From the NCBI GenBank assembly GCA_038046625.1, contig JBBSVV010000003.1, positions 4,017 to 68,016 on the forward strand: a stretch of DNA of 64,000 bases, read 5' to 3'. How positions within the stretch are numbered: position 1 is the first letter of the stretch; every line of letters begins with the position of its first letter. The DNA is from an archaeon. Its GTDB lineage: Archaea; Iainarchaeota; Iainarchaeia; Iainarchaeales; Iainarchaeaceae. Positions 1 to 64,000 of the stretch are shown here, piece after piece. The notes beneath the pieces are model-generated. The model was given only the letters and a program-made list of their open reading frames with translations, made no database searches and was not told the DNA's origin. The translations under genes were made by a program, and so were the position numbers.

Positions 1-95
1 GCCGGGGCTCTCGAACCTTTGGTTGAAATCAGCCCGCCTCTTGAAATTTGCGGGGGATGCAACCGCGAATGGTTATTCTGCGAACCAAGCAGAAT

Positions 96-167
96 GCAGC
101 TGCCGGGATTCGAACCCGGGCCAACAGCTTGGAAGGCTGTGATGCAAAACCGCTACACTACAGCTGC
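96..167 (-). tRNA. tRNA-Gly (anticodon TCC), 72 nt, no encoded CCA
   Basis: Reverse complement reads GCAGCTG-TAGTGTAGCGGTTTTGCATCA-CAGCC-TTCCAAG-CTGTT-...GGGTTCGAATCCCGG-CAGCTGC. It has a 7-bp acceptor stem, a GGTTCGAATCC T-arm and TCC in the anticodon loop. Confidence 0.8.
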
Positions 168-1049
168 TTTAAGGAAATCAGCATGGGTCGGAACTATTCC
201 CGTTTCCTTAAAAATCCTGTATTTTATTGAATGCTTAATATTGCTGGGTTTAATTAGTTTAAAAAAAGTATCCACGTGAGCCTGATCGTAGATATAAACG
301 CTTTTTCCGGATAAGCTTGCCTTAAATCCCAGTGAAACCAATGCGCACTTTACCTCATAGAGGAAATTTGGCGAACAGCTGATAAATTCGACTACCGCAC
401 TATTTTTTCTTCTTCTATGAAAACTTCCGTCAGTGTCGAATAAGCCCCTCAAATATGCTGCAAGAAGATTTCTGTCGTTGAGGATTTTCCTTTGGATAAA
501 CATCCTGTTTTTTCTGTTTCCTTTCGGAAACCCAAACTCTTCAGAAAGATATGAAACAAGCCGCTTTGAATAAACCTGGCAGCGTATTGCCCCGTTTTTA
601 ACGATAAAAGTCGGCTCCAGTCCGAATAGTTTTTCAAACTTTTTTCCAATGCTGTTTTTCACATACGCATTATCTACAATTGCTCCGCATGTAATTGATA
701 CCCTGTAATTTTTTTCGTAAATATTTCCGTCGCCTGACATGGCGCCAAGGAATTCCGCAAGCTCTTTGCCTAGTTTCGGTTTTCGGATTTCTTTTTCCCC
801 AAACTGGTCAAGTTCTATTAATTGCAATTTTTCAATTTCTTTTAAATCGAATCCTGTTTCTTTGCAGAGTGTTTTCAAATTGCTTAAAGATATCCTGCAA
901 TTTTCTTTTAAGTAGTGGAAAATCATTCTTTTTGTAACGCCGATTATATCTGCAATTTTTTGCCAGCCAAGCCCGGAGTGCTCTTTTATCTTTCTGAGAA
1001 CTGCCGCCTGATGCCAAAGGCCAGTCTGCACAAATAGTTCTTTTGCCAT
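153..1049 (-). CDS. Free-standing LAGLIDADG-type homing endonuclease-like protein with an N-terminal HTH; its 3' end overlaps the 5' end of tRNA-Gly
   Basis: Two LAGLIDADG-like motifs (LAEFLGAMSGDGNI and LAAYLRGLFDTDGSF) plus an N-terminal HTH-like segment (GWQKIADIIGVTKRMIFHYL). The last ~15 nt overlap the tRNA at 96-167. Confidence 0.6.
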   Translation of the reverse strand: MAKELFVQTGLWHQAAVLRKIKEHSGLGWQKIADIIGVTKRMIFHYLKENCRISLSNLKTLCKETGFDLKEIEKLQLIELDQFGEKEIRKPKLGKELAEFLGAMSGDGNIYEKNYRVSITCGAIVDNAYVKNSIGKKFEKLFGLEPTFIVKNGAIRCQVYSKRLVSYLSEEFGFPKGNRKNRMFIQRKILNDRNLLAAYLRGLFDTDGSFHRRRKNSAVVEFISCSPNFLYEVKCALVSLGFKASLSGKSVYIYDQAHVDTFFKLIKPSNIKHSIKYRIFKETGIVPTHADFLKAAVV

Positions 1050-1146
1050 TAAAATTTTGCGATTTTTGAATTTTTAAAGCATTCGGGGCCTTAGTGCCGG
1101 TGCCAAACAGTTATCGATTAAAACGAACACCATACTTTATTTATTC

Positions 1147-1797
1147 ATGGGGAAAGGCATGTTCGTTGTTTTTGACGGCGTTGACGGCGCGGGAAAGGGA
1201 ACCGCAGTGAAAGGCGCTAAGAAGTTCCTTCTCTCTAAGGGGATTCCTGAATCTTGGATCGTCCATACTGCGGAGCCCACGAACGGATTTTACGGGAAAA
1301 AGGTTCGCGAGTTGCTTGTTTCTTCCCCGAAGCCTGAATTGAATGCGAAGCAGTTCCTGGATTTGTACGTTGCGGACAGGAAGGAGCATCTTGAAAAAAT
1401 TATTGAGCCGGCTTTGCGTGAGGGAAAAATCGTTTTGTGCGACCGCTTCAAGCACAGCACTTTCGTTTACCAGCATTTGCAGGGGATTCCGCTTGAAAAA
1501 ATCCGCGAACTGCATGAGGGAATGGCCACTCCTGATCTGGTTTTCATTCTGGACCTTCCGGTTGAGGTTGCGATGAAGAGGATACTGCGCAGAAAAAAGC
1601 TGGACACTTTCGAGCGGGCTGCTTTCATGGAAAAAGTGCGTGCAGGCTTCCTCAAGATGAAAGAAATTTTTCCGCGTGAGGACATAGTGTTCATTGACGC
1701 GTCGAAAAGCATTGGTGAAGTGAGGGCAAAAATAGGTTCGGTTCTTTGGAATAAAGTCAGGGAAAATGCGACCACCGGGAATCGAACCCGGCCCTGA
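1147..1797 (+). CDS. tmk: Thymidylate kinase (dTMP kinase)
   Basis: P-loop FVVFDGVDGAGKGT, DRF motif (LCDRFKHS), size ~216 aa. The ORF's 3' end runs into the minus-strand tRNA-Gly(GCC). Confidence 0.8.
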   Translation: MGKGMFVVFDGVDGAGKGTAVKGAKKFLLSKGIPESWIVHTAEPTNGFYGKKVRELLVSSPKPELNAKQFLDLYVADRKEHLEKIIEPALREGKIVLCDRFKHSTFVYQHLQGIPLEKIRELHEGMATPDLVFILDLPVEVAMKRILRRKKLDTFERAAFMEKVRAGFLKMKEIFPREDIVFIDASKSIGEVRAKIGSVLWNKVRENATTGNRTRP

Positions 1798-1837
1798 GCC
1801 TTGGCAAGGCCCAATCATACCAATAGACTATGGTCGC
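1767..1837 (-). tRNA. tRNA-Gly (anticodon GCC)
   Basis: Reverse complement reads GCGACCA-TA-GTCTATTGGTATGAT-TGGGCC-TTGCCAA-GGCTC-AGG-GCCGGGTTCGATTCCCGGT-GGTCGC-A. Canonical T-arm, GCC in the anticodon loop. Confidence 0.8.
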
Positions 1838-1842
1838 ACAAC

Positions 1843-1873
1843 CTTTTTTCTTTTCCCGGAGAAAAGAAAAAAG
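1843..1873. promoter_or_regulatory. Perfect palindrome CTTTTTTCTTTTC-ccgga-GAAAAGAAAAAAG immediately 5' of tRNA-Gly(GCC); candidate bidirectional promoter/oligo-T terminator element
   Basis: 12-13 bp inverted repeat seen directly. The same motif recurs at 3729, 3851, 3961, 22996 and 32538. Confidence 0.5.
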
Positions 1874-1961
1874 CTTGGCCAAAAAAGAAAAGCCATTCTT
1901 TGCCAAAAGAAAAGAACCCTAAGCCTAACAGATTTTTCCGTGGCGAAATCTTTTAAATTGC

Positions 1962-3683
1962 TCATTTCAACTGGCTAAGTATAACTGCTATTAAAGCCCC
2001 AAAAACCAGTATTCCAAGGCCTAAAACCCCTAGCAGGATATTTTGGCCGGTGAAAAGCTCCTGGATTTGCCCCTGCAAAGCCGGCTGTTGCGATTCGGGC
2101 TGCACCTCTTTTGCCTCGAGGGGCTGTTCCTGCACGGGCTTTTCCGGCACGATTATTTCGAATTCCCTTTCGACGCCGGCATTCACATTTACAGTCACTT
2201 TTCCGGGCTGAATGTTCTCTATTTTTTGCGTGAAGAGCTTTTGTGCTGATGCCTCAATGTTCACATTGCTCTTTGTTTCCTTTCCCAAGTAAATTACAGT
2301 TATTGTGGCTTCCCCTTCTGCATTGCCGTTGTTTTTAAGCAGAACCCTGAGTTCCAAATTGCTTCCATCAATGAACGGGCTCACGTCCTTGACGCTTATG
2401 TCGGCCGCTTTCTGTTCCGCGCCTTTCTTCTTCACGAGCTTTATTGTGCCGCTCATGTTTCCGTCCGGAAGAAGCAGGTACATTCCGTATGTGTAGTAGC
2501 CGTTCTTTGCCTCCTTGTCAGGCGCCTTCACTTTCCACGAAACCTCCTTTGTTTCCCGTGCTTTGAGGAAAATTATTTTGTTTTTTTGGTCCGCGCGGAA
2601 ATCCTCGTGCAGCGCAAGCTCCACCGGAAGTATCGCGTCCTCTCCCGAAACATTGGTTAATTGTGCCTTGATTTCAAAGCTTTCAAGCGGTTCAACTTCG
2701 GAGGGCTTTTCGAGCTTCGCGTCAAGCAGGCGCGTGAAGAACTCAACCGAATTTATTTTTATTTTCGGCTCCCCGAGCTGTGTCTGCACCTGAATCGCTT
2801 TCGCGCTTTTCGTGCTCAGGATTAAGTCCGCGGCTTTGTTCGCGTCGATTGTTTTTGCTATGGTGAAGTGCGCCGCGTCAAGGTATCCGGCCTCGCCATA
2901 AGTGCTGTCAACCCCTATCCAGCCGGTTCCCGGCAAATACGCCTCGAGCCAGCCATGAAGCCCAAAGCGCGTGCCGTCAAAGCTTATCCCCTTCACGTAT
3001 CTTGCGGGAATTCCTTTTGCGCGCAAAAATGCGGCGGTAAGGTTCGCGAACTCATCGCAGACGCCCGCGCGCGAATTGTATGTTTGTTTCGCGCTGTATG
3101 TGGCGCTGTAGTAGTTCTCGAAATCGTACGCAATGTTCTGGTTCACCCACTCGGTTATTCCGCGTATGGTTTCTATTTCAGAGTCGCTCGTGAATTCGAG
3201 CCGCGCCTTGCTCATTATTTCAGGGTCGCTTGATTCAATGTAATCGCTCGGCTTCTTATACTCCGGGAATTCCTTTATCGGGTTGGTTAGGTTGTAGTCT
3301 TCCCCAAGGCCGATTGCAGCGCTCCTCCTGACCCGCGCCTCCCTAATGATTTTGAATTGAGGTGCTTCCGCATACTCATGCAAATCATTTATTTTGTACA
3401 CCGCGTACTGCACCCCGTTTTTTTCTCCCCGTATCGGGAGAATTTTGTTCCCGCCTATTTCCATGTGCTCGTTCAGTTCAAGGAGCTCCTGGCCCTGTTC
3501 CTGCTGCATTGTGATGAACATTATTTCCATTTCGTCGCCTCTCGTTATTGTTCCGGAAAACGAGCCAGTTGCCTCTGAGGTTATGGTTACGTCCATGCTT
3601 TTCACGGTCGAGGGCCTGAATTCCTGCGCCGAAGCTGTTGAAAGCGCAAGAATAAACAGCAGCGCAAAAGCAATTTTTTTCAT
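1962..3683 (-). CDS. Secreted, C-terminally membrane-anchored transglutaminase-like cysteine protease domain protein
   Basis: N-terminal signal peptide (MKKIAFALLFILALSTASA) and C-terminal TM helix. Transglutaminase-like Cys/His/Asp core (GVCDEFANLTAAFLRAKGIP ... HGWLEAY ... GVDSTYG). Confidence 0.55.
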   Translation of the reverse strand: MKKIAFALLFILALSTASAQEFRPSTVKSMDVTITSEATGSFSGTITRGDEMEIMFITMQQEQGQELLELNEHMEIGGNKILPIRGEKNGVQYAVYKINDLHEYAEAPQFKIIREARVRRSAAIGLGEDYNLTNPIKEFPEYKKPSDYIESSDPEIMSKARLEFTSDSEIETIRGITEWVNQNIAYDFENYYSATYSAKQTYNSRAGVCDEFANLTAAFLRAKGIPARYVKGISFDGTRFGLHGWLEAYLPGTGWIGVDSTYGEAGYLDAAHFTIAKTIDANKAADLILSTKSAKAIQVQTQLGEPKIKINSVEFFTRLLDAKLEKPSEVEPLESFEIKAQLTNVSGEDAILPVELALHEDFRADQKNKIIFLKARETKEVSWKVKAPDKEAKNGYYTYGMYLLLPDGNMSGTIKLVKKKGAEQKAADISVKDVSPFIDGSNLELRVLLKNNGNAEGEATITVIYLGKETKSNVNIEASAQKLFTQKIENIQPGKVTVNVNAGVEREFEIIVPEKPVQEQPLEAKEVQPESQQPALQGQIQELFTGQNILLGVLGLGILVFGALIAVILSQLK

Positions 3684-3728
3684 GCACAGAAATAGTGTTT
3701 CTTTATTTTAATTGCTTGTGCTGCAGCC

Positions 3729-3759
3729 TTTTTTTTCTCTTTGGAAGAGAAAAGAAAAC
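3729..3759. promoter_or_regulatory. TTTTTTTTCTCTT-tggaa-GAGAAAAGAAAA palindrome (family member)
   Basis: Inverted repeat seen directly, between the transglutaminase-like gene and tRNA-Val. Confidence 0.4.
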
Positions 3760-3850
3760 TTTGGCGAAAGAAAAGAGAAACCGGTTTTGACACTTTTCTT
3801 TGGTACAGCTTTTCAATGGCCTTTTCCTGCACTTTTCTTTTTAGCACGGA

Positions 3851-3880
3851 TTTTTCTTTTCGTGCAACGAAAAGAAAAAA
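3851..3880. promoter_or_regulatory. TTTTTCTTTTCG-tgcaa-CGAAAAGAAAAAA palindrome abutting the 3' end of tRNA-Val
   Basis: Perfect 12-bp inverted repeat 4 nt from the tRNA 3' end. Confidence 0.5.
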
Positions 3881-3883
3881 GTG

Positions 3884-3956
3884 TGGGCCCGGCAGGAATC
3901 GAACCTGCGATTTCTTCGATGTAAACGAAGCGTCCTAACCGCTAGACCACGAGCCC
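3884..3956 (-). tRNA. tRNA-Val (anticodon TAC)
   Basis: Reverse complement reads GGGCTCG-TG-GTCTAGCGGTTAGGAC-GCTTCG-TTTACAT-CGAAG-AAATC-GCAGGTTCGATTCCTGC-CGGGCCC-A. Confidence 0.8.
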
Positions 3957-3960
3957 AACC

Positions 3961-3988
3961 TTTTTTCTTTTCTTGCGAAAAGAAAAAA
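3961..3988. promoter_or_regulatory. TTTTTTCTTTTC-ttgc-GAAAAGAAAAAA palindrome immediately 5' of tRNA-Val
   Basis: Perfect 12-bp inverted repeat with a 4-nt spacer, 5 nt from the tRNA 5' end. Confidence 0.5.
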
Positions 3989-4105
3989 CGTTGACGAAAA
4001 AAGAAAAGGCAAGTCCTGTTGCTGGAACAGCGTAGAATGAAGTGCCCTGATAGGGTTAAAAAAGTTGGCTAAAAAGGGAAAAAAGGCTTCTGAAGCAGAA
4101 GCCGT

Positions 4106-4396
4106 TTACTTTGTTTCTATTATTATTCCGCCGACCATTCCCGCGAATACATTGTACAGGAATGCGCTTAGTGCGCCGCCTATGAATCCTAATACTCCGT
4201 AAATTATCGGAAGTATTATTATTGACAGTACTCCGCCAAAGAGGCCTCCCGTAATTCCTGCCCCGTTTCCGCCTGCTATTGCCCCGAGCACAAGCGATAA
4301 TACCGTTAAGAGTGCCCCGAATATCAGGCCGATTACTGCGTATGTCACTCCCATGATTTTTGCCATGGACATGACGCCTATTTTCCTGATTTCCAA
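4106..4396 (-). CDS. Small glycine-rich integral membrane protein (hypothetical)
   Basis: 96-aa ORF, almost entirely hydrophobic and Gly-rich with 2-3 predicted TM helices. Coding status rests on ORF length only. Confidence 0.35.
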   Translation of the reverse strand: MEIRKIGVMSMAKIMGVTYAVIGLIFGALLTVLSLVLGAIAGGNGAGITGGLFGGVLSIIILPIIYGVLGFIGGALSAFLYNVFAGMVGGIIIETK

Positions 4397-4493
4397 AAGA
4401 AATCACCTCGCACACACATTGCGTTGCTCCGTATAAATTACTTTCATTTTTTGGCGCTTTACGGAAGCCTTATATATGATTTAATTGTATTAA

Positions 4494-4946
4494 TTGTTGA
4501 TTTCCATGCGCAAAATAATGTATTTCAGGGTTGCTGGGCGCGACGTGCACCTGCCAAAGCTCATAGGCGCATTCATTCTTTTTGCTTCATTGCTCATGTT
4601 TGTGCAGTCTTCCGCGCAAATGTTTGATTCCTGGGACAACCTCAAGCATTATGATTCATGCATACTGAAAATCAATTCGAACGCTTCGCTTGATGGCCAG
4701 CGCGCCGAATTCAATTCGTGCTCCGACACGCTTTACAGGGCAACCGGCATTGTTGTGCGTGAGGATGTGCCAAAGCTTACTGCGCGCCAGTTCTGGAGCG
4801 GCTTATTGGGTTCCATAGCTAGCCTCTTGTTCTGGCTTGCGATACTGTTTGTGGGCTACGTGCTTTACAGGAGCGGCGACCTCGTCATTCCGATTGAGGA
4901 AAGAATAGTCACCGAACCTGAGCACCAAAGAAAAAGAAGGAAATAA
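4494..4946 (+). CDS. Hypothetical membrane/secreted protein
   Basis: 150-aa ORF with an N-terminal hydrophobic segment and a second TM near the C-terminus. No recognisable domain. Confidence 0.4.
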   Translation: MLISMRKIMYFRVAGRDVHLPKLIGAFILFASLLMFVQSSAQMFDSWDNLKHYDSCILKINSNASLDGQRAEFNSCSDTLYRATGIVVREDVPKLTARQFWSGLLGSIASLLFWLAILFVGYVLYRSGDLVIPIEERIVTEPEHQRKRRK

Positions 4947-4952
4947 GGACAG

Positions 4953-6329
4953 TTACAATGTAACTGCCTTGACTTTTCCGTTTTCCTCTATTTTTCCCTT
5001 TCTTACTCCTACAACGTATTTTGCGCCGGCTTTTTCGGCCGCGTCGAAGAGCCTCTTGGTTATTACTCCGTCAAAGATTATTGAGTGGGCGTTCTTTATT
5101 TTCGCCATTTCCTCGACAAGGTTTTTTACCTCGACTTCCTTGACTTGTTTGTTCTTGTCGTCGAGAATTCTTGCCTTCATTGTTCCCTTGAGCTCGTCAA
5201 GTATGGGCCTGTAAACCGACTCTTCGTTCTGTGAGAGCGCTGGCCTTGCGGGGAATTCCTGTATAGGTTCCCTGGGCGCAATTGTTTCGCGCGGCACGAA
5301 TTCCCTTCTTTCGCGCCTGTCAGGCCTCATGCCGTTGTCGCGGTTGCCCCACCTGCTTGTTGGCCGTGGGTCCCTGTCTCCGTGATCGCGCATCCCTCCC
5401 CCGAAGCTTCTTTGGCCGAAGCTTCTTTCCCTGAAGCCGCGTTCGCGGAACGGCCTTTCCTGGAATGTCCTTTCGCGGAATTCCCCTCCTCCGGGAAATT
5501 TCCTTTCCGAGAGCTCTTCCTCCGCGGGAACCCTTTTTTTGAGGCTCTGGAGAATTTCTTTTCTCGTGAGTTCCTCGACTTCTTTTCCATCGGGCGCTTT
5601 TGCAATGTATGCTATGCGCGCGAGCTGTGCGAGTTTCCTCGCGTTCAGGATCCCTCCTCGGTCGCCGTCAACGAATGCGGTTATGCTTTTCTTTTTTCCG
5701 AGTTCGCTTATTGTGCTTGAGATGTTGGAGCCGTTCATTCCTATTACGTTCTTTATCTGGTTCCTCAGCATGTTCAAAACATCTGCGCGGCCTTCAACAA
5801 CAATTATTTCTTCGCTTATTTCTATGTCGGGGCCCGCGGGCAGTTTGTCCGGGCCGTACTCGGTTATTTCGGCTGCGCGGACGTTTTCGCGTATCTCGTC
5901 CCTCAGGGTTTGTGTTTCGGGGCTTGATTTGTCCATCATTTTTTTGAGCAGTTCTTTTGCGCGGTCCTTTATTTCCTGCCTTTTCGAGGTTCTCGTATCA
6001 TCAATGTCATCTATCTCGAACTTTGCCTGGCAGGGCCCAACCTTGTCCACGCTTTCAATGCTTGCCGCGAGCAGGCTCGTTTCCGCCATGTCCATTGAGC
6101 TCGGCACCAAAACCTCGCCCTTTGTTCTTCCCATTGCGGTTGTGTGGTTTATTTCTATGCGCCCGATTTTTCCGTTCTTCTGGAGCTCCTTCAAATCCAT
6201 TTCGTCTCCCAAGAGGCCTTCGCTTTGCCCGAAAATCGCGCCAATAATATCCGGCTTGTCAACTATGCCGTCTATTTCGAATTTCATTTTTATCATGTAT
6301 TTGACCGTGTTTATGTAGGTCTTCGCCAT
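4953..6329 (-). CDS. dnaG: Archaeal DnaG-like primase (Toprim domain) with an Arg/Glu/Phe-rich repeat insertion near the C-terminus
   Basis: N-terminus MAKTYINTVKYMIKMKFEIDGIVDKPDIIGAIFGQSEGLLG matches the archaeal DnaG N-terminal signature. Toprim block EIIVVEGRADVLNML...ITAFVDGDRGG. The ORF track begins 57 codons further upstream (6500); the start was chosen at MAKTYIN. Confidence 0.75.
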   Translation of the reverse strand: MAKTYINTVKYMIKMKFEIDGIVDKPDIIGAIFGQSEGLLGDEMDLKELQKNGKIGRIEINHTTAMGRTKGEVLVPSSMDMAETSLLAASIESVDKVGPCQAKFEIDDIDDTRTSKRQEIKDRAKELLKKMMDKSSPETQTLRDEIRENVRAAEITEYGPDKLPAGPDIEISEEIIVVEGRADVLNMLRNQIKNVIGMNGSNISSTISELGKKKSITAFVDGDRGGILNARKLAQLARIAYIAKAPDGKEVEELTRKEILQSLKKRVPAEEELSERKFPGGGEFRERTFQERPFRERGFRERSFGQRSFGGGMRDHGDRDPRPTSRWGNRDNGMRPDRRERREFVPRETIAPREPIQEFPARPALSQNEESVYRPILDELKGTMKARILDDKNKQVKEVEVKNLVEEMAKIKNAHSIIFDGVITKRLFDAAEKAGAKYVVGVRKGKIEENGKVKAVTL

Positions 6330-6378
6330 TTTCCAATCAACTCCTTTTCCATGGCTATTTTGTTTTTTTTCGCGAGAA

Positions 6379-6693
6379 TTAGTTTTTCGGAAGCTTTTCT
6401 CTTTTGAGGAACTTGAGAACAAGGTTTTTTTCCGCTCCTTTGAGGAGCAGTTTTTTCCTTCGGCTTTTTTCGCCGCTTTTAATTTCAACTCCGCATCCAA
6501 GCCTTTTTTTGAGCTCTTTCACGAGCCCTTTGTTGGCTTGGCCTTTGAGTGCCTTTTCCTTAACCTTGATTCTCAATGCGTTCGTCCAGGGGTTAAAGCC
6601 CAGAATTGCGAACTGTTTTGAATTCGGAATCACTTCCAATTCAATTTCAACATCATTGTTTTCTGCAACTGATTTAAGGTTCGTCAAAACCAA
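6379..6693 (-). CDS. Small basic protein, possible DUF167/YggU-like
   Basis: 104 aa, K-rich, weak resemblance to the UPF0235 family. Low specificity. Confidence 0.35.
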   Translation of the reverse strand: MVLTNLKSVAENNDVEIELEVIPNSKQFAILGFNPWTNALRIKVKEKALKGQANKGLVKELKKRLGCGVEIKSGEKSRRKKLLLKGAEKNLVLKFLKREKLPKN

Positions 6694-6871
6694 TTAAACC
6701 TCAAATTCCCCAAAAGGACTCGGGCTTCCAAAGCCGCCAATCCTCATAGCAAAACAATAAACTATATACATAAAGCTCGGTTATGGGTATATTAATGTTA
6801 GGGTTCCGTTTGCCCCTTGGTGCTTTGGCACGGATTATATATTCCTCCCAGCCCCTTTTTATTGTACACAC

Positions 6872-7276
6872 ATGGCTCACTACAACAAGGGCGCTTCGGC
6901 GGAGCGCGAGCTCATAAAGCTTCTCTGGAATCTTGGTTTCGTGGCTGCGCGGGTCGCGGGTTCCGGAAAGAACGCCTTGCCCATGCCTGATTTAATCGCC
7001 TTGGGGAAAGGAAAGAGCTTCATTTTTGAGTGCAAGGCATGGCGCGGGAACTATTTGAACATTTCCGCGGAGCAGATGGCCGAGCTCCAAAAATGGGGCG
7101 AGGTTTCCGGTGCACAGGCTTTCATCGGCTGGAAGTACCCGAACAAGGGCTGGTTTTTCGTGAAGCCGGAGCACTTCAGGAAGAGCAAGCATTACAACAT
7201 TTCGATTGCGACAACAATGAAGGTCGGCATTCCATTGGAAGTTGTTGTGGGCGAGCAGCGGCAATTAAAGGTTTAA
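6872..7276 (+). CDS. hjc: Holliday junction resolvase Hjc
   Basis: 134 aa. GASAERELIKLLWNLGFVAARVAGSG...PDLIAL...FIFECKA matches the Hjc catalytic E/D/E-x-K arrangement and size. Confidence 0.75.
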   Translation: MAHYNKGASAERELIKLLWNLGFVAARVAGSGKNALPMPDLIALGKGKSFIFECKAWRGNYLNISAEQMAELQKWGEVSGAQAFIGWKYPNKGWFFVKPEHFRKSKHYNISIATTMKVGIPLEVVVGEQRQLKV

Positions 7277-7446
7277 AAAGCCGTCATTGCTTATTTCTTT
7301 TATGATTGAGCTTGCCCTGGTTTTGCAGGAGCTTGAGAAGCTTTATGCGAAGGAGAAGAGCCTGCGCAAAAAGAATTTCCTTGAAAGCGCGATAACGAAC
7401 ATTAAGGAGTATGAGAAACTTCTCTGATTTTTAGGAATTTCCGCGC

Positions 7447-8100
7447 TTAAATCACGGTTGCCACGAACAACATCGTCACTGAAATCAGCCCCATGATGAC
7501 CATGAGTATGAGGTTGTCTATTGTGAGTGCCTTGTCGAAGTTCTGGTAAAAGAAGTATAGTACTCCCAGGCCGAACACCAGTCCAAGTATCCACATTGCG
7601 TTGCTGATGAGCCCGTTTCTTCCGCCGACTCCTTTCATGTGTGCCTCGTCCATGTCCACCTGCACCTGCCTTACTGCCTCGCCGAGCTCGTTCAGTTTCA
7701 CCTTCACCCGTTCGTTGAGGTCATTCACTTTCGCTATGTTGTCGCCGATTTGTTCCTGAAAGGTTTTGCTTTGCCCCGTAATGTCCCGCTCGTATTGCTT
7801 CAAATCGCTTATCACTGCCTTTGTGAGTTCTGTTCTGGATTCATGTGCGCTTGTTACGGCTTCCTCCTCAATGAATTTTTTGAGCGTGGGTTTTTGCGTT
7901 TCCAATTCGGCCTGCACGATTTTTTTTATTTCGCCGCGCAGCAATGCAAAAGTGTCCGCCTGTCCGAGAAGCAAAAGCCTTTTTGCCTTGTCCTGTGAAA
8001 CCCCGAGGTCTTTCAGGGTTTGCACTATTTTTTCTTCGCTTTCGCCTTCGCGAACCATTTTCTCTATTATCTCTATTATGCTTGTGTCCGTTTTCGCCAT
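7447..8100 (-). CDS. Coiled-coil protein with a C-terminal membrane anchor (hypothetical)
   Basis: Start chosen at MAKTDTSII. Long charged heptad-like region, then two TM helices at the C-terminus. Confidence 0.45.
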   Translation of the reverse strand: MAKTDTSIIEIIEKMVREGESEEKIVQTLKDLGVSQDKAKRLLLLGQADTFALLRGEIKKIVQAELETQKPTLKKFIEEEAVTSAHESRTELTKAVISDLKQYERDITGQSKTFQEQIGDNIAKVNDLNERVKVKLNELGEAVRQVQVDMDEAHMKGVGGRNGLISNAMWILGLVFGLGVLYFFYQNFDKALTIDNLILMVIMGLISVTMLFVATVI

Positions 8101-8191
8101 TTTTACTGCACCTCGCCGTTTTCGACCGGCGGTACCGATTGCCCCGCCTTCGGCGGGACTTGGCTCGCTTTGCTCGCAATATAGTTGCTCA

Positions 8192-8890
8192 TCATTGCAC
8201 CGTAACCGTTTGCTGGAACTGGTCCACATTATTTTCCGTGTTTAGGTTAAAATAGATTGTGGTGCCGCCTTTTTGTATCGGTATGAGCGAGTAGTCTATC
8301 TGCTTGCATTCAACAGCCTTGAGCGTTATCGTGTCTGTTTTGTTCGGCTCGGAAAAGAATCCTTTTTCGTGGTTTTCCGCTATTTTCACCTGCTTTTCCG
8401 TTGCGGTGTTGTTGCATGCTTCCACGCTGAACGCAAAGCTCTTGCCGAAGAGTATGTCGCTTGGAAAGCTCATTGTCAGGGTTATTTCCTGCTTTGCCCT
8501 TAGTACAACGAGCTTTTCGATTGTCGAGTGGAAAGGGCTCTGCACAATTATTGTTGCCTGGTTCGCGCTTATAGAGCCGGTGTAAATGCGTTGCTCCTCG
8601 TTGGGCGCAAGTGAAGCAAACATGTTCAGGTCTTTCGGTTCGCCTTCTTCCTCGCGGTATTTCACGGTTACGTTGTTGATTTGCCTGTCGGTGGTGTTTT
8701 TCAGGTAAATTTCCTTTTGGCCGTTTTCCTCGTTGAATTTTTCCTCGATTGCGAGGCCAGTGTTGAACAAAAAAAGGTATATGAGCATTATTCCGAATAA
8801 TGCGTAAACCGCCAGGAAGAAGAATTTCGCTTTTTTCGCTTTTTCCGGCATCATTGTTTTGCATCCCTCATTTTTGCGTTTCCGTTCCAT
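8192..8890 (-). CDS. N-terminally membrane-anchored extracellular protein (hypothetical)
   Basis: Hydrophobic segment FFFLAVYALFGIMLIYLFLF followed by a T/N/Q-rich domain. Start uncertain (possibly MMPEKAKK). Confidence 0.45.
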   Translation of the reverse strand: MERKRKNEGCKTMMPEKAKKAKFFFLAVYALFGIMLIYLFLFNTGLAIEEKFNEENGQKEIYLKNTTDRQINNVTVKYREEEGEPKDLNMFASLAPNEEQRIYTGSISANQATIIVQSPFHSTIEKLVVLRAKQEITLTMSFPSDILFGKSFAFSVEACNNTATEKQVKIAENHEKGFFSEPNKTDTITLKAVECKQIDYSLIPIQKGGTTIYFNLNTENNVDQFQQTVTVQ

Positions 8891-8909
8891 AACTTGTTTT
8901 TTGTTTATT

Positions 8910-9662
8910 TTAAGTGTTTTGTTTTCTTCTCAAGATTCCGCGCTGGAAATCCGTTATGAGTATCATTGCTGCCGCGTTCGTGTCGGGTGCGCCGTGCTTG
9001 CGGAGCTTTTTGCGTGCGAACGCGATTTTTTCGAGCAGCTCTTCCCCGTCTTTTGCGGTTACCCCGTAGGTGTCGAGTATTTCCTCTTTTTTTGTTTCAA
9101 GCAGCACATCCGCGACATCTATGCCTGTTTCCTCGAGGTTCTTGAGCTGCTGCGCGTTTTTTGCGCAGAGCAGCGCAATGAGCGTTTCATCGTGCTCGTT
9201 GAACGGTATTACTCCCGGAGAGTCAATGAGCATTGTTTGTTTGTTGATTCTCACAAATTGTACGCCTCTTGTGAATCCGGCTGTGGGCGAGGTTCTCGCG
9301 CTTTTCCTTCCTGAGAGTGCGTTGATGATGCTGCTTTTTCCCGTGTTGGGATAACCAACTACGGCTATCTTGGTTTCGCCGGAACCGCTGAGTTTTCCAA
9401 GGGCTTCCTTGAGCCTCATTATGCCTTTCCTGTTTTTTGCGGAAACAAAAATGCTTCCCGGGAGCATGCTTTTTTCCTTTTTCATTGTGTTCAGGCTTGT
9501 GAGATCAGATTTGTTTATTACGCGGAGCAGCTTTTTTCCCTTTTCTTCAACGAGCCTTTCAAGGTGGATGTTGATGCTTTTCTGGGGGAAGCGCGCATCC
9601 AGGACCTCAATTATAATGTCCGCTTCCTTGACAAGATTTTTCACGATTTCAGAGTAGTTCAT
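8910..9662 (-). CDS. Circularly permuted ribosome-biogenesis GTPase (YlqF/RbgA/Nog2-like)
   Basis: G4 (NKSDL) precedes G1 (GYPNTGKSS), with DARFP upstream. This is the cpGTPase order. Start chosen at MNYSEIVKNL. Confidence 0.7.
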   Translation of the reverse strand: MNYSEIVKNLVKEADIIIEVLDARFPQKSINIHLERLVEEKGKKLLRVINKSDLTSLNTMKKEKSMLPGSIFVSAKNRKGIMRLKEALGKLSGSGETKIAVVGYPNTGKSSIINALSGRKSARTSPTAGFTRGVQFVRINKQTMLIDSPGVIPFNEHDETLIALLCAKNAQQLKNLEETGIDVADVLLETKKEEILDTYGVTAKDGEELLEKIAFARKKLRKHGAPDTNAAAMILITDFQRGILRRKQNT

Positions 9663-9744
9663 CCGCAGGTCACTACAACAAGAAATTTTGTCCGGTACTG
9701 GGCAAGGTCGAATGCATTGTGCTCGCTCCGCCCGCATTTTGAGT

Positions 9745-9975
9745 TCATTTAATTGCCCCCTTGATTATGTGTGCCGCGGCATTGAATAAGTATATGCCGC
9801 CGAGGATTATTATTGCGAACACAGCAACCACGCCTATTGGGTTTGCTTCGGAAAACAACCCGTTTTTGAGGAATGAGTTCTGCATCACGCCGTACAGCGC
9901 GAGGAGAATCATGCTTCCGAGAAGTGCGAGCAGCGCTATTGAAACCAAACTTATCTTTTTTGCCTGTTCAAGCAT
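9745..9975 (-). CDS. Small two-TM membrane protein (hypothetical)
   Basis: 76-aa hydrophobic ORF. Confidence 0.3.
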   Translation of the reverse strand: MLEQAKKISLVSIALLALLGSMILLALYGVMQNSFLKNGLFSEANPIGVVAVFAIIILGGIYLFNAAAHIIKGAIK

Positions 9976-9980
9976 GTTCT

Positions 9981-10331
9981 CTAAAGCAATTTCAGGTCTT
10001 TCGTGAATTTATTGATTTCTGCTTCGGGAACAGGCCCTATTGCTATCGCGGTCGGCTCGCCAGCCTCGATTTGTGTCCTTCCAGCGTCCTTAATCAGTGC
10101 CGTGGGGAAGAGCTTTTTGAGTTTCTCGAACATTTCCAATAATTCCTTTTTGGAGTTGACTTTGAGCACAATTTTTGCCTGCCCGCTTTCCTTCCATTCC
10201 TCGACCCACTTTGGTTTTTCGCGCATGGTTTTTTCGTATGCCCCGAGCGAAGCATGTGAGCTCTGTGCGGCAATCTTCCCTGCGGACATGTTCAGGTCCT
10301 TTCGCACGATTATTACCTGCTTATAGTCCAT
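9981..10331 (-). CDS. pth2: Peptidyl-tRNA hydrolase, archaeal PTH2 type
   Basis: MDYKQVIIVRKDLNMSAGKIAAQSSHA... is the PTH2 family N-terminal signature; 116 aa. Confidence 0.8.
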   Translation of the reverse strand: MDYKQVIIVRKDLNMSAGKIAAQSSHASLGAYEKTMREKPKWVEEWKESGQAKIVLKVNSKKELLEMFEKLKKLFPTALIKDAGRTQIEAGEPTAIAIGPVPEAEINKFTKDLKLL

Positions 10332-10409
10332 TCAGAATTCAACGCAAACAAAGAATATATACGTTAGCGTTGAAGGTATTGGAAAATAGGGTTGTGCTAG
10401 TTTTTTTGC

Positions 10410-10766
10410 CTATTGTGCAGAAATTATTTGGTTTATTGTGGTTATGAGTGATTCTAGTTTTGCTTTTTTTATTTTGCCTATTTTCTTTACGACAAGGGTC
10501 TTTTCTATTTTCAGGATGTTTTCGGCTTTTATGCAGCATTTGGAGTATAACTTCCCTTCTTCCAAGTCGGCGTTTAAAAGGCTTAGCGTATATTTTCCCC
10601 TGGAAATGTTTGATGTGATGCCTGCAACAAGGATGTCCTCTGAATGCCCGTTAAAATCCTCGTTGCTTATAACCGTGACCGGCCTCACCTTGTTTCCGGA
10701 CTGGTTCGAGAACGGAAACGGCACAAGCAGTAAGTCCCTCTGCATTATCAAAGGTACCGGCTCCAT
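10410..10766 (-). CDS. MazF/PemK-family toxin (type II TA endoribonuclease)
   Basis: QRDLLLVPFPFS...RPVTVISNEDF...ILVAGITS matches the PemK/MazF fold signature. Overlaps the upstream RHH gene by a few codons. Confidence 0.65.
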   Translation of the reverse strand: MEPVPLIMQRDLLLVPFPFSNQSGNKVRPVTVISNEDFNGHSEDILVAGITSNISRGKYTLSLLNADLEEGKLYSKCCIKAENILKIEKTLVVKKIGKIKKAKLESLITTINQIISAQ

Positions 10767-10975
10767 TCTTTATTGTCCTTTTTGTTATTCCAGATTTTTT
10801 CCATGGATTTCTCCGCCATTACCATCCATCCGATTTTTTCCATGCGGTTTCTCTCGAGCTTCTCCATTATCAGGTTCCTGATGAATTCTGACTTGGACAG
10901 GTAATTCTTTTTTTTGATGAAATCCTCGAGTTCTGAGGCTTCATCTTCATGAAGTTTCACAGTTATAGTTTTCAT
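10748..10975 (-). CDS. Ribbon-helix-helix (CopG-like) antitoxin partner of the MazF-like toxin
   Basis: MKTITVKLHEDEASELEDFIKKKNYLSKSEFIRNLI is a typical RHH beta-strand plus two helices. Directly upstream of and overlapping the toxin gene. Confidence 0.6.
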   Translation of the reverse strand: MKTITVKLHEDEASELEDFIKKKNYLSKSEFIRNLIMEKLERNRMEKIGWMVMAEKSMEKIWNNKKDNKEWSRYL

Positions 10976-11149
10976 AGTAATCTTTGGGGATTACTTATTT
11001 AAATAGCTTTCTAAACTCTATTGCTGGTGCGGCGCGATTTTTCCCTTGCCCATTCCGAGGTCGGTGCGCACAATGATTACTTGCTTGTAGTCCATGCAAA
11101 AGAATTGCCTGAATGTGAATTTAAGGTTTTGCAGAGCGTAAGCTTCGGA

Positions 11150-11860
11150 TTATTCCAGTTTCCAGTAAATCCTTCTGTTCTCCGCGCCTTTGTTCTTGAA
11201 TCCCGTGATTTTGAGTTTCCCGATTTCTTTTGTGTTGTGCACGTGCGTTCCGCCGTCCGCCTGCACGTCAAGAGTTCCTATTGAAACTATTCTCAGGGTT
11301 GGAATGTTTTTCGGCAGAACGTCCTTGAGCCTGAATAATTCAGGGCGCTGCAGCGCCTTTTCGCGTTCCTCATACGCAAGGGTAATTTCAAGGCTTTTCT
11401 GTATCGCTTCATTCGCTTTGTGCTCGAACGTTTTCAATAATTCGCGGTCGAATTCAGGCACGTTGAAATCCATTCTTGATTCTTCTTCGCCGAGCTGGTT
11501 TCCCGTGATGAGTGCGCCGATTTCCCTGTTGATTACAGCCGCCAAAATGTGCGCGGAAGTGTGCATGCGCATGTACCTATATCTTTTCTCCCAATCAAGG
11601 ATGCATTTCACTTTGTCGCCTTCTTTCAATCCGTGCTCCGAAACCTCATGGGAAATTTCTTCGGGGAACTGCTTCGCAAAAACCATTTCGTATTCCTTTG
11701 CGTTGCTGAAGGTTATTTTTCCGGTATCCGAGGGCTGTCCCCCGCCCTGCGGATAGAAAATTGTTTTGTCTAGAACAACGAATTTTCCGTCGGTTACTTT
11801 GAGCACGGTTGCATCGCATTCTTTCGAGTAGGAATCGTCGAGGTAAATTTTTTGCGTCAT
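11150..11860 (-). CDS. alaX: AlaX-type trans-editing protein (alanyl-tRNA synthetase editing-domain homolog)
   Basis: HTSAHIL and GGTHV zinc-binding motifs of the Ala/Thr-tRNA synthetase second additional domain; ~236 aa. Confidence 0.7.
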   Translation of the reverse strand: MTQKIYLDDSYSKECDATVLKVTDGKFVVLDKTIFYPQGGGQPSDTGKITFSNAKEYEMVFAKQFPEEISHEVSEHGLKEGDKVKCILDWEKRYRYMRMHTSAHILAAVINREIGALITGNQLGEEESRMDFNVPEFDRELLKTFEHKANEAIQKSLEITLAYEEREKALQRPELFRLKDVLPKNIPTLRIVSIGTLDVQADGGTHVHNTKEIGKLKITGFKNKGAENRRIYWKLE

Positions 11861-12303
11861 TTTTTTCTCCTGCGTGTTATTAGTTTAGGTGCTGGCGGTG
11901 TGGGCCCAGGCTTTGTTGGAGGCTTTGGGATTTCCTTTTTCAAATGATTTGTTGTTCTGAGGTACATTTGCCTGAGTGCGGGATTATATCCCCATTTGTT
12001 GATTATTAGCAAAAACTTGTTTGCTATTAGTGGTTTGAGAACTTCCCGGGTTTGGTGAGTCAAGTGCCCGTTTTCATGCAATTCCATGATTTTGCCCAGG
12101 TAGGCAAATTCGAGGCTTCGTTCCTGGCGTTCGCGGTCTGCTTCTTCTGATTCTTTGATTTTGTCGCGGAGTTCAGAGTATTTGCCGATAAGTCCCGTGA
12201 AATTCGGCACCATGCCATAATCTGTGCCATTGACTATTTGTGGTTTAACTACAGGCGTTCTTCTAAGCTCCCTGATTTTCCTGAGGAACTCTGCCCTGTC
12301 CAT
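11857..12303 (-). CDS. Hypothetical protein with a Pro/Lys-rich tail
   Basis: 148-aa ORF; no recognisable domain. Confidence 0.35.
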   Translation of the reverse strand: MDRAEFLRKIRELRRTPVVKPQIVNGTDYGMVPNFTGLIGKYSELRDKIKESEEADRERQERSLEFAYLGKIMELHENGHLTHQTREVLKPLIANKFLLIINKWGYNPALRQMYLRTTNHLKKEIPKPPTKPGPTPPAPKLITRRRKK

Positions 12304-12345
12304 AAGAATCAGTCGTGGCGGAAAATCAGTTTAAATGAAATGCCT

Positions 12346-12765
12346 TCACTCTTCGCTTCCGTTTGTTTGTATTTCTATTTCCCGGGCTTCCTCTTTTGCT
12401 TCGCGGGGCTCCGGCGCGGCTATCCCTTTATAGGTGATTATTTTGGTTACTCCCCTTTCACCCCAGAGGTAGGCTATGCTTTGCTCTTCGCCCCTGGAAA
12501 GGGACAGTGTTTTTCCTTTTGCCTGGTCGTTCCCCTCTTTAAGTGTGAATAGCCTGCTGTACTCGAGCTTTGCGTTGTCCCCGGCAATGCTCAGGACCTT
12601 GAAAACGTGCTCGTGGTTCCCGTTTCCCATTACCTGGTCGAATTCCTCTTCGTTGTCCGCGGTGTAGGAAATTGTCTCTATTTTCTTTTTGAACGGGGGC
12701 CGCCAGTCCGATTCAATGGTTTTTACCTGAAAAACAGCTTTCATGCTATTTACTAAGTTCTTCAT
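12346..12765 (-). CDS. Hypothetical protein
   Basis: Start placed at MKNLVNSMKAV. The longer ORF-track version (to 12876) reads through repeat element A and is probably not coding there. Confidence 0.4.
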   Translation of the reverse strand: MKNLVNSMKAVFQVKTIESDWRPPFKKKIETISYTADNEEEFDQVMGNGNHEHVFKVLSIAGDNAKLEYSRLFTLKEGNDQAKGKTLSLSRGEEQSIAYLWGERGVTKIITYKGIAAPEPREAKEEAREIEIQTNGSEE

Positions 12766-12801
12766 CGTATAAAAAACTTTTGCTGTTTTCGCACCGGCAC
12801 G

Positions 12802-12853
12802 CCGGAAACCGCCGGCGGTACGGTGTACTATCTTCGCCTTTGGGCTCGATAGT
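12802..12853 (+). repeat. Structured repeat element, copy A: CCGGAAACCGCCGGCGG module + ACTATCTTCGC-N-GGGCTCGATAGT core
   Basis: Near-identical modules at 19705-19752 and 43774-43825. The core also occurs at 46761-46788, 34380-34392 and 60523-60552. Flanked by direct repeats GCACCGGCA (12791-12799 and 12863-12871). A TATAAAAAA-like box lies ~25 nt upstream (12770-12781). Confidence 0.7.
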
Positions 12854-12917
12854 CCATGCTCCGCACCGGCAACCACCCCCTATATGGTTTTAAAAGCCTC
12901 GAAGATTTGCTTCTTTT

Positions 12918-14009
12918 ATGGGCATAACTTCCGTGATTGACGGCGCGGTTCAGGCAATCCATGATACTGAGAAGCGCAAGGCCCTTGTTTCTGAAAAGCT
13001 CCTGCCCCTCAAAAAAGATTCGGTTTCTTTCGAGTCGCATGAAATACCAGAGAAGCGCCTCTCGTTTCCCGTTTCCAGGTGGGTTCCGAATGGTTTGGTC
13101 GGGGGCGTTGACTCTGGCTTTGTTGCGAAGAGGCTTGCTTCGGTTGACCTGGTTTTGATCCGCGCAATGGGCGTGGTTTTCAGTTACGAGAACGGAATTG
13201 TGAAAAAAACCGATTATTTTCCAGGTTATTTCAGGTTTCCAGAGCCTCACTTGAGCAATAATGCTTTGGAGGAGGATGAGGCCGAACAGTCAAAGTCACT
13301 GATGCGGCTTTATGAGGAAGTGAATGCCACAAAAACAATTATCAAGGAGCACAAGCCGAAGTACTGCTTCATCGACGGCTCGATTGTGCCGCAGTACCAG
13401 GACAAGCCGCGCAAGGAATCAAAGTTAACAAAAAATTATGTTGACATAATCAAGGAGTTCGAGTCACTGTATGGGCTCGCGGAGGAAAATAACTGCACTT
13501 TGATTGCGACCGTCGAGGATTCGCGTGGCTCGAGGTTTCGCGGAATTATCCAGGATGTTGTTCTCGCGAAAGAGCCTCTTGTTGAAAAGCGCCAATTGGA
13601 CGGATTGTTTGATTCCTCTTTGCTGGATTATTTTTTGTCAGTCGGCGAACGCACTTGTGCTTTCACTTACACGCAGAACATAAAGCAGCATCCCGTGCTT
13701 CACGATTTTTCCGAGTCCTGGAGCCACAGGATTTATTGCCTTTACATCAAGCCCACCCCGTTCGACAAGCCTTTGCGCGTTGAATTCATTTCGAAGGGCG
13801 ATTTGAAGAAGGAGGCCGATGAGGTTGCTTCGGTTGCGTTTGCCCTGAGTTCTTTGCATCGCGAGTATGCGTATCCTTCTGTCCTGATTGAGGCGGACTT
13901 CCACGCGAAACTGAAGCAGGATGAGATTGAGATTGTTTACAACAAGATAATGGACAAGCTCGGTGCTTCCGTGAAATTGAAGATGAGGCGCGACAACAGG
14001 CCGTTCTGA
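12918..14009 (+). CDS. nurA: NurA 5'-3' nuclease
   Basis: GGVDSG and CFIDGSIV (NurA-domain D-G-S active-site motif), ~363 aa, located in a herA/rad50 neighbourhood. Confidence 0.7.
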   Translation: MGITSVIDGAVQAIHDTEKRKALVSEKLLPLKKDSVSFESHEIPEKRLSFPVSRWVPNGLVGGVDSGFVAKRLASVDLVLIRAMGVVFSYENGIVKKTDYFPGYFRFPEPHLSNNALEEDEAEQSKSLMRLYEEVNATKTIIKEHKPKYCFIDGSIVPQYQDKPRKESKLTKNYVDIIKEFESLYGLAEENNCTLIATVEDSRGSRFRGIIQDVVLAKEPLVEKRQLDGLFDSSLLDYFLSVGERTCAFTYTQNIKQHPVLHDFSESWSHRIYCLYIKPTPFDKPLRVEFISKGDLKKEADEVASVAFALSSLHREYAYPSVLIEADFHAKLKQDEIEIVYNKIMDKLGASVKLKMRRDNRPF

Positions 14010-14057
14010 GGTAAGAAATATATAGTAAAAAGTAAGAAATGTGTATGGTGATGTAAG

Positions 14058-14312
14058 ATGGCAAAGACAGTGCTTTCATCGAAGGGGCAGCTTATTCTTC
14101 CTGCGGAATTCAGGGAAAGACGCAAAGTGCTGCCTGGAACTGAGTTTTCGGTTCAGGAACTGCCGGGCGGCGGGTACATGTTTATTCCCATTCCAAAGGA
14201 CCCTATAAAGGCCCTCAGGGGAATTGCAAAACACTTGGATATTTCTTCAAGCGATATAAAAAAGATGAGGCGGGAAGATGATAGGCGAAGAGAGAAAAAG
14301 CTTGGTTTTTGA
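14058..14312 (+). CDS. vapB: AbrB/SpoVT-family antitoxin (VapB-like)
   Basis: MAKTVLSSKGQLILPAEFRERRKVLPGTEF is a swapped-hairpin AbrB/MazE-type motif. Overlaps the downstream PIN gene. Confidence 0.65.
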   Translation: MAKTVLSSKGQLILPAEFRERRKVLPGTEFSVQELPGGGYMFIPIPKDPIKALRGIAKHLDISSSDIKKMRREDDRRREKKLGF

Positions 14313-14676
14313 CACATCGGCCATGATAAAGTATGCCAAGGATGAAGAGGGTAGCGCCAAGGTAGGCGAGTTATTCAAAAAGCATGAGTGCATTGCCAGT
14401 TCCATAAGCGCGTTTGAGATAGTCCATAAGATGGGGAGGGAAGACATAAGGGCTGCACTCTTATCAATCGCCTTTTTCGAGGAATTCTTCATTTTCATCT
14501 CTCCTGATTATGGGTTGGCAAAGAGGGCGGCTATTCTAAAATTGAAATATCCTCAGGCAAACCTTTCAATGGCGGACGCGATAATAATTCAAACCGCAGC
14601 AGAAAGAAATGCCCGCATTGTCACGTGCGACAAAGAATGGAGAGTTGTAAAAGAGGCAGAAATAGAAATAATCTGA
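14278..14676 (+). CDS. vapC: PIN-domain toxin VapC
   Basis: LVFDTSAMI (first Asp), ADAIIIQTA and TCD acidic residues in PIN order; 132 aa. Confidence 0.7.
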   Translation: MIGEERKSLVFDTSAMIKYAKDEEGSAKVGELFKKHECIASSISAFEIVHKMGREDIRAALLSIAFFEEFFIFISPDYGLAKRAAILKLKYPQANLSMADAIIIQTAAERNARIVTCDKEWRVVKEAEIEII

Positions 14677-14699
14677 CTTGGTTTTTTTGGTGTGTTGAA

Positions 14700-14813
14700 A
14701 TGATTTGCCCGAAGTGCGGTTCAAGCGAGATGGAGAAGATGCTCACAAAGGGAATCCAGTTCCGCTGCAGGGTCTGCGGTTACAGGGGCCCGATGAGTGG
14801 TGATTTTTCGTGA
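14700..14813 (+). CDS. Small zinc-ribbon protein
   Basis: MICPKCGS...CRVCGY gives two CxxC pairs. Start placed at the internal Met of ORF 14625-14813. Confidence 0.3.
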   Translation: MICPKCGSSEMEKMLTKGIQFRCRVCGYRGPMSGDFS

Positions 14814-15004
14814 AGCGGGATTCAAAGAAGATTGTGAAGTTCTGTTCCCGCTGCGGCTCAACGGATTTGAAGCCGCTTTATTTCATGGAAGCAATCGACA
14901 ATAGAATGCAGTGCATGGGCTGCAATGTGATTGAATTCCCTGTTGAGGGCACTGAAAAGTTTCGGAAAGAATTTTTGGAGGGAAGTAAAAATGCCGGCAA
15001 ATAA
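14810..15004 (+). CDS. Small zinc-ribbon protein
   Basis: CSRCGS...CMGCN CxxC pairs; 64 aa. Confidence 0.3.
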   Translation: MKRDSKKIVKFCSRCGSTDLKPLYFMEAIDNRMQCMGCNVIEFPVEGTEKFRKEFLEGSKNAGK

Positions 15005-18000
15005 CGAGGAAATCGGCACGGTAATAAGCAGCATGGATGGCCCTTCGCCGAGCGCATTGGATGTTGTTATTTATTCCGGAAAATTGCACCGCGGCCAGTT
15101 CGTTGAATTGGATTACAGTGAAGGAACCCTGGTTGCGCTTGTAACCGATGTAGTGAAAACAAACAGGTATTTTGAGCGCGTTGAATCCGTGAAGGAGTTC
15201 GAGCGTTCCGGCACGAAATTGTTCGAGCAGTTTCCTACTGCGGAGTGGGAATACCTTGTTGCAAAAACAAGGCCGCTTGGAGTTTATGATAAGGGCTTGA
15301 TTAAGCGCTCGACTTTTCCGCCTTCACCGGGCACAAAGGTTCGGGTTGCGGAGAAGGAAACGCTTGAAAAGTTTTTGGGCCTTGACCTTGAAAAGGGTTT
15401 GATGCTTGGGGAAATCGAGCACCACGGGGTTTTTGTGAAATTAAATCTCTCCCGCCTTTTCCAGAAGCATCTTGCGATTCTCGCAATGAGCGGCGCCGGG
15501 AAAAGCTATTTGGTTTCTGTTTTGCTCGAGGAATTGTTGGAGAGGAAGAAGGAGGATGGGCGCCTCGCTGTGATTGTGATGGACGCGCACGGCGAATACC
15601 GTTCTTTTGCCGAGCCTGTTCCCGACAAGAAGCACAGCGATTTTTCCTCAAAATCCAGGTTTGTGCGCGCCTCGGAAATCCAGATTGGTGTCCCAAAGCT
15701 TTCAATCGGTTTGCTTGCCGCGCTGATTCCTGGCCTTTCGGCGCCGCAGAAGCGTGACCTCGCAAGGGTTATTGAAAGATTGCGCAAGGAAATGAAAGAT
15801 GGCCTCGGGCCCTTTGACTTCAATGCGGTAAAGGCGGAGATTATGAAGGATTCTGAAATGAAGGAAGTAACAAAGATGTCTCTAATTGGGTGGATAATGT
15901 CCCTCGAGCAGCTTCACTTGTTTGGCAAGACTGATGCGCCCGGAATCAGCGATTTGGTGAAGCCGGGGCAGCTTACAATAATTGATTTGAGCGACGTGAT
16001 TGACCTTAAGAAGAAGCAGATTATTGTCGCGTATTATGCGCGCAAACTTTTTGATGAGAGGCGCGCAAAGCGTGTTCCTCCTTTCAGTATTGTTGTCGAG
16101 GAAGCGCATCAGTTCGCACCAGAAAGGGTTTCAAAAGAAGGTTCCATCAGCAAGCACGTGATTGAAACCATTGCCAGAGAAGGAAGGAAGTTCGGTGCGA
16201 GCATCTGTCTGATTTCGCAGAGGCCGGTTAACCTTTCAACTACGGCTTTGAGCCAGTGTGTTTCACCAGAAACTCAAGTGATTCTTTCAGACGGGCAGGA
16301 GTGTGCCATATCAGATTTCGAAAATAATTATTCCAAGACAAAATTAACAAGCTGCGATATTGAGAAAGGCAAATTGGAAGGGGCATATATTTCGCATTAT
16401 CAAAAAAATAATCCAAAGCAACAGGGGAAAAAATGCTTTGAAATAACTACTGTCGCAGGAAGACAATTAAAATGTACAGGCGACCACCCAATTTGGACAA
16501 AGGGAAAAGGATGGGTTAATGCGGCGGATTTAACTTTCAGCGATAAGGTGGCTATATTGCCGACAATTAAATCATATCCAGGGACTCCTGTTCTTGAAAT
16601 ATCTTCTGACTGCCTATCAGGTCTACTGCCTTCAACAATTAACAAGCAAAGATTGTTTGAAGAATTACAAGAAAAAGGTTTAATAGATAAAGAAATAGAA
16701 CCTCAAAAGATATTGGCTTTGGCGAGGCTCATCGGCCATATTTTTGGCGACGGTTCCCTGCATCCGCCTTACAAAAACAAACAGGGGCAGCATTCGCTGC
16801 GAATTACATTTTCAGGTTCGGAAGAAGATTTGCAGGAAATAAAAAACGATTTGGCATTTCTAGGCTTTAAGTCTGATCAAAAAATAAGCAGGCAAGTCAA
16901 AACTTCATATTCAAACTTTGTAAATTTTGGAAAAAGAAAAATTCACGGAACCTCAATATGTTTCAAAACTGGCATTGTAGGGCTTTGGGCTATTTTAAGA
17001 TTTTTGGGAGCTCCATTAGGGGATAAATCAAACACTAAAGTTTGTATGCCTAAGTGGATTTTAGATTCTCATATTTCCGTCAAAAGGGAATTCCTCTCAT
17101 CTTTGTGCGGAAGCGAATGTTCTGCGATAAGGTGGGACGGAAAATATCCTGATAGGCCTATTCTCCCATTTTCCAAGGTTGAATCGTTAAGCGGGAGCGG
17201 GCATTTGTATGCAAATAGTCTTATTTCTATGTTTCAAGATTTTGGAGTCAAGTCAAACTTATATGTAAGAGATTATGTGTGGAGAAAAGATGGCGCAAAA
17301 AGTCTGCAATTTATTATTTCGATAAATAGGTCGCGAAATAATTTGATTAATTTCTTGTCAAATGTTAACTATCGTTATGCTGTTAAAAAAAGAAGTGCGG
17401 GTTTGCATGTCTTAGAATATTTAAAATGGCTCAACATAAAACTTAATCAGAAAACAGGGCTGTTCAGCGAAGTAAATAAATCTGTCGGCGAAGTTGGTTC
17501 CAAGCAAACTTCATTGATTTATAAAATGCATAAGAAAGTTGTTGAAAACTGGGCAAGTATGGGTGTTGAAAAGTTACGACTCGCCCCGGCAGATAAAATA
17601 CCCGCTTATTCGTATTGGATAAAAGAAAAAACAGAGTCTCTTTCGGCTGGTTTAATTTGGGACGATGTAGAATATATTGAGCCCATTGTGCTTTCTGACG
17701 TAAGAGATATAACTGTTCCAAATCATCATTGTTTTTTTGCTAACGGATTTTTGACCCATAACTGCAACACCCACATTATTCTCCGTGTTACTAATCCTTA
17801 TGATTTGGACCACATCAAGCAGACCAGCGAGGGCATTGACCAAAGGACTGTTGACATGATTACTTCTCTCAGAACAGGCGAAGCCATAATTGTGGGCGAA
17901 GCCGTGAATTATCCCGTGTTTTTCAAGGTGCGCAAAAAAACCGTGCAGGATTCGCGGCACGAAAAGTCCCTCGAGGCTTCCGCTCTGGAGTTTGAGGAGA

Positions 18001-18041
18001 ACCGCGAGGAAAGGACAAAAGAACTTGATGATTTGCTGTGA
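14991..18041 (+). CDS. herA: HerA helicase (FtsK-HerA ATPase) interrupted by a 502-aa LAGLIDADG intein (nt 16257-17762)
   Basis: Walker A (AILAMSGAGKSYLV) and Walker B (IVVEEAHQFAP). The intein starts at Cys (SQ|CVSPETQVILSDG) and ends ...FLTHN|CNTHII, with LAGLIDADG blocks LIGHIFGDGSL / LSSLCGSECS. Start chosen at MPANNEEIG. Confidence 0.8.
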   Translation: MPANNEEIGTVISSMDGPSPSALDVVIYSGKLHRGQFVELDYSEGTLVALVTDVVKTNRYFERVESVKEFERSGTKLFEQFPTAEWEYLVAKTRPLGVYDKGLIKRSTFPPSPGTKVRVAEKETLEKFLGLDLEKGLMLGEIEHHGVFVKLNLSRLFQKHLAILAMSGAGKSYLVSVLLEELLERKKEDGRLAVIVMDAHGEYRSFAEPVPDKKHSDFSSKSRFVRASEIQIGVPKLSIGLLAALIPGLSAPQKRDLARVIERLRKEMKDGLGPFDFNAVKAEIMKDSEMKEVTKMSLIGWIMSLEQLHLFGKTDAPGISDLVKPGQLTIIDLSDVIDLKKKQIIVAYYARKLFDERRAKRVPPFSIVVEEAHQFAPERVSKEGSISKHVIETIAREGRKFGASICLISQRPVNLSTTALSQCVSPETQVILSDGQECAISDFENNYSKTKLTSCDIEKGKLEGAYISHYQKNNPKQQGKKCFEITTVAGRQLKCTGDHPIWTKGKGWVNAADLTFSDKVAILPTIKSYPGTPVLEISSDCLSGLLPSTINKQRLFEELQEKGLIDKEIEPQKILALARLIGHIFGDGSLHPPYKNKQGQHSLRITFSGSEEDLQEIKNDLAFLGFKSDQKISRQVKTSYSNFVNFGKRKIHGTSICFKTGIVGLWAILRFLGAPLGDKSNTKVCMPKWILDSHISVKREFLSSLCGSECSAIRWDGKYPDRPILPFSKVESLSGSGHLYANSLISMFQDFGVKSNLYVRDYVWRKDGAKSLQFIISINRSRNNLINFLSNVNYRYAVKKRSAGLHVLEYLKWLNIKLNQKTGLFSEVNKSVGEVGSKQTSLIYKMHKKVVENWASMGVEKLRLAPADKIPAYSYWIKEKTESLSAGLIWDDVEYIEPIVLSDVRDITVPNHHCFFANGFLTHNCNTHIILRVTNPYDLDHIKQTSEGIDQRTVDMITSLRTGEAIIVGEAVNYPVFFKVRKKTVQDSRHEKSLEASALEFEENREERTKELDDLL

Positions 18042-18191
18042 TCATCGTTCTGAAGTTTTCTGCCCGGACTTTTTTGCTGCATAAAATTTATTCATGAATT
18101 GAGTTTGTGTGCAACCTGTTGTCCTTCAGCTCCGCACCGGCAATGTGCCCCCCTTCAAAATCGCTTTTAAAGCCGGAATCCAAACTCCTGT

Positions 18192-19691
18192 ATGCTCCCA
18201 ATTGGAAAGACTTTCCTGTCCCGCATCACTTACCTTTCGGAAAAGAGGCAGGTTGTTGCGGAGTTCTCGAATTCCTCGGAAAAAATTTCCAAGCGTTACT
18301 CTTTCTTTCCCCGTATGCATTTCCCGATGGAGGGGATTTCACAGGGTTCGCTGAAGGAGGTTTTGTCGCTTTATGATTCCAGGCGCTTCAAGGTTGATTT
18401 TGAGGAAAACCGTGCCGTGATTTTTGCCGCCACGTTTTCCGACCTGAAAAAAATAAATAATTTGCTTTCGGATTCCCTGGGCTTTTCCTCGAACCTCATT
18501 GAGCCTGAGAGGCAGTTTCTCATTGACAGGGGCTGGAGCTACTTTGATTCTTTCACTTTTTCTGCGGATGAGCCGCAGAGGGTTTCATCGCTTGATTTTC
18601 CTGATGTGGCGCTCGGCTTTCTCTCCGATTCCCTGCCCATGACGATGCGTGACCTCATTTCATCCAACAGGCAGCTGGCCAGGGAAATCGCGGGCCGCGT
18701 TTCCATGTCGAGGGTACTGCGTATCCCCCTATTGTCTTCGGAAATGCACAGGGCCGCTCCGGAGGTTTTTCTGGAGAATGTTTTTTTCGCTTCAAAAATG
18801 CCTGTCCCCATTTCTCCGGAAAAAAAGCAAAGCATTCCGTTGAGGGTTCCGCATAAGACGGAAATAGATTTTTCCGCGGTTACGCCGCTGCTCTTGTGCA
18901 GGCCGTTCTCGAATGCAGGCCCGGAGACAGTGAACTGTGCCTGCTGCAGGCCGGCTTCGCTGAATGATTTCAATGTCCTTGCGGATACAATTGTGAAGGC
19001 GCGTTTTTTGCGCGAGGGCGCGTATTTCAATTCCGCGTCTTCTTTTTGGGCGGAGCAGTTCCACGTTTCAGGCCGGGACAAGGATGCCAGGTCAAGGAGG
19101 CGCGCCGAGTATAATTACCAGTTTTTTCCCGTGGGGCCTTTTTCGCGGAATGAAACGGCGGAAATTCTTTTGGCGGATGCCGTTGAGCTGCAGGGGCAGG
19201 GCATTGCCGAAATTCTCGGCGTAACGGGGTGGAGCTGGTTTTGTTCACAGAAGGAAAGCGCATTTTCAAGGGAAACGAATGCCCTGCGCGAAACCATTTC
19301 TTCCCTTGAATCTTCCCTGGATAAGGAGCATACTTCCGTTGTTGCATCAAATGGCCTGTTTTTTTCGCAGGCGCTCGAGGCGCGGCTGGATTATTTTTAT
19401 AGGAAGATTTTCCTCGAAACCGCTTCCTCGATTTTGTGTTCGGTTTCCGGCGTGCTTTCCGACAGGTCTTCGGGCTTTTTCTCCCCAAAAATAGCTGTTC
19501 TGCTGGAAGTTGCTTCTTTCCGCATCCTCAAAGGTTTTGAGGAAATATGCTCCTCGAACGGCATTGCAAGGGTTTCCACGGGACCTTCAAAAGCCTTTGT
19601 GGACTCTTCCTCGGTTACGCGCATTTTGAAGGATTTTTCCGAGGCATACAAGTTGAATAGGCCGTTTGTAAGGCTCAAAACCCGTTTTTAA
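18192..19691 (+). CDS. Hypothetical Ser/Phe-rich 499-aa protein sitting between herA and rad50
   Basis: Long uninterrupted ORF with no strong competitor. No Mre11 phosphoesterase motifs and no other recognisable domain. Confidence 0.45.
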   Translation: MLPIGKTFLSRITYLSEKRQVVAEFSNSSEKISKRYSFFPRMHFPMEGISQGSLKEVLSLYDSRRFKVDFEENRAVIFAATFSDLKKINNLLSDSLGFSSNLIEPERQFLIDRGWSYFDSFTFSADEPQRVSSLDFPDVALGFLSDSLPMTMRDLISSNRQLAREIAGRVSMSRVLRIPLLSSEMHRAAPEVFLENVFFASKMPVPISPEKKQSIPLRVPHKTEIDFSAVTPLLLCRPFSNAGPETVNCACCRPASLNDFNVLADTIVKARFLREGAYFNSASSFWAEQFHVSGRDKDARSRRRAEYNYQFFPVGPFSRNETAEILLADAVELQGQGIAEILGVTGWSWFCSQKESAFSRETNALRETISSLESSLDKEHTSVVASNGLFFSQALEARLDYFYRKIFLETASSILCSVSGVLSDRSSGFFSPKIAVLLEVASFRILKGFEEICSSNGIARVSTGPSKAFVDSSSVTRILKDFSEAYKLNRPFVRLKTRF

Positions 19692-19704
19692 CAACCCTTT
19701 CGCG

Positions 19705-19752
19705 CCGGAAACCGCCGGCGGTAGGGCGACTATCTTCGCTTTGCTCGATAGT
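19705..19752 (+). repeat. Structured repeat element, copy B
   Basis: CCGGAAACCGCCGGCGGTAGGGCGACTATCTTCGCTTTGCTCGATAGT, just upstream of rpoK. A TTTTTAACAA TATA-like stretch lies ~25 nt upstream. Confidence 0.7.
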
Positions 19753-19827
19753 AAGGTATTACGCTCGGAACTACCTTTTTTAATTCTTTGCGTAGGAGTA
19801 TTGGTAGATTAATAACTCGTTTTTTGA

Positions 19828-20043
19828 GTGTTTTTGATGGCTAAATTAACCCGTTTTGAAGTGACGCGCCTGATTAGTGCGAGGGCTTTGCAGCTTTCCT
19901 TGGGGGCGCCGGCACTCTCTAAATCAGAAAAAGAAGGGACCCCGATTGATATGGCGCGCGATGAGTTCGCGAAGAAGGTAATTCCTCTCGCGGTTTTGAG
20001 GGAGTTTCCCGACGGGCACGTTGAAAGGGTTGAGGTGAACTGA
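19828..20043 (+). CDS. rpoK: DNA-directed RNA polymerase subunit K (Rpb6/omega homolog)
   Basis: LTRFEVTRLISARALQLSLGAP matches the RpoK/Rpb6 core; ~70 aa. Confidence 0.75.
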   Translation: MFLMAKLTRFEVTRLISARALQLSLGAPALSKSEKEGTPIDMARDEFAKKVIPLAVLREFPDGHVERVEVN

Positions 20044-20238
20044 ATGGGCAAGGCCGTTCCGAAGAACATCAAGAGCAAGGCCAACACCTTGATGAGCACT
20101 TACCCTGACAAGGTTTCAAAGGATTTTGAGGCCAACAAGGTTTTCATTGATTCTTTCAAGATGCCTTTGAGCAAGGAGGAGCGCAATTTGGTTGCGGGCT
20201 TCATTGCGAGGACGAAAGCCAAGGCGTCAAGCGCCTGA
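20044..20238 (+). CDS. rps17e: 30S ribosomal protein S17e
   Basis: MGKAVPKNIKSKANTLMSTYPDKVSKDFEANK...ERNLVAGFIAR aligns to the S17e pattern (MG.VR...KR.A...YY..LT.DF..NK...RN.IAGY). Confidence 0.65.
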   Translation: MGKAVPKNIKSKANTLMSTYPDKVSKDFEANKVFIDSFKMPLSKEERNLVAGFIARTKAKASSA

Positions 20239-22272
20239 GATTTTTGTTGTCCCGTCATTTTCTTTTTCCCTTTCAAGCACGTAAAGCTTTCCTGATGCCG
20301 CATTCTCCATTTCCTTGTCATGCGTGATAATGAATATCTGCTCAATGAGTTCGGGCAGATGGTTGCGCATCATTTCGCTTAACTCGTGCACGGCATTCGA
20401 ATCCAAATTATGAGTGGGCTCATCCAGCATTATCCATCCAAGGTTCTGCGTGAGGACCAGAGAAACCGCTATCCGGATTGTTATGGCCGCGGCAGTCCTT
20501 TCACCTCCGGAAAGTATTCCCTCGACGCGTATCCACTCGCCGTTCCTTTGCCTCGCCATTATTTCGTAGCTGCCTTCATCCACAATTATTTTTGCGCTTG
20601 TTAAGTCCTTGTAAGGATAAACTTTTTCCCAGATTTCGTCCATTGCGTCGTTTATCGTTTCTATCATTGCGTTCCTCAGTTCGGCCTGTGTCGCTTTTAG
20701 CGCCTGCGTGAAGAGCGCGAGTTTTTCAACCGCGGTTTCGTTTGCCTTTATTGTTTTTTCGAGTTCTTTTGCCTGTTCAATGCCGCGCTTCATCATTTCC
20801 GCATTGTCGCGCATCTGCTTCAGAAGTTCTGAAGCAGCGCTTATTTCCGAGCTTGCTTTTGCCTTTTTTTCCCTGAGCAAAGCCATTTCTTCCCTTTGCC
20901 TGGCCATTTCCTTTTCGTCAAACCCTGTTTTGCGGATCATTTCCAGTGTTTGTTTGAGTTCCTTTTCGAGCGCGCTTTTCTGCTTTTCCTTTGCCTCCGC
21001 CTCTTTCGCGGCCTCGAAGATTTTTTTTGTTTCCTCGAGCTCCTGCTCGGTTTTCTTTTTGGCTTTTTTGTGCGCGTCTTTTTCCTTTTCGCGTTCCTCG
21101 AGCTCCTTTTCGTTCCTTTCGGTCTCTTCCTGAATTTCCCTTATTTTTGCGGTTATTTCGCGCTTTTGCCCCTCTAGCTCCTTTTCCAGCTTTTTCTTGT
21201 CATGCTCTTCCAGCGGCCTTTTGCACACGGGGCACTCGCTTCCCAGTTTTCCAGTTTCCTTTGCTGCCCTTGCGTTGGATTCGAGCAGGTTTTTTTGGAC
21301 CGCGAGCCTCTGCCTTGCCTTGGAAATTTTTTCCATTGTTTCTTTCGCGTTTTTTTCCGCCTTCAGGATTTTTTCCTCAATTTCCGAGTTTTCCTTCTGC
21401 TTTTCGCGCAACTCCTTCTCGGTTGCCTTTTTTTCCCCGATTTGTTTTCCAATCCTTTGGATGTCCTCTTTCAGTGCTTCCGTTCTGGATTTCGTTTTTA
21501 TTTCGAGTTCTTTAAGGAGGCGGTGTTCTCTTTCCTTTTTTTCCTGCTCCCCGAATTTTTCATCCTTTTGCTTCAGCTGCTTTTCGGTTTCCCCGAGCGC
21601 AACTTTTTTTTCCATGGCTTCTTTTTCCTTTTCCCGGATTTTTGTCTCGCGTTCCGCGAGCTCCTTTTCCGTGTCGCGCTTTTTGTGTTCCATGAGGAGG
21701 CTTTTCCTGTCTTCCGCCATTTTTTTTATCCGGTTTGCCAAAGTAACCGCGTTGGTGCGAACTTTTTCATAGCGGTCCAGGCCGAGCAGTTCATCGAATT
21801 TTTCCTTTCTTTGCGCGGGGCTCAGCTTCAGGAAGAAGTCTATTTGGTTTTGTTCGGAGTATATTGCGCGGCTGAACAAATCGTAGTTCACTTCGAGTAT
21901 TTCCTCTATTTTTTTGGTCACTTCGCTTGTTTTTGGCCCGGCAATTGTTTTGCCGTTTTCCTTTAGGCTTGCCTCGTTGATGCCGTTCCTTTTCAGCGTC
22001 CTTTCCACAAAGTATTCTTTTTTGTTGTAGTCGAACTCCATTTTCACTACGCTTTTTTCCGCCCTGAACGGCTTTGCCATTATTGTTTCGTCGAGGCTGA
22101 CCTTGCGCGCGTTAAGGCTCGGGAAGGTGCCGTAAAGTGCGAAGCATATGGCGTCTGTTACCGAGCTTTTTCCCGCGCCCATTTTTCCCACTATGACGTT
22201 CGTTCCCTTCACGAATTCCAAGTGGTTTTGGTGGTGGGTTTTCCAGTTCTCGAGGTAAATGCTTTTTATCAT
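20227..22272 (-). CDS. rad50: Rad50 ATPase (short, 681 aa) with a CxxC zinc hook
   Basis: N-terminal Walker A GKMGAGKSS. Zinc hook ECPVCKRPL in the middle of the K/E-rich coiled coil. C-terminal signature LSGGERTAAAI plus Walker B/D-loop MLDEPTHNLD. Confidence 0.8.
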   Translation of the reverse strand: MIKSIYLENWKTHHQNHLEFVKGTNVIVGKMGAGKSSVTDAICFALYGTFPSLNARKVSLDETIMAKPFRAEKSVVKMEFDYNKKEYFVERTLKRNGINEASLKENGKTIAGPKTSEVTKKIEEILEVNYDLFSRAIYSEQNQIDFFLKLSPAQRKEKFDELLGLDRYEKVRTNAVTLANRIKKMAEDRKSLLMEHKKRDTEKELAERETKIREKEKEAMEKKVALGETEKQLKQKDEKFGEQEKKEREHRLLKELEIKTKSRTEALKEDIQRIGKQIGEKKATEKELREKQKENSEIEEKILKAEKNAKETMEKISKARQRLAVQKNLLESNARAAKETGKLGSECPVCKRPLEEHDKKKLEKELEGQKREITAKIREIQEETERNEKELEEREKEKDAHKKAKKKTEQELEETKKIFEAAKEAEAKEKQKSALEKELKQTLEMIRKTGFDEKEMARQREEMALLREKKAKASSEISAASELLKQMRDNAEMMKRGIEQAKELEKTIKANETAVEKLALFTQALKATQAELRNAMIETINDAMDEIWEKVYPYKDLTSAKIIVDEGSYEIMARQRNGEWIRVEGILSGGERTAAAITIRIAVSLVLTQNLGWIMLDEPTHNLDSNAVHELSEMMRNHLPELIEQIFIITHDKEMENAASGKLYVLEREKENDGTTKISGA

Positions 22273-22368
22273 GCGAAAGAATTAGGTCTGGAAAAAGTTA
22301 AAATGGGAGTCTTGTGCCTTTTTGGGATTTATAGCAGGCCAATAAAATATTTTGGCGATATTTTTGGT

Positions 22369-22428
22369 CTGCTATCTAGCACCTGGCAGAGCAAAGCTCT
22401 GCCGGGCCTCGTACCCTACGGGTAGAAG
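22369..22428 (-). repeat. Structured repeat element, copy G (hairpin-module variant)
   Basis: The reverse complement aligns to 34270-34345. GTACCCGTAGGGTAC hairpin is shared. The second hairpin GGCAGAGC-tttg-CTCTGCC covaries with CGCAGAATC-ttct-GATTCTGC(A). Confidence 0.6.
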
Positions 22429-22471
22429 GAACCACATTAAAATGCCGAAAACTTTCGTGGTTTGCTATAAA

Positions 22472-22735
22472 TCAGAGCAGCGTCATACCCTCTATTTCCG
22501 CGTCCTCTACTTCTTTTAGTTTTTTCACTTCTTCAAGAACGCGGTCAATTGCCTTCTCGTCTTTCGAGTTAACCAGTATGCCGGCTTTTATTACTTCGAC
22601 GCCGAAGCCTATTGGTTCGCGTTTCACGTCCTTTACTTCGCCGCTTTTTATGCCCTTTACTGCCTTTACCGTTGCGTCAAGTTTTTCCAGGTCTTTGGCG
22701 TTTATTTTGAGAATTAGAAGCGTTTTGTCCGGCAT
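22472..22735 (-). CDS. ef1b: Elongation factor 1-beta (aEF-1beta)
   Basis: 87 aa; ...REPIGFGVEVIKAGILV... matches the archaeal EF-1beta guanine-nucleotide exchange domain. Confidence 0.7.
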   Translation of the reverse strand: MPDKTLLILKINAKDLEKLDATVKAVKGIKSGEVKDVKREPIGFGVEVIKAGILVNSKDEKAIDRVLEEVKKLKEVEDAEIEGMTLL

Positions 22736-22762
22736 CTTATCACGGGCTCAAATTAGGGCTGC

Positions 22763-22918
22763 TTACGGGCCTTCGAATCCGCATTCTTTGCACTTGTATA
22801 CGAGGCTTCTTTTGCGCGCATCCAAGCTGCGGTCTATTTTTGTGCCGCATCCAGGGCACTTGAACTCAATGAAATCGTCCGTGAGAATTTTGTTGGTTGT
22901 AATGCATGTTTTTATCAT
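22763..22918 (-). CDS. Small zinc-ribbon protein (51 aa), in the position usual for the Zn-finger gene beside ef1b in archaea
   Basis: Hand-translated: MIKTCITTNKILTDDFIEFKCPGCGTKIDRSLDARKRSLVYKCKECGFEGP. CPGC...CKEC zinc ribbon. Below the ORF-track length cutoff. Confidence 0.45.
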   Translation of the reverse strand: MIKTCITTNKILTDDFIEFKCPGCGTKIDRSLDARKRSLVYKCKECGFEGP

Positions 22919-22995
22919 TGAAAAAACCTTATTTTTAGCGGCATTATTTGTCTAGTATTCTCTATTGAGTTACCTTTAAAAAGGTTGATTTCAGC

Positions 22996-23021
22996 CTTTT
23001 TCTTTCTTGCGAGAAAGAAAA
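22996..23021. promoter_or_regulatory. TTTTTCTTTCT-tgcg-AGAAAGAAAAA palindrome upstream of the tRNA-like 5' fragment
   Basis: Same inverted-repeat family as the motifs flanking the tRNAs. Confidence 0.45.
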
Positions 23022-23103
23022 ACGCTGGCGAAAAAGAAAGAGACGGGGCATATTTTTGGCCATAGAACCTTTAATTAAGTGTTTTTCACCCATTTTTTTG
23101 CAC

Positions 23104-23140
23104 GGGCCCGTAGCTCAGCCAGGATAGCGCCCACCTCCGC
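23104..23140 (+). pseudogene. tRNA 5'-half-like fragment (acceptor + D-arm + anticodon-stem 5' strand), related to the 5' half of tRNA-Arg at 24216
   Basis: GGGCCCGTAGCTCAGCCAGGATAGCGCCCACCTCCGC aligns with GGGCTCGTCGCTA...ACGGATAAGCACCCCGCCTTCG. No matching 3' half follows. Its 3' 10 nt (CCACCTCCGC) are complementary to 23274-23283 (GCGGAGGTGG). Confidence 0.45.
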
Positions 23141-23396
23141 AATCGAATTTTTTCCTAAGACTCGGATTTTCTCGGCTTAAACCTTTGCACACTTCAACCC
23201 CTGCTTTTGGTGCAAAGGGTTTAATGCCTCCAAAACCCGCAAGACGTCTTTCGGAAAAAATTTCATCATTTAGCGGAGGTGGTCAAATGGTCGAAATTCC
23301 GATTCCAAACAAAGAAGAAATAGATTTAGCAGTAGAGGCTGAAGAGTTGACGGACAGGGAACTGTGGATTCTTAGCAAGTTTGGAGGTGATTTTGA

Positions 23397-24236
23397 ATGA
23401 ATCTCGCATCGGCAATCAGCCCTCTAAAATTGTATAATAATGCTTCAGAAGTACCTGCCATTATGGGCTTTGATTTTTCGTCAGATTTGGCCGAGGTTTG
23501 CGGCATCCATGCGGGCGACGGATACCTTCGTAATGACGGAAAAAGAAGGGAGCTAGACATCAGCGGCGGCATTGATGAAAAGGAATATTATGATTCGCAT
23601 GTCGTGCCTCTTTTTGAACGAGTTTTTGGAATAAATATTACTCCAAAATTTTTTCCAAAACGTCATACTTACGGTTTTGTAATTCGCGACAGAAACATTG
23701 TTGAGTTTATGCACTCGCTTGGGTTTCCTTATGGGGCAAAAACTTTCACAGTTTCAGTTCCTGAATTTGTTTCCAATTCCAAAAATTTGGATATACTATA
23801 TAGTTTCATTAGGGGCGCTTTTGACACAGATGGTTGCCTAGCTTTTCAAAAGAAAGTGGGAAGCGGCTATAAAAGTGAAGTAAAGAGGAAGCACTCCTTT
23901 CCTGTAGTTCAGATAAGTATCTGCTCTAAACCATTTTGTGATGGGCTGTGTTCACTTTTCAGGAAAACCGGTTTTAACTGCAAAGTTGTCATGCAGAAAC
24001 CTACTTATGACTATCAACACGTGAAATATGCCTTGTATTTGAGGGGTTATTCTAATCTTAAAAGTTGGATGCGCAACATTGGGTTCAAAAATACTTCAAA
24101 ACTATCGCGCTATGAGGTTTGGGAGAAATTCGGTTTTTGTCCTACTAACATTTCTTTTGAGCAGAGAAAACAAATATTAAATAATGAACTTGACCCCAAT
24201 TCCTTCTATAAGCATGGGCTCGTCGCTAACGGATAA
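23397..24236 (+). CDS. Free-standing LAGLIDADG-type homing endonuclease-like protein; its 3' end overlaps the 5' end of tRNA-Arg
   Basis: Motifs LAEVCGIHAGDGYL and LYSFIRGAFDTDGCL. The stop codon (24234-24236) lies 20 nt inside the tRNA. Confidence 0.6.
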   Translation: MNLASAISPLKLYNNASEVPAIMGFDFSSDLAEVCGIHAGDGYLRNDGKRRELDISGGIDEKEYYDSHVVPLFERVFGINITPKFFPKRHTYGFVIRDRNIVEFMHSLGFPYGAKTFTVSVPEFVSNSKNLDILYSFIRGAFDTDGCLAFQKKVGSGYKSEVKRKHSFPVVQISICSKPFCDGLCSLFRKTGFNCKVVMQKPTYDYQHVKYALYLRGYSNLKSWMRNIGFKNTSKLSRYEVWEKFGFCPTNISFEQRKQILNNELDPNSFYKHGLVANG

Positions 24237-24286
24237 GCACCCCGCCTTCGAAGCGGGCGATGAGGGTTCGAATCCCTCCGAGCCCG
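24216..24286 (+). tRNA. tRNA-Arg (anticodon TCG)
   Basis: GGGCTCG-TC-GCTAACGGATAAGC-A-CCCGC-CTTCGAA-GCGGG-CGAT-GAGGGTTCGAATCCCTC-CGAGCCC-G. Perfect acceptor, anticodon and T stems. The D-arm is short (3 bp). Confidence 0.7.
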
Positions 24287-24461
24287 CTGCACTTTCACGC
24301 AGAATCCTTGATTCTGCTGAAACCTGCACTAAAAAGAAAGAGTGCCGGAAAAAGAAAAGACCCCTGTTTCTGGCTCGGCAAGCCGTGCTTGGCCGGTTTC
24401 AATGTGGCCAGGGCTCGCTTTCTTTTAGGCAAGGAATTAATACTCGCAAGTAGTTGTATTT

Positions 24462-24947
24462 TTGATGAAGCCAAAAATATTGCCGCGTGCAAGAAAGTTT
24501 TTGAAAAGGCATAAAGGGAAACTAATTATCCCAGTTGGCCTTGGTATTGCGGTTGCGTCCGCTTCTTTTGGCCCGAAGTTAATTGAGCGCGGTGCAGATT
24601 ACTTGAACGCGCGCAAGGCGGATGCGATGAGGCAACACAGGCTTGACCTTACCGTTGAGCGGGGGAGGTTTGTTAATGAATTTTTTTCAAAGACCGGCGC
24701 TGTTCCTGAATCGAGAGAAGATTGCAATGCCCTCTGGGCATATTATTACAATAAAAGCCCCGCCCTGAAAGGCCTTTGGGAGCCAATTCTCAAAAAAACA
24801 AGGGAGGAAAAGCTCCGTGACCGCGTTTTTGTGCAGGAGTTCGGGGATGCAGGCCTGGAGTTTGAATTGGCGGTTGTGAGGGAAGCGCAACCGGAATTTT
24901 TTAAAAAGGCGCTTGCTTTGGACAAAGGCGCAGCGAAAAAGAAATGA
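24462..24947 (+). CDS. Hypothetical protein with an N-terminal TM segment
   Basis: 161-aa ORF; no recognisable domain. Confidence 0.35.
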   Translation: MMKPKILPRARKFLKRHKGKLIIPVGLGIAVASASFGPKLIERGADYLNARKADAMRQHRLDLTVERGRFVNEFFSKTGAVPESREDCNALWAYYYNKSPALKGLWEPILKKTREEKLRDRVFVQEFGDAGLEFELAVVREAQPEFFKKALALDKGAAKKK

Positions 24948-25003
24948 ACAACCCAAAACAATCCACTGCCTTTAGGCGTGGGTAATTCACTTTTATTGCA
25001 TGT

Positions 25004-26392
25004 TCAGTAATCCAAAAATTCTTCTTTTCCTTTCAAGTACGCAGTAAGGAACTGCTGGAAACCCTTGTTCTTTTTGTAAAGCGCGGCGATTTCCTTTTCG
25101 CTCATTATTTTCGCGTTTTTTCCGAGTGCTTTTCCCATCGCTTCTTTCTCGGCCCCCCTGAGTTTTTTCAGGAGCTGCGAAAGGAATGCCTTGAGTTCCG
25201 TGTGTTTGCGCTGCACTTCGATTATCCAGCGCCCTTTCTCTATGCGCGGCCCCGCGAGCATTTGTTTGTGTGCGGAGAGGAACGCTTCGGAATTTTTTTC
25301 GTCGAACGCTTCAGGCCCGATTTTTACTTCTGCTTTCTGGAGCTCCGTTGATTCCACCTCGAATAGAATAACCATTTGCTTTTCCTTTTCCAGCCACTCG
25401 GAACTTCGCTTCACTTGGAACCCCCCGAGTTCGGAGAATGTCCTGATTTTGTGCGAGAATCTCCTCAATTGCCCCCACATGATGTCCTCAATAACCCCTT
25501 TCGGATAGGATAGCGAGATTGCAATTAGCTCGGTTTTTTTCAGGAATTGCTTTAGTTTTGCCTGGCTCCATGCAGAGTGTTTTTTCGGGAAGAAAAAATT
25601 GATTGAGGGCTTTTTCATGAATGCTCTTGATGCCGCTATGAAGCGTGCGTACTGGTTTAATGAAAGTGCCGCGGCAACATTCCTGTTCCTGTCCACTGGA
25701 TCAACCACTGTAAAATGCCAGCCGAATTTTTTTTGGGCATCCCCTTTCGCATAATAGTTTTCGATGTCAATTGCTTCGCCATTTTTCCAGTGCGCCGCCG
25801 CTTCAAGTGCTTTTGCGAATGACCCGTATTTCAGCACAAGCAGTTCAGCAACGTAACCCGGGAAGCTGTTCGAGCTCAAATCGGCTCCGTAGCACTTTAT
25901 TCCTTTCATGAATTGCTTCAGCAGGCGCGCCTCTCCTCTATGGCGCTCCTCCATTTTTTTTACCAGGTAATTGTTGTGCAATACGCTTCTGTCTACTGCG
26001 CTCTGCATCAGCGATGAATCGGCAATGTTGTATGATGGCACAATTTCCACCCTGAAGCCGTTTATTTCTCCGCGTATGTAGGGGTGTTCTGAATATGCCT
26101 TTTCCCACGTGTGCCCCCTGAAAACGGCTTTTCCTATGCGCAGGCCTTCTTCCTCGAATTCTTTGCGCGGAAGCTCTTTCGGGTAGAGGACAAATATGTC
26201 AAGGTCCCGGTCATTCCTCAAATGCGTATTGCGTGCAATGCTGCCGACAATTTCGACTTTTTCGTGGCTGCCCTTCATTGCCATTATTTGTGCCGCGATT
26301 TTTTGGGCCAGTTTTTTTTCTTTTGCCAGTTCCTGCTTTGCAGGGGTGATTTTTTTGAGGGTTTTGGCAAGAATCTGCTGCAACGGAATCAC
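25004..26392 (-). CDS. cca: CCA-adding tRNA nucleotidyltransferase, archaeal class I
   Basis: GSIARNTHLRNDRDLDIFV is the class I (archaeal) nucleotidyltransferase motif; ~460 aa. Confidence 0.75.
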   Translation of the reverse strand: MIPLQQILAKTLKKITPAKQELAKEKKLAQKIAAQIMAMKGSHEKVEIVGSIARNTHLRNDRDLDIFVLYPKELPRKEFEEEGLRIGKAVFRGHTWEKAYSEHPYIRGEINGFRVEIVPSYNIADSSLMQSAVDRSVLHNNYLVKKMEERHRGEARLLKQFMKGIKCYGADLSSNSFPGYVAELLVLKYGSFAKALEAAAHWKNGEAIDIENYYAKGDAQKKFGWHFTVVDPVDRNRNVAAALSLNQYARFIAASRAFMKKPSINFFFPKKHSAWSQAKLKQFLKKTELIAISLSYPKGVIEDIMWGQLRRFSHKIRTFSELGGFQVKRSSEWLEKEKQMVILFEVESTELQKAEVKIGPEAFDEKNSEAFLSAHKQMLAGPRIEKGRWIIEVQRKHTELKAFLSQLLKKLRGAEKEAMGKALGKNAKIMSEKEIAALYKKNKGFQQFLTAYLKGKEEFLDY

Positions 26393-26447
26393 CAGTTTTA
26401 TATACTAATAATTCTTACTATAAATACATTGTTTTTCTGGTGGTTGG

Positions 26448-28016
26448 TTGGCTTCCGAGTTCAAGGAGTTCAGGGGCCCAAAGATAGATTCCTATGGGGT
26501 TGTCGAGATTTATGAGGGCTTCCCGTTTTTCTATTATGACATAAAGGACCCGAGCCTGAATGAGGAGGAAAAAATCATCCGTGAATCCCTGGTGCATTTG
26601 ATTCTCGGCAACTGGAGTTTTGAGGAGGTCACTTCGCAGTTGGGAAAGCTTTTCAGCAAGCGTTTCGTGGACATGTTCAGGGAGAAGATTATCCAGCCGA
26701 TTACTTACAATGACGCGCTTGAAACACTTTTGCGGGAAACGGAATTCGAGGCAATGAAGCTGGCGATGATTGCGCTTTTCACAGAGTTTTTGCCGCCCGT
26801 GAAGAGCCATGCCGTCCTTGCGGAAACAATTTTGGGGGACGCGATTGGCTACGCCAAGCTCTCCCCATTGGTTCTTGATGATAACCTTGAGGAGATAATG
26901 GTCAACGGTTACGAGACCTACGTGTTTGTTTTCCATAAGCGTTATGGCGTGTGCAAAACAAGTGTCGAGTATAAGCACAAGAAGTCCCTCGATGCTTTGC
27001 TGCAGAAGATTGCGAAAACTGTCGGGAAAAAGTTCGATGCCGAGCATCCTTTGCTGGATGCGCGCCTGCCTGACGGAAACCGCGCTAATGCGACGTTCCC
27101 GTTTGTTACTCCGTTCGGGCCGTCACTTACAATACGAAAGTTTTCCGCCGTTCCTTTGAGCGTCATCGACCTTATTGCCAATAACACGATGTCGAGCGAG
27201 CTCGCGGCTTTTTTGTGGGTGATGGTTGAGGGCATGAACATCGAGCCGATGAACATGATTATTACCGGCGGCTCGGGCTCCGGAAAAACAACCACGCTTA
27301 ATGCCTTGTCCACTTTCATAAAGTTCCACGAGCGCGTGATTTCAATAGAGGATACTCTCGAGCTTCATCTTGGCAGCAGGCAGAACTGGGTGCAGATGGA
27401 GTCCCGCCCTAAAATGAAGGGCCAGGAAGGGGTTTCGATGGATGATTTGCTGAAAAATGCCATGCGGATGCGCCCCGACAGGCTAATTGTGGGTGAGGTG
27501 CGCGGCAAGGAAGCGGAAACAATGTTTGTTGCAATGGATACCGGGCACAAGGGTGCATTGGGTACGCTGCACAGCAATTCCGCAAAGGAAATGCTTTTGC
27601 GCCTCAAGGCGGACCCAATGGGGGTTCCCGAGTCATTGATTCCCCTGCTTGACCTGATTCTTGTGCAGTACAGGATTTATGTGAAGGGCAAGGGCGTTGA
27701 GAGGCGCATAATGCAGGTTACTGAAGTGAGTTCCATGGATAAGCAGGCTTTGCTGAGCAACATTTATGAGTGGGACAGGAAAACCGATTCAATCAAGCGC
27801 ACTAATGTTCCAATGCACCTGATTGAGGTGCTGGCTTCGAAAACCCTTTCAACCAAGAAGGAGGTTGAGCGTGAGATTCAAATCAGGAAAAACATCCTTG
27901 AGTGGATGCTTCGGAATAACATCCGCGCAAACCCCGAGGTCGAGGTAATAATACAGCGCTACTATTACGACCCCGAAACTTTGCTGGAGCAGGTTCTTTC
28001 GGACAAGGCAAAGTAG
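26448..28016 (+). CDS. Type II/IV secretion-family ATPase (FlaI/PilB/VirB11-like), intein-free paralog
   Basis: Walker A ITGGSGSGKTTTLNAL, Asp box, Walker B and His box (MDTGHKGALGTLHSNS). Confidence 0.8.
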   Translation: MASEFKEFRGPKIDSYGVVEIYEGFPFFYYDIKDPSLNEEEKIIRESLVHLILGNWSFEEVTSQLGKLFSKRFVDMFREKIIQPITYNDALETLLRETEFEAMKLAMIALFTEFLPPVKSHAVLAETILGDAIGYAKLSPLVLDDNLEEIMVNGYETYVFVFHKRYGVCKTSVEYKHKKSLDALLQKIAKTVGKKFDAEHPLLDARLPDGNRANATFPFVTPFGPSLTIRKFSAVPLSVIDLIANNTMSSELAAFLWVMVEGMNIEPMNMIITGGSGSGKTTTLNALSTFIKFHERVISIEDTLELHLGSRQNWVQMESRPKMKGQEGVSMDDLLKNAMRMRPDRLIVGEVRGKEAETMFVAMDTGHKGALGTLHSNSAKEMLLRLKADPMGVPESLIPLLDLILVQYRIYVKGKGVERRIMQVTEVSSMDKQALLSNIYEWDRKTDSIKRTNVPMHLIEVLASKTLSTKKEVEREIQIRKNILEWMLRNNIRANPEVEVIIQRYYYDPETLLEQVLSDKAK

Positions 28017-28504
28017 CGCGACCCATTTTGCGTGAGAACAGAGCGCATCAGGAAAACGGACTTCACTTCAAATTCCATTTCGGGGCTTTCTCCTGAAATG
28101 GCATCCATCGCTTCCAGGAATTCTTTTTGTCCCGCGCTTCTGTTCCTCGCGAGCGTAATGTGCGCCGCGAACCTGTCTGATTTTTCCTCCAGTGCGGCGC
28201 AGATTTTTTCTGCGAGCATTGATGCCTCTTCCCCGCCTTTGGAGAACCCGAGCCAGATAACCCTTTTCCCGAACGCGCCTGTTTTTCCCGTGCGCATCCC
28301 GAATGCATCGAACCTTATTGCGTCGAATTTTTTCCTTATGTGAGTTGCCTCTTCATCGCTTTTTTCGCCGAGGAAGAGCATGGTAACGTGCAGGTTTTCT
28401 TTTTTTGTTTTGGAGAATTTTTCCCCGGGGATTTTTTGCAGAATCCTTGCGCTTATTTCGCTTTTGATTTCTTCGGGAATTTGTATTGCCGCAAACAGCC
28501 TCAT
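27965..28504 (-). CDS. RNA 2',3'-cyclic phosphodiesterase / 2'-5' RNA ligase (LigT/ThpR, 2H family)
   Basis: Two H-x-T/S-x motifs (HVTMLF and HITLAR). Start chosen at MRLFAAIQ. Confidence 0.65.
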   Translation of the reverse strand: MRLFAAIQIPEEIKSEISARILQKIPGEKFSKTKKENLHVTMLFLGEKSDEEATHIRKKFDAIRFDAFGMRTGKTGAFGKRVIWLGFSKGGEEASMLAEKICAALEEKSDRFAAHITLARNRSAGQKEFLEAMDAISGESPEMEFEVKSVFLMRSVLTQNGSRYFALSERTCSSKVSGS

Positions 28505-28564
28505 TGCTTTTTCACCGACCCAATCCATGCTGGGATCTAAGACCGTAGTTTAAGCGCGGGTGAT

Positions 28565-29161
28565 TCATTTTAGTGTTTTCCTGAATTCATTTTCGAGTGC
28601 GCGGAGCCTCGCGTAATTTTTTTCGAGCAATGGATTCGCCTTTTCGAGCAGCTTTTCAATGAACACCTTTTCTGCCAGTTGTTTCCCGTTTTCCTTTATT
28701 GGCAGGGCCATTGTTTCGGTTCCCTGGAGCTCTATGAGGAACTTGTCCTTCTGTGCCACCATTATGCCGCCCCTTTTTACCCCTGCTTTTTTCATTGCCT
28801 CAAGGACTGAGTTTGCGCCGCGGATGCTTTTGCACCCGATGTGCAGTATGAATGGGTCGAGCTTTAGCCAGAGCACTCCGCCTTTGTTTTCCTCCACTCC
28901 TTCGATGAGTTCCTTTGCGCTTACTGTTCTGTGCCATTTCCTGTGGAACGCATTCTTGTTTTTTGCTTCCCCGTTTTTTTCGAGGAGTATTATGCGGCCG
29001 CTGCAGCAGCTTGATGTGTAGAACCCCGGTGTTTCCGCAACAAAGGAGCACAGGCCGATCATTTGTTCGTCCATTTTTCCCTGTTTCAGGGCGTTTCCGA
29101 AGGTTTTTCCGTGCCTCTCCTTTATCATCGCAAACCGCGTTTTTCGGCTTTTTTTCCGCAT
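28565..29161 (-). CDS. taw3: tRNA wybutosine-synthesis protein Taw3/TYW3-like
   Basis: FYTSSCCSGRI matches the TYW3 S-S-C-S-G-R-I signature; ~198 aa. Confidence 0.6.
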   Translation of the reverse strand: MRKKSRKTRFAMIKERHGKTFGNALKQGKMDEQMIGLCSFVAETPGFYTSSCCSGRIILLEKNGEAKNKNAFHRKWHRTVSAKELIEGVEENKGGVLWLKLDPFILHIGCKSIRGANSVLEAMKKAGVKRGGIMVAQKDKFLIELQGTETMALPIKENGKQLAEKVFIEKLLEKANPLLEKNYARLRALENEFRKTLK

Positions 29162-29235
29162 TTTGTGGCCCTATAGGGTTTTGTCCGACCAATCGTTTTT
29201 TTATTCTTCTGTTGCTCATTTTTTCAGGTATTCGA

Positions 29236-30042
29236 ATGAAGGGTGCGTTTGTTCTGGCTTTTGTTGTTTTTGCTTCAGCTTCGGCTTTTGCTTCCATTTC
29301 AATGGTTTATCCTTCCCCAACTTTGATTGAGGATGCCTCCGTTGTGCAGCTGGGTTCGGTTGAGCCGGGGCAGGTTTTCGAGGCCGTTTTTTCCGACAAC
29401 ACCGGTTTCCAGAATACGGAGTGGGATGCCCTTGTAGTTGACCCGCAAACCCTTTCTTTGGGATGGAAAGTTGATTCCATTGGCAAGACTGACACTTCGC
29501 TTGTTGTGCGGGTCAGGGTGCCGCTCAATGCGCAGAGCAATGTGTACAATCTCGGGCTCGATTTTTACAGTTCGCATGAGCCTGTGCTTCAGCAGTCATT
29601 CGTGATGAGGGTTGTTGTGAAGCAGCCGCTTATTTCAGCGGCTTTCTCCAAGAAATCGGTTGAAAGCATCATAGTAGTTGACTCGCCCGTTGTTTACGCT
29701 GTTTCGCTTTCCAATTCTTCTATTGCAAAGCAGGAAGTTGTTGTTTCCTCGAATTTGCCGCAGAACTGGTTTGCCACACAGAGAATTGTGCTTGAGCCGA
29801 ATTCCTCGAAGGACCTCGTGTTGGTTGTCACTCCAAAGGTTTACGGCCAGAGGACATTTTCCTTCAAGGCGGTTATTCCTGAAAAGAGCCTTGTTGTGAA
29901 GAGCTTCACTTCGGAGCTGAATGTTAAGCCCACTTTGAAGGGAAAATTTGGTTCCGCATTTTCAGGCTTCCCGTTCTTCAACTTTGCGCTGCTGCCTTTC
30001 CAATTGTTCGATTCTTTCCTTGCGTTCGCGATGCCGAACTAG
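29236..30042 (+). CDS. Secreted protein with a C-terminal hydrophobic anchor (hypothetical)
   Basis: Start moved to MKGAFVLAFVVFASASAFA (signal peptide) to remove the antisense overlap with taw3. Beta-rich S/V-rich body. Confidence 0.5.
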   Translation: MKGAFVLAFVVFASASAFASISMVYPSPTLIEDASVVQLGSVEPGQVFEAVFSDNTGFQNTEWDALVVDPQTLSLGWKVDSIGKTDTSLVVRVRVPLNAQSNVYNLGLDFYSSHEPVLQQSFVMRVVVKQPLISAAFSKKSVESIIVVDSPVVYAVSLSNSSIAKQEVVVSSNLPQNWFATQRIVLEPNSSKDLVLVVTPKVYGQRTFSFKAVIPEKSLVVKSFTSELNVKPTLKGKFGSAFSGFPFFNFALLPFQLFDSFLAFAMPN

Positions 30043-31751
30043 ATTTTTTTGGCCATGTAGCGGCCTTCCCTTGTGTATCCGAGTTTTTTTGAGTAGTATT
30101 CCCTCGCGCCCACGCCGCTGATTACCAGCATTTTTTTTGCGCCGAATTTTTCTGACGCGATTTTTTCCGCCTCTTCCACAAGCTTTTTTCCGAGGCCTGT
30201 GTGCTGCCCACTTTTTTCCGCGCTTTTTTCCCCGAGCGCGAGTGAATTGCCGAACACGTGCAGTTCCCGTATGCACGCGGTATTTGAATCGAATTCTTTC
30301 CTGAATGGCTCGAAAGGGTTCCTGAGGCGGCAGAACCCGAGCAGCAAATCGTTTTTTTCGTCCTCGAAGGAAATGAAAACTTCCGTGCCTTTGCTTGCTT
30401 CGTATTCCTTTGCGGCGAGCTTCGCTTCCCCTTCAATTTCCCTTCCTTTTACCGCGTTTATTCCGGCTTCCCGGGCGCGTATTTCCCTTGCGTTGATCCC
30501 TTTTTGCAGGATTTTTTTGTCCACTATCTGGCGCAGGTTATTTTTGTCAACTCCGGCCAGCGCGAGCTTTGTCGGTATGTCGCGCTGTATCCTGTGTATT
30601 CTCGCGTACTCGGGAACGTATCTTTCCGATTCCGCAATTATTTCCGCCGCCTCATCCGTATTCAGGGGCGTGAATTTCCCGTTTTTGTAGAGCTGTGCAA
30701 GTGCAGTTCCCGGCATCACCATGCACGGGTAAATTTTCAGGCCGTCGGGCCTGAAATCAGGGTTCTGGAAAAGCTCCCTGAACATTTCAATGTCCTTTTC
30801 CTTCGAGCTCTTGGGCTGTCCCGGCATGATGTGATAAGTGACCTTCAATCCCGAGTCCTTGAGGAGCCTCGTTGCCTCAATCGAGTCCTCAACCGTGTGC
30901 CCGCGGTTCGTGTACTGAAGCACTTCGTTGTAAATGCTCTGCACTCCCAATTCAACCCTTGTGGTGCCCAGTTCAAGCATTTGGTTTATGTGCATTTGTT
31001 TGCTCCAGTCAGGTTTTGTTTCAATGCACATGGCCACTATCCTGACCGCGGCATTTTCGTTCCGGATGTGTTCCCTCTCAATGTTTGCAGGTTTTTTCAT
31101 TGCGAGCATTTTTTCGCGCCGGGCTCCGGAAAATTTTTTGTGCGTTCCTTTTGAGAAGAATTCGTTGAATTTTTTTGCCGAGAATTTTCCCTGGAAAATG
31201 AAGAGTTCTGAGAAGTCGTTTGCGGCCTGGAACGCATTGGAAATGAATTCGTTTTGATATTCCTGCGGGAAGCTCGGGAAGGTTCCGCCCATGATTATGA
31301 GTTCGAGCTTTTGGGGATTGTGTGCGGTTGCGTAGTATTGCGAGAGCCTGTTAATTGTCTGGAGGTAAGCGTCGTAGGAATTGTTGACTGCCCTCATGGT
31401 TGCGGGCTCGTTTCCCGTGTATGATTGCGGCACCGAGCCGAAGAAACTATTCGGGCCGCCCGGGCAGTAAATGCACGTGCCGTGGGGGCAGCTTATTGGC
31501 TTGGTCATTATGGCTACCGGAGCCACACCTGAAAGTGTCCTTAGCGGCTTTATTGATAGCATTTCGCCGAGCTTTTGCGAGGGCTCTTCCGCGTACGCGA
31601 GTATGTCCGGGTTGGACAGTATTTTTTCCATGCCAAGCCTTTTCCCTTCCGCGAGCTTGAGCCTGTTGAGCTGCTCTTTTTTCGTTATTTTGCCGGACTC
31701 TATGGCGCTTATTATTTTTTCCGCAAATTCCTGCCTTTGCCCCGGAGCCAT
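30039..31751 (-). CDS. elp3: Elp3 (radical SAM + GNAT) tRNA uridine-34 modification enzyme
   Basis: Radical-SAM Cys cluster (CPHGTCIYCPGG), Elp3-typical length, C-terminal GNAT (KLGYTREGRYMAK). Confidence 0.8.
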   Translation of the reverse strand: MAPGQRQEFAEKIISAIESGKITKKEQLNRLKLAEGKRLGMEKILSNPDILAYAEEPSQKLGEMLSIKPLRTLSGVAPVAIMTKPISCPHGTCIYCPGGPNSFFGSVPQSYTGNEPATMRAVNNSYDAYLQTINRLSQYYATAHNPQKLELIIMGGTFPSFPQEYQNEFISNAFQAANDFSELFIFQGKFSAKKFNEFFSKGTHKKFSGARREKMLAMKKPANIEREHIRNENAAVRIVAMCIETKPDWSKQMHINQMLELGTTRVELGVQSIYNEVLQYTNRGHTVEDSIEATRLLKDSGLKVTYHIMPGQPKSSKEKDIEMFRELFQNPDFRPDGLKIYPCMVMPGTALAQLYKNGKFTPLNTDEAAEIIAESERYVPEYARIHRIQRDIPTKLALAGVDKNNLRQIVDKKILQKGINAREIRAREAGINAVKGREIEGEAKLAAKEYEASKGTEVFISFEDEKNDLLLGFCRLRNPFEPFRKEFDSNTACIRELHVFGNSLALGEKSAEKSGQHTGLGKKLVEEAEKIASEKFGAKKMLVISGVGAREYYSKKLGYTREGRYMAKKI

Positions 31752-31810
31752 ATCCAGAACCCTGCTGCGAAAGGGTTTTATTTCTGCACAGCCTCCTTTG
31801 TGCGGTTGCC

Positions 31811-32119
31811 ATGGATGAGTATGAGGAGTTTGTGCAGTTCCTTGAGAATAATCCGGCGTATTACAAAATAATAAATTCCGCGGTTTTCATGAGCCTCCTC
31901 ACCATACTGAATTCGGCGCCGCGTTCTTTTTCCGAGCTCCTGAGGAGCAACCAAAATATTGAGGAGGAGGATCTTGAGACGATGCTCGCGGTTCTCGAGG
32001 CCCTTGAAATGGTGAAGCAGGCCAAATCGGCCGAAAACAGGGTTTTTTATGCGACCGAAAAAACCAGGGGAATGCTCTCGAAATTCGAGAAGGTCAAGGG
32101 CCGGTTCAGGGTTGCCTAA
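31811..32119 (+). CDS. Hypothetical small protein, possibly a winged-helix regulator
   Basis: 102 aa; weak HTH-like middle segment. Confidence 0.3.
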   Translation: MDEYEEFVQFLENNPAYYKIINSAVFMSLLTILNSAPRSFSELLRSNQNIEEEDLETMLAVLEALEMVKQAKSAENRVFYATEKTRGMLSKFEKVKGRFRVA

Positions 32120-32183
32120 TTTCTTGGATTTTCTGCTTGTTTTATAAATATTATAAATATATTATATATTAAGGTTTTTTTTA

Positions 32184-32534
32184 ATGGGCAAAACGCTTTT
32201 GGCTGTTTTGGGCATCGGGAAGGGCACATGGGGGCATGTTGCCCGGCTTATTTCCGAGGAAAAGTTCGACAAGGTACTGCTTATTTCCAACGAGTGGGGC
32301 AAGGAAAACTTTAAGCCGTTGAAGGAGTGCGACTGGATAATGATTAACAACCGCGCGGGCTTCGAGGTAATAAAGGAAGAAATCAAATCCAAGTTGCCTG
32401 AAAAGGATGATTTGGTGCTCTCGCTGATAAGCGGCTCCGGAAGGGAGCACATGGCTGTCCTTGCTGCCATAAAGGACAAGAAGCTCGAATTCAGGATTGT
32501 TATCCTTACGGGCGAAGGAACCAAGTACTACTAA
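32184..32534 (+). CDS. Hypothetical Rossmann-like small protein
   Basis: MGKTLLAVLGIGKGTWGH... Gly-rich N-terminal loop; 116 aa. No confident family. Confidence 0.35.
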   Translation: MGKTLLAVLGIGKGTWGHVARLISEEKFDKVLLISNEWGKENFKPLKECDWIMINNRAGFEVIKEEIKSKLPEKDDLVLSLISGSGREHMAVLAAIKDKKLEFRIVILTGEGTKYY

Positions 32535-32537
32535 CAC

Positions 32538-32566
32538 CTTTTTCTTTTCGTTGACGCGAAAAGAAA
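32538..32566. promoter_or_regulatory. CTTTTTCTTTTCG-ttgacg-CGAAAAGAAA palindrome
   Basis: Same family as the tRNA-flanking palindromes. Followed by two short hairpins. Confidence 0.45.
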
Positions 32567-32628
32567 CCGGGCAGAACAAAAGTTCTGCACGGCCACGCAA
32601 AATCAAAAGATTTTGCATGGAAGCTGTA
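32567..32628 (+). ncRNA. Candidate small structured RNA: two adjacent AAAA-looped hairpins bracketed by tRNA-type palindromic flank motifs
   Basis: GCAGAAC-aaaa-GTTCTGC (32571-32588) and GCAAAATC-aaaa-GATTTTGC (32597-32616). A/T-rich GAAAAGAAA motifs on both sides (32557-32566 and 32630-32660). Confidence 0.3.
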
Positions 32629-32682
32629 CCAAAAAGAAAAGTGTAAGGCTGTGCCAAAAAGAAAGAGAACGGCTTTTGCTGT

Positions 32683-33096
32683 TTGGCAACAGTAACTATT
32701 TTTTATCTGTTCAGTTCCTTTAGTTTCATGGCGGATTTTTTTCTCCTGTTCTTCATTGCGGCATCACTGCTGCTTGCGGTGCTCGTGTTTTTTCTCATGA
32801 AAAGGCTCTCTTCCCTTGAGGGGGTGCTTTCAGAATTGAAGTTTTCAAAGTCCTCGCAGTCAGTGAAGTACGGCAAAATGACCGAACAGTTTGTTCCCTT
32901 TACAAAGGACTTTCCTTTCAATCCGGAAAATTTCCGTTTTCTCGGCAACCCGATTGACGGCATTGTTTTTGAGGAGAATAAAATAATTTTTGCGGAGTTC
33001 AAGGCCGGCTCCTCCCAGCTCTCTGAAAAGCAGAGGCGCGTGAAGGAACTCGTTGAAAAGAAGAAAGTAGAATGGTTCGAGCACCGCATCGAATAG
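32683..33096 (+). CDS. Membrane-anchored PD-(D/E)xK-like (Hjc/NucS-fold) nuclease-like protein
   Basis: N-terminal TM helix, then PIDGIVFEENKIIFAEFKAGSS (D...E-x-K arrangement). Confidence 0.4.
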   Translation: MATVTIFYLFSSFSFMADFFLLFFIAASLLLAVLVFFLMKRLSSLEGVLSELKFSKSSQSVKYGKMTEQFVPFTKDFPFNPENFRFLGNPIDGIVFEENKIIFAEFKAGSSQLSEKQRRVKELVEKKKVEWFEHRIE

Positions 33097-33101
33097 GCGG
33101 T

Positions 33102-34142
33102 TCACCACTTCATTTTGTATCTCAAAAGCGCCGCTATTCCGCCGATTCCAGCAATTTTTTTCCCCGCCTCGTTTTTTTCGTTCACGAAGTGTATTTTCCC
33201 GTTTAACCGTTCCACAAGTTCCAGAATTGTTTCCGTTTTTCCGCGGTTTGCGGTCATAAAGTTTTCCTCGACAATTATTTCCTGTATTGCTCCCGCTTCC
33301 GCGGCTTTCTTCACTTCCTCGGGGCCTATTGCCGCGGCGCCGTTTTTTCCGAGTTCTGAAAAAAGTTTTTCAACGACTATTTCCTCCTGCGCCGATTGGA
33401 AGTTCCGGACAAGCGCATCTATTTTGCCGCTTTTGATGAGCTCGTTGAGGCCGGTTATCCCCACAGAATTTGTTGATTCAAAGCTGGCCGGCAGTTTTAC
33501 TGATTTGTCCTTGAGGAATTTTTCAAAATTCTGCCTTTCAAATCCCGGGCCCGCAATTACCACTGCATTTGCGCCGAGTTCCGTGATTTTTTTGAGGAGT
33601 TCCTCAAAGTACGGTTTTCCTTTTTCGTTTTGCTGGAACCTCTTGCCTTCCTTGTTTGCGATGATCCTTGCCCTGGTTTCAAAGCCCGAATCCTTCAGGG
33701 AAGCCAGATCAGCGGCTTCGTCATCCATAACAACAATGAGAAGTTTTTTCCTTCCCGCGGTCTCTTTCGCTTTCTCGAGCCTTTCAATGTGGTAGTTCTT
33801 GATGCTTTTTTTCTTTATTTTGAGTGCGGTTCCGGGTTCTGCCTCAATTGTGTGGTGTGATTTCAGTTCCACGAGCTCTTCAGGCTTTGCCGAAACAACT
33901 ATGCCCTGTATCCTGAGCTGGTTCGAGGGTTCGTGGAACTCAGCTTTTTCAACTTCTAATTCCACAAACACTTTTTGCTTGAACGCCTTTTCCCCTTCAG
34001 TTTTCGGCTTGATTTTCCTTTCGGAGCTGCCGCTGACCAGGTCGCCCTTCTCTATGAGCCTCTCCAAATGCCAGAGGTCGTCAAAAGAGTCAGGCACGAC
34101 CTCGAAATAATTGTTTTTCCTGTCCACTTTTATTATTTTCAT
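33102..34142 (-). CDS. pelA: Pelota/Dom34 mRNA surveillance factor
   Basis: 346 aa; N-terminal Sm-like domain plus eRF1-like domains 2/3. MKIIKVDRKNNYFEVVPDSFDDLWHL is the typical Pelota start. Confidence 0.75.
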   Translation of the reverse strand: MKIIKVDRKNNYFEVVPDSFDDLWHLERLIEKGDLVSGSSERKIKPKTEGEKAFKQKVFVELEVEKAEFHEPSNQLRIQGIVVSAKPEELVELKSHHTIEAEPGTALKIKKKSIKNYHIERLEKAKETAGRKKLLIVVMDDEAADLASLKDSGFETRARIIANKEGKRFQQNEKGKPYFEELLKKITELGANAVVIAGPGFERQNFEKFLKDKSVKLPASFESTNSVGITGLNELIKSGKIDALVRNFQSAQEEIVVEKLFSELGKNGAAAIGPEEVKKAAEAGAIQEIIVEENFMTANRGKTETILELVERLNGKIHFVNEKNEAGKKIAGIGGIAALLRYKMKW

Positions 34143-34240
34143 ATTAACAGCAATTGCCTATAAAGTGTTAAAAACACTTGGAAATCACTTCATTACATGA
34201 CAAGAGTCGCTGTTCTCGAGAAGGACCGTTGCATCACAAC

Positions 34241-34402
34241 AGTTTCGTCTGTTGGGTGCGAGTACTATCTCCTTGTACCCGTAGGGTACGAGGCCTCGCA
34301 GAATCTTCTGATTCTGCAAGGTCGCTTGGGCTCGATAGTAAGTTTGGTTATGGGTGTGAGGCACGATACTTCGCAGTTGACCTGCTTTGCGTTTGGTGAT
34401 GT
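34241..34402 (+). repeat. Structured repeat element, copy E (long form), inserted just upstream of abce1 and preceded by a diverged duplicate of the first 44 nt of abce1
   Basis: Starts ACAACAGTTTCGTCTGTTGGGTGCGA. Contains GTACCCGTAGGGTAC, CGCAGAATCttctGATTCTGC and GGGCTCGATAGT. 34197-34240 repeats 34406-34449 with 5 synonymous differences. Confidence 0.7.
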
Positions 34403-34405
34403 GAA

Positions 34406-36184
34406 ATGACTCGAGTAGCTGTTCTGGAAAAGGACCGTTGCATCAATGGCACGGGCTGTGATTACATATGCGGCCACGTGTGTCCAGTGAACCGCGCGGG
34501 AAAGGACTGCATTGTTCTAGATGAGGTTACAAACAAGCCCGTCATCAGCGAGGAGTTATGCATCGGCTGCAACATATGCGTAATTAAATGCCCCGTGGAT
34601 TGCATTTACATCGAGAACCTTGTCCAGGAACTGAACGAGAATCCTGTGCATCGCTTCGGCGAGAACGCGTTCAGGTTCTACAGGCTCCCCACAATAAGGA
34701 ACGGAGAAGTAGTTGGGTTGATTGGCAGGAACGGAATAGGAAAAAGCACTATCCTGAAAATAATTTCTGGCCAGCTGGTTCCAAATTTGGGGGATTACAA
34801 TTCAAAAGGCTCTTACGATTCGGTGATAAATTTTTTCAAGGGGAAGGAATTGCAGCGGCTTTTTTCCTCGCTGAAAGACAAGCGGATAAAGGTTTCTTAC
34901 AAGCCGCAGAACATAACTGATTTGCCCAAGGCGGCGAAAGGCACTGTGCGCGAACTCCTGAAAAAAACCGATGAGCGCAAAAAACTTTCCGAGGTTTCGG
35001 AGTTGCTGGGCCTCGGAAAAATTTTGGACAGGGAACTCTCGCACTTGAGCGGAGGAGAATTGCAAAGGGTTGCGATTGCCGCGGCCTCATTGAAGGATGC
35101 TGATTTGTATGCTTTTGATGAGCCAACTTCTTATTTGGATGTGAGGGAGCGCCTCAATGCCTCCAAGGTTTTGCGCGGTCTTGCGGAATCCGGAAAGGCG
35201 GTTGTTTTGATTGAGCATGACCTCGCGGTTCTTGATTACTTGAGCGATTATGTGCACCTTCTTTACGGAAAAAAATCGGTTTACGGAATAGTTTCAAAGC
35301 CGAAGAGCGTTCGCAATGGCATTAACGAGTTTTTGGAGGGCTTTGTGAAGGATGAGAATGTTCGGTTCAGGAGCACAGAGCTGAAATTTGAGGTCAAGCC
35401 TTCCACGGATTTCAGGAAAAAGAAAGTTATTGCTAGCTACCCGGAACTCAAAAAGTCCTTCAAGGGATTTTCCCTCGAGGCTGAGGCGGGGGATTTGCGC
35501 GAGGCCGAGGTTCTGGGAATAATGGGCCCCAATGCAATAGGCAAAACGACTTTCGTGAAGATGCTTGCCTCCGTTGAGAAGCCAGATTCAGGGAAGATTG
35601 ATTTTTCCATGCATGTTTCCTACAAGCCACAGTACCTTGTGCCTGAAAAGGGCGTTACTGTTGGTGATTTTATTGATTCTCAGGACCTTGATCTCTCGGT
35701 TTTCAAGAATGAGGTTGACCGAAGGTTGGCAATTACAGAGCTGGAAAATCACTTGCTTGAGGAATTGAGTGGCGGCGAGCTCCAGAAGATTGCTGTCGGA
35801 GTGGCGCTTTCGCGCACGAATTGCGAGCTCGTTCTTTTGGATGAACCAACCGCTTTTGTTGATGTTGAAGATAGGCTGAACATGGCTGATGCAATCCGTT
35901 CCGTAACAGATGCGAAAAAGAAGATTTGCATGGTTGTTGACCACGACATTTTGTTCCAGGATTATGTTTCTGACAGGTTGATGGTTTTTTCTGGCGAGCC
36001 CTCCGTGAAGGGCTTTGCGGGCGCCGCAATGTCAATGCATGACGGGATGAATTCTTTCCTCAAATCGGTTGGAATTTCTTTCAGGCGCGACCCGGAAAGT
36101 GGAAGGCCGCGTGCAAACAAGTTGCATTCGCAGCTCGACCAGGCGCAGAAGAAGAAAGGTGAGTATTACTATCTCGTGGATTGA
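34406..36184 (+). CDS. abce1: ABCE1 / RNase L inhibitor (Fe-S cluster + twin ABC ATPase)
   Basis: N-terminal Cys-rich ferredoxin-like domain (CINGTGCDYICGHVCPV ... CIGCNICVIKCP). Two Walker A/B + LSGGE ABC cassettes. Confidence 0.85.
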   Translation: MTRVAVLEKDRCINGTGCDYICGHVCPVNRAGKDCIVLDEVTNKPVISEELCIGCNICVIKCPVDCIYIENLVQELNENPVHRFGENAFRFYRLPTIRNGEVVGLIGRNGIGKSTILKIISGQLVPNLGDYNSKGSYDSVINFFKGKELQRLFSSLKDKRIKVSYKPQNITDLPKAAKGTVRELLKKTDERKKLSEVSELLGLGKILDRELSHLSGGELQRVAIAAASLKDADLYAFDEPTSYLDVRERLNASKVLRGLAESGKAVVLIEHDLAVLDYLSDYVHLLYGKKSVYGIVSKPKSVRNGINEFLEGFVKDENVRFRSTELKFEVKPSTDFRKKKVIASYPELKKSFKGFSLEAEAGDLREAEVLGIMGPNAIGKTTFVKMLASVEKPDSGKIDFSMHVSYKPQYLVPEKGVTVGDFIDSQDLDLSVFKNEVDRRLAITELENHLLEELSGGELQKIAVGVALSRTNCELVLLDEPTAFVDVEDRLNMADAIRSVTDAKKKICMVVDHDILFQDYVSDRLMVFSGEPSVKGFAGAAMSMHDGMNSFLKSVGISFRRDPESGRPRANKLHSQLDQAQKKKGEYYYLVD

Positions 36185-36236
36185 ATTTTTTCTGTTTTGC
36201 TTCAGCATTTAAACCTTTCAATGGACAATCACTTTT

Positions 36237-37655
36237 ATGTGCTCAATTGCAGGAGTTTATTCTAGGAAGGGCAAAAGCGTTTCCAAAGAGGCTTTAACTC
36301 TTCTTTCGGCTTTGAGGCACCGGGGCCCGGAAGCCTTTGGCGTTGCTTCTTCCAAGGGGGCTTTTACCTCGAAAAATTTTTCTTCGCTCACAATTCCTGA
36401 AAGCCCCTTCATTCTTGGGCATTGCCTCCTTTCCACAACAGGCTATTTGGAGCAGCCCGTCACTGTGGGAAATGTTTCAGTTGCCCACAATGGTCAGGTT
36501 TACAATTACCGGGAATTGTTTCCTGAAAACAAATTTGCATCAGATGCGGAGGCTATCGCGCTTTTCCTGGTGAGGGCTCTTCGCAAAAAAAGCGTTTTGT
36601 TTGCGGTAAAGGAGTTCATGCGCAAAGCTATCGGCGAGTATGCCATTGCATTCCTTTACAGGGGAAAATTGTATGCGTTCCGCGATTTTATCGGGGTTAA
36701 GCCGCTCTGGTTTGGCTCGAATGAGTCCGTTCATGCTTTTGCTTCCGAGCCTTCCGCATTGATGAAGATTGACATCCAGTTTCCACAGCCTTTGCTTCCG
36801 GGTCATTTGCTTGTTGTTTCGCAGAAGGGCACAAGAACCTCGAAGGTTTTTGATTTGAGCGATTTCAGGAAAAGCGTGCCCCACAATTTTTCGCAGGAGC
36901 GCCTTGCTTCCGAATTTGACAGAACAATAAAGCTCCAGACTGCCGGAATAAGCAGGGCTGCTGTTCTGTTCAGCGGCGGCGTTGATTCTTCTCTCATTGC
37001 AAAGGCTGTTTCGAATGAACTCGAAAGAACCGAATTGTTTGTTGCTGGCACTCCTGAGAGCAATGATATTTCTTTTGCGGAGAGGGTTGCTCCAGAGCTC
37101 GGACTTCAGCTGCATAAAATTTACCTTGACGAGAAAAAAATCGAGTCGCTTGCTTTCCGCGCAATGAAAGCGCTTTCCTTTTTCGACGAGATGCAGCTTG
37201 GAATTGGTATTCCTGAGCTGGCTTGTTCAGAGGCCATAATGAAAAAGGGTTTTAAGGCCGTGTTTTCCGGGCAGGGCAGTGACGAGATTTTTGCGGGCTA
37301 CATGAATTATGCGCGTATCCTCGCCGAGAAGGATTTCAAAGCGGTTGATGATGAAATCTGGTTTTTGCTTTCCAGGATGTGGAGCAGGAATTTTTTCAGG
37401 GATGATGCCATGGTTTCCGCAAATTCGCTTGAATTGCGCGTTCCTTTCGTTTCAACTAATTTTTTGTGCGAGGCAATGGCTTTTCCCGCGAAGGAAAAAA
37501 TCTTGGCTCCTGATGATAAATTGAGGAAGCATCCTGTAAGGGCTTTGGCTGTGAAATATGGGCTGCCTGAATTCGTTACGCTGAGGCCGAAGAAGGCGAT
37601 GCAGTACGGTTCCGGCGTGCAAAAAATAGTTTCAAGGCTCTTCCAAAAAACTTAG
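36237..37655 (+). CDS. asnB: Asparagine synthetase (glutamine-hydrolysing), class II amidotransferase
   Basis: MCSIAG N-terminal nucleophile Cys. PP-loop AVLFSGGVDSS. Confidence 0.75.
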   Translation: MCSIAGVYSRKGKSVSKEALTLLSALRHRGPEAFGVASSKGAFTSKNFSSLTIPESPFILGHCLLSTTGYLEQPVTVGNVSVAHNGQVYNYRELFPENKFASDAEAIALFLVRALRKKSVLFAVKEFMRKAIGEYAIAFLYRGKLYAFRDFIGVKPLWFGSNESVHAFASEPSALMKIDIQFPQPLLPGHLLVVSQKGTRTSKVFDLSDFRKSVPHNFSQERLASEFDRTIKLQTAGISRAAVLFSGGVDSSLIAKAVSNELERTELFVAGTPESNDISFAERVAPELGLQLHKIYLDEKKIESLAFRAMKALSFFDEMQLGIGIPELACSEAIMKKGFKAVFSGQGSDEIFAGYMNYARILAEKDFKAVDDEIWFLLSRMWSRNFFRDDAMVSANSLELRVPFVSTNFLCEAMAFPAKEKILAPDDKLRKHPVRALAVKYGLPEFVTLRPKKAMQYGSGVQKIVSRLFQKT

Positions 37656-38167
37656 GTGCAGGAGTAGCTTGGCTGCTCCGTGCATCCGGAGATTCCGTCT
37701 CTTACGCTGCAACTCGGTGGAGAGCCTGAACTTAGTGCTTCCTTTTGGAAGCTGAACTGCCTTGTTTCCTTAACCATTACTCCGTTTATTCCTGTGGTGC
37801 ATTGGACATATCCTTGTGCGGTTAGTTGTCCCTGGTTAAAACTTGGGTTGCTTGTGTTTCCTGAGGCATCAACGAACGTGCAGCCCATATTTCCTGCAAT
37901 TGAATTGAAATATTCTTGCACCTTCGCTGTGCTGTTTGGGTTGCATGCTGGGTTCAGCACGTCATAATATCCGTCGCTTGTCGCCTTGTCAAGCAGCCTT
38001 ATCACGTTGTCCGTTTTTATCGCGTTTTCGCGCGCCGCCTGCATTGTGAGGAATGAATTTCCTGAGCTCTCGGATATTATGGCGTTGCTTAGCGCGAAAA
38101 TAACCAGTGCTATCGCTGCGGTAGCTATTATTGCGGTTGCTGTCCCCTTTACCCCAATTTTTCGCAT
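37652..38167 (-). CDS. Archaeal type IV pilin-like protein (class III signal peptide)
   Basis: Basic N-terminus, then a long hydrophobic helix (KGTATAIIATAAIALVIFAL). Cys-rich C-terminal domain. Confidence 0.5.
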   Translation of the reverse strand: MRKIGVKGTATAIIATAAIALVIFALSNAIISESSGNSFLTMQAARENAIKTDNVIRLLDKATSDGYYDVLNPACNPNSTAKVQEYFNSIAGNMGCTFVDASGNTSNPSFNQGQLTAQGYVQCTTGINGVMVKETRQFSFQKEALSSGSPPSCSVRDGISGCTEQPSYSCT

Positions 38168-38445
38168 TTCTTCACCCCGTCAGCCAGTGCCCCGTTGTTG
38201 CCGTATTTTTTTATTTCACTGCAGTTTGCCTTCAAGGCTTCCGGAGGCGTAGTGTCGGCACCTGTGTCATTCTGGTAGAACGCCACCAGTGCCTTGTCTG
38301 ATGCTTTCGTGTAAAGTATGGCCTGCTGCGTTCCTTCTTTTGAGCCCCCGAGGGACGTGAGTGTGATTGCGGAGAACAGCACTATCGTGATTGAGAGCGC
38401 GAGCGCCGCATCGGTGCTGAATATTATTCCCTTTTTCATTTCCAT
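38149..38445 (-). CDS. Pilin-like protein
   Basis: MEMKKGIIFSTDAALALSITIVLF class III signal peptide-like start. Confidence 0.45.
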   Translation of the reverse strand: MEMKKGIIFSTDAALALSITIVLFSAITLTSLGGSKEGTQQAILYTKASDKALVAFYQNDTGADTTPPEALKANCSEIKKYGNNGALADGVKKCEKLG

Positions 38446-38960
38446 ATTGCCACCTGTAAAACTTTTTTTGCTGGGCAGATTGCAGGGTTCCCGTTCACGC
38501 ATTTTTCGTATGTTGTTTTGTCTATTGTTCCGCCTGCGGGGCTGACGAAGTTCCTTTGAATGCTCGTGACATCCTGTTCCCCGGCTGCCTGGCTGCATTG
38601 CCCCATTTGCAGGCTGTTCGAGCCGTCCGGATCGGAAGACCTCACATTGCAGTTTATTCCTTCAGGAATCATCAGGTCTTGTTTTGTGGCGCCTTGAATG
38701 GCGGTGTTGGCATTTGAGCAGCCTTCAAGGCTGTAGCCTTGTGTTTCAAAACCTGTGGGTGTGCACGGCGAATTTTCAAGTGCCAGGTTGCTTGCCGTGA
38801 GTGCTATTGCGTTGAGTTCCGCCTGCACGGAATTTTCTTTTGCCTCGTTGCTTGAGTAATCATAGAAATTCAGGAGCATCCCCATTGCCAGCACTATCAG
38901 CGCCGCGGCTATAACAAAGTCAATGGAAAATATTTGCCCTTTTTCTTTTCCAGATTTCAT
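38436..38960 (-). CDS. Pilin-like protein
   Basis: MKSGKEKGQIFSIDFVIAAALIVLAM: KGQ-type cleavage motif plus hydrophobic helix. Confidence 0.5.
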   Translation of the reverse strand: MKSGKEKGQIFSIDFVIAAALIVLAMGMLLNFYDYSSNEAKENSVQAELNAIALTASNLALENSPCTPTGFETQGYSLEGCSNANTAIQGATKQDLMIPEGINCNVRSSDPDGSNSLQMGQCSQAAGEQDVTSIQRNFVSPAGGTIDKTTYEKCVNGNPAICPAKKVLQVAIWK

Positions 38961-39382
38961 GGCGTTATTACCTTTTGTATTGTCACTGTGCTGCCGCAAC
39001 TGAATGAAGCGGGCAGGTTCATTTCGTTTATTTGCATGTCACTGAGACCCAAACCGGAGTACATCTCCTGAATCGTGCTGCCGTCCGGCCGTACCGAGCT
39101 TGCAGTTATTGAAGTTTGTGTCACTGTTATGGTGCAGTTCTGCGGGTTCTTGTTTCCCGCGTTTTTGATTGTGGGCGAGGCGTAGGTTATTTCCTGTCCA
39201 AATGCTTTTGCCGCGCCGATTGTGGCGTATGCATCAATGAGTATTGCCTTGAGGCTGTTTCTTGTCGTTGCTTCGCCTGTTTTTTCCTGGAAACCGCCAG
39301 TAAACACAAGGAGGCCCGCAAAAAGCATGAGTATCGCAATGAACGCAAACATCAAATCCAGACTAACCTGCCCTTTCCGCAT
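38957..39382 (-). CDS. Pilin-like protein
   Basis: MRKGQVSLDLMFAFIAILMLFAGLLVF class III signal peptide. Confidence 0.5.
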   Translation of the reverse strand: MRKGQVSLDLMFAFIAILMLFAGLLVFTGGFQEKTGEATTRNSLKAILIDAYATIGAAKAFGQEITYASPTIKNAGNKNPQNCTITVTQTSITASSVRPDGSTIQEMYSGLGLSDMQINEMNLPASFSCGSTVTIQKVITP

Positions 39383-39420
39383 CCATTCATTAAGCATTTT
39401 ACATGTTATTAAAATTAGCG

Positions 39421-40935
39421 TTAAAATAACGGCTTGCCCGTCATTTCCCTGGGTTTTGCGATGCCCATTATTTTGAGTATTGTTGGCGCGACATCAATGA
39501 GCTGGCCTTTCCTGAGTTTGGCTTTTGAAAGGCTCTTCTCATTTGAAACAAGGATAAGCGGAACAGGGTTTGTAGTGTGGCTGGCTTTCGGCTTTCCGTC
39601 CGGGTATTTTGTTTCCTCCGCATTCCCGTGGTCCGATGTGATTATTAGCGTATAATTGTTTTTTTTCGCTGCCTTAGCAACCCTTCCGAGGCATTCATCC
39701 ACTTTTTCAACGGCCCTGACTATTGCCTTGTGGTTTGAGGAATGCCCGACCAAATCCGCATTGGCGAAATTTATTAGCATGAATCCGTATTTGTTTTTCG
39801 CGATTTGTTTCACCGCGTTCTGCGTGATTCCTTCGGCCGACATTTCTGGCGTCTTGTCGTACGAATCGACTTTTTCCGAAGGCACCATGATTCTGTCCTC
39901 GCCCTTGAATGGCTTTTCCACCTGTGAATTGAAGAAGTAAGTAACGTGCGGGTACTTGTCGGTTTCCGCTATGCGCAGCTGCTTCATGCCTTTTTTGGAA
40001 ATGTTTTCCCCGAGGTTGTTGCCCGGCACCACGTCACGGAACAGTATTGGGCAATCAACCTTCTTGTCGTATTTTGTCATTGTTGCCAAGAACGCTTTAG
40101 GCTGTTTTTTCCTTTTGAATCCCGAAAATTTTTTGAGGTGCAGTGCCCTCACTATCTGCCTCATCCTGTCGGTCCTGAAGTTGAAGTCAATGACAACATC
40201 GTTGTCCTCTATAAAGCATTTTTCGCCTATGCTCATTGCCGGCAGGTAATAATCGCTTCTCGCGCCCTTTGAGTAAGCATAATGTATCGCCTTTTGCGTT
40301 GTCGGGAAATTTTTTCCTTCTCCTTCCGTTATCAAATAATAGAATTTTTGCGTGCGGTTCCAGTTGTTGTCCCTGTCCATTGCGTAGAACCTTCCGCAGA
40401 TGCCCGCAACCCTTCCGCCGTATTTTTTGCACCACCCATTGATTTGTTCCGCGTATTTTTCCGCGGTTTTTATTCCCACGTCGCGGCCGTCTGCTACAAA
40501 ATGCAAAACCATTTTTCCGCCGAGTTTTTTGGAGTGCATGAATTCCATTATTGCCCTGAGGTGGTTCACGTGGCTGTGTATTCCGCCGTCGCTGCACAGG
40601 CCGATAAGGTGTATGTGTTTCGCTTTTTTTGCCTTTTCTGCGGCTTTTGCGAGCGTTTTGTTCCTGAAAAAGCTTTTGTCAGCTATGGAGTTGTTTATCC
40701 TGTCAAGCGGCTGCCGCACTATTCTTCCCGCGCCCATGTGGAGGTGCCCGACTTCGGAGTTTCCCTGGCTTCCTTTCGGCAGGCCGACGCATTCTCCGCT
40801 GGCACAGAGGCTTGTGTGCGGGCAGTTTTTCCACAACGAATCATAATTCGGTTTTTTTGCTTCGGCAATTGCGTTGTATTTTTTTTCCCTGCGCAGCCCG
40901 AAGCCATCAATCACAATCAGAATAAGTTTCTTCAT
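39421..40935 (-). CDS. gpmI: 2,3-bisphosphoglycerate-independent phosphoglycerate mutase (bacterial-type iPGM)
   Basis: ILIVIDGFG...SGECVGLPKGSQGNSEVGHLHMGAGRIV matches the iPGM N-terminal phosphatase-domain signature; 504 aa. Confidence 0.75.
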   Translation of the reverse strand: MKKLILIVIDGFGLRREKKYNAIAEAKKPNYDSLWKNCPHTSLCASGECVGLPKGSQGNSEVGHLHMGAGRIVRQPLDRINNSIADKSFFRNKTLAKAAEKAKKAKHIHLIGLCSDGGIHSHVNHLRAIMEFMHSKKLGGKMVLHFVADGRDVGIKTAEKYAEQINGWCKKYGGRVAGICGRFYAMDRDNNWNRTQKFYYLITEGEGKNFPTTQKAIHYAYSKGARSDYYLPAMSIGEKCFIEDNDVVIDFNFRTDRMRQIVRALHLKKFSGFKRKKQPKAFLATMTKYDKKVDCPILFRDVVPGNNLGENISKKGMKQLRIAETDKYPHVTYFFNSQVEKPFKGEDRIMVPSEKVDSYDKTPEMSAEGITQNAVKQIAKNKYGFMLINFANADLVGHSSNHKAIVRAVEKVDECLGRVAKAAKKNNYTLIITSDHGNAEETKYPDGKPKASHTTNPVPLILVSNEKSLSKAKLRKGQLIDVAPTILKIMGIAKPREMTGKPLF

Positions 40936-41294
40936 TCTATCACTTTGAGCCGGACTGTTTTTCCATTATTATCAAAAGCCCTGATTGTATTTAAATCGTA
41001 GGGATAGCTGATGATGATGTGCACTTTTCCGAACTTCCTGAACGACTCCAGGTCGGCTTCGGAAGGGTGGTTGTATATTGAGGGGTGCGAGTGCATTGTC
41101 CCTATTATTTCGCGGTCGAAAGGTATCAGGTCTGCGCTGTAGCTTGCAAATCCATCCCCGAAAATTGCGGGCACAACCACGAACTCCTCTATTGTGCCAC
41201 CTTTTTCCCCGAGCAGGCAGAAAAATTCATTAGGGTAAACATTTTTTGATGCCCGGAGAAGCGACTCTATAAGCCCTTTTTTGATTGAGCGCAT
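40932..41294 (-). CDS. JAMM/MPN+ metalloprotease domain protein
   Basis: E...HSHPSIYNHPSEAD matches the JAMM H-x-H-x(7)-S-x(2)-D motif; 120 aa. Confidence 0.6.
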   Translation of the reverse strand: MRSIKKGLIESLLRASKNVYPNEFFCLLGEKGGTIEEFVVVPAIFGDGFASYSADLIPFDREIIGTMHSHPSIYNHPSEADLESFRKFGKVHIIISYPYDLNTIRAFDNNGKTVRLKVIE

Positions 41295-41319
41295 CCATGA
41301 ATTGGTTGCTTCTTTGTCC

Positions 41320-42516
41320 TTAAAAACCGAACCCGCCGTAAATCAGGAGCGTCGGCACAATGAGGAAAGCCATGAAGTTGCTCCTCCTTATTCCCGCCTT
41401 TATTCCCGCGATTGCGATGCATGAGGCGCTCAGCATTGCGACAACACCCCATATTCCTGAAAACCAGAGTGAGAGCAGAAAAAGAAAAGCAAGTATTGCG
41501 GTGCTTGCTTTCGGGTAATTTATTTTCTGCACCGCGTCTATAGACACTTCCGAGATTTTTTGCGCGGCAATTGCCGCGATTCCGAGCGAGGCAACGGAGG
41601 CCGCAACAAGAACCAGGAACGTGTGCAAATCTGTATGCACTATCTGCTTCAGCGCAACCGCCATTCCTGTCCGCGTTTTTTCGATTGTGAAGAACGCCAC
41701 TATGCTAGCAATGAGGTTCCCCGTGTTCACGCCGCCTATTATTGTGAGGTATTCCCTTGAGCTTAATTTCCCCTTCAGTTTTTTTGCGATGAATGCCGCC
41801 TGGCTTGGGCCTATTGCAGGCACAAGTGAAACGAACGCAGAAATCAGTGCTCCGAGTGCCGCTGCGCCCGTTCTTGCCCGCGCCTTAAGTTTTTTCGCCT
41901 GTTCAGGAATGCCATTCTTGTGTGCCATGGCCTCGAGCAGTGAGGGCACTGCAAAGAATCCTGTTACGAGCGGGAGTATGGGGTTTTGCATTGCCGATGA
42001 AAGCACAACAATTCCCAGGATTCCGGAGAGGGCCATTGTTGCGATTGTTTCTTTCCTGTTTTTTTCGCTGAATATCATGCCGATTGCAACGAACAGTATT
42101 ATCGCGGGTATTGCGGTTGAAAAGTACTGCGAGTAATTTGTTATGAGCGAGTACATGAATGGCATGAGGATTATTACGAGCGTTCCGGTTGCGATGCCGC
42201 CGAATATTGTGTGGCCTATTGCTTCCATTGCCTTTCCCTTGAGGAGCATTTTGTGCCCCGGGAGTATTGATTCCGCCATGTCGCTTGATGGTGCGCCGAA
42301 GAGGATGCTTGGGATTGCGTCAAGGAATGAATGCGTTATCGCCATTGAAACAACGAATATTGCGAATCCTGTTGTGCGGTTTTCCGGAAACGAGAGTGCA
42401 ACGAGGGCTATTGTGTTTGCGTGTATGCCCGGCGCCAGCCCCGTGAATATCCCAGCAATTGTTCCGGCGAAAAGAAGGGCGAGTTCCTCAATCAATTTCC
42501 TCAACCCTTTTGACAA
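41320..42516 (-). CDS. Polytopic membrane permease (TctA/DUF112-like)
   Basis: ~10-12 predicted TM helices with Gly-rich helices. Family assignment is tentative. Confidence 0.4.
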   Translation of the reverse strand: MSKGLRKLIEELALLFAGTIAGIFTGLAPGIHANTIALVALSFPENRTTGFAIFVVSMAITHSFLDAIPSILFGAPSSDMAESILPGHKMLLKGKAMEAIGHTIFGGIATGTLVIILMPFMYSLITNYSQYFSTAIPAIILFVAIGMIFSEKNRKETIATMALSGILGIVVLSSAMQNPILPLVTGFFAVPSLLEAMAHKNGIPEQAKKLKARARTGAAALGALISAFVSLVPAIGPSQAAFIAKKLKGKLSSREYLTIIGGVNTGNLIASIVAFFTIEKTRTGMAVALKQIVHTDLHTFLVLVAASVASLGIAAIAAQKISEVSIDAVQKINYPKASTAILAFLFLLSLWFSGIWGVVAMLSASCIAIAGIKAGIRRSNFMAFLIVPTLLIYGGFGF

Positions 42517-42844
42517 TTATTTCAAGTTTCTCGTTGTACCTCGTTATTTGTCCCGTTGCCTTCACCGCGCTCCCGTTTTTGAGAATTGAGGCTTGCTCGA
42601 GAGTTGGAGAAAAATAGGCCGCGCTTATTATGCCGTTGTTTTCGAGATCGAAGAACGCGTTTCCCGAGCTGATTTTGAGGTTCGCAATGCTTCCTGACAA
42701 TGAAACTTTTTCGCCGATTGAGGATTCGTTTATTGCTGCTATTTCAACCTGCCTTTCCTCGGGCAGGAGCAGAATCAGTGCCGTGATGCCGATTATTGCG
42801 AGTATGTACGCGATTTTTTTGGTGTCCGCGAGGTCCAGGTGCAT
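42488..42844 (-). CDS. N-terminally anchored small extracellular protein (hypothetical)
   Basis: TM helix followed by a beta-rich ~80-aa domain. Confidence 0.35.
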   Translation of the reverse strand: MHLDLADTKKIAYILAIIGITALILLLPEERQVEIAAINESSIGEKVSLSGSIANLKISSGNAFFDLENNGIISAAYFSPTLEQASILKNGSAVKATGQITRYNEKLEIIVKRVEEID

Positions 42845-42890
42845 TATTTAAGGTAAAACAAAAAACAATAAAAATACGTCGATTGACGAA

Positions 42891-43223
42891 CTATGGGCAT
42901 TGGGTTCCATTTATAATTAGCTTCTGTATGTTATGCCCGATTTTCGTGGCGCAAATAGTATCCAGGTCGCTTCCGCTTGGATTTGGCTCTATTTTGAGCT
43001 GTATTTTTGTTCCCCCGTCTTCACTGTAATTCAGGTCTTTCACGTAGTATTTGCTGTCCATATCCCCTATTGCATGTATTAGGTCCTGCCTGTAATTCGC
43101 TACGCTGTTGACAGAGCCGCTGACGTCAAAATACTTGAAGACAACCAGCATGGAAATCGCTATCACGAGTGCCGCGATTATCGTTATTTCGATGCTTGCC
43201 TGCGCCCTCGAGTGCGGGTTCAT
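42891..43223 (-). CDS. Pilin-like protein
   Basis: Start at MNPHSRAQASIEITIIAALVIAISMLVV. Confidence 0.45.
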   Translation of the reverse strand: MNPHSRAQASIEITIIAALVIAISMLVVFKYFDVSGSVNSVANYRQDLIHAIGDMDSKYYVKDLNYSEDGGTKIQLKIEPNPSGSDLDTICATKIGHNIQKLIINGTQCP

Positions 43224-43224
43224 T

Positions 43225-43800
43225 TCACCCACTCTGGCCGAATGTGACTTTTGTTTCGGATCCGATTTTGTCCACTTTTGCAATGAATATGGCGCCCTGC
43301 ACTCCGGTGTTTACCTCACTCGGCGAGCATGAGAATGAGGCTCCTGCATCGAGCTCTTTCGTGCATTTTTTGTCTGCATCAGGATCCAAATCCAAGGCCA
43401 AGTCATCATCCGCATTGTTTTTGCATTCTTCGGGGACGCGGGCTGAAATCTGTTCAAGCCCCGCATCAAGCGGAACAACAAGGTATGAGAAACCTATCCC
43501 TGCAAAGTTCGTGGACGGTGGGGCCGCAGGAACGCAGTAAATTTTTGATTGCGGCGGAATAACAATTTCTATGGTCTGCCTTGTTCCGGCGCCGGATATT
43601 GAAACGTATTGTGCCGCGTTCACGAGCTTGTCGGCAGAGGCGCGGAGCTTCGCGAGGTTTGCGGTGTCGTTCATTGCATTGCTCGCAATGTCCGCGTTCG
43701 GCTGTATTATTGCGACTATGTAAAGCAGTGAAACCACGAGTATGAGCAGAAATTCTATGCTCGCCTGCCCCCGCCGGAAACCGCCGGCGGTATGGTGCCC
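43225..43800 (-). CDS. Pilin-like protein whose N-terminal signal peptide (RRGQASIEFLLILVV) is encoded by repeat element C; start codon unresolved
   Basis: Class III signal motif RRGQAS-IEFLLIL. No in-frame ATG within 50 codons upstream. The coding frame runs through the CCGCCGGCGG palindrome. Confidence 0.4.
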   Translation of the reverse strand, partial: GHHTAGGFRRGQASIEFLLILVVSLLYIVAIIQPNADIASNAMNDTANLAKLRASADKLVNAAQYVSISGAGTRQTIEIVIPPQSKIYCVPAAPPSTNFAGIGFSYLVVPLDAGLEQISARVPEECKNNADDDLALDLDPDADKKCTKELDAGASFSCSPSEVNTGVQGAIFIAKVDKIGSETKVTFGQSG

Positions 43801-43915
43801 TATCTTCGGTTTTGGCCTCGATAGGTCTTGCTTCGCAATTTTCCCGTTCAAAATATCAAGTTCCACAACAGTTTCGGCTGTTGGGTGCGATAGCCCATGC
43901 TGTCGCATGGACTTG
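43774..43915 (+). repeat. Structured repeat element, copy C (module 1 + hairpin module CAACAGTTTCGGCTGTTGGGTGCGATAGCCCATGC), with a diverged duplicate of the prepilin-peptidase gene 3' end
   Basis: CCGGAAACCGCCGGCGGTATGGTGCCCTATCTTCGGTTTTGGCCTCGATAGG, then a ~45-bp direct repeat (43827-43870 versus 43916-43960). Confidence 0.65.
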
Positions 43916-43940
43916 GCGTTGCTTCGCAACGCAGGCTTAT

Positions 43941-45065
43941 TCAAATAATCAAGTTCCATATCAAGTCTCCCGTAAACTGAAGCGCAATGTACGCAATGAG
44001 GATTGCGGGAACAAATGCCGCGGTTTTTCTCACGACCAGTTGCTTCGGCGCATTTCCCTGCAAAGCTTTTTTCCTGAGTTCTTTCGCCGCCTCTTCCGTA
44101 AGCCCTCCCGCCTCGCGCGGGCTCGAAAACACGTTCCCAGGGACTTTGTATGCCTTGAGGGCGTTTTCAATTTTATTATCCATTAACTGCTTAATAACAC
44201 TTTTTATGCTCGGCGCCTCGACAGGAATTATTTTCCCTCCTTTTTCCACAAGGTAATAATCCGGAATCATTCCTTCCGTGATTTTTGCGGTTTCAATTTT
44301 TTCCCTGAACGCAAATTCGCGGCTCTCTGCATAAAGTTTCCACAGGAAATAAACGCACACCAGCGGAACCGCTATCGCTATCGAGTTGAACAAAAGGTTT
44401 TGCGCCGAAACCAGCAGGCCGGCAACGGCTGAAATTATTATTGCCGCGTTCCTCGCCTTTTTTGGGATGAAAGCTGCGGCAACCATTATGGGGAGCACCC
44501 AGAACAATTCAATCCCGGATTTTGAAAGAATGGTTTCAACGCCAGCGGCAAAAATTCCGGCGCCGAGAATGCCAGTTGCTTTTGATGCTACGGCTTTCAT
44601 CGTCCTCGCGAAAACTTCTTTGTGCTTCAATGAGGCCGTAAGCGCCATCAGGATTCCGAGCGGCAGCATGGAAAATATTGATGCCACTATGAGCGTTACC
44701 GCAAAAATCGGCAGCGGGGTTGTTGAAAGCAATTGGCCTTGCAGCCCGAGCGCGTCCCTGAGGATTCCGTAATTTACGGGGTTGATTATTGCGAGCGCTG
44801 TAACAAGCTTGACATCGCCTCCCGCCCACGCGCCCATCCTGTAGAGCGCGTATGAAACCACAAAGGCAATTGTGGCAGCGGCGAATGCAAATAATATTGG
44901 TTCGATTGCCTGTGCATTCAGCGATTCAAAAATTTTTAGTATTATGCCGGTTCCGGCTATTGTGTAAGTGAGCCTGTTCGGAACAATCCGTTTCCTGAGG
45001 TCGGTATAGGTTGCAATGAGCAGTGTTATGAGTGTTAAAAAAAAGTATAGGGAGGAAAACACCAT
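43941..45065 (-). CDS. Prepilin/pre-archaellin peptidase (A24 family, PibD/FlaK-like) with a C-terminal extension
   Basis: Polytopic membrane protein. N-terminal DLRKRIVPN aspartyl-peptidase motif and a second Asp in ...AWAGGDVKL. Confidence 0.65.
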   Translation of the reverse strand: MVFSSLYFFLTLITLLIATYTDLRKRIVPNRLTYTIAGTGIILKIFESLNAQAIEPILFAFAAATIAFVVSYALYRMGAWAGGDVKLVTALAIINPVNYGILRDALGLQGQLLSTTPLPIFAVTLIVASIFSMLPLGILMALTASLKHKEVFARTMKAVASKATGILGAGIFAAGVETILSKSGIELFWVLPIMVAAAFIPKKARNAAIIISAVAGLLVSAQNLLFNSIAIAVPLVCVYFLWKLYAESREFAFREKIETAKITEGMIPDYYLVEKGGKIIPVEAPSIKSVIKQLMDNKIENALKAYKVPGNVFSSPREAGGLTEEAAKELRKKALQGNAPKQLVVRKTAAFVPAILIAYIALQFTGDLIWNLII

Positions 45066-45066
45066 A

Positions 45067-45237
45067 TCAGCTCATTAGAGTTGATACGGCCGAGTCCCTG
45101 TTTTCAAGCACTTGTGCCTGTGCCTTGTCCGCTATTTGGGAAATGTTGAAGGCGATGATTGTTACCGCAATGACCAGCATCACCGCAAAAAGGACGGTGA
45201 GCAGGTATTCGATTGAAACCTGCGCCTTCTCATCCAT
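45067..45237 (-). CDS. Small pilin (56 aa)
   Basis: Hand-translated MDEKAQVSIEYLLTVLFAVMLVIAVTIIAF... Class III signal peptide; below the ORF-track cutoff. Confidence 0.45.
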   Translation of the reverse strand: MDEKAQVSIEYLLTVLFAVMLVIAVTIIAFNISQIADKAQAQVLENRDSAVSTLMS

Positions 45238-45258
45238 CAAATCACATTTATTGTTGGG

Positions 45259-45552
45259 TTATGTTGCCGTTGCAGTGCAGCTCGGGTATGTTCCGCCGCA
45301 GTTGTATGGCCTGCCACCGTTTGCTCCTTGTATGGTGACTTGCCTTGCGCCTCCAGTACTTTTAGTGGCGCAAACCTGGCCCGAATCAATTGCTGTTGAT
45401 TGTGTACAAAGAGATGCTGCTGTCGTGTTGCCGGTTTGCCCTGTACCAGTATTAGTTATTCCCAGCAACAGTGTAATCACTATCACCGCCACGAGAACCG
45501 CGCCTCCAATCAGGAGCAGGTATTCCAGTGCACCTTGTCCTTTCTTTTCCAT
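45259..45552 (-). CDS. Pilin (class III signal peptide), Thr/Gly-rich
   Basis: MEKKGQGALEYLLLIGGAVLVAVIV. Confidence 0.55.
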   Translation of the reverse strand: MEKKGQGALEYLLLIGGAVLVAVIVITLLLGITNTGTGQTGNTTAASLCTQSTAIDSGQVCATKSTGGARQVTIQGANGGRPYNCGGTYPSCTATAT

Positions 45553-45591
45553 TGCTTTTCCCTCCCTTTTTTTAGTATCATAAGCTTTTTT

Positions 45592-45732
45592 TCAGCCGAT
45601 TTTATTGGCTTCGCCGCCAATGCTGCCGACCAGGCTTTTCAGGAAGAAGCCTATCGCGGCCGCAACCACGACCGCAGCCCCGAGAAGCAAAAGCACTTCT
45701 ATGGAACTTTGGGCTTTTTCTCCTTCAAGCAT
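45592..45732 (-). CDS. Small pilin (46 aa)
   Basis: Hand-translated MLEGEKAQSSIEVLLLLGAAVVVAAAIGFFLKSLVGSIGGEANKIG. Confidence 0.45.
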   Translation of the reverse strand: MLEGEKAQSSIEVLLLLGAAVVVAAAIGFFLKSLVGSIGGEANKIG

Positions 45733-46688
45733 TATCCGGCACCTCCAACCAACAGGCCTGAGAGTATCTCCGCAGCTATGTAGGCTGAATATGCGATAAA
45801 CAAGAGGATTGGGAAGTATATAATACTTTTCCCGGCCTTTCCGTCGCGCATGATGCTTATCATCACGCTTGTGATCGCCGTTTCAATGAAGATGTACGCT
45901 TCTATCGAGATGCTTATTATGCCGAGCGCCTTTATGGCTGAAGCCTGTTCCGCGGCCGAGGCCACTCCTGCTGACGCGGTGAGGAGTACGTGCGTTATTG
46001 TTGAGACAAATCCGAAAATCATGGGTGCGATTGCGCCTCCCGCTGCAAACATGAATATTACCTGCATTGCGGTTCTCGCCTTTCTGTCCTTGTTTATCCT
46101 GAATGCCTCGCGCACATCCTCCGAAATTTCTTCGAGCACTCCAGCAAGGCCCGCCCCTGCCCTCACAGAGTCGATTATTATCGTTATTGTCCTCTTCACG
46201 AGCCTCGAATCCACGTTTTCGGACAGTGTTTTGAGCGAGTTGTCGAAGTTTTCGCCTTCCTCGAGCTTCCTGAGCACTTCGTTCATTTCCTTTTTCAATG
46301 GCCCGTATTCTGATGTCGCGATTTCCCTCAATGCATACTCGTATGTTCCCCCTGCCTTTAGGGTGTCCGCCATCTGCCTCAATGCGTCGGGCAGCGCTTC
46401 CTCTATTTCCTCAATTCTTTTTACCGCCATCAGGTATGGGTAACCAATCATGAGGTCGATAACCACGACGAACGCGAGCACGCCGACCTGTATGTTCCTC
46501 GTTATTCCCGCCTGCCCCAAAAAGTACCAAGTGCTCAACCCGATAATTACGGAAGCGAGCACCGAGAGCATTATCCAGAGCACTGGGTCCACCCTGAATT
46601 CCGCGCTTCTCAGGTAGTCCGCATATTTCTGCACGAACTGGATTTTGTTTATCAGCGGTATCTTGCTTGCAAGCCTTAGGGCCATTTC
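45732..46688 (-). CDS. FlaJ/TadC/PilC-like polytopic membrane platform protein (T2SS F domain), copy 1
   Basis: Start at MALRLASK. Two repeats of the cytoplasmic-domain + 3-TM pattern. Confidence 0.6.
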   Translation of the reverse strand, partial: EMALRLASKIPLINKIQFVQKYADYLRSAEFRVDPVLWIMLSVLASVIIGLSTWYFLGQAGITRNIQVGVLAFVVVIDLMIGYPYLMAVKRIEEIEEALPDALRQMADTLKAGGTYEYALREIATSEYGPLKKEMNEVLRKLEEGENFDNSLKTLSENVDSRLVKRTITIIIDSVRAGAGLAGVLEEISEDVREAFRINKDRKARTAMQVIFMFAAGGAIAPMIFGFVSTITHVLLTASAGVASAAEQASAIKALGIISISIEAYIFIETAITSVMISIMRDGKAGKSIIYFPILLFIAYSAYIAAEILSGLLVGGAG

Positions 46689-46702
46689 ATCCCCTCCTCC
46701 CG

Positions 46703-46788
46703 CACAATAGTTTCGTCCGAGAATGCGCCTCGGAAGGGTGCCAAGATTGTTGGGTACGACTGCTATCTTCGCCGTGGGGCTCGATAGT
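46703..46788 (+). repeat. Structured repeat element, copy D, at the junction between the two tandem flaJ-like genes
   Basis: ...GGGTACGACTGCTATCTTCGCCGTGGGGCTCGATAGTAA. Flanked by imperfect direct repeats TTCATCCCCTCC (46687-46698) / TTCATCCCACC (46814-46824) that contain the stop/start junction GGGATGAAA. Confidence 0.6.
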
Positions 46789-46813
46789 AAAAACATTTGC
46801 GTGTGTCATTTTT

Positions 46814-47968
46814 TCATCCCACCTTCGGTTGGGTTATTTTTAAGTAGAACACGAGGAACCCAAGCACAAGCGGCATTGCAACCAAATAAATTGCCGCTAT
46901 TGCTATCGGGGACAATGCAACGCTTCCCACGGAAATCGGTGCATTGGTTATGGAGCCTATTATTCCGATGAAAACCGGCACCACTATTGCGGCGAAAATG
47001 TATATTACTCCGAAGAAGTTCATTTTTTCCGAGAACTCGCGGACCGCAATGCGCATGTCGAAGCTCACGTCCTCGGCAATTGTGTTCATTATGTCCGAGA
47101 GGTTTCCCCCGGTTTTCATTGCGCGTATTATGTGCAGGAGCGCGTTGCGCAGCGCCTTTGACTGTGTCCTTAAAGCGAAGTGCCTTAGCGCGTCTTTCGT
47201 GTCCGTTCCTTCCTCGACCTCGTTTATTGTGCGCGCGAATTCTTCGCTCAGCACGCCGTAATCTGAGGTCGCTATTGTCTGCAGTGTTTTGTAGAGGCCT
47301 ATTCCGGACTTTAATTCGGTCGCCATGTGCCTCAATGCGAAGGGCAGCTCCACGCTCATGGCGTCGCCCCTTCTTTGTGCGTTGCTTTTCGGTACGAGCA
47401 TCAGCGCTACAAGCGCGAACATTCCCACTGCGCCGGAAATGAGGATTGAGTAAAGCAGGTTCACCTTGTACACGAAGCTCAGTGCGGCAATGATTGCAAA
47501 TGAAAATATTCCCGCAAGCGTTGCGGCCGCAAGGGAAAGCGCGAGCCATTGCTGGAGCGAGTACTTCATGTTTGCGGAGTAAAGGTAATACCGCACATCA
47601 TTCGCGAGCGGCAATTTTTTTATGAGGCGTGAAACCGGGTCAAGCGGCAGCCTGAGCATCAGGTAAAGTTTTCCAAGGCTCTTTATCGCAGGGCTCTGGA
47701 ATTCCTGCAAATCTTCAACGGTCTGGACGTTTATTTTTGCCTGTTCGCCCTCGGCAATTATTCCCCTCAGCTCCCCAAGCTTTCCCCCGACTTCCTCGAA
47801 TTCAATGCCCTGTTCACGGTACTTTTTTTTCATGCGGTCGACTATTTTTTCTACCTTGTCCATGTCCACGGTTTCCTGCGCGTCCTTTCCCGCAGTCGTC
47901 TGCTTTTTTTCTTCCTTTTTTTCCTCGATTTTTTTTCTCAGGTCGCTCAAAGTGCTCATGGTGTTCAC
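46814..47968 (-). CDS. FlaJ/TadC/PilC-like membrane platform protein, copy 2
   Basis: Same architecture as 45732-46688; 384 aa. Confidence 0.6.
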   Translation of the reverse strand: MNTMSTLSDLRKKIEEKKEEKKQTTAGKDAQETVDMDKVEKIVDRMKKKYREQGIEFEEVGGKLGELRGIIAEGEQAKINVQTVEDLQEFQSPAIKSLGKLYLMLRLPLDPVSRLIKKLPLANDVRYYLYSANMKYSLQQWLALSLAAATLAGIFSFAIIAALSFVYKVNLLYSILISGAVGMFALVALMLVPKSNAQRRGDAMSVELPFALRHMATELKSGIGLYKTLQTIATSDYGVLSEEFARTINEVEEGTDTKDALRHFALRTQSKALRNALLHIIRAMKTGGNLSDIMNTIAEDVSFDMRIAVREFSEKMNFFGVIYIFAAIVVPVFIGIIGSITNAPISVGSVALSPIAIAAIYLVAMPLVLGFLVFYLKITQPKVG

Positions 47969-50900
47969 TTTTTTTTCATTGAGTACTGCTTTACCGCTTC
48001 GGAGATTTCTTTCATGCTTCTCCTGTTTTCCTTCACGAGCTTTTCGAGGTATGCCGCCCTGTCCTTGACCTCGTCATCAAAGTCCTTTTTGGACATTCCC
48101 GCGAGTTCCTGGAGTTTTTGGGCGTAATTTATCTGGGCTTTTGTCCTTTTTAGGGAGTCTGTTACCGGGTCGCGCAGGTATACGGCTTCGGTTTTCGGCT
48201 TGCCTTCAAGGGCGCCGGTCACTTGGGCAATTTCGGTTATTCTCCTTATTGTCCCCATTTTCCTGTCGTGCAGCCTGTGCTGTACAACTATTATGTCGAG
48301 CCCGGAAAGCATTACTTGCGGCACGTTCATCGGCGGGTTTGTCACCCTCACGATTGTTTCCTGTGCCGAGTTTGCGTGCACTGTTCCGAGTGAATTTCCC
48401 ACGATTATTCCCTGTGCCACGAAATTATGGGGGTTCCTGCCGGTTTGCCTTTCTTCGCTTACCGTCAGGTCATATACAAATCCGTTGTATGGGTATGAGT
48501 GTATGGCAATTACCTTATCCCAGAAAATGTCGGATTCCGCGAGCAGCTTAAGCTTTGAGGATTCAATTCCCGCAGATTCAAATGCCTTGGCGAGTGCCCC
48601 GACTGCACGCCTGCTCGGCGTCCTTTCCCTTCTTTTGTAAAAACTTATTGCTCCTTGTGTTAATCCTGCCATTCTCGCAATTTCAGAATTGCTGTACCCC
48701 TTTTCTTTTTTTGCCGTTTTGAGCAGTTTTATTATGGTGCCGTTGCATTCTATGGTGTCGGTATTCGTGTTGCTTTCTTTTCCCCTGCCGAGCAGTTCCT
48801 CTATTTTCCTTATTTTTTCGGGGAATTTTACCGGGTAGGTTTTGTAGAATTTTTCCACTTGGTCTATTCCATAAATATAGAGCCTGTACCATCTGCTGTT
48901 GTGTGCGCGTGACTCGTATTTTCTGGAGGTTATCCCTTCCGTCAATAATGCATAGCGGAAAAAATCTATGTAGTGCTCGTTTGCGCATGAAATGACGATT
49001 GCATTGTTGTTTGCATCAACATGCCCTTCTGCGTCAAAAAAGCCCGCGACAAACCCGCGCAGGGAGTTCGTGTAGTGTGAATTGGACATTTTTGCTTTCT
49101 GCCTGCTTCCCGCGGGGATGTCAAGCATTTCCATAATCTTTGCGGTTTTCTTGAACCCGCTTATGTGCGCTTCATAGCATTGCTTTTGCGGGCGCGGGTT
49201 CACTATTTTCACGTGTGTCCCATCGAGGTTTTCTTTCATGTAATTTATGAATTTCGGGATTATGGTTTCCTCTTCTGTGTAGAGGTTTATTGAGCCTTCA
49301 TTGCACAGGTATTGCTTGCCGTTTTTTTTCCTTTGCCTTTTGTAATAGGTTATGTTTCCGTCACCGTGCAGCAGGCCACTCCAGTATTCGCTCTCGGTTT
49401 CTTTTGCGTTTTCTTCCCTGAGCAGCTTTCTCGGGGTTGCAATGTTTTGCCCTTCCTTGAGAGTGTCCGCCCTTGCCTGTTGAATGTTGTCCGCAAGAGT
49501 ATAGAATGGGTGGTTTCCCGTGCAGGTTAGTTCGCTGCCGGAAGCAAGCTTTATGTGGTAAACGTTGCCTGTGAAAGGCCTGCGCCTTGCCTGCACGATT
49601 TTTTGCCTGTTCACTTTCCCTTTGCCGTCCACAGAGTTGATGTGCTCATCGCCCACAGTGCACACTTCCCACTCTCCTTCTTTCCGGCTGCCGTTTTTCT
49701 GCAGTTGCTCTTCCGTGAATTGGCCGATTTCGCGTATTCCCGAAGTCAGCGCTATTTTTGCTTCGCCCGTAAGGCAACCGTCATGCCCCGTGTTGAATGC
49801 CGTGAACAATGAGAACGCCTCATCATGCCTGATTTCGCCGACAATTATCCTGTCAGGGCGCATTCTCAGGGAATTTTTCGTGAGTATGTCAAGCGTTACC
49901 TCTCCGGTTCCTTCAAGCCCAGGCGGCCTTGCTTCCATCCTTATCCAGTGCTTCAAGGGAAGGTTCAGTTCGGCCGTGTCCTCAATGGAAATTATCCTTT
50001 CTGTTTCCGGTATGAATGTTGCGAGCACGTTCAGCGTTGTGGTTTTTCCGGAGCCGGTTCCGCCTGAAATCAGTATGTTTGCGGGTTTCGTGCCCAAGCC
50101 ATCGGTGCATGCCCACAGGAATGCGGCGGTTTCCGCTTCAATGGTTTTGTTTTTTATGAGGTCTATTATTGTGTAAGGGTCTTCGCGGAACTTTCTTATT
50201 GTCAATGTGGAGCCCTGCACCGAAGCGGGGGGAATTGTTGCGTTGACCCTGCTTCCATCAGGGAGTCTCGCATCAAGGAGCGGGCTGCTGATGTCCACCC
50301 TTCTTCCTATTTGCCTTGCAATCCTGTTCACGAGATCCTGTATTTCATTGTCGTTGTAGAACTCGATGTTCGTTATCATCATTCCGTATTTCCTGTGGAA
50401 AATGTAAACCGGCCTGTTCGGCGCGATGACCATTATTTCCTCGAGCTTGTCATCGTGAATCAGGTCGTCTATTATTCCGTACCCTATCATTTCCCGTATT
50501 ACCGTGTTCGCATAAAAATCAAACCGCGTTTTTGGTATGTTGAGTTCCGGGGAGTCGCGGAGAATCTCAAGCACTTTCTGGTAGTAAACGTTCTTTCTCT
50601 GCTCCGGGTCGCGGATCTTGTAAGGCGTAATGCTGATTACCCTTGTCGCGGCCTCCTTGATGGTGTTGATTATTGTTTTTTCCGCCCCCACAGGCCTTGG
50701 CACGGGTATCCAGTAGTAAAGCAGGGGCTGTCCCGGGAGCTCGTAAATTTTGGCGTTTCCATAGGAATCAATGAGCTTTTTTTCGGATGTTTCCAGTTCC
50801 CTTTCCGCGGTGGATTTTTGTTCCTCGGGAACGCTTTCCGGGTTTTGCGGCGCGTTGATATTTTCCTGTGGCGGGAGCGTGCTCTTTATTTCCGCTATTT

Positions 50901-51204
50901 TCTGCTTGGCCAGCATCACTTCTTTGGCGGCTTTCTTCTCTTCATCTTCCTTGTCCTCGCTTTGCGCCTTTTCAGGTTCTTCGCTGCGCATCTGCTCAAG
51001 TATAAGGTTTTTTTTGCCCGGCAATGGCTTCGGTTCCGTGTGCCATGGCTTTTTCCCCTGGGCTTGTTGAATCTGTGCGGGATTTTTTTTTGCGGGCTCG
51101 GGCTTCACGGCTTTTTTTTGCGCGGCGTCTTCCGGCTTTCCGGGTTGTTTTGCGTCTTTTTTTGCCTTTGCCTTTTCAAATAGCGCGTCGAGATAATCTG
51201 GCAT
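47965..51204 (-). CDS. FlaI/PilB/VirB11-like secretion ATPase with a K/E/P-rich N-terminal extension, interrupted by a 461-aa LAGLIDADG intein (nt 48394-49776)
   Basis: Walker A ISGGTGSGKTTTLNVL. The His box is split FNTGHDG|CLTGEAKIAL...GIIVGN|SLGTVHANS. Intein endonuclease blocks LLHGDGNI and FVAGFFDAEGHV. Confidence 0.8.
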   Translation of the reverse strand: MPDYLDALFEKAKAKKDAKQPGKPEDAAQKKAVKPEPAKKNPAQIQQAQGKKPWHTEPKPLPGKKNLILEQMRSEEPEKAQSEDKEDEEKKAAKEVMLAKQKIAEIKSTLPPQENINAPQNPESVPEEQKSTAERELETSEKKLIDSYGNAKIYELPGQPLLYYWIPVPRPVGAEKTIINTIKEAATRVISITPYKIRDPEQRKNVYYQKVLEILRDSPELNIPKTRFDFYANTVIREMIGYGIIDDLIHDDKLEEIMVIAPNRPVYIFHRKYGMMITNIEFYNDNEIQDLVNRIARQIGRRVDISSPLLDARLPDGSRVNATIPPASVQGSTLTIRKFREDPYTIIDLIKNKTIEAETAAFLWACTDGLGTKPANILISGGTGSGKTTTLNVLATFIPETERIISIEDTAELNLPLKHWIRMEARPPGLEGTGEVTLDILTKNSLRMRPDRIIVGEIRHDEAFSLFTAFNTGHDGCLTGEAKIALTSGIREIGQFTEEQLQKNGSRKEGEWEVCTVGDEHINSVDGKGKVNRQKIVQARRRPFTGNVYHIKLASGSELTCTGNHPFYTLADNIQQARADTLKEGQNIATPRKLLREENAKETESEYWSGLLHGDGNITYYKRQRKKNGKQYLCNEGSINLYTEEETIIPKFINYMKENLDGTHVKIVNPRPQKQCYEAHISGFKKTAKIMEMLDIPAGSRQKAKMSNSHYTNSLRGFVAGFFDAEGHVDANNNAIVISCANEHYIDFFRYALLTEGITSRKYESRAHNSRWYRLYIYGIDQVEKFYKTYPVKFPEKIRKIEELLGRGKESNTNTDTIECNGTIIKLLKTAKKEKGYSNSEIARMAGLTQGAISFYKRRERTPSRRAVGALAKAFESAGIESSKLKLLAESDIFWDKVIAIHSYPYNGFVYDLTVSEERQTGRNPHNFVAQGIIVGNSLGTVHANSAQETIVRVTNPPMNVPQVMLSGLDIIVVQHRLHDRKMGTIRRITEIAQVTGALEGKPKTEAVYLRDPVTDSLKRTKAQINYAQKLQELAGMSKKDFDDEVKDRAAYLEKLVKENRRSMKEISEAVKQYSMKKK

Positions 51205-51257
51205 TCGGAATCCTACTAAAGGACAGTTTTCTTTTATATAAATATTACTTTATCGGG

Positions 51258-53174
51258 TCATTTCCTTTGCGCGGTTTCCTGCATTACCCTTTCCGCGAAC
51301 TTCTTTAAGGGTATGCCGAACTCGACTTTGCCTGTTCTGTCCCTTACTGCCACGGTTTTGGCTGTTTCTTCCTTTTCGCCCATATTCACTATGTATGGCA
51401 CCTTCTGCATCTGCGCCTCGCGCACTTTGAATGAAACGGTTTCTCCGCGCGCATCCAGTTCGCTCCTGATGCCCTGCGCAACAAGCTCATTATGAACCTT
51501 TTCCGCGTAAGAATTGTACTTTTCGCTCACTGAAATGACTCTTGCCTGCACGGGCGCCAACCAAACAGGAAATGCGCCCGCGTAATGCTCTATCAATATT
51601 CCTATGAAGCGTTCCATTGAACCGAATATTGCGCGGTGAATCATTACTGGTTGCGCTTCCTTGTCCCTGCTGTCGATATACTTTATTCCGAATTTTTCCG
51701 GCATCTGGAAATCCAATTGAACGGTTCCGAGCTGCCAGCTTCTTCCGAGAGAATCCTTGATGTGGAAATCTATTTTCGGGCCGTAGAATGCGCCATCCCC
51801 CTCATTGAGTTTGAATTCTTTTCCGCTCGCCTTCAAGGCATTTTTGAGCGCGGCTTCCGCCTTGTCCCACGTTTCCTTTGCACCCATTGCCTTTTCAGGC
51901 ATCGTGCTCAGTTCAATGCGATACTCGAACCCAAATGTTTTGTAGTAATGTTCCGCCAGTTCAAGGGTGCCTTTCACTTCGCTTTCAATCTGTTCGGGCG
52001 TGCAGAAGATGTGCGCGTCGTCCTGCGTGAATTTTCTCACCCTGAAAAGCCCGTTCAGCACTCCTGATAATTCGTGCCTGTGCACCAAGCCGAATTCCGC
52101 CATCCTTATGGGCAAATCCCTGTATGAGTGCCTTGCGTTCGCGTAAATAAGGATGTGGCCGGGGCAGTTCATGGGCTTTACAGCATACTCTTCATCGTCT
52201 ATTTTGGTGAAGTACATGTTGTCCTTGTAGTGGTCCCAGTGCCCGCTCTTGAGCCAGAGCTCTTTTTTGAGTATTATCGGCGCAATCACTTCCTGATAGT
52301 TCCTTTTCTTCTGCTCCGTGCGCGCGAATTCCTGCAAGGTGTTCCACAATTGCGTTCCCTTTGCGTGGAAGAAAATCGTTCCCGGAGCCTCATCCTGCAT
52401 CGAGAACAGATCGAGCTCCTTGCCGAGCTTCAAATGGTTTCTTTTTTCCGCTTCTTCCTTCTGCTTCAGGTATTCCTGCAGCATTGATTCTTTTGGGAAC
52501 GCTATCCCGTAAATTCTTTGGAGCGATTCCCTTTTCGAGTCCCCGCGCCAGTATGAAGCCGAGGTTTTCAGCAATTTTACCGCCTTGATTTTTTCCGTGT
52601 TGGAAACATGGCCGCCTTTGCACAAATCATAGAATTTTTCCTGCCTGTAAATGCTGAGCTTTTTTCCCGCTTCCGCGAATTCTTCTATGAGTTCCTGCTT
52701 GAACTTGTTCTGCGCGAATTTTTCCAATGCTTTTTTCTTGTCCACTTCCTCGCGCTCGATTTTCCTTTTCTCGGAAATAATCTGCATCATTTTCTTCTCG
52801 ATTTTCGCAAGGTCTTCCGGAGTAAAATTTTTCTTCACGAAAAAATCGTAGTAGAATCCCTCTTCAATCGGCGGCCCTATTGTGGGCTTTGCATCCGGAA
52901 ATAATGAAGTAACCGCTTCCGCGAGAACATGCGAGGCGGTGTGCCACAGGCTTTTTTTGCCTTCAATGTCTTCCCAAGTTAGGATTGAGAATTTCCCGTT
53001 TTCTTTAATTGGCAAATCGAGTTCGATTATTTTTTCGCCGAGCTTTGCCGAGAGCGCTGCCTGTGCGAGCCTCGGGCCTATTTTTTCCGCGATTTTTTCC
53101 GCTGTGGTTCCGGCTGCAAATTTTTGCTTCGAGCCGTCCGGAAATTCGAGTGTAATTTCGGCCATTTCAACCAA
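51258..53174 (-). CDS. thrS: Threonyl-tRNA synthetase
   Basis: N-terminal TGS domain, class II motifs, anticodon-binding C-terminus; 638 aa. Confidence 0.8.
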   Translation of the reverse strand: MVEMAEITLEFPDGSKQKFAAGTTAEKIAEKIGPRLAQAALSAKLGEKIIELDLPIKENGKFSILTWEDIEGKKSLWHTASHVLAEAVTSLFPDAKPTIGPPIEEGFYYDFFVKKNFTPEDLAKIEKKMMQIISEKRKIEREEVDKKKALEKFAQNKFKQELIEEFAEAGKKLSIYRQEKFYDLCKGGHVSNTEKIKAVKLLKTSASYWRGDSKRESLQRIYGIAFPKESMLQEYLKQKEEAEKRNHLKLGKELDLFSMQDEAPGTIFFHAKGTQLWNTLQEFARTEQKKRNYQEVIAPIILKKELWLKSGHWDHYKDNMYFTKIDDEEYAVKPMNCPGHILIYANARHSYRDLPIRMAEFGLVHRHELSGVLNGLFRVRKFTQDDAHIFCTPEQIESEVKGTLELAEHYYKTFGFEYRIELSTMPEKAMGAKETWDKAEAALKNALKASGKEFKLNEGDGAFYGPKIDFHIKDSLGRSWQLGTVQLDFQMPEKFGIKYIDSRDKEAQPVMIHRAIFGSMERFIGILIEHYAGAFPVWLAPVQARVISVSEKYNSYAEKVHNELVAQGIRSELDARGETVSFKVREAQMQKVPYIVNMGEKEETAKTVAVRDRTGKVEFGIPLKKFAERVMQETAQRK

Positions 53175-53266
53175 ACTGATTTGTTGTGGGTAAAGAATAA
53201 GAAGGTTTTCTGCCGGAAAAACGGCGTTTTTTAAGTTATTTAAGACGTTTTGCGCTATTTTTCATT

Positions 53267-54526
53267 ATGAAAATCCAGATGGGTTCAGTGACTCCAAGCC
53301 CCGAGGTTTGCGTGCGCTGCAAGGGAAGGCTTTGGTGCGGGCCGAAATGCTTTATTTTGGAGAGATATGAAAAGAGGCAGTGGGCTGTTCATTCAGTTCA
53401 AAAGCGCGAGCTTCAGAGTGAATCTCCTCCCGGTGTTTTTGTGGGGTGGTATGGTTATCCCAAGATTACTTTGTCGCCGATGGCTCCTGCGCTTTCCCCT
53501 AAAGATTCTTGGATGACTGATGACACTGACAAATGGTTCGGGCTTTCAAGCGAAAAAATAATTGAGTTTAGGGAAAATTTGGTTCGCGGTTCAATGCCTG
53601 TTGAAGTGCATAAAGCAAGCGACCCTTCGTATCAAGTAAGCGAGATTCAGGAAACGCTTATGGCGAAGAAGTCTGTTGATATTGAAATGAAATTAAAATC
53701 AATTCCCACCGCGCGAGGCCTCTCGTTTTCCGATTTTCACGCTCCAATGGGGCCAAGTGCGGACCTTTCGGAATTCAGGATGACTGAGAACCCGAGCATT
53801 AATCCTAAAATAGATTACTTGGTGTCCGACACCGATGTGAAGGCGAAGGATGCAATGGTCGAGTTGTTTGACGCAGAAGTGGGCGTAAACCAGTTGCACA
53901 AAATCCTGAGTGCGGGGATGCTCGGAGTGAAGAAGAACAGGAAGTTTGTTCCGACGCGTTTCGCAATAACTGCAATCGATTCAAACTTATCTGAATATTT
54001 TATTGATGAAAAAATCAAATATTATCCGCATATTCAGGAATTCGAATTATATTCCTCTAATTATTTGGAAAACTATTTTTACATTTTGTTGGTTCCGAAA
54101 GAATGGAGTTACGAACTTATGGAGGTTTGGAAACCAGGTGCATCCTGGAATATTGAATCCAAAGAACCGACTTTTATGACTGATTACGAATTTTATGCTG
54201 GGAGAAAAGATTATGCTGAGAATACAGCCGGTGGTTACTACGCGGTCAGAATTGCTATTGCCGAGCAGTTGGAAAAAAGAAAGAAGCAAGCGACCGCATT
54301 AGTATTCAGAGAAATTGGTGATGCAGGGACGCCTGCGCTAGGCGTTTGGAAATGTCGTAATACAGTCAGAGCTGCCTTGGACAAGAAGCCGCTGACTTTT
54401 TCAACTGTCAATTTGGCCCTTGATTATATTGCCACAAAACTTACTGTTCCAATAAAATACTACAAAAAGAATAGTAAAATTCTGGATGTGCTTGCCCATC
54501 AAAGGACTTTGCTTGATTTTTCTTAA
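53267..54526 (+). CDS. NreA-like (COG1602) protein with an N-terminal Cys cluster; putative DNA-repair-associated
   Basis: CVRCKGRLWCGPKC N-terminal C-x2-C-x5-C-x3-C. ~420 aa. Assignment by size and pattern recall only. Confidence 0.35.
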   Translation: MKIQMGSVTPSPEVCVRCKGRLWCGPKCFILERYEKRQWAVHSVQKRELQSESPPGVFVGWYGYPKITLSPMAPALSPKDSWMTDDTDKWFGLSSEKIIEFRENLVRGSMPVEVHKASDPSYQVSEIQETLMAKKSVDIEMKLKSIPTARGLSFSDFHAPMGPSADLSEFRMTENPSINPKIDYLVSDTDVKAKDAMVELFDAEVGVNQLHKILSAGMLGVKKNRKFVPTRFAITAIDSNLSEYFIDEKIKYYPHIQEFELYSSNYLENYFYILLVPKEWSYELMEVWKPGASWNIESKEPTFMTDYEFYAGRKDYAENTAGGYYAVRIAIAEQLEKRKKQATALVFREIGDAGTPALGVWKCRNTVRAALDKKPLTFSTVNLALDYIATKLTVPIKYYKKNSKILDVLAHQRTLLDFS

Positions 54527-54579
54527 CTGTGAATTTTTCGGTCCGCAATCATTAAAAACTTCATAATAACTCTTACTTT

Positions 54580-55074
54580 ATGGCACTGCCACAAAAACCC
54601 AGAAAAGGATTTGGCGACCGCGGCCTCATTATCTCAGGCAAAAGGCGCAAGGAAATAATGGAGTTGCGAAAAGAGGCTTTTGTGGAAATGTATAACAAGC
54701 CTCCGGGCAGTGTCACAATCAGGCATTTAGGCAGGGAAGACATATTCATCGGAAGGACAAACTCCGGGACTGTTGTGCTTAATCATGGTCAAGTCGAAGA
54801 ATTCAAGGCGCATTTTGGCCAGCTCAAGAAGCGCCCAAGTCTGCCAGATAGGGTGAAAGCCAATGAAATAGCGCTCAAAGCCCCTATAGGAAAAATAATT
54901 TTTTTTAGCGGCGGGGTATTGGTCAGGGCCAAAAATGGCGGAGTATCCGCCTTCTCCGAAGCCCTTTCTAATGAATTGGCGCGGTTTATGGCTGCTTCAG
55001 GAGAGATAACGTTTTCGTATTCCGGCTGGGTGTTTGAAAAGCGTCTCGACGGAATTTACTTCCTGGAAGATTGA
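54580..55074 (+). CDS. Hypothetical protein (possible Brix/ribosome-biogenesis-like)
   Basis: 164 aa with a basic N-terminus. No confident motif. Confidence 0.3.
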   Translation: MALPQKPRKGFGDRGLIISGKRRKEIMELRKEAFVEMYNKPPGSVTIRHLGREDIFIGRTNSGTVVLNHGQVEEFKAHFGQLKKRPSLPDRVKANEIALKAPIGKIIFFSGGVLVRAKNGGVSAFSEALSNELARFMAASGEITFSYSGWVFEKRLDGIYFLED

Positions 55075-55090
55075 GTTCTTGATTCGTTCT

Positions 55091-56134
55091 TTACTTCTTG
55101 TATTTGGTGAACTGCGCGAGCAGCGCCTCAAGTTGCACGCGCTCGTTTGCGCCCTCGACCATTCTGAAGTTGTATTCTCCGATTGTGTCAATCAGCTCTA
55201 TTTTTGTTTTTCCGGGGACTTCCTTCTCGTCCATCGCAATCAGTTCGCGGTGCAGCTGTGTAATCACGTCCTCGCCGCTCATGCCGTATTCGTAAAGCAG
55301 TTTATCGAGCAATGCCCGCGCTTCGAGGAATTTTCCGCTCAAGGCAACTTTGATGAGTTCCTTGACTTCATCCGGCCTCGCTTTTGCGCTGACCTCGTAG
55401 ATTGTTTTGTCCGTGATTTTGTGGGCTGTTGTTGCCGAGGCCTGGAGCACGTTGATTGCTTTTCTCAAATCCCCTTGGCTCACGTAAATTATTGCCTCAA
55501 TCGCTTCATTGCTCAAATCTATTTTTTCGTTTTCGGCAACCCCTTTCACGCGCTCGCCGATGTCCTTTGAGGAGAGCTGGTTGAACCTGAAAATGACGCA
55601 CCTCGATTGTATCGGTTCAATGAGCTTGCTCGAAAAGTTGCAACTGAGTATGAACCTGCACGTGCGTGAGTACATTTCCATTGTCCTTCTCAGTGCTTGC
55701 TGTGCGTCAAAGGTTAGCGCGTCGCTTTCGTCCAGAAAGATTATTTTGAACCCGAAGTTGAATGCGAGTGTTCGCGCAAAGTTTTTGATGGTGTCCCTGA
55801 CCACGTCAATGCCCCTTTCATCGCTGGCGTTCAGTTCCAAAAAATTCTGGGAAAAATTTTCCTTGAAGAATTCCTTGGCCATGGAAACAGCCGCGGAGGT
55901 TTTGCCTACTCCCGCGGGTCCTGAAAACATGAGGTTCGGCATCGTGTTGTTCTGCACGTAGGTTTGCAGCCTTTGCGTGATGTTTTTCTGCCCCACCACC
56001 TCGCTCAGTTTTTTTGGCCTGTATTTTTCAATCCAGGGGAGCTCTATGCCTACGTCCATTATTGGATGTGAAATCATAATAGTTTTAAACCGATTCGCAC
56101 CCCTTTTAGTAGGTTTTTCATGGATTCGAAGCAC
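55091..56134 (-). CDS. rfcS: Replication factor C small subunit
   Basis: PWIEKYRP, Walker A GPAGVGKTS, DEAD-like LDESDAL, SRC motif (QSRCVIFRF). The true start is probably the internal M at ~56059. Confidence 0.85.
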   Translation of the reverse strand: MLRIHEKPTKRGANRFKTIMISHPIMDVGIELPWIEKYRPKKLSEVVGQKNITQRLQTYVQNNTMPNLMFSGPAGVGKTSAAVSMAKEFFKENFSQNFLELNASDERGIDVVRDTIKNFARTLAFNFGFKIIFLDESDALTFDAQQALRRTMEMYSRTCRFILSCNFSSKLIEPIQSRCVIFRFNQLSSKDIGERVKGVAENEKIDLSNEAIEAIIYVSQGDLRKAINVLQASATTAHKITDKTIYEVSAKARPDEVKELIKVALSGKFLEARALLDKLLYEYGMSGEDVITQLHRELIAMDEKEVPGKTKIELIDTIGEYNFRMVEGANERVQLEALLAQFTKYKK

Positions 56135-56641
56135 CTAAAGGTTTTGTTTGTTTTCGCGCTTGTGTATGCCGCGCTTTATGCGCTTGGAATGATAATCGGG
56201 CCCCTGCAGGACTGGAATTTTTCCCTTGATTTTTCGAGGCTTGATTACACGCTTTACTTCCTGCCGATTGCTGGGTTCTTTTTTGTGTATTTGCTGGTCC
56301 CATGGATGCGCGAGGAGCTCGGCTTTGGAAACACCTTCCTGTACATTTTTCCGGCGCTTTTAGCGGTCTTTTCCTACATTGCTTTTGTGGTTGCGGTTTA
56401 CTATTATTTCGGGAACCAGGCCTCGCTTTCCGGGGTCGACATTTCGGTTTTCCGCCTGGATTATTTTTCGCTTTTCCTCCAGTCCTCTTACATTTACTTT
56501 GTGCTTGCCGGAATAGGCGGCTGGGCCGCGCGCATGCTGATTGAGAATTTCGATGAAATGCCCAAGGAAAAAGGTTCGGGGAAAAAATCCCGCGGCGAAG
56601 GCGGGCACGAAATCAGCTCGAAACTTATTACAGGTGATTAA
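56120..56641 (+). CDS. Polytopic membrane protein (hypothetical)
   Basis: Four or more predicted TM helices; no recognisable domain. Confidence 0.4.
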   Translation: MDSKHLKVLFVFALVYAALYALGMIIGPLQDWNFSLDFSRLDYTLYFLPIAGFFFVYLLVPWMREELGFGNTFLYIFPALLAVFSYIAFVVAVYYYFGNQASLSGVDISVFRLDYFSLFLQSSYIYFVLAGIGGWAARMLIENFDEMPKEKGSGKKSRGEGGHEISSKLITGD

Positions 56642-56644
56642 CCC

Positions 56645-57934
56645 ATGAGAATTCACGTGGAGGGCTATGGCTGTTCCATGAATCTCGCGGAAACCGAGAT
56701 GATTCGCGGCCACGCGAAGGAAAACGGCGCCTCTATTGGCTCTGTTTCGGATTCTGATTTTCTTGTTGTGAACACTTGCGCTGTGAAGGAGCAGACCGAA
56801 TTCAAGATGTTGGGCAGGATACGCAAACTCAATCAGGCCGCGGAAAAAAATGGTTCGCAGCTCATTGTTTTCGGGTGCCTGCCGAAAGTCAGCCCGCATC
56901 TGATAGAGGGGATCTCGCCCAACATAATCCAAATGGGCCCGGACCTTGAAAAGCTTTCCCAGGTTCTCGGAATAAAGGAGGCGCCTTTCTCGCCTTCAAT
57001 CAATGCTTTGCGTGACAATCCTAACGTAACCATAATGCCGATAAACAGGGGCTGCACAAATTTCTGCACTTTCTGCGGCACCAAGTTCGCGAGGGGCAAC
57101 GTGAATAGCTTTCCCATTGAGCATTTGAAGCGGCGTTTTGTTTCTTCGCTTCCTGATTCAAGGGAATTCTGGCTCACGAGCCAGGACACGGGCGCCTATG
57201 GCCTTGACATTGGAACCTCGCTCCCTGAATTGCTGCGCGGGCTTCTCTTGGTTCAGGGCGAGTACAGGATAAGGATAGGGATGATGAATCCGCATCACCT
57301 GAGGCGCATTTATGATTCGCTTGTGCCGCTTTTTTCCGATGGCCGCGTTTACAGGTTCCTGCACGTTCCGTTGCAGGCGGGCTCCAACAGGATACTTGCC
57401 TTGATGCGGCGCGGCTACACTGTTGAACAGTACTATGAACTAATTGGGGATCTTCGCAGGGATGTTCCGGACATTACCATTGCTACGGATGTGATTGCGG
57501 GCTTTCCAACGGAAACGGAGGCGGAATTTTCTGAAACCCTGAAGGCAATAAAGGAAACCTCGCCGGATATCGTGAACATTTCCAGGTTCGGCGCGAGGCC
57601 CGGAACAATTGCTGCTTCGATGGATGGGCAGCTGCACGGCCGCATAAAGAAGGAGCGGAGCAGGAGGCTTGCCTCGCTGTGCAGGGCAATTTCTTTCAGG
57701 CAGAACGGGCGCATGCTCGGCAAAACTGAAAGGGTTTTTGTGAGCGAGGAAGGGGTAAAGGGCAGGTTTATGGGCAGGTCCTCAAACTACAAGCCCGTAA
57801 TCATAAGCGAGGATTTAAGGGGCAAATTTGCTGATGTGGAGATAACCTCGGTTTTTCCCACTTACCTCGAGGCGAAGGTAATTTCAGCCGAAAGGGAAAA
57901 GCCTGTTCTCAGGGGCTTGTTGGCTGCCAAATGA
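56645..57934 (+). CDS. Radical-SAM methylthiotransferase (MiaB/MtaB/CDKAL1-like)
   Basis: UPF0004 N-terminal Cys triad (GYGCSMN...NTCAV...GCLP). Radical-SAM CTNFCTFC. C-terminal TRAM-like domain. Confidence 0.75.
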   Translation: MRIHVEGYGCSMNLAETEMIRGHAKENGASIGSVSDSDFLVVNTCAVKEQTEFKMLGRIRKLNQAAEKNGSQLIVFGCLPKVSPHLIEGISPNIIQMGPDLEKLSQVLGIKEAPFSPSINALRDNPNVTIMPINRGCTNFCTFCGTKFARGNVNSFPIEHLKRRFVSSLPDSREFWLTSQDTGAYGLDIGTSLPELLRGLLLVQGEYRIRIGMMNPHHLRRIYDSLVPLFSDGRVYRFLHVPLQAGSNRILALMRRGYTVEQYYELIGDLRRDVPDITIATDVIAGFPTETEAEFSETLKAIKETSPDIVNISRFGARPGTIAASMDGQLHGRIKKERSRRLASLCRAISFRQNGRMLGKTERVFVSEEGVKGRFMGRSSNYKPVIISEDLRGKFADVEITSVFPTYLEAKVISAEREKPVLRGLLAAK

Positions 57935-58177
57935 GCAAATATGCTATAATTTTAGCCTTAAGGATTTATGAGGCATCAATGATGCCTCGGCAACCGCTCC
58001 TTCAACGAATTGAACAATGGGAGAAAAGGCCGCAAATATTCATTTGTTCAATTCGTTGCCGGCGAGCACCCTTCCAGAACGGAGTTCTGGGGGCCTCGCA
58101 AAGCAATTGCTTTGCAAGGTGGCCGGGGTGAATGTTTTTAATATCTTCCAAATACACGTATTTCAGGGTTTATTGGC

Positions 58178-58927
58178 ATGGATTTGCGCGGAGCATTGAA
58201 CAGGTATCTGAAGAATTTTTCCACTGCATTTTCTTTCGTTTTGCTTTTGGTGTTCGTTCTTCCATTCATTCTTGGCAAGGAGGGCGAGTTTCTTGCGAGT
58301 TCCTTTGTTTCCTCGGCAACCGTTTTCATTGACTATGGGTTCATCAACGAGCCGCTTCTTAACTCGGCCCTTCTTCTCGCGCTGGCGTTTGTTTTCCTTT
58401 TCTGCTACTCCGTGCTTGTCTGCCTAATGGTTCTTGCGGTGAGAGGCGATTTGAGCAACGTGAAGATGAATAATTACCTCGCGGAAAAAATCGGGAAGTT
58501 CGCTTTCAGGTACTTCAGGTTCCTCGCGCTCTTCACGATTATTGCGTCCATTGCGGGGGCAATTCTCATTGCTTACGGTCTGCCTATCTGGGTGCTGAAT
58601 TTGCTGCTGATGTTTTTGTCGGCTTCGTTCCTTTTCTTGCCCCAGACAATCGTGGTTGATGAGGAAAGCCTGGGCAGCTCCATTTTCAGGAACTGGGACT
58701 TCATTTCGAAGAACATGTTTTCTTTTGTGCAGGTCCTGGCCCTCGGAGTCGTGAGCCTGTTCCTGCTCCAGCTCATAGAATTTGCCCTTGATTACTTCTT
58801 TTTTGTCGGGAGCTTCGTTTCCCTGCTCATCGGGGTTGTTTTCCTCGTGCCTTTCATCGAGGTGGTGAAGACACAGATTTACATGCACCGGTTCGGCCTG
58901 ATCAAGAGCTATCATCCTTCAGGCTGA
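58178..58927 (+). CDS. Polytopic membrane protein (hypothetical)
   Basis: Six or more TM helices; no recognisable domain. Confidence 0.4.
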   Translation: MDLRGALNRYLKNFSTAFSFVLLLVFVLPFILGKEGEFLASSFVSSATVFIDYGFINEPLLNSALLLALAFVFLFCYSVLVCLMVLAVRGDLSNVKMNNYLAEKIGKFAFRYFRFLALFTIIASIAGAILIAYGLPIWVLNLLLMFLSASFLFLPQTIVVDEESLGSSIFRNWDFISKNMFSFVQVLALGVVSLFLLQLIEFALDYFFFVGSFVSLLIGVVFLVPFIEVVKTQIYMHRFGLIKSYHPSG

Positions 58928-60596
58928 GCTTTACGGCCGGGCAGTCGTTCAGCAATTCAAGCGCCTCCTTCATTGTTTCGGCCACGTAAACAAACCCGTA
59001 TTTTCTCTTTTGCCTTGTGCCCCTCATGCTGAACAGCATTTCCTGCACCAGTTTTCTGTCCTCGTGCAGGCCGAACCTGCGTTCGGCTTCAGGTTCCGGC
59101 ATTTCCATTGCGGCCAGGTTGTGCCTGTGAATCAGCGCAATTATGTCGTCCGCGAGCTTCGGCGCGTCCGCAACGCCCATTGTTTCGGCGCAGCGCTTTA
59201 TTCCGGCAAGGCTTACAGCGCCAAGGCTTTTCAGGAGCATCCATTCCTCGAAGTAAGGCCTTGCCTTCAGCCCCTCCTTTTTCTTTTCGCATAATCCTGA
59301 AATTTTTTCCGCAATAATCTCCAGCCTTTCAATGAAGCGCTCCTCGTTTCCTGATTCCAAAGCTATTTTTTCCAGGTTTATTGCGGTGAGCTGAAGTACG
59401 CCGTCCGCGTTCCCGGTCAATACTCCAAACTGGTACGCGGTGGTTTTTTCGCTTGAGTTGTTCAGCACCAGTGCGTTGTTGAGGCCGCTTTTTTCGAGCA
59501 GCTTGAGCTGGTACTTGGAGTCGATTGATACGCTAAGTTCGAACTCTTCCGGGTTCGAGGAAAGCAGCATTGCCGCAATGGCAGTCGCGTTCTCCTTTCT
59601 CTTTGAAAGGCCTTCCCATTCGTAGCCGCTGAAGAGCGCAAGTTCGGCGCAGCGCTTCCCCGTAATAGAGAATATTTTTTCTGTCTCCAAGATTTCTTCG
59701 CGGAGTTTCCTCGGGTTCACGGGCTTTTCCGGCGCGATGGAAAAATTGAATGCCTTCAGCGTAACCGGGTTCGTGCAGAACCTGTCGAGTTTTGCGGCCT
59801 CGACAGGCGTCGCATAAGTTTTTTCCCCTGCAAAGAATTTCGAGTGCGCAAAAGTTTTCGTGGAAAAATCTTCGGCACCGTAAATGTGTATCGTGCCGTT
59901 GAAATGCAGTTCCCTCGCGTCCTTTGTTATGGCTGAGAGCCAGTTGTACTCCCTGAGTATTTCCCTGTCCTCGAACAATCCTGCGTTCAGCCTCTTTTTC
60001 ACCTCGAATACCGGGAGGCCGAGGCGCACGTACTGGCCGTGTATCGGCTCGTGGCCGTATTCAAGCAGCTTCACGTTCACCATTTCGCGTATTATATGGG
60101 TGTTCAGATACCCTATTTTCAGGTCCTTTATCTTGTCCTCCACTTCGCTCCCGATTTTTTCTGCAACGTGCCTGCTGATGCCTGTTTCCTTGAGCAGCGA
60201 CTTGATTATGTTGCCGCGGTCGAAAGACTCGAGCTTTTCGCGTGAAGTGAATACCTTGAGTTCCTCGAATGAAATGAATGTTTTTGCCGCCTCGGGATTG
60301 AGCTTTTCGAGCGTTTCCGCGGCCTTTCTCCTGAGCTGCTTTTCCCCGCCTTCAAAAGATTCGAGCTCCTTGATTACCTTCACCACTTCCCACTTAGTGG
60401 CGCCGCTCTCCTGGCATTCGAACGCTATCCTCTGTATTACTTCGCTGATGGGTTTTTTCTCTTCCACAGATGCTTTTAGTTCAAAAAAGTTCTTTAAATT
60501 GCCGCATCCTCTTGTATTTTTTACTATCGAGCCCTCAAAAGGCGAAGATAGTTGCCCCAACGGGTCGGCAGCAAGAAATGTTGGGCGTATATTCAT
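58902..60596 (-). CDS. ATP-cone-containing, ribonucleotide-reductase-like protein (function uncertain); the annotated N-terminus runs into repeat element F
   Basis: ATP-cone-like segment (...HVAEKIGSEVEDKIKDLKIGYLNTHIIREMVNVKLLEYG). No clear glycyl-radical or CxxC tail was seen. Confidence 0.35.
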   Translation of the reverse strand: MNIRPTFLAADPLGQLSSPFEGSIVKNTRGCGNLKNFFELKASVEEKKPISEVIQRIAFECQESGATKWEVVKVIKELESFEGGEKQLRRKAAETLEKLNPEAAKTFISFEELKVFTSREKLESFDRGNIIKSLLKETGISRHVAEKIGSEVEDKIKDLKIGYLNTHIIREMVNVKLLEYGHEPIHGQYVRLGLPVFEVKKRLNAGLFEDREILREYNWLSAITKDARELHFNGTIHIYGAEDFSTKTFAHSKFFAGEKTYATPVEAAKLDRFCTNPVTLKAFNFSIAPEKPVNPRKLREEILETEKIFSITGKRCAELALFSGYEWEGLSKRKENATAIAAMLLSSNPEEFELSVSIDSKYQLKLLEKSGLNNALVLNNSSEKTTAYQFGVLTGNADGVLQLTAINLEKIALESGNEERFIERLEIIAEKISGLCEKKKEGLKARPYFEEWMLLKSLGAVSLAGIKRCAETMGVADAPKLADDIIALIHRHNLAAMEMPEPEAERRFGLHEDRKLVQEMLFSMRGTRQKRKYGFVYVAETMKEALELLNDCPAVKLSLKDDSS

Positions 60597-60646
60597 TTGT
60601 CGACCCGTTGTCCGCCGTGGGCCTGCGGCGCGAAACTGTTGTTCGG
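60523..60646 (-). repeat. Structured repeat element, copy F (minus-strand orientation)
   Basis: The reverse complement reads GAACAACAGTTTCGCGCCGCAGG...GGGGCAACTATCTTCGCCTTTTGAGGGCTCGATAGTAAAA. Confidence 0.6.
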
Positions 60647-60713
60647 AAACTTAACTTTTTAATGCCTTGGGTGTTTGAATAGTAAATAGGCTGTTTTTGC
60701 GGGGGTTTTATTC

Positions 60714-61187
60714 GTGGAGGTGCTTGACAAGATTGACCACAAGATTATCCAGTTGCTTCTCGAGGATGGGCGCGCGTCGTTCAGCACAATTGCAAAGGAC
60801 GTGAAGCTCACGGATGTCGCGATAAAGAAGCGTTTCGAGCGCCTCAAGAGGCGCGGCGTGATTACCGCGATTTCCGCGGATTTGAACCTCAGGGCCCTTG
60901 GCTATGAAAACCCGATTTTTGTCCAGATAAGGAGCGAGCTCTCGAAGAACAAGGATGTCGTGAAAAAGCTCAAAGAGCTGGATTACATACTCGAGCTGCA
61001 TCAGGTTCTCGGCGAATACAACCTTGTCGCGAAAATTGTTGTTCCCGACCTTGATTCCGCGGAAAAGTTTGTGGAGCGCCTCGGAACCATTGACGGCGTT
61101 CTCGACATCAAAACCCTTGTCGTGATTTCCGAAGTGAAAAAGTCAAAGTCGCTTCCTTCATTTTCATTCCAGAAGAAGCTCGCGTGA
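60714..61187 (+). CDS. Lrp/AsnC-family transcriptional regulator
   Basis: N-terminal HTH (KIIQLLLEDGRASFSTIAKDVKLTDVAIKKRFERL) plus a C-terminal RAM domain. Confidence 0.75.
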   Translation: MEVLDKIDHKIIQLLLEDGRASFSTIAKDVKLTDVAIKKRFERLKRRGVITAISADLNLRALGYENPIFVQIRSELSKNKDVVKKLKELDYILELHQVLGEYNLVAKIVVPDLDSAEKFVERLGTIDGVLDIKTLVVISEVKKSKSLPSFSFQKKLA

Positions 61188-61265
61188 GATTTTGAATTCA
61201 GTTTTTTTGTGGTTCTTTTAAAAATTTGTTGATGCCACAAATCTTCTTTATTTGGGTCGGGGTGA

Positions 61266-63356
61266 TTGGCTTTGCTGAAAATGATTATTGCGGAAAAGGC
61301 AATTGCCGGGCAGACAATTGCCTCGATTCTCGCGGGCAAAAGCGTTGCCGCCTCGAGCGTTGGCTCGGCGCAGGCATTCCGGTTCAAGGCAAACGGAAAT
61401 GACTGCATTGTTTTTCCCCTGCGCGGCCACATAAGCGATGTCGAGTTCCCAAAGAAGTACAGTTACTGGGTCGGCACGGATTTGAAGAAGCTGCTTCACG
61501 CCGAAATAGAGTACGCGGGAAAGGAAACCGCAATCATTGCCGGCCTGAAGGGCATTGCAAAGGAATGTGATGAGGTAATTATTGCGACCGATGCCGACCG
61601 CGAGGGCGAAAGCATAGGCGTCGAGGCCCTGAATTACCTGAAAGAGGCTAACCCCAAAATAAAATTCAAGCGCGCCTATTTCTCCGCAATCACAAAGAAG
61701 GACATTGACAAGGCATTTTCAAGCCTCTCTGAGGTTGACTATAATTTCGCTGATTCCGCGGACTCGCGGCGCGAAATAGATTTGATTTGGGGCGCCGTGC
61801 TCACGAGATTCATTTCCCTTGTTTCGGGGAAGCTTGGCAAGGATTATTTGAGTGTTGGCCGCGTCCAGACGCCCACGCTTGCAATCATAGTAAATAGGGA
61901 GAAGGAGCGCCTTGCATTCAAGGTGAAGCCGTACTGGGAGGTGCTCGCGCACTTCAAAAAGGATTCCATTGCCTTTGTTGCCGGGCACAAGAACGGGAAG
62001 TTCTGGGCAAAGGATGGGGCGGAAAAAATTGCGAAGCTCAAGGTCCGGTTCGGAATTGTAAAATCCATCAAGAGTTCCAGGCGCACTTTAAGCAGGCCCA
62101 CTCCTTTCAATACAACTGATTTTCTGAGGCAGGCGACCACACTCGGTTTTTCCGCGAGCCAGGCAATGGAGATTGCCGAAGGCCTGTACCAGCAGGGCTT
62201 CACTTCCTATCCGAGAACGGATAACACGGTTTATTCCGCAACCCTTGACTTAAAGGAAATTCTTTCGGAAATGGCGAAGGTTCCCGAATTTTCGAAGGAT
62301 GCAAACGCATTTCTCGCCAAGGGCGTGCTGAATCCTTCGCGCGGAAAAAAGGAAACCACGGACCACCCTCCGATACACCCGGTTACCGCGGCACCGAAAT
62401 CGAAGCTTAGCGAGAGGCAGTGGAAAATTTATGAATTGATTGTGAGGCGCTTCTTTGCAACTCTTAGTGAAGATGCGGTCACTGAAAACATGGCCGTTGA
62501 CATTGATGTTGAGAAAGAGCCGTTTGTTGCGCACGGCCAGAAGATTGTGAAAGCCGGCTGGAAGGACGTTTATCCGTACTCGGGCATTTCAGAAGTTTTT
62601 TTGCCTCCGCTTTCCGAGGGTGAAAAGGTCGGGCTTGAAAAGCTTGATTTGCTTTCAAAGGAAACCCAGCCGCCTTCACGCTACAGCGAATCAACACTCA
62701 TAAAGCTGATGGAGGACCTTGGCATTGGCACGAAGAGCACGAGGCACACGATAATACAGAAGCTCTTCGCGAGGCATTACATAATGGGGAGCAAGGCAAT
62801 TGAGCCGAACAAAATAGCGTTTGCGGTTGTGGATGCGCTTGAAAAGAACGAGGTGGCTGCGGTAAAGCCTGAGATGACCGCCGAACTGGAAAAGGAAATG
62901 GACCAGATTGCGGCGGGCAAGAAAACAAAGGCCGAGGTGGTAGAGGGATCGCGGGAACTTTTGGGAAAAATACTTGAAAGGATGCTTGAGAACAAGGATA
63001 AAATCGGTTCGCATTTGAGGGAAGCGTTGCGTGAGGACTCGATTGTCGGCAAGTGTGACAAATGCGGCGGCCAATTGAGGATGCTAATGAGCAGGAACAA
63101 GAAGCGCTTCCTCGGCTGCACTAATTATCCGAAGTGCACGAACACTTATCCGTTGCCGCAGAAGGGGAAAATTGTTCCCACAAGCAACTTGTGCGGGAAA
63201 TGCGGAACCCCGGTCATAAAGGTTTTTGGGCAAAGGTACCGGTTTGAAATGTGCGTGAACCCGAACTGTGAAACCAAGGCACAGTGGAAGGCGCAGAAGG
63301 AAAAGGCTGCGGCAGCAAAAGAAAATAAAATCGAGGGTGCGCAAACTGTTTCGTGA
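61266..63356 (+). CDS. topA: Type IA DNA topoisomerase (Topo I/III-like) with C-terminal zinc ribbons
   Basis: Toprim (IIATDADREGESIG), the Topo IA core and C-terminal C4 zinc ribbons (CDKCGG...CTNYPKC; CGKCGT...CVNPNC). Confidence 0.8.
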   Translation: MALLKMIIAEKAIAGQTIASILAGKSVAASSVGSAQAFRFKANGNDCIVFPLRGHISDVEFPKKYSYWVGTDLKKLLHAEIEYAGKETAIIAGLKGIAKECDEVIIATDADREGESIGVEALNYLKEANPKIKFKRAYFSAITKKDIDKAFSSLSEVDYNFADSADSRREIDLIWGAVLTRFISLVSGKLGKDYLSVGRVQTPTLAIIVNREKERLAFKVKPYWEVLAHFKKDSIAFVAGHKNGKFWAKDGAEKIAKLKVRFGIVKSIKSSRRTLSRPTPFNTTDFLRQATTLGFSASQAMEIAEGLYQQGFTSYPRTDNTVYSATLDLKEILSEMAKVPEFSKDANAFLAKGVLNPSRGKKETTDHPPIHPVTAAPKSKLSERQWKIYELIVRRFFATLSEDAVTENMAVDIDVEKEPFVAHGQKIVKAGWKDVYPYSGISEVFLPPLSEGEKVGLEKLDLLSKETQPPSRYSESTLIKLMEDLGIGTKSTRHTIIQKLFARHYIMGSKAIEPNKIAFAVVDALEKNEVAAVKPEMTAELEKEMDQIAAGKKTKAEVVEGSRELLGKILERMLENKDKIGSHLREALREDSIVGKCDKCGGQLRMLMSRNKKRFLGCTNYPKCTNTYPLPQKGKIVPTSNLCGKCGTPVIKVFGQRYRFEMCVNPNCETKAQWKAQKEKAAAAKENKIEGAQTVS

Positions 63357-63720
63357 ACAACCAAAAATAATCTGCTGCCTTCATGCGTGGGCAATTCACA
63401 TAAAAATTTTTATTGCAGCAAACCAATAAAGTAATTCGGCGGATTTTCAGCGTGTACCTTATTTCTGAAAAATCGGTTTCTGCAAAATCTTTTTTAGGAT
63501 TGGAGTTGGGAACGGGGTTCTTTTTTTCTTCAATTAGCTTGGTGAGCCTAACCCCGCTCCAAACTTGTTTGGTTGGATTCACTTTTTAGGATTGGATCCC
63601 CCCGGATTTTCTGTCCAAACTAATAAGGTGCCGTCCAGCTTTTTATAAATTCGTTGAATTTGGCTGTGAGTTTTGTATACTGATTATTAAATTGAATGTA
63701 CTTTTGGTATATTGTTGTTC

Positions 63721-64000
63721 ATGTCTTCTGTAATGCGCTTGGATGATGAAATCAGGCTCAAAATTCTCTCCGCCCTGCTCAAACAAAATTCGGTTTCCCC
63801 GAACATCAGGCAGCTGCAGCGCTACACGGGCTACCACAAGGCAACCATAAAGTCCTCGCTGGATTTCCTTTCGAAGGAGGGCTTGCTCATGGGCTTTGGG
63901 CCTAAATTTGATTTCCAGAAGTTCGGGTACAGGCTCGAGGTGCTGAGCTTTTTCCAGGCCGACCTCACTCAGAAGGGGCTTTTCGCAAAATTTTTGGCGG
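63721..64000 (+). CDS. Partial (3'-truncated by the window end) winged-helix transcriptional regulator-like protein
   Basis: Hand-translated MSSVMRLDDEIRLKILSALLKQNSVSPNIRQLQRYTGYHKATIKSSLDFLSKEGLL... An ArsR/TrmB-like HTH pattern. Open to the end of the window. Confidence 0.4.
   Translation, partial: MSSVMRLDDEIRLKILSALLKQNSVSPNIRQLQRYTGYHKATIKSSLDFLSKEGLLMGFGPKFDFQKFGYRLEVLSFFQADLTQKGLFAKFLA

What the first reader, a model, noticed from the sequence alone, without database searches (positions are those of the whole stretch)
96..1049. Second instance of the same architecture: a LAGLIDADG endonuclease ORF ending ~15 nt inside the 5' end of a tRNA (tRNA-Gly-TCC)
On the minus strand the 298-aa LAGLIDADG protein (HTH + two LAGLIDADG blocks) runs directly into tRNA-Gly(TCC) (153-167 overlap). 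This is exactly the arrangement at 23397-24236 / tRNA-Arg. Two independent tRNA genes each immediately preceded by a free-standing double-motif LAGLIDADG gene is unlikely by chance. It suggests these endonucleases target or home to tRNA gene 5' regions, or are expressed and processed with the tRNA. Positions 1-95 (window edge) contain a degenerate T-arm-like GGTTCGAGAGCC on the minus strand; this could be a second remnant but is truncated by the window.
Basis: partly seen in the sequence, partly recalled or inferred. Interest (0 to 1): 0.65.

Follow-up and report, generated by a model that had tools for sequence, protein, structure and literature searches.

The report
Homing endonuclease genes embedded at tRNA genes
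Two related DNA-cutting "selfish" genes in this small archaeon each sit directly against a tRNA gene, and hundreds of relatives do the same, apparently because the element inserts into the tRNA gene and repairs the damage by bringing its own promoter and a spare copy of the gene's first ~25 bases.

Summary
ORF 153..1049(-) is a 298-aa HTH plus double-motif LAGLIDADG protein that ends 15 nt inside tRNA-Gly(UCC). ORF 23397..24236(+) is a 279-aa relative (26% identity) that ends 21 nt inside tRNA-Arg(UCG).

This is not chance:
- 67 of 80 genomic loci encoding relatives of protein 1 carry a tRNA at the ORF's 3' end, against 23 of 400 control windows.
- At least 54 of 57 loci of protein 2's family carry tRNA-Arg(UCG).
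- Endonuclease clades track tRNA identity: Gly, Arg, Gln and Val in DPANN archaea, Ser in CPR bacteria.

A TATA-like box lies inside the last ~15 codons, so the overlap is a by-product of having no spacer.

Upstream of many of these genes, same-strand only, lies a leftover tRNA 5' fragment (nt 1 to ~25) with its own TATA box. The window has one at 23104-23130.

Best reading: a homing-endonuclease element inserted in the tRNA D-arm region that restores the gene by replacing its 5' end and promoter. Mitochondrial mobile ORFs replace gene 3' ends in the mirror-image way, and an unexplained insertion in Caldiarchaeum tRNA-Thr has the same layout.

Cleavage and homing are inferred, not shown. I rate it a new variant of a known kind.

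The parts
153..1049 (-). Endonuclease gene 1: 298-aa protein with an N-terminal XRE-like HTH and a monomeric double-motif LAGLIDADG core. The catalytic Asp residues are D107 and D207.
   Evidence: ORF. Pfam. D107 and D207 are invariant in 30 homologs. AF2 pLDDT 93 with Foldseek hits to I-DmoI, I-Tsp061I and PI-PfuI.
95..167 (-). tRNA-Gly(UCC), intact and intron-less. Its first 15 nt are the last 4 codons plus the stop of gene 1.
   Evidence: ARAGORN. Rfam 64.2 bits. Sequence.
206..217 (-). TATA-like box ggatttttaagg inside the codons R-I-F-K-E of gene 1, at -50..-39 from tRNA-Gly +1. Putative tRNA promoter; inferred from the motif only.
   Evidence: The same motif sits at the same distance in L001 and L005. 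Woese- and Nanoarchaeota relatives have a TATA box at -37..-24.
23397..24236 (+). Endonuclease gene 2: 279-aa double-motif LAGLIDADG protein with motifs LAEVCGIHAGDG and LYSFIRGAFDTDG.
   Evidence: The family has >363 homologs at 45-72% identity. G40-D41-G42 and D143-x-D145-G146 are invariant.
24216..24287 (+). tRNA-Arg(UCG), intact. Its first 21 nt are the last 6 codons plus the stop of gene 2.
   Evidence: ARAGORN. Rfam 52.7 bits. Sequence.
24174..24185 (+). TATA-like box atattaaataat, the codons I-L-N-N of gene 2, at -42..-31 from tRNA-Arg +1. Putative tRNA promoter inside the ORF.
   Evidence: A WTWTTAAA octamer starts at -29..-42 in 37 of 49 distinct family-2 loci.
23104..23130 (+). tRNA-Arg-like 5' fragment GGGCCCGTAGCTCAGCCAGGATAGCGC (acceptor strand plus D-arm). 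Interpreted as the displaced native 5' end of the tRNA gene. Decayed in relative L171.
   Evidence: Sequence. nhmmer against a tRNA 5'-half HMM gives E=0.33, weak on its own. The best-matching tRNA type is Arg-tcg. It sits in the same position as clearer remnants in L109, L119, L125, L136, L152 and L155. Not found by ARAGORN or Rfam.
23068..23079 (+). TATA-like box cctttaattaag about 30 nt upstream of the 5' fragment. Presumed original tRNA promoter; conserved in L171.
23131..23286 (+). Conserved structured leader RNA between the tRNA fragment and the small ORF. Its outer helix CCACCUCCGC/GCGGAGGUGG sequesters the Shine-Dalgarno sequence.
   Evidence: About 95% nt identity to L171, whose protein is only 72% identical. 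Homologous leaders in 9 further loci. RNAalifold finds 44 pairs, 15 of them with compensatory changes. Fold z=-3.7. No Rfam family.
23287..23400 (+). Small ORF of 37 aa (MVEIPIPNKEE...). Its stop overlaps the ATG of gene 2 (ATGA). Homologous small ORFs precede gene 2 relatives.
   Evidence: (36-aa gene called in L171 and L173).

Best explanation
Both ORFs are LAGLIDADG homing-endonuclease genes of a large lineage whose genomic niche is the tRNA gene. The lineage occurs in DPANN archaea and has a branch in CPR bacteria.

Proposed mechanism:
1. The enzyme recognises its cognate, uninterrupted tRNA gene and cuts in the D-arm to anticodon-stem region, around nt 20-27. This step is inferred.
2. Repair copies the element in. 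The element is [own promoter/leader + endonuclease ORF + tRNA promoter embedded in the last ~15 codons + a replacement copy of tRNA nt 1 to ~25].
3. The insertion therefore rebuilds a complete, independently transcribed tRNA gene immediately after the ORF. The native promoter and 5' fragment are displaced upstream, where they decay or are re-used.

Both homology arms for homing lie within the tRNA gene itself: the 5' fragment on the left and the rest of the tRNA on the right. The element thus behaves like an intron that is neutralised by gene-end replacement rather than by splicing.

The ORF-tRNA overlap is a by-product of the zero-length spacer. The ORF reads on to the first in-frame stop, usually UAG at tRNA positions 8-10 or 13-15.

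In this window both insertions look old and vertically inherited. The Arg copy still shows its displaced fragment at 23104-23130. The Gly copy no longer does.

Shown: the association, the clade-to-tRNA specificity, the remnants, the promoter-like motifs, and the intact catalytic residues and fold. Inferred: cleavage, the cut site, homing, and how the rebuilt gene escapes re-cleavage.
For: Nuclease identity:
- Pfam LAGLIDADG_3.
- Catalytic Asp residues invariant in both families.
- AF2 model and Foldseek hits to archaeal homing endonucleases.

Association with tRNA genes:
- Family 1: 67/80 loci against 23/400 control windows, p~1e-69.
- Family 2: 52/57 loci by intron-tolerant detection, plus L099 and L155 by ARAGORN, nearly all with a UCG anticodon loop.
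- C-termini of >100 homologs are tRNA-encoded, for example ...FY+GPVA(QLG).

Specificity: the NJ tree clades correspond to tRNA identity, namely Arg-UCG, Gly, Val-UAC, Gln and bacterial Ser.

Promoter: a TATA-like octamer starts at -29..-42 in 37/49 family-2 loci and at -24..-50 in family 1.

Remnants:
- Upstream regions match the locus's own tRNA 5' end, up to 20/20 nt, preceded by TATA boxes.
- A generic 5'-half HMM gives 21 hits at E<=1 on the endonuclease strand, 0 on the opposite strand, and 5 hits (2 at E<=1) in ORF-internal controls.
- Remnant type matches the linked tRNA, and the distance to the ORF start is fixed within each clade.
- In L125 the 5' and 3' remnants have complementary acceptor strands, so they come from one split resident tRNA.
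- L013 shows the mirror layout, with a displaced 3' remnant.

Mobility signals:
- Empty sites exist: L013 tRNA-Gly(UCC) and L052 tRNA-Arg(UCG).
- Within syntenic Iainarchaeia loci the gene sits at different tRNA-Gly borders.
- Truncated or frameshifted-looking copies occur in L039, L140, L159, L161 and L163.
- The family is distributed across archaea and CPR bacteria.

Precedents: mitochondrial mobile ORFs that carry replacement gene 3' ends (PMC3630166), and the Caldiarchaeum tRNA-Thr 5' fragment + 1.9-kb insertion + rebuilt tRNA (PMC3293823).
Against: - No biochemical or population evidence of cleavage or homing.
- In this organism all 9 contigs carrying the identical neighbouring tmk gene also carry gene 1.
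- Synteny with relatives at 65-72% identity is conserved, and the endonucleases diverge at about the rate of neighbouring housekeeping genes. That fits long vertical inheritance under purifying selection, which is unusual for a purely selfish element.
- Gene 1 in the window has no detectable 5' remnant. The remnant of gene 2 is statistically weak on its own (E=0.33).
- Only about 20% of loci show a recognisable remnant, and none were seen in the CPR Ser clade.
- The rebuilt tRNA re-creates the presumed target, so immunity is unexplained. Possible answers are sequence divergence or the non-canonical intron at the same position in some relatives; both are speculation.
- The TATA boxes are motif matches in AT-rich DNA and coincide with conserved residues (I-L-N/K), so dual coding is not proven.
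Confidence: 0.65

Rival explanations
1. Domesticated LAGLIDADG proteins. Once-mobile endonucleases are now kept by the host for a function tied to the neighbouring tRNA gene, such as a sequence-specific DNA-binding regulator or a guardian of that locus. They are inherited vertically and no longer home.
For: - Strong conservation: family 2 is 45-72% identical across DPANN classes.
- 254 clusters at E<=1e-30.
- Conserved synteny, with divergence similar to neighbouring genes.
- No presence/absence variation among near-identical contigs.
- An N-terminal HTH in family 1 and WhiA among the structural neighbours.
- An elaborate conserved leader that sequesters the SD.
Against: - Both catalytic Asp residues are invariant. 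Known domesticated LAGLIDADG proteins such as WhiA and the maturases have lost them (established knowledge).
- Empty sites, alternative positions and degenerate copies exist.
- Displaced tRNA fragments record insertion events in several clades.
- The same architecture is spread over archaea and bacteria.
Confidence: 0.2
2. Expression coupling. The ORF and the tRNA form one transcript, and RNase P processing of the tRNA defines or regulates the endonuclease mRNA. The overlap is the functional feature.
For: - No spacer and no terminator between ORF and tRNA.
- The stop codon lies inside the tRNA in the window and in many relatives.
- RNase P subunit Rpr2 and the CCA-adding enzyme are nearby, which may be coincidence.
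Against: - The overlap is not conserved. Many relatives stop just before the tRNA or before its TATA box.
- A TATA-like box for the tRNA lies inside the ORF end.
- Convergent and tRNA-upstream arrangements exist.
- RNase P cleavage would leave a non-stop mRNA.
Confidence: 0.05
3. Intron-encoded endonuclease. The ORF lies in a large BHB or group I intron of the tRNA, with the upstream fragment as exon 1.
For: - tRNA 5' fragments lie upstream of the ORFs.
- Archaeal rRNA BHB introns and cyanobacterial tRNA group I introns are known to carry LAGLIDADG genes (PMC13011429, and established knowledge).
- A structured RNA follows the fragment in family 2.
Against: - The downstream tRNA is complete, with its own paired 5' acceptor strand, so no splicing is needed.
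- No group I or group II intron model matches in the window.
- The upstream fragments have diverged from, and often cannot pair with, the 3' acceptor strand of the functional gene (L005, L119 and the window).
Confidence: 0.04
4. Chance adjacency, or generic clustering of mobile DNA at tRNA genes (for example by integrases), with no specific link between endonuclease and tRNA.
For: tRNA genes are known integration hot spots (established knowledge; discussed in PMC3293823).
Against: - p~1e-69 for adjacency.
- Clade-specific tRNA identity.
- A nucleotide-precise junction across hundreds of genomes.
- No integrase in the ~1-kb units.
Confidence: 0.01

Closest known systems
Mobile endonuclease ORFs (mORFs) of fungal mitochondria that carry a replacement gene end (Allomyces atp6; Glomus atp6, atp9, cox2, nad3)
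   Same: A LAGLIDADG or GIY-YIG endonuclease gene is inserted in a host gene. The element supplies a foreign copy of the displaced gene end, so the gene stays functional. The native end remains as a diverged duplicate next to the element (PMC3630166).
   Different: In mitochondria the 3' end of a protein-coding gene is replaced, in organelles. Here the 5' end and the promoter of a tRNA gene are replaced, in free-living-cell genomes of DPANN archaea (a mirror 3' version is seen in L013). The tRNA promoter appears to be coded inside the endonuclease ORF.
Caldiarchaeum subterraneum tRNA-Thr(GGU) locus heterogeneity (Sugahara et al. 2012)
   Same: A 5' tRNA fragment (nt 1-27), then a 1,868-bp insertion containing an 813-bp ORF, then a complete tRNA with a new intron at 24/25. 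The paralogous ORFs include one next to another tRNA-Thr (PMC3293823). The breakpoint and the intron coincidence match those seen here in L020, L025, L010 and L040.
   Different: The ORF there was only predicted as 'DNA-binding/recombination', and the element was attributed to a pNOB8-like plasmid or transposon. No endonuclease family was recognised. Whether that ORF is a LAGLIDADG protein could not be tested here.
Archaeal intron- and intein-encoded LAGLIDADG endonucleases (I-DmoI, I-Tsp061I, PI-PfuI, VMA inteins)
   Same: Same fold and catalytic motifs, and these are the closest structural and sequence matches. Each lineage is tied to one conserved target site.
   Different: Those sit inside spliced introns or inteins. 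These genes are free-standing, lie outside the mature tRNA, and have no splicing element. Family 1 adds an N-terminal HTH.
Free-standing phage endonucleases in tRNA gene clusters (T4 SegB)
   Same: A free-standing homing endonuclease whose target and inherited region is a tRNA gene region (PMC2330249).
   Different: SegB belongs to the GIY-YIG family, occurs in phage, lies between tRNA genes, and drives marker exclusion during co-infection. There is no gene-end replacement.
LAGLIDADG genes in rRNA insertion sequences and tRNA group I introns of CPR bacteria and cyanobacteria
   Same: The same ultra-small-cell lineages are rich in LAGLIDADG elements that target structural RNA genes (PMC11270868 and PMC13011429).
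   Different: Those lie inside rRNA genes or inside self-splicing tRNA introns. The tRNA-flanking arrangement is not mentioned in either paper.

Membership tests
LAGLIDADG homing endonuclease (monomeric, two-motif) | Two LAGLIDADG motifs, each ending in a conserved acidic residue | tested here: met
   D107 and D207 (family 1) and D41 and D145 (family 2) are invariant. Pfam PF14528 E=1.5e-10 for protein 1. Protein 2 is below Pfam thresholds but homologous to protein 1, and many of its homologs carry PF14528.
LAGLIDADG homing endonuclease (monomeric, two-motif) | Tandem alpha-beta-beta-alpha-beta-beta-alpha fold | tested here: met
   AF2 pLDDT 93.1. Foldseek hits to I-DmoI, I-Tsp061I, PI-PfuI and VMA intein endonuclease domains, E 1e-10 to 1e-6. 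Protein 1 only.
LAGLIDADG homing endonuclease (monomeric, two-motif) | Site-specific cleavage of a ~20-bp target leaving 4-nt 3' overhangs | not testable with these tools
   Requires biochemistry.
LAGLIDADG homing endonuclease (monomeric, two-motif) | Mobility: occupied and empty alleles of the same site, degenerate copies, horizontal spread | tested here: inconclusive
   Empty sites exist in L013 and L052. Alternative positions occur in syntenic loci. Truncated copies exist. The family is spread across domains. However, no polymorphism was found within this organism's population and synteny with close relatives is vertical.
Gene-end-replacement mobile ORF (mORF-type element) | Endonuclease ORF inserted in a host gene, with a duplicated host-gene end: one functional copy and one displaced copy | tested here: met
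   Met in relatives: (21 same-strand against 0 opposite-strand hits at E<=1), L125 and L013. In the window, a candidate is present for gene 2 (23104-23130, weak) and none is detected for gene 1.
Gene-end-replacement mobile ORF (mORF-type element) | The displaced and functional copies differ, which indicates a foreign origin for the element-borne end | tested here: met
   L005, L119, L136, L109 and the window all have remnants that differ from the functional 5' end. Several could not pair with the functional 3' acceptor strand.
BHB-intron- or group I-intron-encoded endonuclease | The ORF lies between two exons that only together make the RNA gene, and a splicing structure is present | tested here: not met
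   The downstream tRNA is complete. No intron ribozyme family was detected.
WhiA-like LAGLIDADG transcription factor | Degenerate LAGLIDADG domains lacking the catalytic acidic residues, plus a C-terminal HTH | tested here: not met
   The catalytic Asp residues are retained and invariant. The HTH is N-terminal and present in family 1 only. The WhiA Pfam match is below threshold (17.8 against 23.2 bits).
Integrase-borne tRNA-targeting integrative element | A tyrosine or serine recombinase, with att repeats overlapping the tRNA 3' end | tested here: not met
   The units are ~1-1.3 kb and contain only the endonuclease, sometimes with a small ORF or leader. No recombinase is among the neighbours. 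The duplicated part is the tRNA 5' end.

The most novel reading that the evidence does not exclude
Endonuclease-driven end-replacement insertion may be a general, still-active generator of disrupted tRNA genes in archaea. It would leave promoter-bearing tRNA 5' fragments. It would also install non-canonical introns at the insertion point (about nt 24-27), and these introns would double as immunity against re-cleavage. Together these could seed split tRNA genes. On this reading the unexplained Caldiarchaeum tRNA-Thr insertion is a member of the same class. By carrying the tRNA's only promoter inside its own ORF, the element would also make itself hard to delete, a form of addiction.
Probability: 0.3. 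Interest if true: 0.88.

Novelty: new variant of a known kind. Interest (0 to 1): 0.78.

Why it matters
If correct, this is a third way for a homing endonuclease to be harmless to its host gene. Introns and inteins splice the insertion out. This element instead rebuilds the gene by bringing a promoter and a spare 5' end.

It is applied to tRNA genes in the smallest known cells, in both DPANN archaea and CPR bacteria. A profile search finds 254 protein clusters (50% identity representatives) at E<=1e-30 and 1,667 at E<=1e-10.

It gives a concrete enzyme and a concrete sequence signature to a long-standing question: how archaeal tRNA genes acquire odd-position introns, fragments and split halves. 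So far that question has rested on one unexplained locus in Caldiarchaeum.

It also offers a set of natural meganucleases with tRNA-gene specificities. In addition, it explains a recurrent annotation oddity, namely ORFs that end inside tRNAs.

Tried and rejected
1. ARAGORN, Rfam and a 3'-half HMM found nothing, and the stretch is not conserved in L001. Rejected.

2. A 5' remnant upstream of gene 1. Local alignment is no better than shuffles. Not detected.

3. Empty-site alleles in the same population.
   - All contigs carrying the identical tmk gene also carry gene 1.
   - An exact-pattern scan of JGI metagenomes for the 3' part of tRNA-Gly found 0 matches.

4. 3' remnants downstream of the functional tRNAs as a general feature. 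Only L105 and L125 have them; the rest are at control level. The whole-tRNA-cassette model was therefore rejected as the general case.

5. Remnants in the CPR tRNA-Ser clade. None seen.

6. An Rfam identity for the conserved leader and for the 540-nt spacer after tRNA-Gly. No match.

7. Literature searches for LAGLIDADG genes next to archaeal tRNA genes found no description.

8. Testing whether Caldiarchaeum ORF 'b' is a LAGLIDADG protein.

9. ARAGORN alone under-calls the linked tRNAs because many have one or two introns. I added an intron-tolerant acceptor and T-arm detector with a control.
Full report
**1. The observation**

On the minus strand, ORF 153..1049 encodes 298 aa. tRNA-Gly(UCC) occupies 95..167 (ARAGORN; Rfam 64.2 bits). 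The last four codons and the stop (GCA GCT GTA GTG TAG) are tRNA positions 1-15.

The protein has three recognisable features:
- An XRE-like HTH at residues ~18-72, below the Pfam thresholds.
- Two LAGLIDADG motifs; Pfam gives LAGLIDADG_3 at E=1.5e-10.
- A predicted structure with pLDDT 93 whose best matches are archaeal homing endonucleases: VMA intein endonuclease domains, PI-PfuI, I-Tsp061I and I-DmoI, followed by WhiA.

The second case is equally real. ORF 23397..24236(+) encodes 279 aa and runs 21 nt into tRNA-Arg(UCG) at 24216..24287. The two proteins are 26% identical over 234 residues, E=5e-14.

The organism is a DPANN archaeon of the Iainarchaeia/Diapherotrites group, judged from the identical NCBI MAG proteins and the closest relatives.

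**2. The adjacency is not chance, and the overlap is not the point**

*Family 1.* I fetched 80 genomic loci that encode relatives of protein 1. They come from DPANN archaea and also from CPR and other bacteria.
- Standard ARAGORN finds a tRNA at the ORF's 3' end in 42 of them.
- Most of the rest have tRNAs with one or two introns that ARAGORN misses.
- With an intron-tolerant detector, 67/80 loci have a tRNA there. Control windows in the same loci give 23/400, p~1e-69.
- By eye, about nine more loci have a tRNA.

*Family 2.* It has more than 363 homologs at 45-72% identity.
- Their C-termini mostly read ...NPxxFY followed by GPVA, GPVAQLG, KGP or GLVA. These residues are a tRNA 5' end translated in frame.
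- In 80 metagenomic loci, 57 were evaluable (counting the window). Of these, 52 have a tRNA-like gene starting -23..+31 nt from that motif, or +112..145 nt in one long-tailed subclade.
- L099 and L155 are added by ARAGORN.
- Almost all carry the UCG anticodon loop.

*Clade structure.* A neighbour-joining tree groups the proteins by the identity of the linked tRNA:
- Arg-UCG
- Gly, with one co-oriented UCC subclade and one convergent GCC/CCC/UCC subclade
- Val-UAC
- Gln
- bacterial Ser

*The overlap.* The length of the ORF-tRNA overlap varies among 0, 10-11 and 15-16 nt, or the ORF stops just before the tRNA or before its TATA box. The ORF simply ends at the first in-frame stop. tRNAs supply one at UAG 8-10 or 13-15.

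**3. A promoter inside the ORF**

In family 2 a WTWTTAAA octamer, coded by the conserved residues I-L-N/K, begins 29-42 nt before tRNA +1 in 37 of 49 distinct loci. The window's copy is atattaaataat at 24174-24185.

In family 1 a comparable box lies at -24..-37 in Woese- and Nanoarchaeota, often just after the stop codon. In the window, L001 and L005 it lies at about -39..-50, within the codons I-F-K-E.

This geometry fits archaeal TATA-to-start spacing with a short tRNA leader (established knowledge). It remains a motif inference.

It argues that the tRNA is transcribed on its own. Together with the convergent subclade and the tRNA-upstream pair L063/L067, it argues against obligatory co-transcription and RNase P coupling.

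**4. Displaced tRNA fragments**

I searched the ~300-450 nt upstream of each endonuclease gene.

*Search with the locus's own tRNA 5' end.* This gave strong matches in several clades, up to 20/20 nt, each preceded by its own TATA box:

| Linked tRNA | Loci with a remnant |
|---|---|
| Arg | L109, L119, L125, L136, L152 |
| Val | L040 |
| Gly | L020, L026, L007 |
| Gln | L033, L042, L044 |

*Search with a generic tRNA 5'-half HMM (155 regions).*
- 37 hits in total, 21 of them at E<=1.
- All 21 are on the endonuclease strand; none are on the opposite strand at E<=1.
- ORF-internal controls give 5 hits (2 at E<=1).
- The fragment type matches the linked tRNA.
- The distance to the ORF start is fixed within each clade: about 25-38 nt for Gly, 14-27 for Gln, 63-68 for Val, and 130-170 for an Arg subclade.

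*Properties of the fragments.*
- They run from nt 1 to about nt 20-29.
- They often differ from the functional 5' end and could not pair with its 3' acceptor strand (L005, L119, L136).
- In L125, a 5' and a 3' remnant with mutually complementary acceptor strands bracket the unit. A resident tRNA was therefore split by the insertion.
- In L013, a member of the convergent subclade, the layout is mirrored. The functional tRNA is followed by the antisense endonuclease gene and then a displaced 3' remnant with its T-run.
- In several Gly and Val loci the functional copy carries a non-canonical intron exactly where the remnant ends (L020, L025, L016, L010, L004, L040).

**5. The window in this light**

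*Gene 2.* Upstream of gene 2 the order of features is:
1. A TATA-like box at 23068-23079.
2. GGGCCCGTAGCTCAGCCAGGATAGCGC at 23104-23130, an acceptor strand plus D-arm of Arg type.
3. A T-run.
4. A ~150-nt leader.
5. A 37-aa ORF (23287..23400) whose stop overlaps the start of gene 2.

The fragment is statistically weak on its own (E=0.33). It is decayed in the 72%-identical relative L171, while the promoter box is kept.

*Gene 1.* It shows no remnant.

*Synteny.*

| Locus | Gene order | Shared with |
|---|---|---|
| Gene 1 | Val, transglutaminase-like gene, Gly-GCC, tmk, gene 1, Gly-UCC, DUF7523, Rpr2 | L001 and L002 |
| Gene 2 | Rad50, EF-1beta, aS21, small ORF, gene 2, Arg, CCA-adding enzyme | L171-L173 |

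The endonucleases diverge at about the rate of their neighbours. These two insertions are therefore old and vertically inherited here.

*Other Iainarchaeia.* They carry the gene on the other side of tmk against tRNA-Gly(GCC/CCC), or on the downstream side of tRNA-Gly(UCC). Empty sites also exist: L013 Gly-UCC and L052 Arg-UCG.

**6. Mechanism**

The best-supported model is a homing-endonuclease element that inserts into its cognate tRNA gene around nt 20-27. It neutralises the damage by carrying a promoter and a replacement 5' exon at the 3' end of its ORF.

The displaced native promoter and fragment stay upstream. They can serve as the left homology arm in later homing events. The tRNA body serves as the right arm.

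| Status | Steps |
|---|---|
| Shown | Nuclease fold and invariant catalytic residues; statistical association; clade-to-tRNA specificity; remnants; promoter-like motifs; empty sites and degenerate copies |
| Inferred | Cleavage; cut position; homing; immunity of the rebuilt gene |

Main counter-evidence:
- Conservation is high and inheritance is vertical here.
- The remnant evidence inside the window itself is absent for gene 1 and weak for gene 2.
- Remnants are recognisable in only about a fifth of loci.

I give this model 0.65. Domestication gets 0.2 and the other readings share the rest.

**7. Comparison with what is known**

*Closest in function.* The fungal mitochondrial mobile ORFs carry a foreign replacement of a gene's 3' end and leave the native end as a duplicate (PMC3630166). 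The present case is the mirror image, replacing the 5' end and the promoter, and it acts on tRNA genes of cellular genomes.

*Closest in locus.* The Caldiarchaeum tRNA-Thr(GGU) polymorphism consists of a 5' fragment (nt 1-27), an insertion of 1,868 bp with an 813-bp ORF of unknown type, and a rebuilt tRNA with a new intron at 24/25 (PMC3293823). The authors proposed a plasmid or transposon origin and did not identify an endonuclease. I could not obtain that ORF to test it.

*Related in spirit but different in architecture.*
- T4 SegB (PMC2330249).
- CPR rRNA insertion-sequence endonucleases (PMC11270868).
- tRNA group I introns (PMC13011429).

*Literature search.* Six full-text searches found no description of LAGLIDADG genes flanking archaeal tRNA genes. 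That library is incomplete, so prior description elsewhere cannot be excluded.

**8. Verdict**

- Observation: confirmed.
- First interpretation (tRNA-targeting): supported, but the insertion point is refined to inside the tRNA.
- Second interpretation (co-processing): not supported.
- Edge remnant at 1-95: not supported.
- Novelty: new variant of a known kind.
- Family size: 254 clusters at E<=1e-30 and 1,667 at E<=1e-10 in a 1.84-billion-protein library.
- Wider relevance: the finding bears directly on how archaeal tRNA genes become fragmented.
- Interest: 0.78.

Noticed in passing
window 23131-23286 (+): A ~150-nt conserved structured leader precedes the small ORF and endonuclease gene 2. 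It forms a long multi-helix hairpin whose outer helix pairs CCACCUCCGC with the Shine-Dalgarno GCGGAGGUGG. It is about 95% identical to L171 even though the proteins are only 72% identical. Homologous leaders occur in 9 other loci. RNAalifold finds 15 of 44 pairs with compensatory changes. There is no Rfam match. It may be a translational gate on the endonuclease.
   Followed up: partly
window 23287-23400 (+): A 37-aa ORF (MVEIPIPNKEEIDLAVEAEELTDRELWILSKFGGDFE) whose stop overlaps the start of gene 2 (ATGA). Similar small ORFs (..P.P...EI..A....PE.L.DRE.W) precede family-2 genes in relatives. Function unknown.
   Followed up: partly
window 1-94 and beyond (L081 6956-7495): A 540-nt stretch after tRNA-Gly(UCC) has no called gene and no Rfam match. 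It is not conserved with L001, apart from a short island GCTGGCGACCAGAAAA.
   Followed up: partly
window 47965-51204 (-) and 14931-18041 (+): Weak LAGLIDADG-like tblastn matches lie inside two very long ORFs (48841-49383, E=0.058; 16626-16874, E=0.12). The second coincides with a low-GC stretch at 16-18 kb. These may be inteins with endonuclease domains.
   Followed up: no
L119, L125, L136, L152 (between the tRNA-Arg remnant and the endonuclease start): In one Arg subclade, a small conserved ORF on the opposite strand (starting MNYPE...) lies between the displaced tRNA fragment and the endonuclease gene. The element may therefore carry a second gene.
   Followed up: no
window 1159-1797 (+) and 1766-1838 (-): The 3' end of the thymidylate kinase gene overlaps tRNA-Gly(GCC) on the opposite strand by about 30 nt. 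This is another sign of extreme gene packing around these tRNAs.
   Followed up: no
L081 8245-8547; window 25004-26392 (-): RNase P protein subunit Rpr2 lies 1.3 kb downstream of the Gly locus. The CCA-adding enzyme lies next to the Arg locus. Both linkages are conserved in relatives. This may be coincidence.
   Followed up: no
L042 (DAOTCN010000002.1) and L071: A contig labelled Paceibacterota (bacterial) carries an archaeal-type tRNA-Gln with an intron, and its endonuclease clusters with Pacearchaeota (L033). This looks like a binning or label error. Separately, a CPR tRNA-Tyr-linked copy falls among the archaeal Gln-linked ones in the NJ tree.
   Followed up: no
L063 2820-2930 and L067: tRNA-Gln has an intron after about nt 9-10. 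It lies upstream of the endonuclease gene on the same strand, and there is no tRNA downstream. This is a third arrangement besides co-oriented-downstream and convergent.
   Followed up: partly

Follow-up and report, generated by a model that had tools for sequence, protein, structure and literature searches.

Palindromes near tRNA genes of an Iainarchaeota archaeon may be the hairpin cores of a tRNA-precursor module with a triple-helix fold

What are the T-rich/A-rich palindromes that stand beside tRNA genes in a 64,000-nucleotide stretch of DNA (the window) from an Iainarchaeota (Diapherotrites) archaeon? An earlier note on this DNA had named six of them and had read each as an oligo-T terminator in one direction and a promoter or regulator-binding site in the other. 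All six are present at the positions given there. Three of them (1846, 3852 and 3963) have the exact form TTTTCTTTTC-N3-8-GAAAAGAAAA, of which none is expected by chance (0 in 100 shuffles), while the remaining three (3729, 22997 and 32541) are looser, with arms that are still complementary. The half-site GAAAAGAAAA occurs 10 times in the window, compared with an expectation of 2.07.

The palindrome is the hairpin part of a larger module of about 50–130 nt, and one to three further purine boxes lie on one side of every copy. The order of the parts is a short GC clamp, (A)ACC, then the T-arm, the loop, the A-arm, a linker of 7–8 nt and the one to three purine boxes. One arm is homopyrimidine and the other homopurine; the inner G is nearly always isolated, with GG in only a few imperfect arms. 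All arms and boxes have the form T4-6 C T3-6, and no TA step is found inside the arms. Seven copies, M1 to M7, are located within the window (Table 1), and the fold of M7 has a z-score of -5.0.

Table 1. Module copies and neighbouring features of the window, in plus-strand coordinates
Feature	Position	Strand	Parts	Context
tRNA-Gly(GCC)	1766..1838	-		5' end 4 nt from M1
M1	1842..1917	-	T-arm 1842-1855; loop 1856-1860; A-arm 1861-1873; linker 1874-1880; box 1 1881-1892; box 2 1905-1914(-1917)	tRNA-Gly(GCC) 5' leader; sense (minus) order U-box2, U-box1, linker, U-arm, loop, A-arm, 4 nt, tRNA
TATA box TTTAAAAG	1950..1957	-		5 nt past transglutaminase-like ORF stop; 33 nt upstream of M1 first U-box
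ORF	1962-3683	-		module box is first T-run after stop
M2	3727..3780	+	T-arm 3729-3742 (one G.T mismatch); A-arm 3745-3758; linker 3759-3766; mirror box 3767-3780	
M3	3793..3881	-	hairpin 3851-3881 (T-arm 3851-3861, loop 3862-3868, A-arm 3869-3881); linker 3843-3850; box 1 3832-3842; box 2 3793-3801	tRNA-Val 3' trailer; order in tRNA sense tRNA, 3 nt, U-arm, loop, A-arm, linker, A-box, A-box
tRNA-Val(TAC)	3883..3956	-		between M3 and M4
M4	3957..4009	-	AACC 3957-3960; T-arm 3960-3972; loop 3973-3976; A-arm 3977-3988; linker CGTTGACG 3989-3996; mirror box 3997-4008	tRNA-Val 5' leader
TATA-like TTTTTTAA	4056-4063	-		overlaps stop of ORF upstream of M4
ORF	4056-4415	-		module box is first T-run after stop
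ORF	22578-22955	+		module box is first T-run after stop
M5	22995..23042	+	T-arm 22995-23008; A-arm GAGAAAGAAAAA 23011-23022; linker CGCTGGCG 23023-23030; mirror box AAAAAGAAAGAG 23031-23042	variant, A3 spacing
TATA-like TTTAATTAAG	23070-23079	+		ahead of tRNA-Arg(CCG)-like 5' half
tRNA-Arg(CCG)-like 5' half	23104-23147	+		followed by T6 run 23148-23153
M6	24299..24359	+	small hairpin GCAGAATC..GATTCTGC 24299-24317 replaces pyrimidine/purine hairpin; linker CCTGCACT; boxes 24331-24342 and 24349-24359	12-72 nt past tRNA-Arg(TCG)
ORF	32184-32534	+		module box is first T-run after stop
M7	32537..32669	+	hairpin 32537-32566; two inserted small hairpins 32571-32588 and 32597-32616; boxes 32631-32641 and 32656-32669	between two plus-strand genes

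The surroundings of these copies agree with the earlier note in part. The tRNA-Val gene is bracketed, with the hairpin at 3851-3881 placed 3–4 nt from its 3' end and the hairpin at 3960-3988 placed 4 nt from its 5' end, and tRNA-Gly(GCC) has its hairpin 4 nt upstream; tRNA-Gly(TCC), also in the window, is without a module. The palindrome at 22996, which had been assigned to the tRNA-Arg locus, lies 1.2 kb away and is unrelated to that gene. About 60 nt downstream of it there is an unannotated 5' half resembling tRNA-Arg(CCG), for which no 3' half is present in the window. The repeat reported downstream of tRNA-Arg does exist as boxes at 24331-24359, but these are mirror repeats and not direct ones. 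The remark that no protein-coding gene of the window has the motif was misleading, as module boxes form the first T-runs 3' of the stops of four ORFs.

The position relative to tRNA genes follows strict rules in 759 kb of related Iainarchaeota loci containing 165 tRNAs. Of 37 pyrimidine/purine hairpins, 25 are inside a tRNA intron or no more than 12 nt from a tRNA end, where 0.31 would be expected (P about 1e-43), and 1–5 nt, most often 3, separate the hairpin arm from tRNA +1. At all 18 of the 5' sites the A-arm, as defined by a regular expression, ends 1–5 nt ahead of +1, and the purine run often reaches 1–2 nt beyond the arm so defined; at 3' sites the T-arm starts 1–9 nt past the tRNA. The hairpin is next to the tRNA or exon, with the boxes distal to it; this holds for the boxes at 17 of 18 sites on the 5' side and at 4 of 5 on the 3' side, and no site has the reverse. 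At least four copies, placed in the sense orientation, are found in tRNA introns (tRNA-Leu of loci L003 and L007, tRNA-Arg of L090 and tRNA-Gly of L201). With introns allowed, ARAGORN gives introns of 76 nt in the tRNA-Leu(CAA) of L003, 68 nt in the tRNA-Leu(TAA) of L007 and 61 nt in the tRNA-Arg(TCT) of L090, together with two tRNAs in L201. The module-bearing introns sit at position 37/38 of otherwise complete tRNAs, as canonical archaeal tRNA introns do, and several of these long-intron tRNAs are missed by default tRNA finders. Leaving aside a few copies in intergenic spacers, the module of Iainarchaeota and other DPANN archaea occupies stretches of the tRNA precursor that are later removed: 5' leaders, 3' trailers and anticodon introns.

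The leader at 5' sites consists entirely of the module, which follows the TATA box of the tRNA gene. A conserved tRNA TATA box precedes 17 of the 18 5' copies. The element TTTAAAAG, directly past the stop of the transglutaminase-like ORF, is conserved 24–37 nt upstream of the first U-box, and relatives without a module have the same TATA box 25–45 nt before the tRNA. Since this TATA box is upstream of the module, the module at 5' sites is a transcribed tRNA leader and not a promoter, and the promoter or regulator-site half of the earlier proposal is not supported. The boxes are moreover mirror copies of the arms, which are not repeats to a protein that binds double-stranded DNA, and the arms are not placed as an archaeal BRE/TATA element would be, with TATA about 26 nt before the transcription start. 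It is barely credible that the distal T-rich arm serves as a TATA substitute, so that transcription would start at tRNA +1 and the tRNAs would be leaderless like those of Nanoarchaeum equitans. The distal arm does fall at about -36 to -21 from tRNA +1 in M1, M4, L056 and L084, but loop length shifts it by as much as 8 nt, against a fixed distance from A-arm to tRNA, the canonical TATA box further upstream is conserved and serves the module-less relatives, the arms lack a TA step, trailers and introns carry the same module, and a gene for the RNase P protein Rpr2 is found nearby in relatives L137-L140.

The terminator half of the earlier proposal fares better. In Methanococcus maripaludis the smallest signal to which the termination factor aCPSF1 binds consists of two U4 tracts, and termination efficacy goes up with the number of such tracts (PMC8716108). 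The arms and boxes of the module carry at least two U4 tracts within about 18–30 nt of the transcribed strand, as the aCPSF1 signal does (PMC8716108). Each T-arm or T-box provides two tracts of U4 or longer, and because each box is a canonical two-U4-tract archaeal signal, the terminator idea is partly right. The copies are not in general located at the 3' end of a transcription unit, even though those at 3' sites and behind some ORFs are. As 17 of 18 5' copies are inside a transcribed leader and at least four are in tRNA introns, they cannot be efficient terminators in the sense direction, and termination leaves the homopurine/homopyrimidine composition and the co-variation of three strands unexplained.

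A more elaborate version sees a bidirectional but orientation-biased oligo-U terminator or insulator without any higher-order fold, in which the two U4 tracts of each arm or box would serve as an aCPSF1/FttA-type signal and a hairpin would arise simply because both strands carry T-tracts. Polymerases nearing a tRNA gene from either side would meet two or three signals and departing ones only one. The boxes indeed face incoming transcription, the T-arm begins just past tRNA 3' ends, module boxes are the first T-runs past several ORF stops, and the U4-C-U4(-6) units match the minimal element, whose efficacy rises with tract number (PMC8716108). This version is nevertheless somewhat unlikely, given that most copies lie inside leaders and introns, so that the tRNA's own transcript, starting from a TATA box on the far side, would have to cross two or three terminators at 5' sites. 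Ordinary terminators of the window are T5-T8 runs interrupted by any base, whereas the module tracts are strictly homopyrimidine and interrupted by C only. In addition, the C positions are conserved and co-vary mirror-wise among three strands, including the paired purine arm, and linker length and clamp sequence are kept across phyla.

The feature that termination leaves aside is the symmetry of the boxes. Boxes compared with their adjacent arms are mirror images in 34 cases and direct repeats in 3; a further 3 are ties. The run lengths of arm and box agree, in opposite order, in at least eight classes of signature, for example (1,4,6)/(6,4), (1,3,5)/(5,3,1), (1,5,4)/(4,5) and (2,1,3,5)/(5,3,1,2), and the longest mirrored match of an arm to its own box has a mean of 11.26 nt, compared with 9.35 +/- 0.19 nt for shuffled boxes (p<5e-5). 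Genomes differ in their arms at the orthologous tRNA-Val site, and there the three strands change together. In terms of strands, the purine arm has a Watson-Crick complement in the other arm and a parallel, Hoogsteen-type complement in the box, and all three co-vary. The mirror rule and the co-variation fit a U.A-U / C+.G-C triple helix and, as the strands co-vary in the way an RNA triple helix requires, the module appears to be more than a terminator or a promoter. Some of this co-variation might stem from common ancestry of whole-module variants and not from many independent compensatory changes. Imperfect arms with a known context are few, and the comparison of wobbles with mismatches among them does not single out the folded strand.

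Other features also point to a folded single strand. The linker is 7–8 nt long in 18 of 22 cases, and the clamp pairs co-vary (CAAC/GUUG, CAAG/CUUG, CGA/UCG). Linker insertions of 40–70 nt (M7, both L137 tRNA-Val modules, L054 and L017) are hairpins themselves, so that the geometry of a folded single strand is preserved. Minimum free energy (MFE) structures from RNAfold contain the clamp and hairpin and leave the U-box unpaired in three of four leaders; in the fourth, the leader of L138, the MFE structure pairs the U-box with the A-arm and the box is free only in the centroid. Several familiar arrangements were considered and set aside. A direct-repeat protein-binding array or a set of iterons does not suit boxes that mirror the arms and are neither direct nor inverted copies of them. 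In an alternative-hairpin switch, with the box pairing to the purine arm, only a symmetric 9-nt core could pair, and of the four leaders folded only that of L138 has this pairing in its MFE structure. A leader-trailer processing stem like that of rRNA would require modules on both sides, which is the case at tRNA-Val only, and there the linkers are not complementary.

We give somewhat less than an even chance to the reading that the palindromes are the hairpin cores of a conserved tRNA-precursor module with a triple-helix fold, a reading drawn from sequence patterns. A strand that runs box, linker, pyrimidine arm, loop, purine arm would form the hairpin and lay the box into its major groove as a third strand, with predicted U.A-U triples and isolated C+.G-C triples. 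In 5' leaders the folding strand would be the sense RNA, and the fold would end 3–4 nt ahead of the RNase P site. Cleavage by RNase P would release an RNA, either the leader or the read-through mRNA of a co-oriented upstream gene, whose A-rich 3' end is buried in the triple helix, following the logic of MALAT1/mascRNA. The fold would also hide U4 tracts that otherwise are canonical aCPSF1 signals, and in this way allow read-through into the tRNA. On the opposite strand, or in an unfolded module, the U4 tracts could act as leaky terminators, so that the limits of transcripts near tRNA genes might be marked by the module as well.

The triple-helix reading meets several difficulties. In trailers, introns and some spacers (M7, and L137 at 14170) the sense RNA has the hairpin followed by a purine box, which would need a purine-motif (A.A-U) triplex, and such triplexes are poorly precedented in RNA. 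Alternatively, the strand that folds at these sites may be antisense RNA or single-stranded DNA. The clamp of 4–5 bp separates the third strand from the A/U helix, and 2–3 nt are available for the crossing, which may be feasible if pseudoknot loops are a guide. C+.G-C triples need protonated cytosine, and the T5-T6 runs of the leaders should end part of the transcripts. The wider proposal, that an encoded RNA triple helix of 10–13 U.A-U / C+.G-C triples would be a standard attachment of DPANN tRNA genes and that RNase P, RNase Z and the splicing endonuclease would release triplex-buried ends, is doubtful rather than probable.

The same symmetry could be read at the level of DNA. Under negative supercoiling the mirror repeats might form H-DNA and the inverted repeat a cruciform or, alternatively, a DNA-binding protein might read phased A-tracts and exclude chromatin, bend the DNA or mark tRNA genes. 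The purine arm together with the box makes a perfect homopurine mirror repeat with a 7–8 nt spacer, which is the classical H-DNA motif, both DNA strands satisfy a triplex rule, which would explain why the module occurs in both orientations, and the boxes of M1, M4 and M5 are spaced 19–22 bp apart, close to two turns of the helix. Such explanations are very unlikely all the same. For H-DNA the arms of 10–13 bp are short, a protein that binds double-stranded DNA would not see mirror copies as equivalent sites, and self-folding hairpins of 40–70 nt are tolerated in the spacer, where they would break both H-DNA geometry and protein phasing. The module also differs from H-DNA repeats in having an extra inverted-repeat arm on the same strand. 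Furthermore, the hairpin is at a fixed distance from RNA processing sites, which indicates a constraint at the RNA level.

The module extends well beyond Iainarchaeota. Among the matches listed from other DPANN phyla, with GC contents of 29–56%, it is the sole DNA in common with the window, with 85–91% identity over about 55 nt, linkers included; no homology outside the module was found by tblastx or blastn between the window and the palindrome-match loci listed. M5, for instance, is 91% identical to a copy in L045, a locus that is otherwise unrelated. Among the matches listed, 8 of 14 archaeal palindromes are within 40 nt of a tRNA, compared with 2 of 128 bacterial or viral ones. Turnover is fast among close relatives; relatives were gathered via the transglutaminase-like protein. 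In Iainarchaeum andersonii, whose transglutaminase has 95% amino-acid identity to that of the window, the flanks are conserved and the modules swapped. M2 is missing in the 95%-identical relative L137 and is therefore a discrete indel of ~60 nt, and the number of boxes also differs between the window and L137. Only some relatives have a module at the tRNA-Gly(GCC) site; at the tRNA-Val site every Iainarchaeota locus has one, down to about 50% protein identity. M2 and M3 are an inverted pair. No target-site duplication was seen at M1-M7, and one copy in L023 is flanked by a 33-bp direct duplication.

As a short palindromic multi-copy intergenic repeat that is gained, lost and replaced among close relatives, the module resembles bacterial REP, BIME and REPIN sequences and MITEs. 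It might accordingly be a selfish, non-autonomous element whose hairpin DNA is recognised by a transposase or recombinase and which, lacking any host function, survives only at harmless sites such as the removable parts of tRNA transcripts and gene spacers. The sharing of the module alone, linkers included, by the unrelated DPANN genomes listed favours such mobility, as do the swapped modules and changed box numbers between kept flanks, the variable tRNA-Gly(GCC) site, the duplication in L023 and the presence of look-alike multi-copy elements in bacteria and a few viral contigs. We regard a purely selfish element as distinctly unlikely, however, as most copies have neither a target-site duplication nor a pair of terminal inverted repeats, no linked transposase or RAYT has come to notice, orientation to the tRNA is strict with +1 spacing kept within 1–5 nt, and the tRNA-Val site is filled in every Iainarchaeota locus. 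The conserved third mirror strand would still need structural selection, so that mobility alone is an incomplete explanation. With its fast turnover by replacement, insertion and deletion, the family acts like a dispersed repeat whose structure is under selection.

RNA ends are protected by long major-groove RNA triple helices in long non-coding RNAs of vertebrates, in herpesviruses and in eukaryotic transposons. The prokaryotic examples in a 2026 review of RNA triple helices come only from riboswitches and group II introns. The closest likeness to the module is the ENE+A of vertebrate MALAT1 and MEN-beta with mascRNA, along with the PAN ENE. Like the proposed fold of the module, these have two U-rich strands and an encoded A-rich tract within one RNA, a Hoogsteen strand parallel to the A strand, mostly U.A-U with isolated C+.G-C triples, and an A-rich tract that ends directly 5' of a tRNA-shaped RNase P substrate, so that cleavage would leave the 3' end inside the triplex (PMC8457004). 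The module has the same strand composition of two pyrimidine strands and one purine strand, the third being the parallel complement of the purine strand. It differs in using a hairpin and an upstream third strand across a short clamp in place of the ENE core, a U-rich internal loop flanked by stems. It also has a real tRNA downstream, opposite-orientation copies in trailers and introns, and archaeal hosts; it has no sequence or Rfam similarity to the MALAT1 type.

Small RNAs are also made through tRNA processing in archaea, as with the C/D box sRNA in a Haloferax tRNA intron and the tRNA-linked sRNAs of Nanoarchaeum equitans. The module is comparable as a short structured RNA in a leader, trailer or intron that would be freed by RNase P, RNase Z or the splicing endonuclease. 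Unlike these sRNAs, it has no C/D or K-turn motifs, and its leader copies are the reverse complements of those in trailers and introns. Searches of Rfam gave no module match at gathering score, nor at E<=5 for window positions 1700-4100, nor at E<=1 for positions 22400-24600 and L045; the matches obtained were tRNAs and chance matches to microRNA or plastid families only. Literature searches on this motif, on DPANN tRNA flanks and on archaeal triple helices yielded nothing relevant. Even if the triplex reading fails, the module is an undescribed repeat family that is linked to tRNA genes in several phyla by strict positional rules.

If the triple-helix reading is correct, the module would be a prokaryotic counterpart of MALAT1/mascRNA, and tRNA-punctuated transcripts would be implied in compact DPANN genomes. 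It would show how these tiny genomes delimit and stabilise transcripts around tRNA genes, and a triplex module tied to tRNA genes in archaea would mean that the device is ancient or easily reinvented. With the bacterial look-alikes included, long triple helices would become a cross-domain device for RNA end protection or termination control, and a simple natural triplex of 55–60 nt would be at hand for biophysics. The module matters for annotation as well, since its tracts resemble terminators yet sit in transcribed leaders, and long-intron tRNAs escape default finders.

Among the matches listed, a similar multi-copy architecture is found in bacteria and in a few viral contigs. Ends of the IS200/IS605 or attC type were considered for the bacterial look-alikes and set aside, with no supporting feature found. 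The arrangement of hairpin, clamp and mirror box is seen downstream of bacterial genes in rumen Clostridia, Stenotrophomonas and Lentisphaerae.

Each of the palindromes in the window is part of a larger oriented module. An (A)ACC or CAGCC segment comes first, then a T-arm with T5-6 C T3-4 C as its typical sequence, which a 3-9 nt loop separates from the A-arm; a 7-8 nt linker (e.g., CGTTGACG, CGCTGGCG or GCTTGGCC) leads on to one, two or three purine boxes, for example A5-6 G A3-4 G (A A C). The initial 4-5 nt of this linker form a clamp with the AACC/CAGCC segment, and the clamp pairs co-vary (CAAC/GTTG, CAGC/GCTG, CGA/TCG). The window has seven modules (M1-M7). M2 and M3 form a 153-nt inverted pair between tRNA-Val and the transglutaminase promoter, M6, which follows tRNA-Arg(TCG), has lost the pyrimidine/purine hairpin, and in M7, between two plus-strand genes, two additional small hairpins separate the main hairpin from the boxes. 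The exact palindrome TTTTCTTTTC-N3-8-GAAAAGAAAA has 3 copies in the window and 0 in 100 shuffles; with the relaxed, still complementary copies at 3729, 22997 and 32541, this bears out the six palindromes of the earlier note. The flanking copies that the note described are also there: tRNA-Val has one on each side, at 3-4 nt, and for tRNA-Gly(GCC) a copy lies 4 nt off the 5' end. The copy at 22996 that it assigned to the tRNA-Arg locus is 1.2 kb from tRNA-Arg and unrelated to it, and its statement that no protein-coding gene has the motif is misleading, as several such genes end beside it.

A scan for the exact palindrome with one genome per species gave at least 119 loci. Among the matches listed, 14 loci are from DPANN archaea (Iainarchaeota, Micrarchaeota, Aenigmatarchaeota and unclassified, GC 29-56%), and these carry the whole module including linker and box, features outside the search criterion. 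The module is 85-91% identical to the window over ~55 nt, and no other resemblance between these loci and the window was found except one weak protein match and a 31-nt identity. Another 76 loci of Iainarchaeota type were gathered by alignment of the transglutaminase-like protein. In a census of 759 kb holding 165 tRNAs, 25 of the 37 pyrimidine/purine hairpins lie at most 12 nt from a tRNA end or within a tRNA intron, versus 0.31 expected (P ~1e-43). The hairpin faces the tRNA and the boxes are distal at 17 of 18 sites on the 5' side and at 4 of 5 on the 3' side (0 reversed); the A-arm ends 1-5 nt (mode 3) before tRNA +1. Modules occur in tRNA introns at the comparison loci L003, L007, L090 and L201, and probably also L092; the intron copies are all ordered 5' exon, ~5 nt, hairpin, box. 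Near-tRNA palindromes make up 2 of 128 in bacteria and viruses among the matches listed. Default ARAGORN failed to detect DPANN tRNAs whose introns span 61-181 nt (L003, L007, L090, L084, L201, L164), several of which the Rfam tRNA model did not detect either; the 181-nt intron of the L084 tRNA-Tyr has degenerate box-like tracts and small hairpins. At L045, two inverted modules enclose ~240 nt that match no Rfam family, and this flanking by modules suggests an unannotated RNA gene.

The box is the mirror image of the neighbouring arm (mirror 34, direct 3, ties 3 by ungapped match scoring), and not the direct repeat that had been claimed. Run-length signatures of arm and box mirror each other, as in (1,4,6)/(6,4), (1,3,5)/(5,3,1,1), (1,5,4)/(4,5), (2,4,6)/(6,4,2), (2,1,3,5)/(5,3,1,2) and (2,3,4)/(4,3,2). 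An arm and its own box share a longest mirrored match of 11.26 nt on average, versus 9.35 +/- 0.19 when the boxes are shuffled between modules (p<5e-5); for direct repeats, the score barely exceeds the shuffled one. At the orthologous tRNA-Val site, the three strands read C T4 C T6 / T6 C T4 C / G A4 G A6 in the window, T5 C T4 / C T4 C T5 / A5 G A4 G in L138 and T3 C T3 C T5 / C T5 C T3 C T / A G A3 G A5 G in L139. Throughout, the purine arm has two complements, the pyrimidine box in parallel orientation and the other arm in antiparallel Watson-Crick orientation. This is the rule of the pyrimidine-motif triple helix (U.A-U, C+.G-C), while the complementary strand of the same pattern follows the purine-motif rule. 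The arms are strictly homopurine or homopyrimidine, their internal G residues are nearly always isolated, and the linker length is constant, consistent with the triplex rule. Where the linker is long (M7, both tRNA-Val modules of the Iainarchaeum andersonii locus L137, L054, L017, L145), the added sequence is one or two hairpins, so that the linker ends stay close in the folded single strand. RNAfold predicts the clamp and hairpin and leaves the U-box unpaired in 3 of the 4 leaders folded; the minimum-energy structure of the L138 leader pairs the U-box with the A-arm. The fold of M7 has a z-score of -5.0. We know of no mutational process that creates mirror repeats, and, to our knowledge, mirror copies are not equivalent sites for double-stranded DNA-binding proteins.

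In module-free relatives, TTTAAAAG comes after the transglutaminase stop codon, and tRNA-Gly(GCC) starts another 25-45 nt on; this is a normal archaeal promoter with a short leader. The window, L137, L139-141, L148 and L163 keep the same TATA box and the ~30-nt 'old leader', and the module lies between this leader and tRNA-Gly(GCC). The promoter role proposed in the earlier note is therefore not supported, since the conserved TATA box is upstream of the module and serves module-free relatives as well. The tRNA-Val site has the same TATA-then-module arrangement, with TTTTTAAT-type boxes. The distance from the TATA box to the first U-box is 24-37 nt in nearly all cases, so the primary transcript should start 0-12 nt before the first U-box, and, judged from sequence, the module would be essentially the whole tRNA leader at 5' sites. 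The leaders are presumably removed by RNase P, as the gene for its protein Rpr2 is in the syntenic neighbourhood of L137-L140, in a part outside the window.

Because the module is inside the leader, the sense transcript must traverse two or three T4-6 C T4-6 tracts. In Methanococcus maripaludis, the minimal element bound by the termination factor aCPSF1 is two U4 tracts, and extra U tracts raise termination, which remains partial (PMC8716108). All module arms and boxes satisfy this definition, the T-arm directly follows the tRNA at 3' sites, and the first T-runs after several window ORFs are module boxes. Thus the suggestion that the palindromes are terminators has real support, but it cannot be the whole story, because modules also lie in leaders and introns, their tract interruptions differ from those of ordinary window terminators (T5-T8 runs interrupted by any base), and termination does not need mirror co-variation. 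The two could be reconciled if a fold buried the U tracts: the polymerase would read through folded tracts and terminate at unfolded or antisense ones.

The reading that we prefer, with somewhat less than an even chance of being correct, is that the single-stranded module folds as a clamp-closed hairpin with the box as third strand, the folding strand being the sense RNA in 5' leaders. The fold would adjoin the RNase P site and its clamp would take in tRNA G+1, so that cleavage would give a leader, or a read-through mRNA of a co-oriented upstream gene, ending in a triplex-buried A-rich tract. The ENE+A element of MALAT1, followed by mascRNA, has the same end-burying logic (PMC8457004). A difficulty for the triplex fold is that the third strand has just 2-3 nt to cross the clamp. 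Where the module lies in a trailer or an intron, and in some of the gene spacers (M7; L137 at 14170, in front of the S19e gene), it is the purine-box version that the sense RNA carries, a type of RNA triplex that is poorly precedented. Such copies may act via antisense RNA or single-stranded DNA, or may merely be hairpins with terminator tracts.

The window and I. andersonii (transglutaminase 95% identical in amino acids) hardly differ in their tRNA and promoter flanks. The trailer hairpin has changed class and its box has changed with it, two small hairpins are inserted in L137, the ~60-nt M2 is absent there, and the tRNA-Gly leader has one U-box in L137 and two in the window. Some Iainarchaeota have a module at the tRNA-Gly(GCC) site and others have none there, while at the tRNA-Val site every locus down to ~50% protein identity has one. 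The module family thus behaves like a dispersed repeat whose copies are quickly replaced, inserted or deleted, yet it stays constrained in structure and position. The sole candidate insertion footprint seen is at L023, where the module and ~27 nt lie between copies of a 33-bp direct duplication, gcttaattcttttttagataaattcattt. The module resembles REP- and MITE-like repeats in turnover but not demonstrably in mobility. It shares the signal of aCPSF1 terminators, from which its placement and co-variation set it apart, and it shares strand logic and tRNA adjacency with ENE/MALAT1 triple helices, which have another topology and other hosts. The mirror repeat it has in common with H-DNA motifs, but unlike them it tolerates spacer insertions. 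Rfam has no family matching the module, a literature search found no account of it, and a 2026 review of RNA triple helices gives riboswitches and group II introns as the only prokaryotic cases.

Among the matches listed, about half of the ~105 bacterial loci have, besides the exact palindrome, an unselected flanking box and a co-varying GC clamp (gccgcT..Agcggc, gcaccT..Aggtgc, gttac..gtaac). These elements follow stop codons at 5-25 nt and are hardly ever found between divergent genes, and informative box comparisons give mirror 28 versus direct 11 (ties 32). A ~150-nt repeat unit of rumen Clostridiales consists of hairpin and box, a gene-specific stem-loop, and box and second hairpin. Hosts of hairpin, clamp and mirror box include rumen and gut Clostridiales (many copies per genome), Stenotrophomonas maltophilia, Lentisphaerae, Cellvibrionaceae and Chitinophagales; in S. 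maltophilia PC315, a ~575-bp inverted repeat ends in two copies. The extra box is present in 4 of 17 IMG/VR viral contigs with the palindrome (L120, L121, L123, L133); L133 has its copy a second time where the contig ends, and copies in Oscillospiraceae genomes (L022, L059, L099) resemble those of L121 and L133.

The window is archaeal; it encodes HerA, a VirB11-like ATPase, Rad50, ABCE1, archaeal DnaG and ThrRS. Its transglutaminase-like protein is 95% identical to one of Candidatus Iainarchaeum andersonii (GCA_000402355.1), and further homologues carry Diapherotrites annotation. Four tRNA genes are present.

Coordinates of tRNA genes, small hairpins and other features in the window and at comparison loci
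Feature	Sequence	Position	Strand
tRNA-Gly(TCC)	window	95-167	-
LAGLIDADG/HTH ORF	window	153-1049	-
LAGLIDADG/HTH ORF	L139	13118-14014	
LAGLIDADG/HTH ORF	L140	3856-4752	
Thymidylate kinase ORF	window	1147-1797	+
Its overlap with tRNA-Gly(GCC)	window	1766-1797	
tRNA-Gly(GCC)	window	1766-1838	-
tRNA-Val(TAC)	window	3883-3956	-
HerA helicase, with intein	window	14931-18041	+
TATA-like box	window	23070-23079	
tRNA-Arg(CCG)-like 5' half	window	23104-23147 (with T6 run, to 23153)	
tRNA-Arg(TCG)	window	24216-24287	+
GCAGAAY-loop-RTTCTGC hairpin	window	24299-24317	
GCAGAAY-loop-RTTCTGC hairpin	window	32571-32588	
GCAGAAY-loop-RTTCTGC hairpin	window	34298-34317	
GCAGAAY-loop-RTTCTGC hairpin	L137	9155-9172	
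ORF at the 31-nt stretch	window	43225-43959	-
31-nt stretch	window	43866-43896	
31-nt stretch	L056	3945-3975	
VirB11/T2SSE-type ATPase, with intein	window	47965-51204	-
Module within direct duplication	L023	3310-3460	
Inverted module pair	L045	7665-7967	
tRNA-Tyr with 181-nt intron	L084	5876-6129	
Bacterial look-alike	L016	5660-5900	
Bacterial look-alike	L097	5580-5730	
Bacterial look-alike	L005	1816-2390	

The small hairpin GCAGAAY-loop-RTTCTGC recurs within or beside M6, M7 and the L137 tRNA-Val trailer, with a single copy upstream of the ABCE1 gene, and apparently represents a second conserved building block. The window also has an unannotated tRNA-Arg(CCG)-like 5' half, with a TATA-like box of its own 24 nt upstream and a T6 run directly after its anticodon region. 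The 5' exon of the L090 tRNA-Arg is near-identical to it in the acceptor strand, the D-arm and the anticodon loop; no matching 3' half (T-arm plus CGGGCCC) was found within the window. Possible explanations are a split tRNA gene like those of Nanoarchaeum equitans, a tRNA whose intron is very long, and a pseudogene. Both the HerA helicase and the VirB11/T2SSE-type ATPase contain inteins, the latter with a LAGLIDADG domain. Thymidylate kinase and tRNA-Gly(TCC) are separated by a free-standing LAGLIDADG/HTH homing-endonuclease-like ORF, which marine relatives (L139, L140) have kept at this position and the predicted 3' end of which overlaps the tRNA-Gly(TCC) gene call; the thymidylate kinase ORF overlaps the opposite-strand tRNA-Gly(GCC) by ~30 nt. 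The 31-nt stretch AACAGTTTCGGCTGTTGGGTGCGATAGCCC, inside or next to an ORF in the window, is 100% identical in L056, a Diapherotrites contig otherwise unrelated to the window, where it lies ~35 nt from tRNA-Leu.
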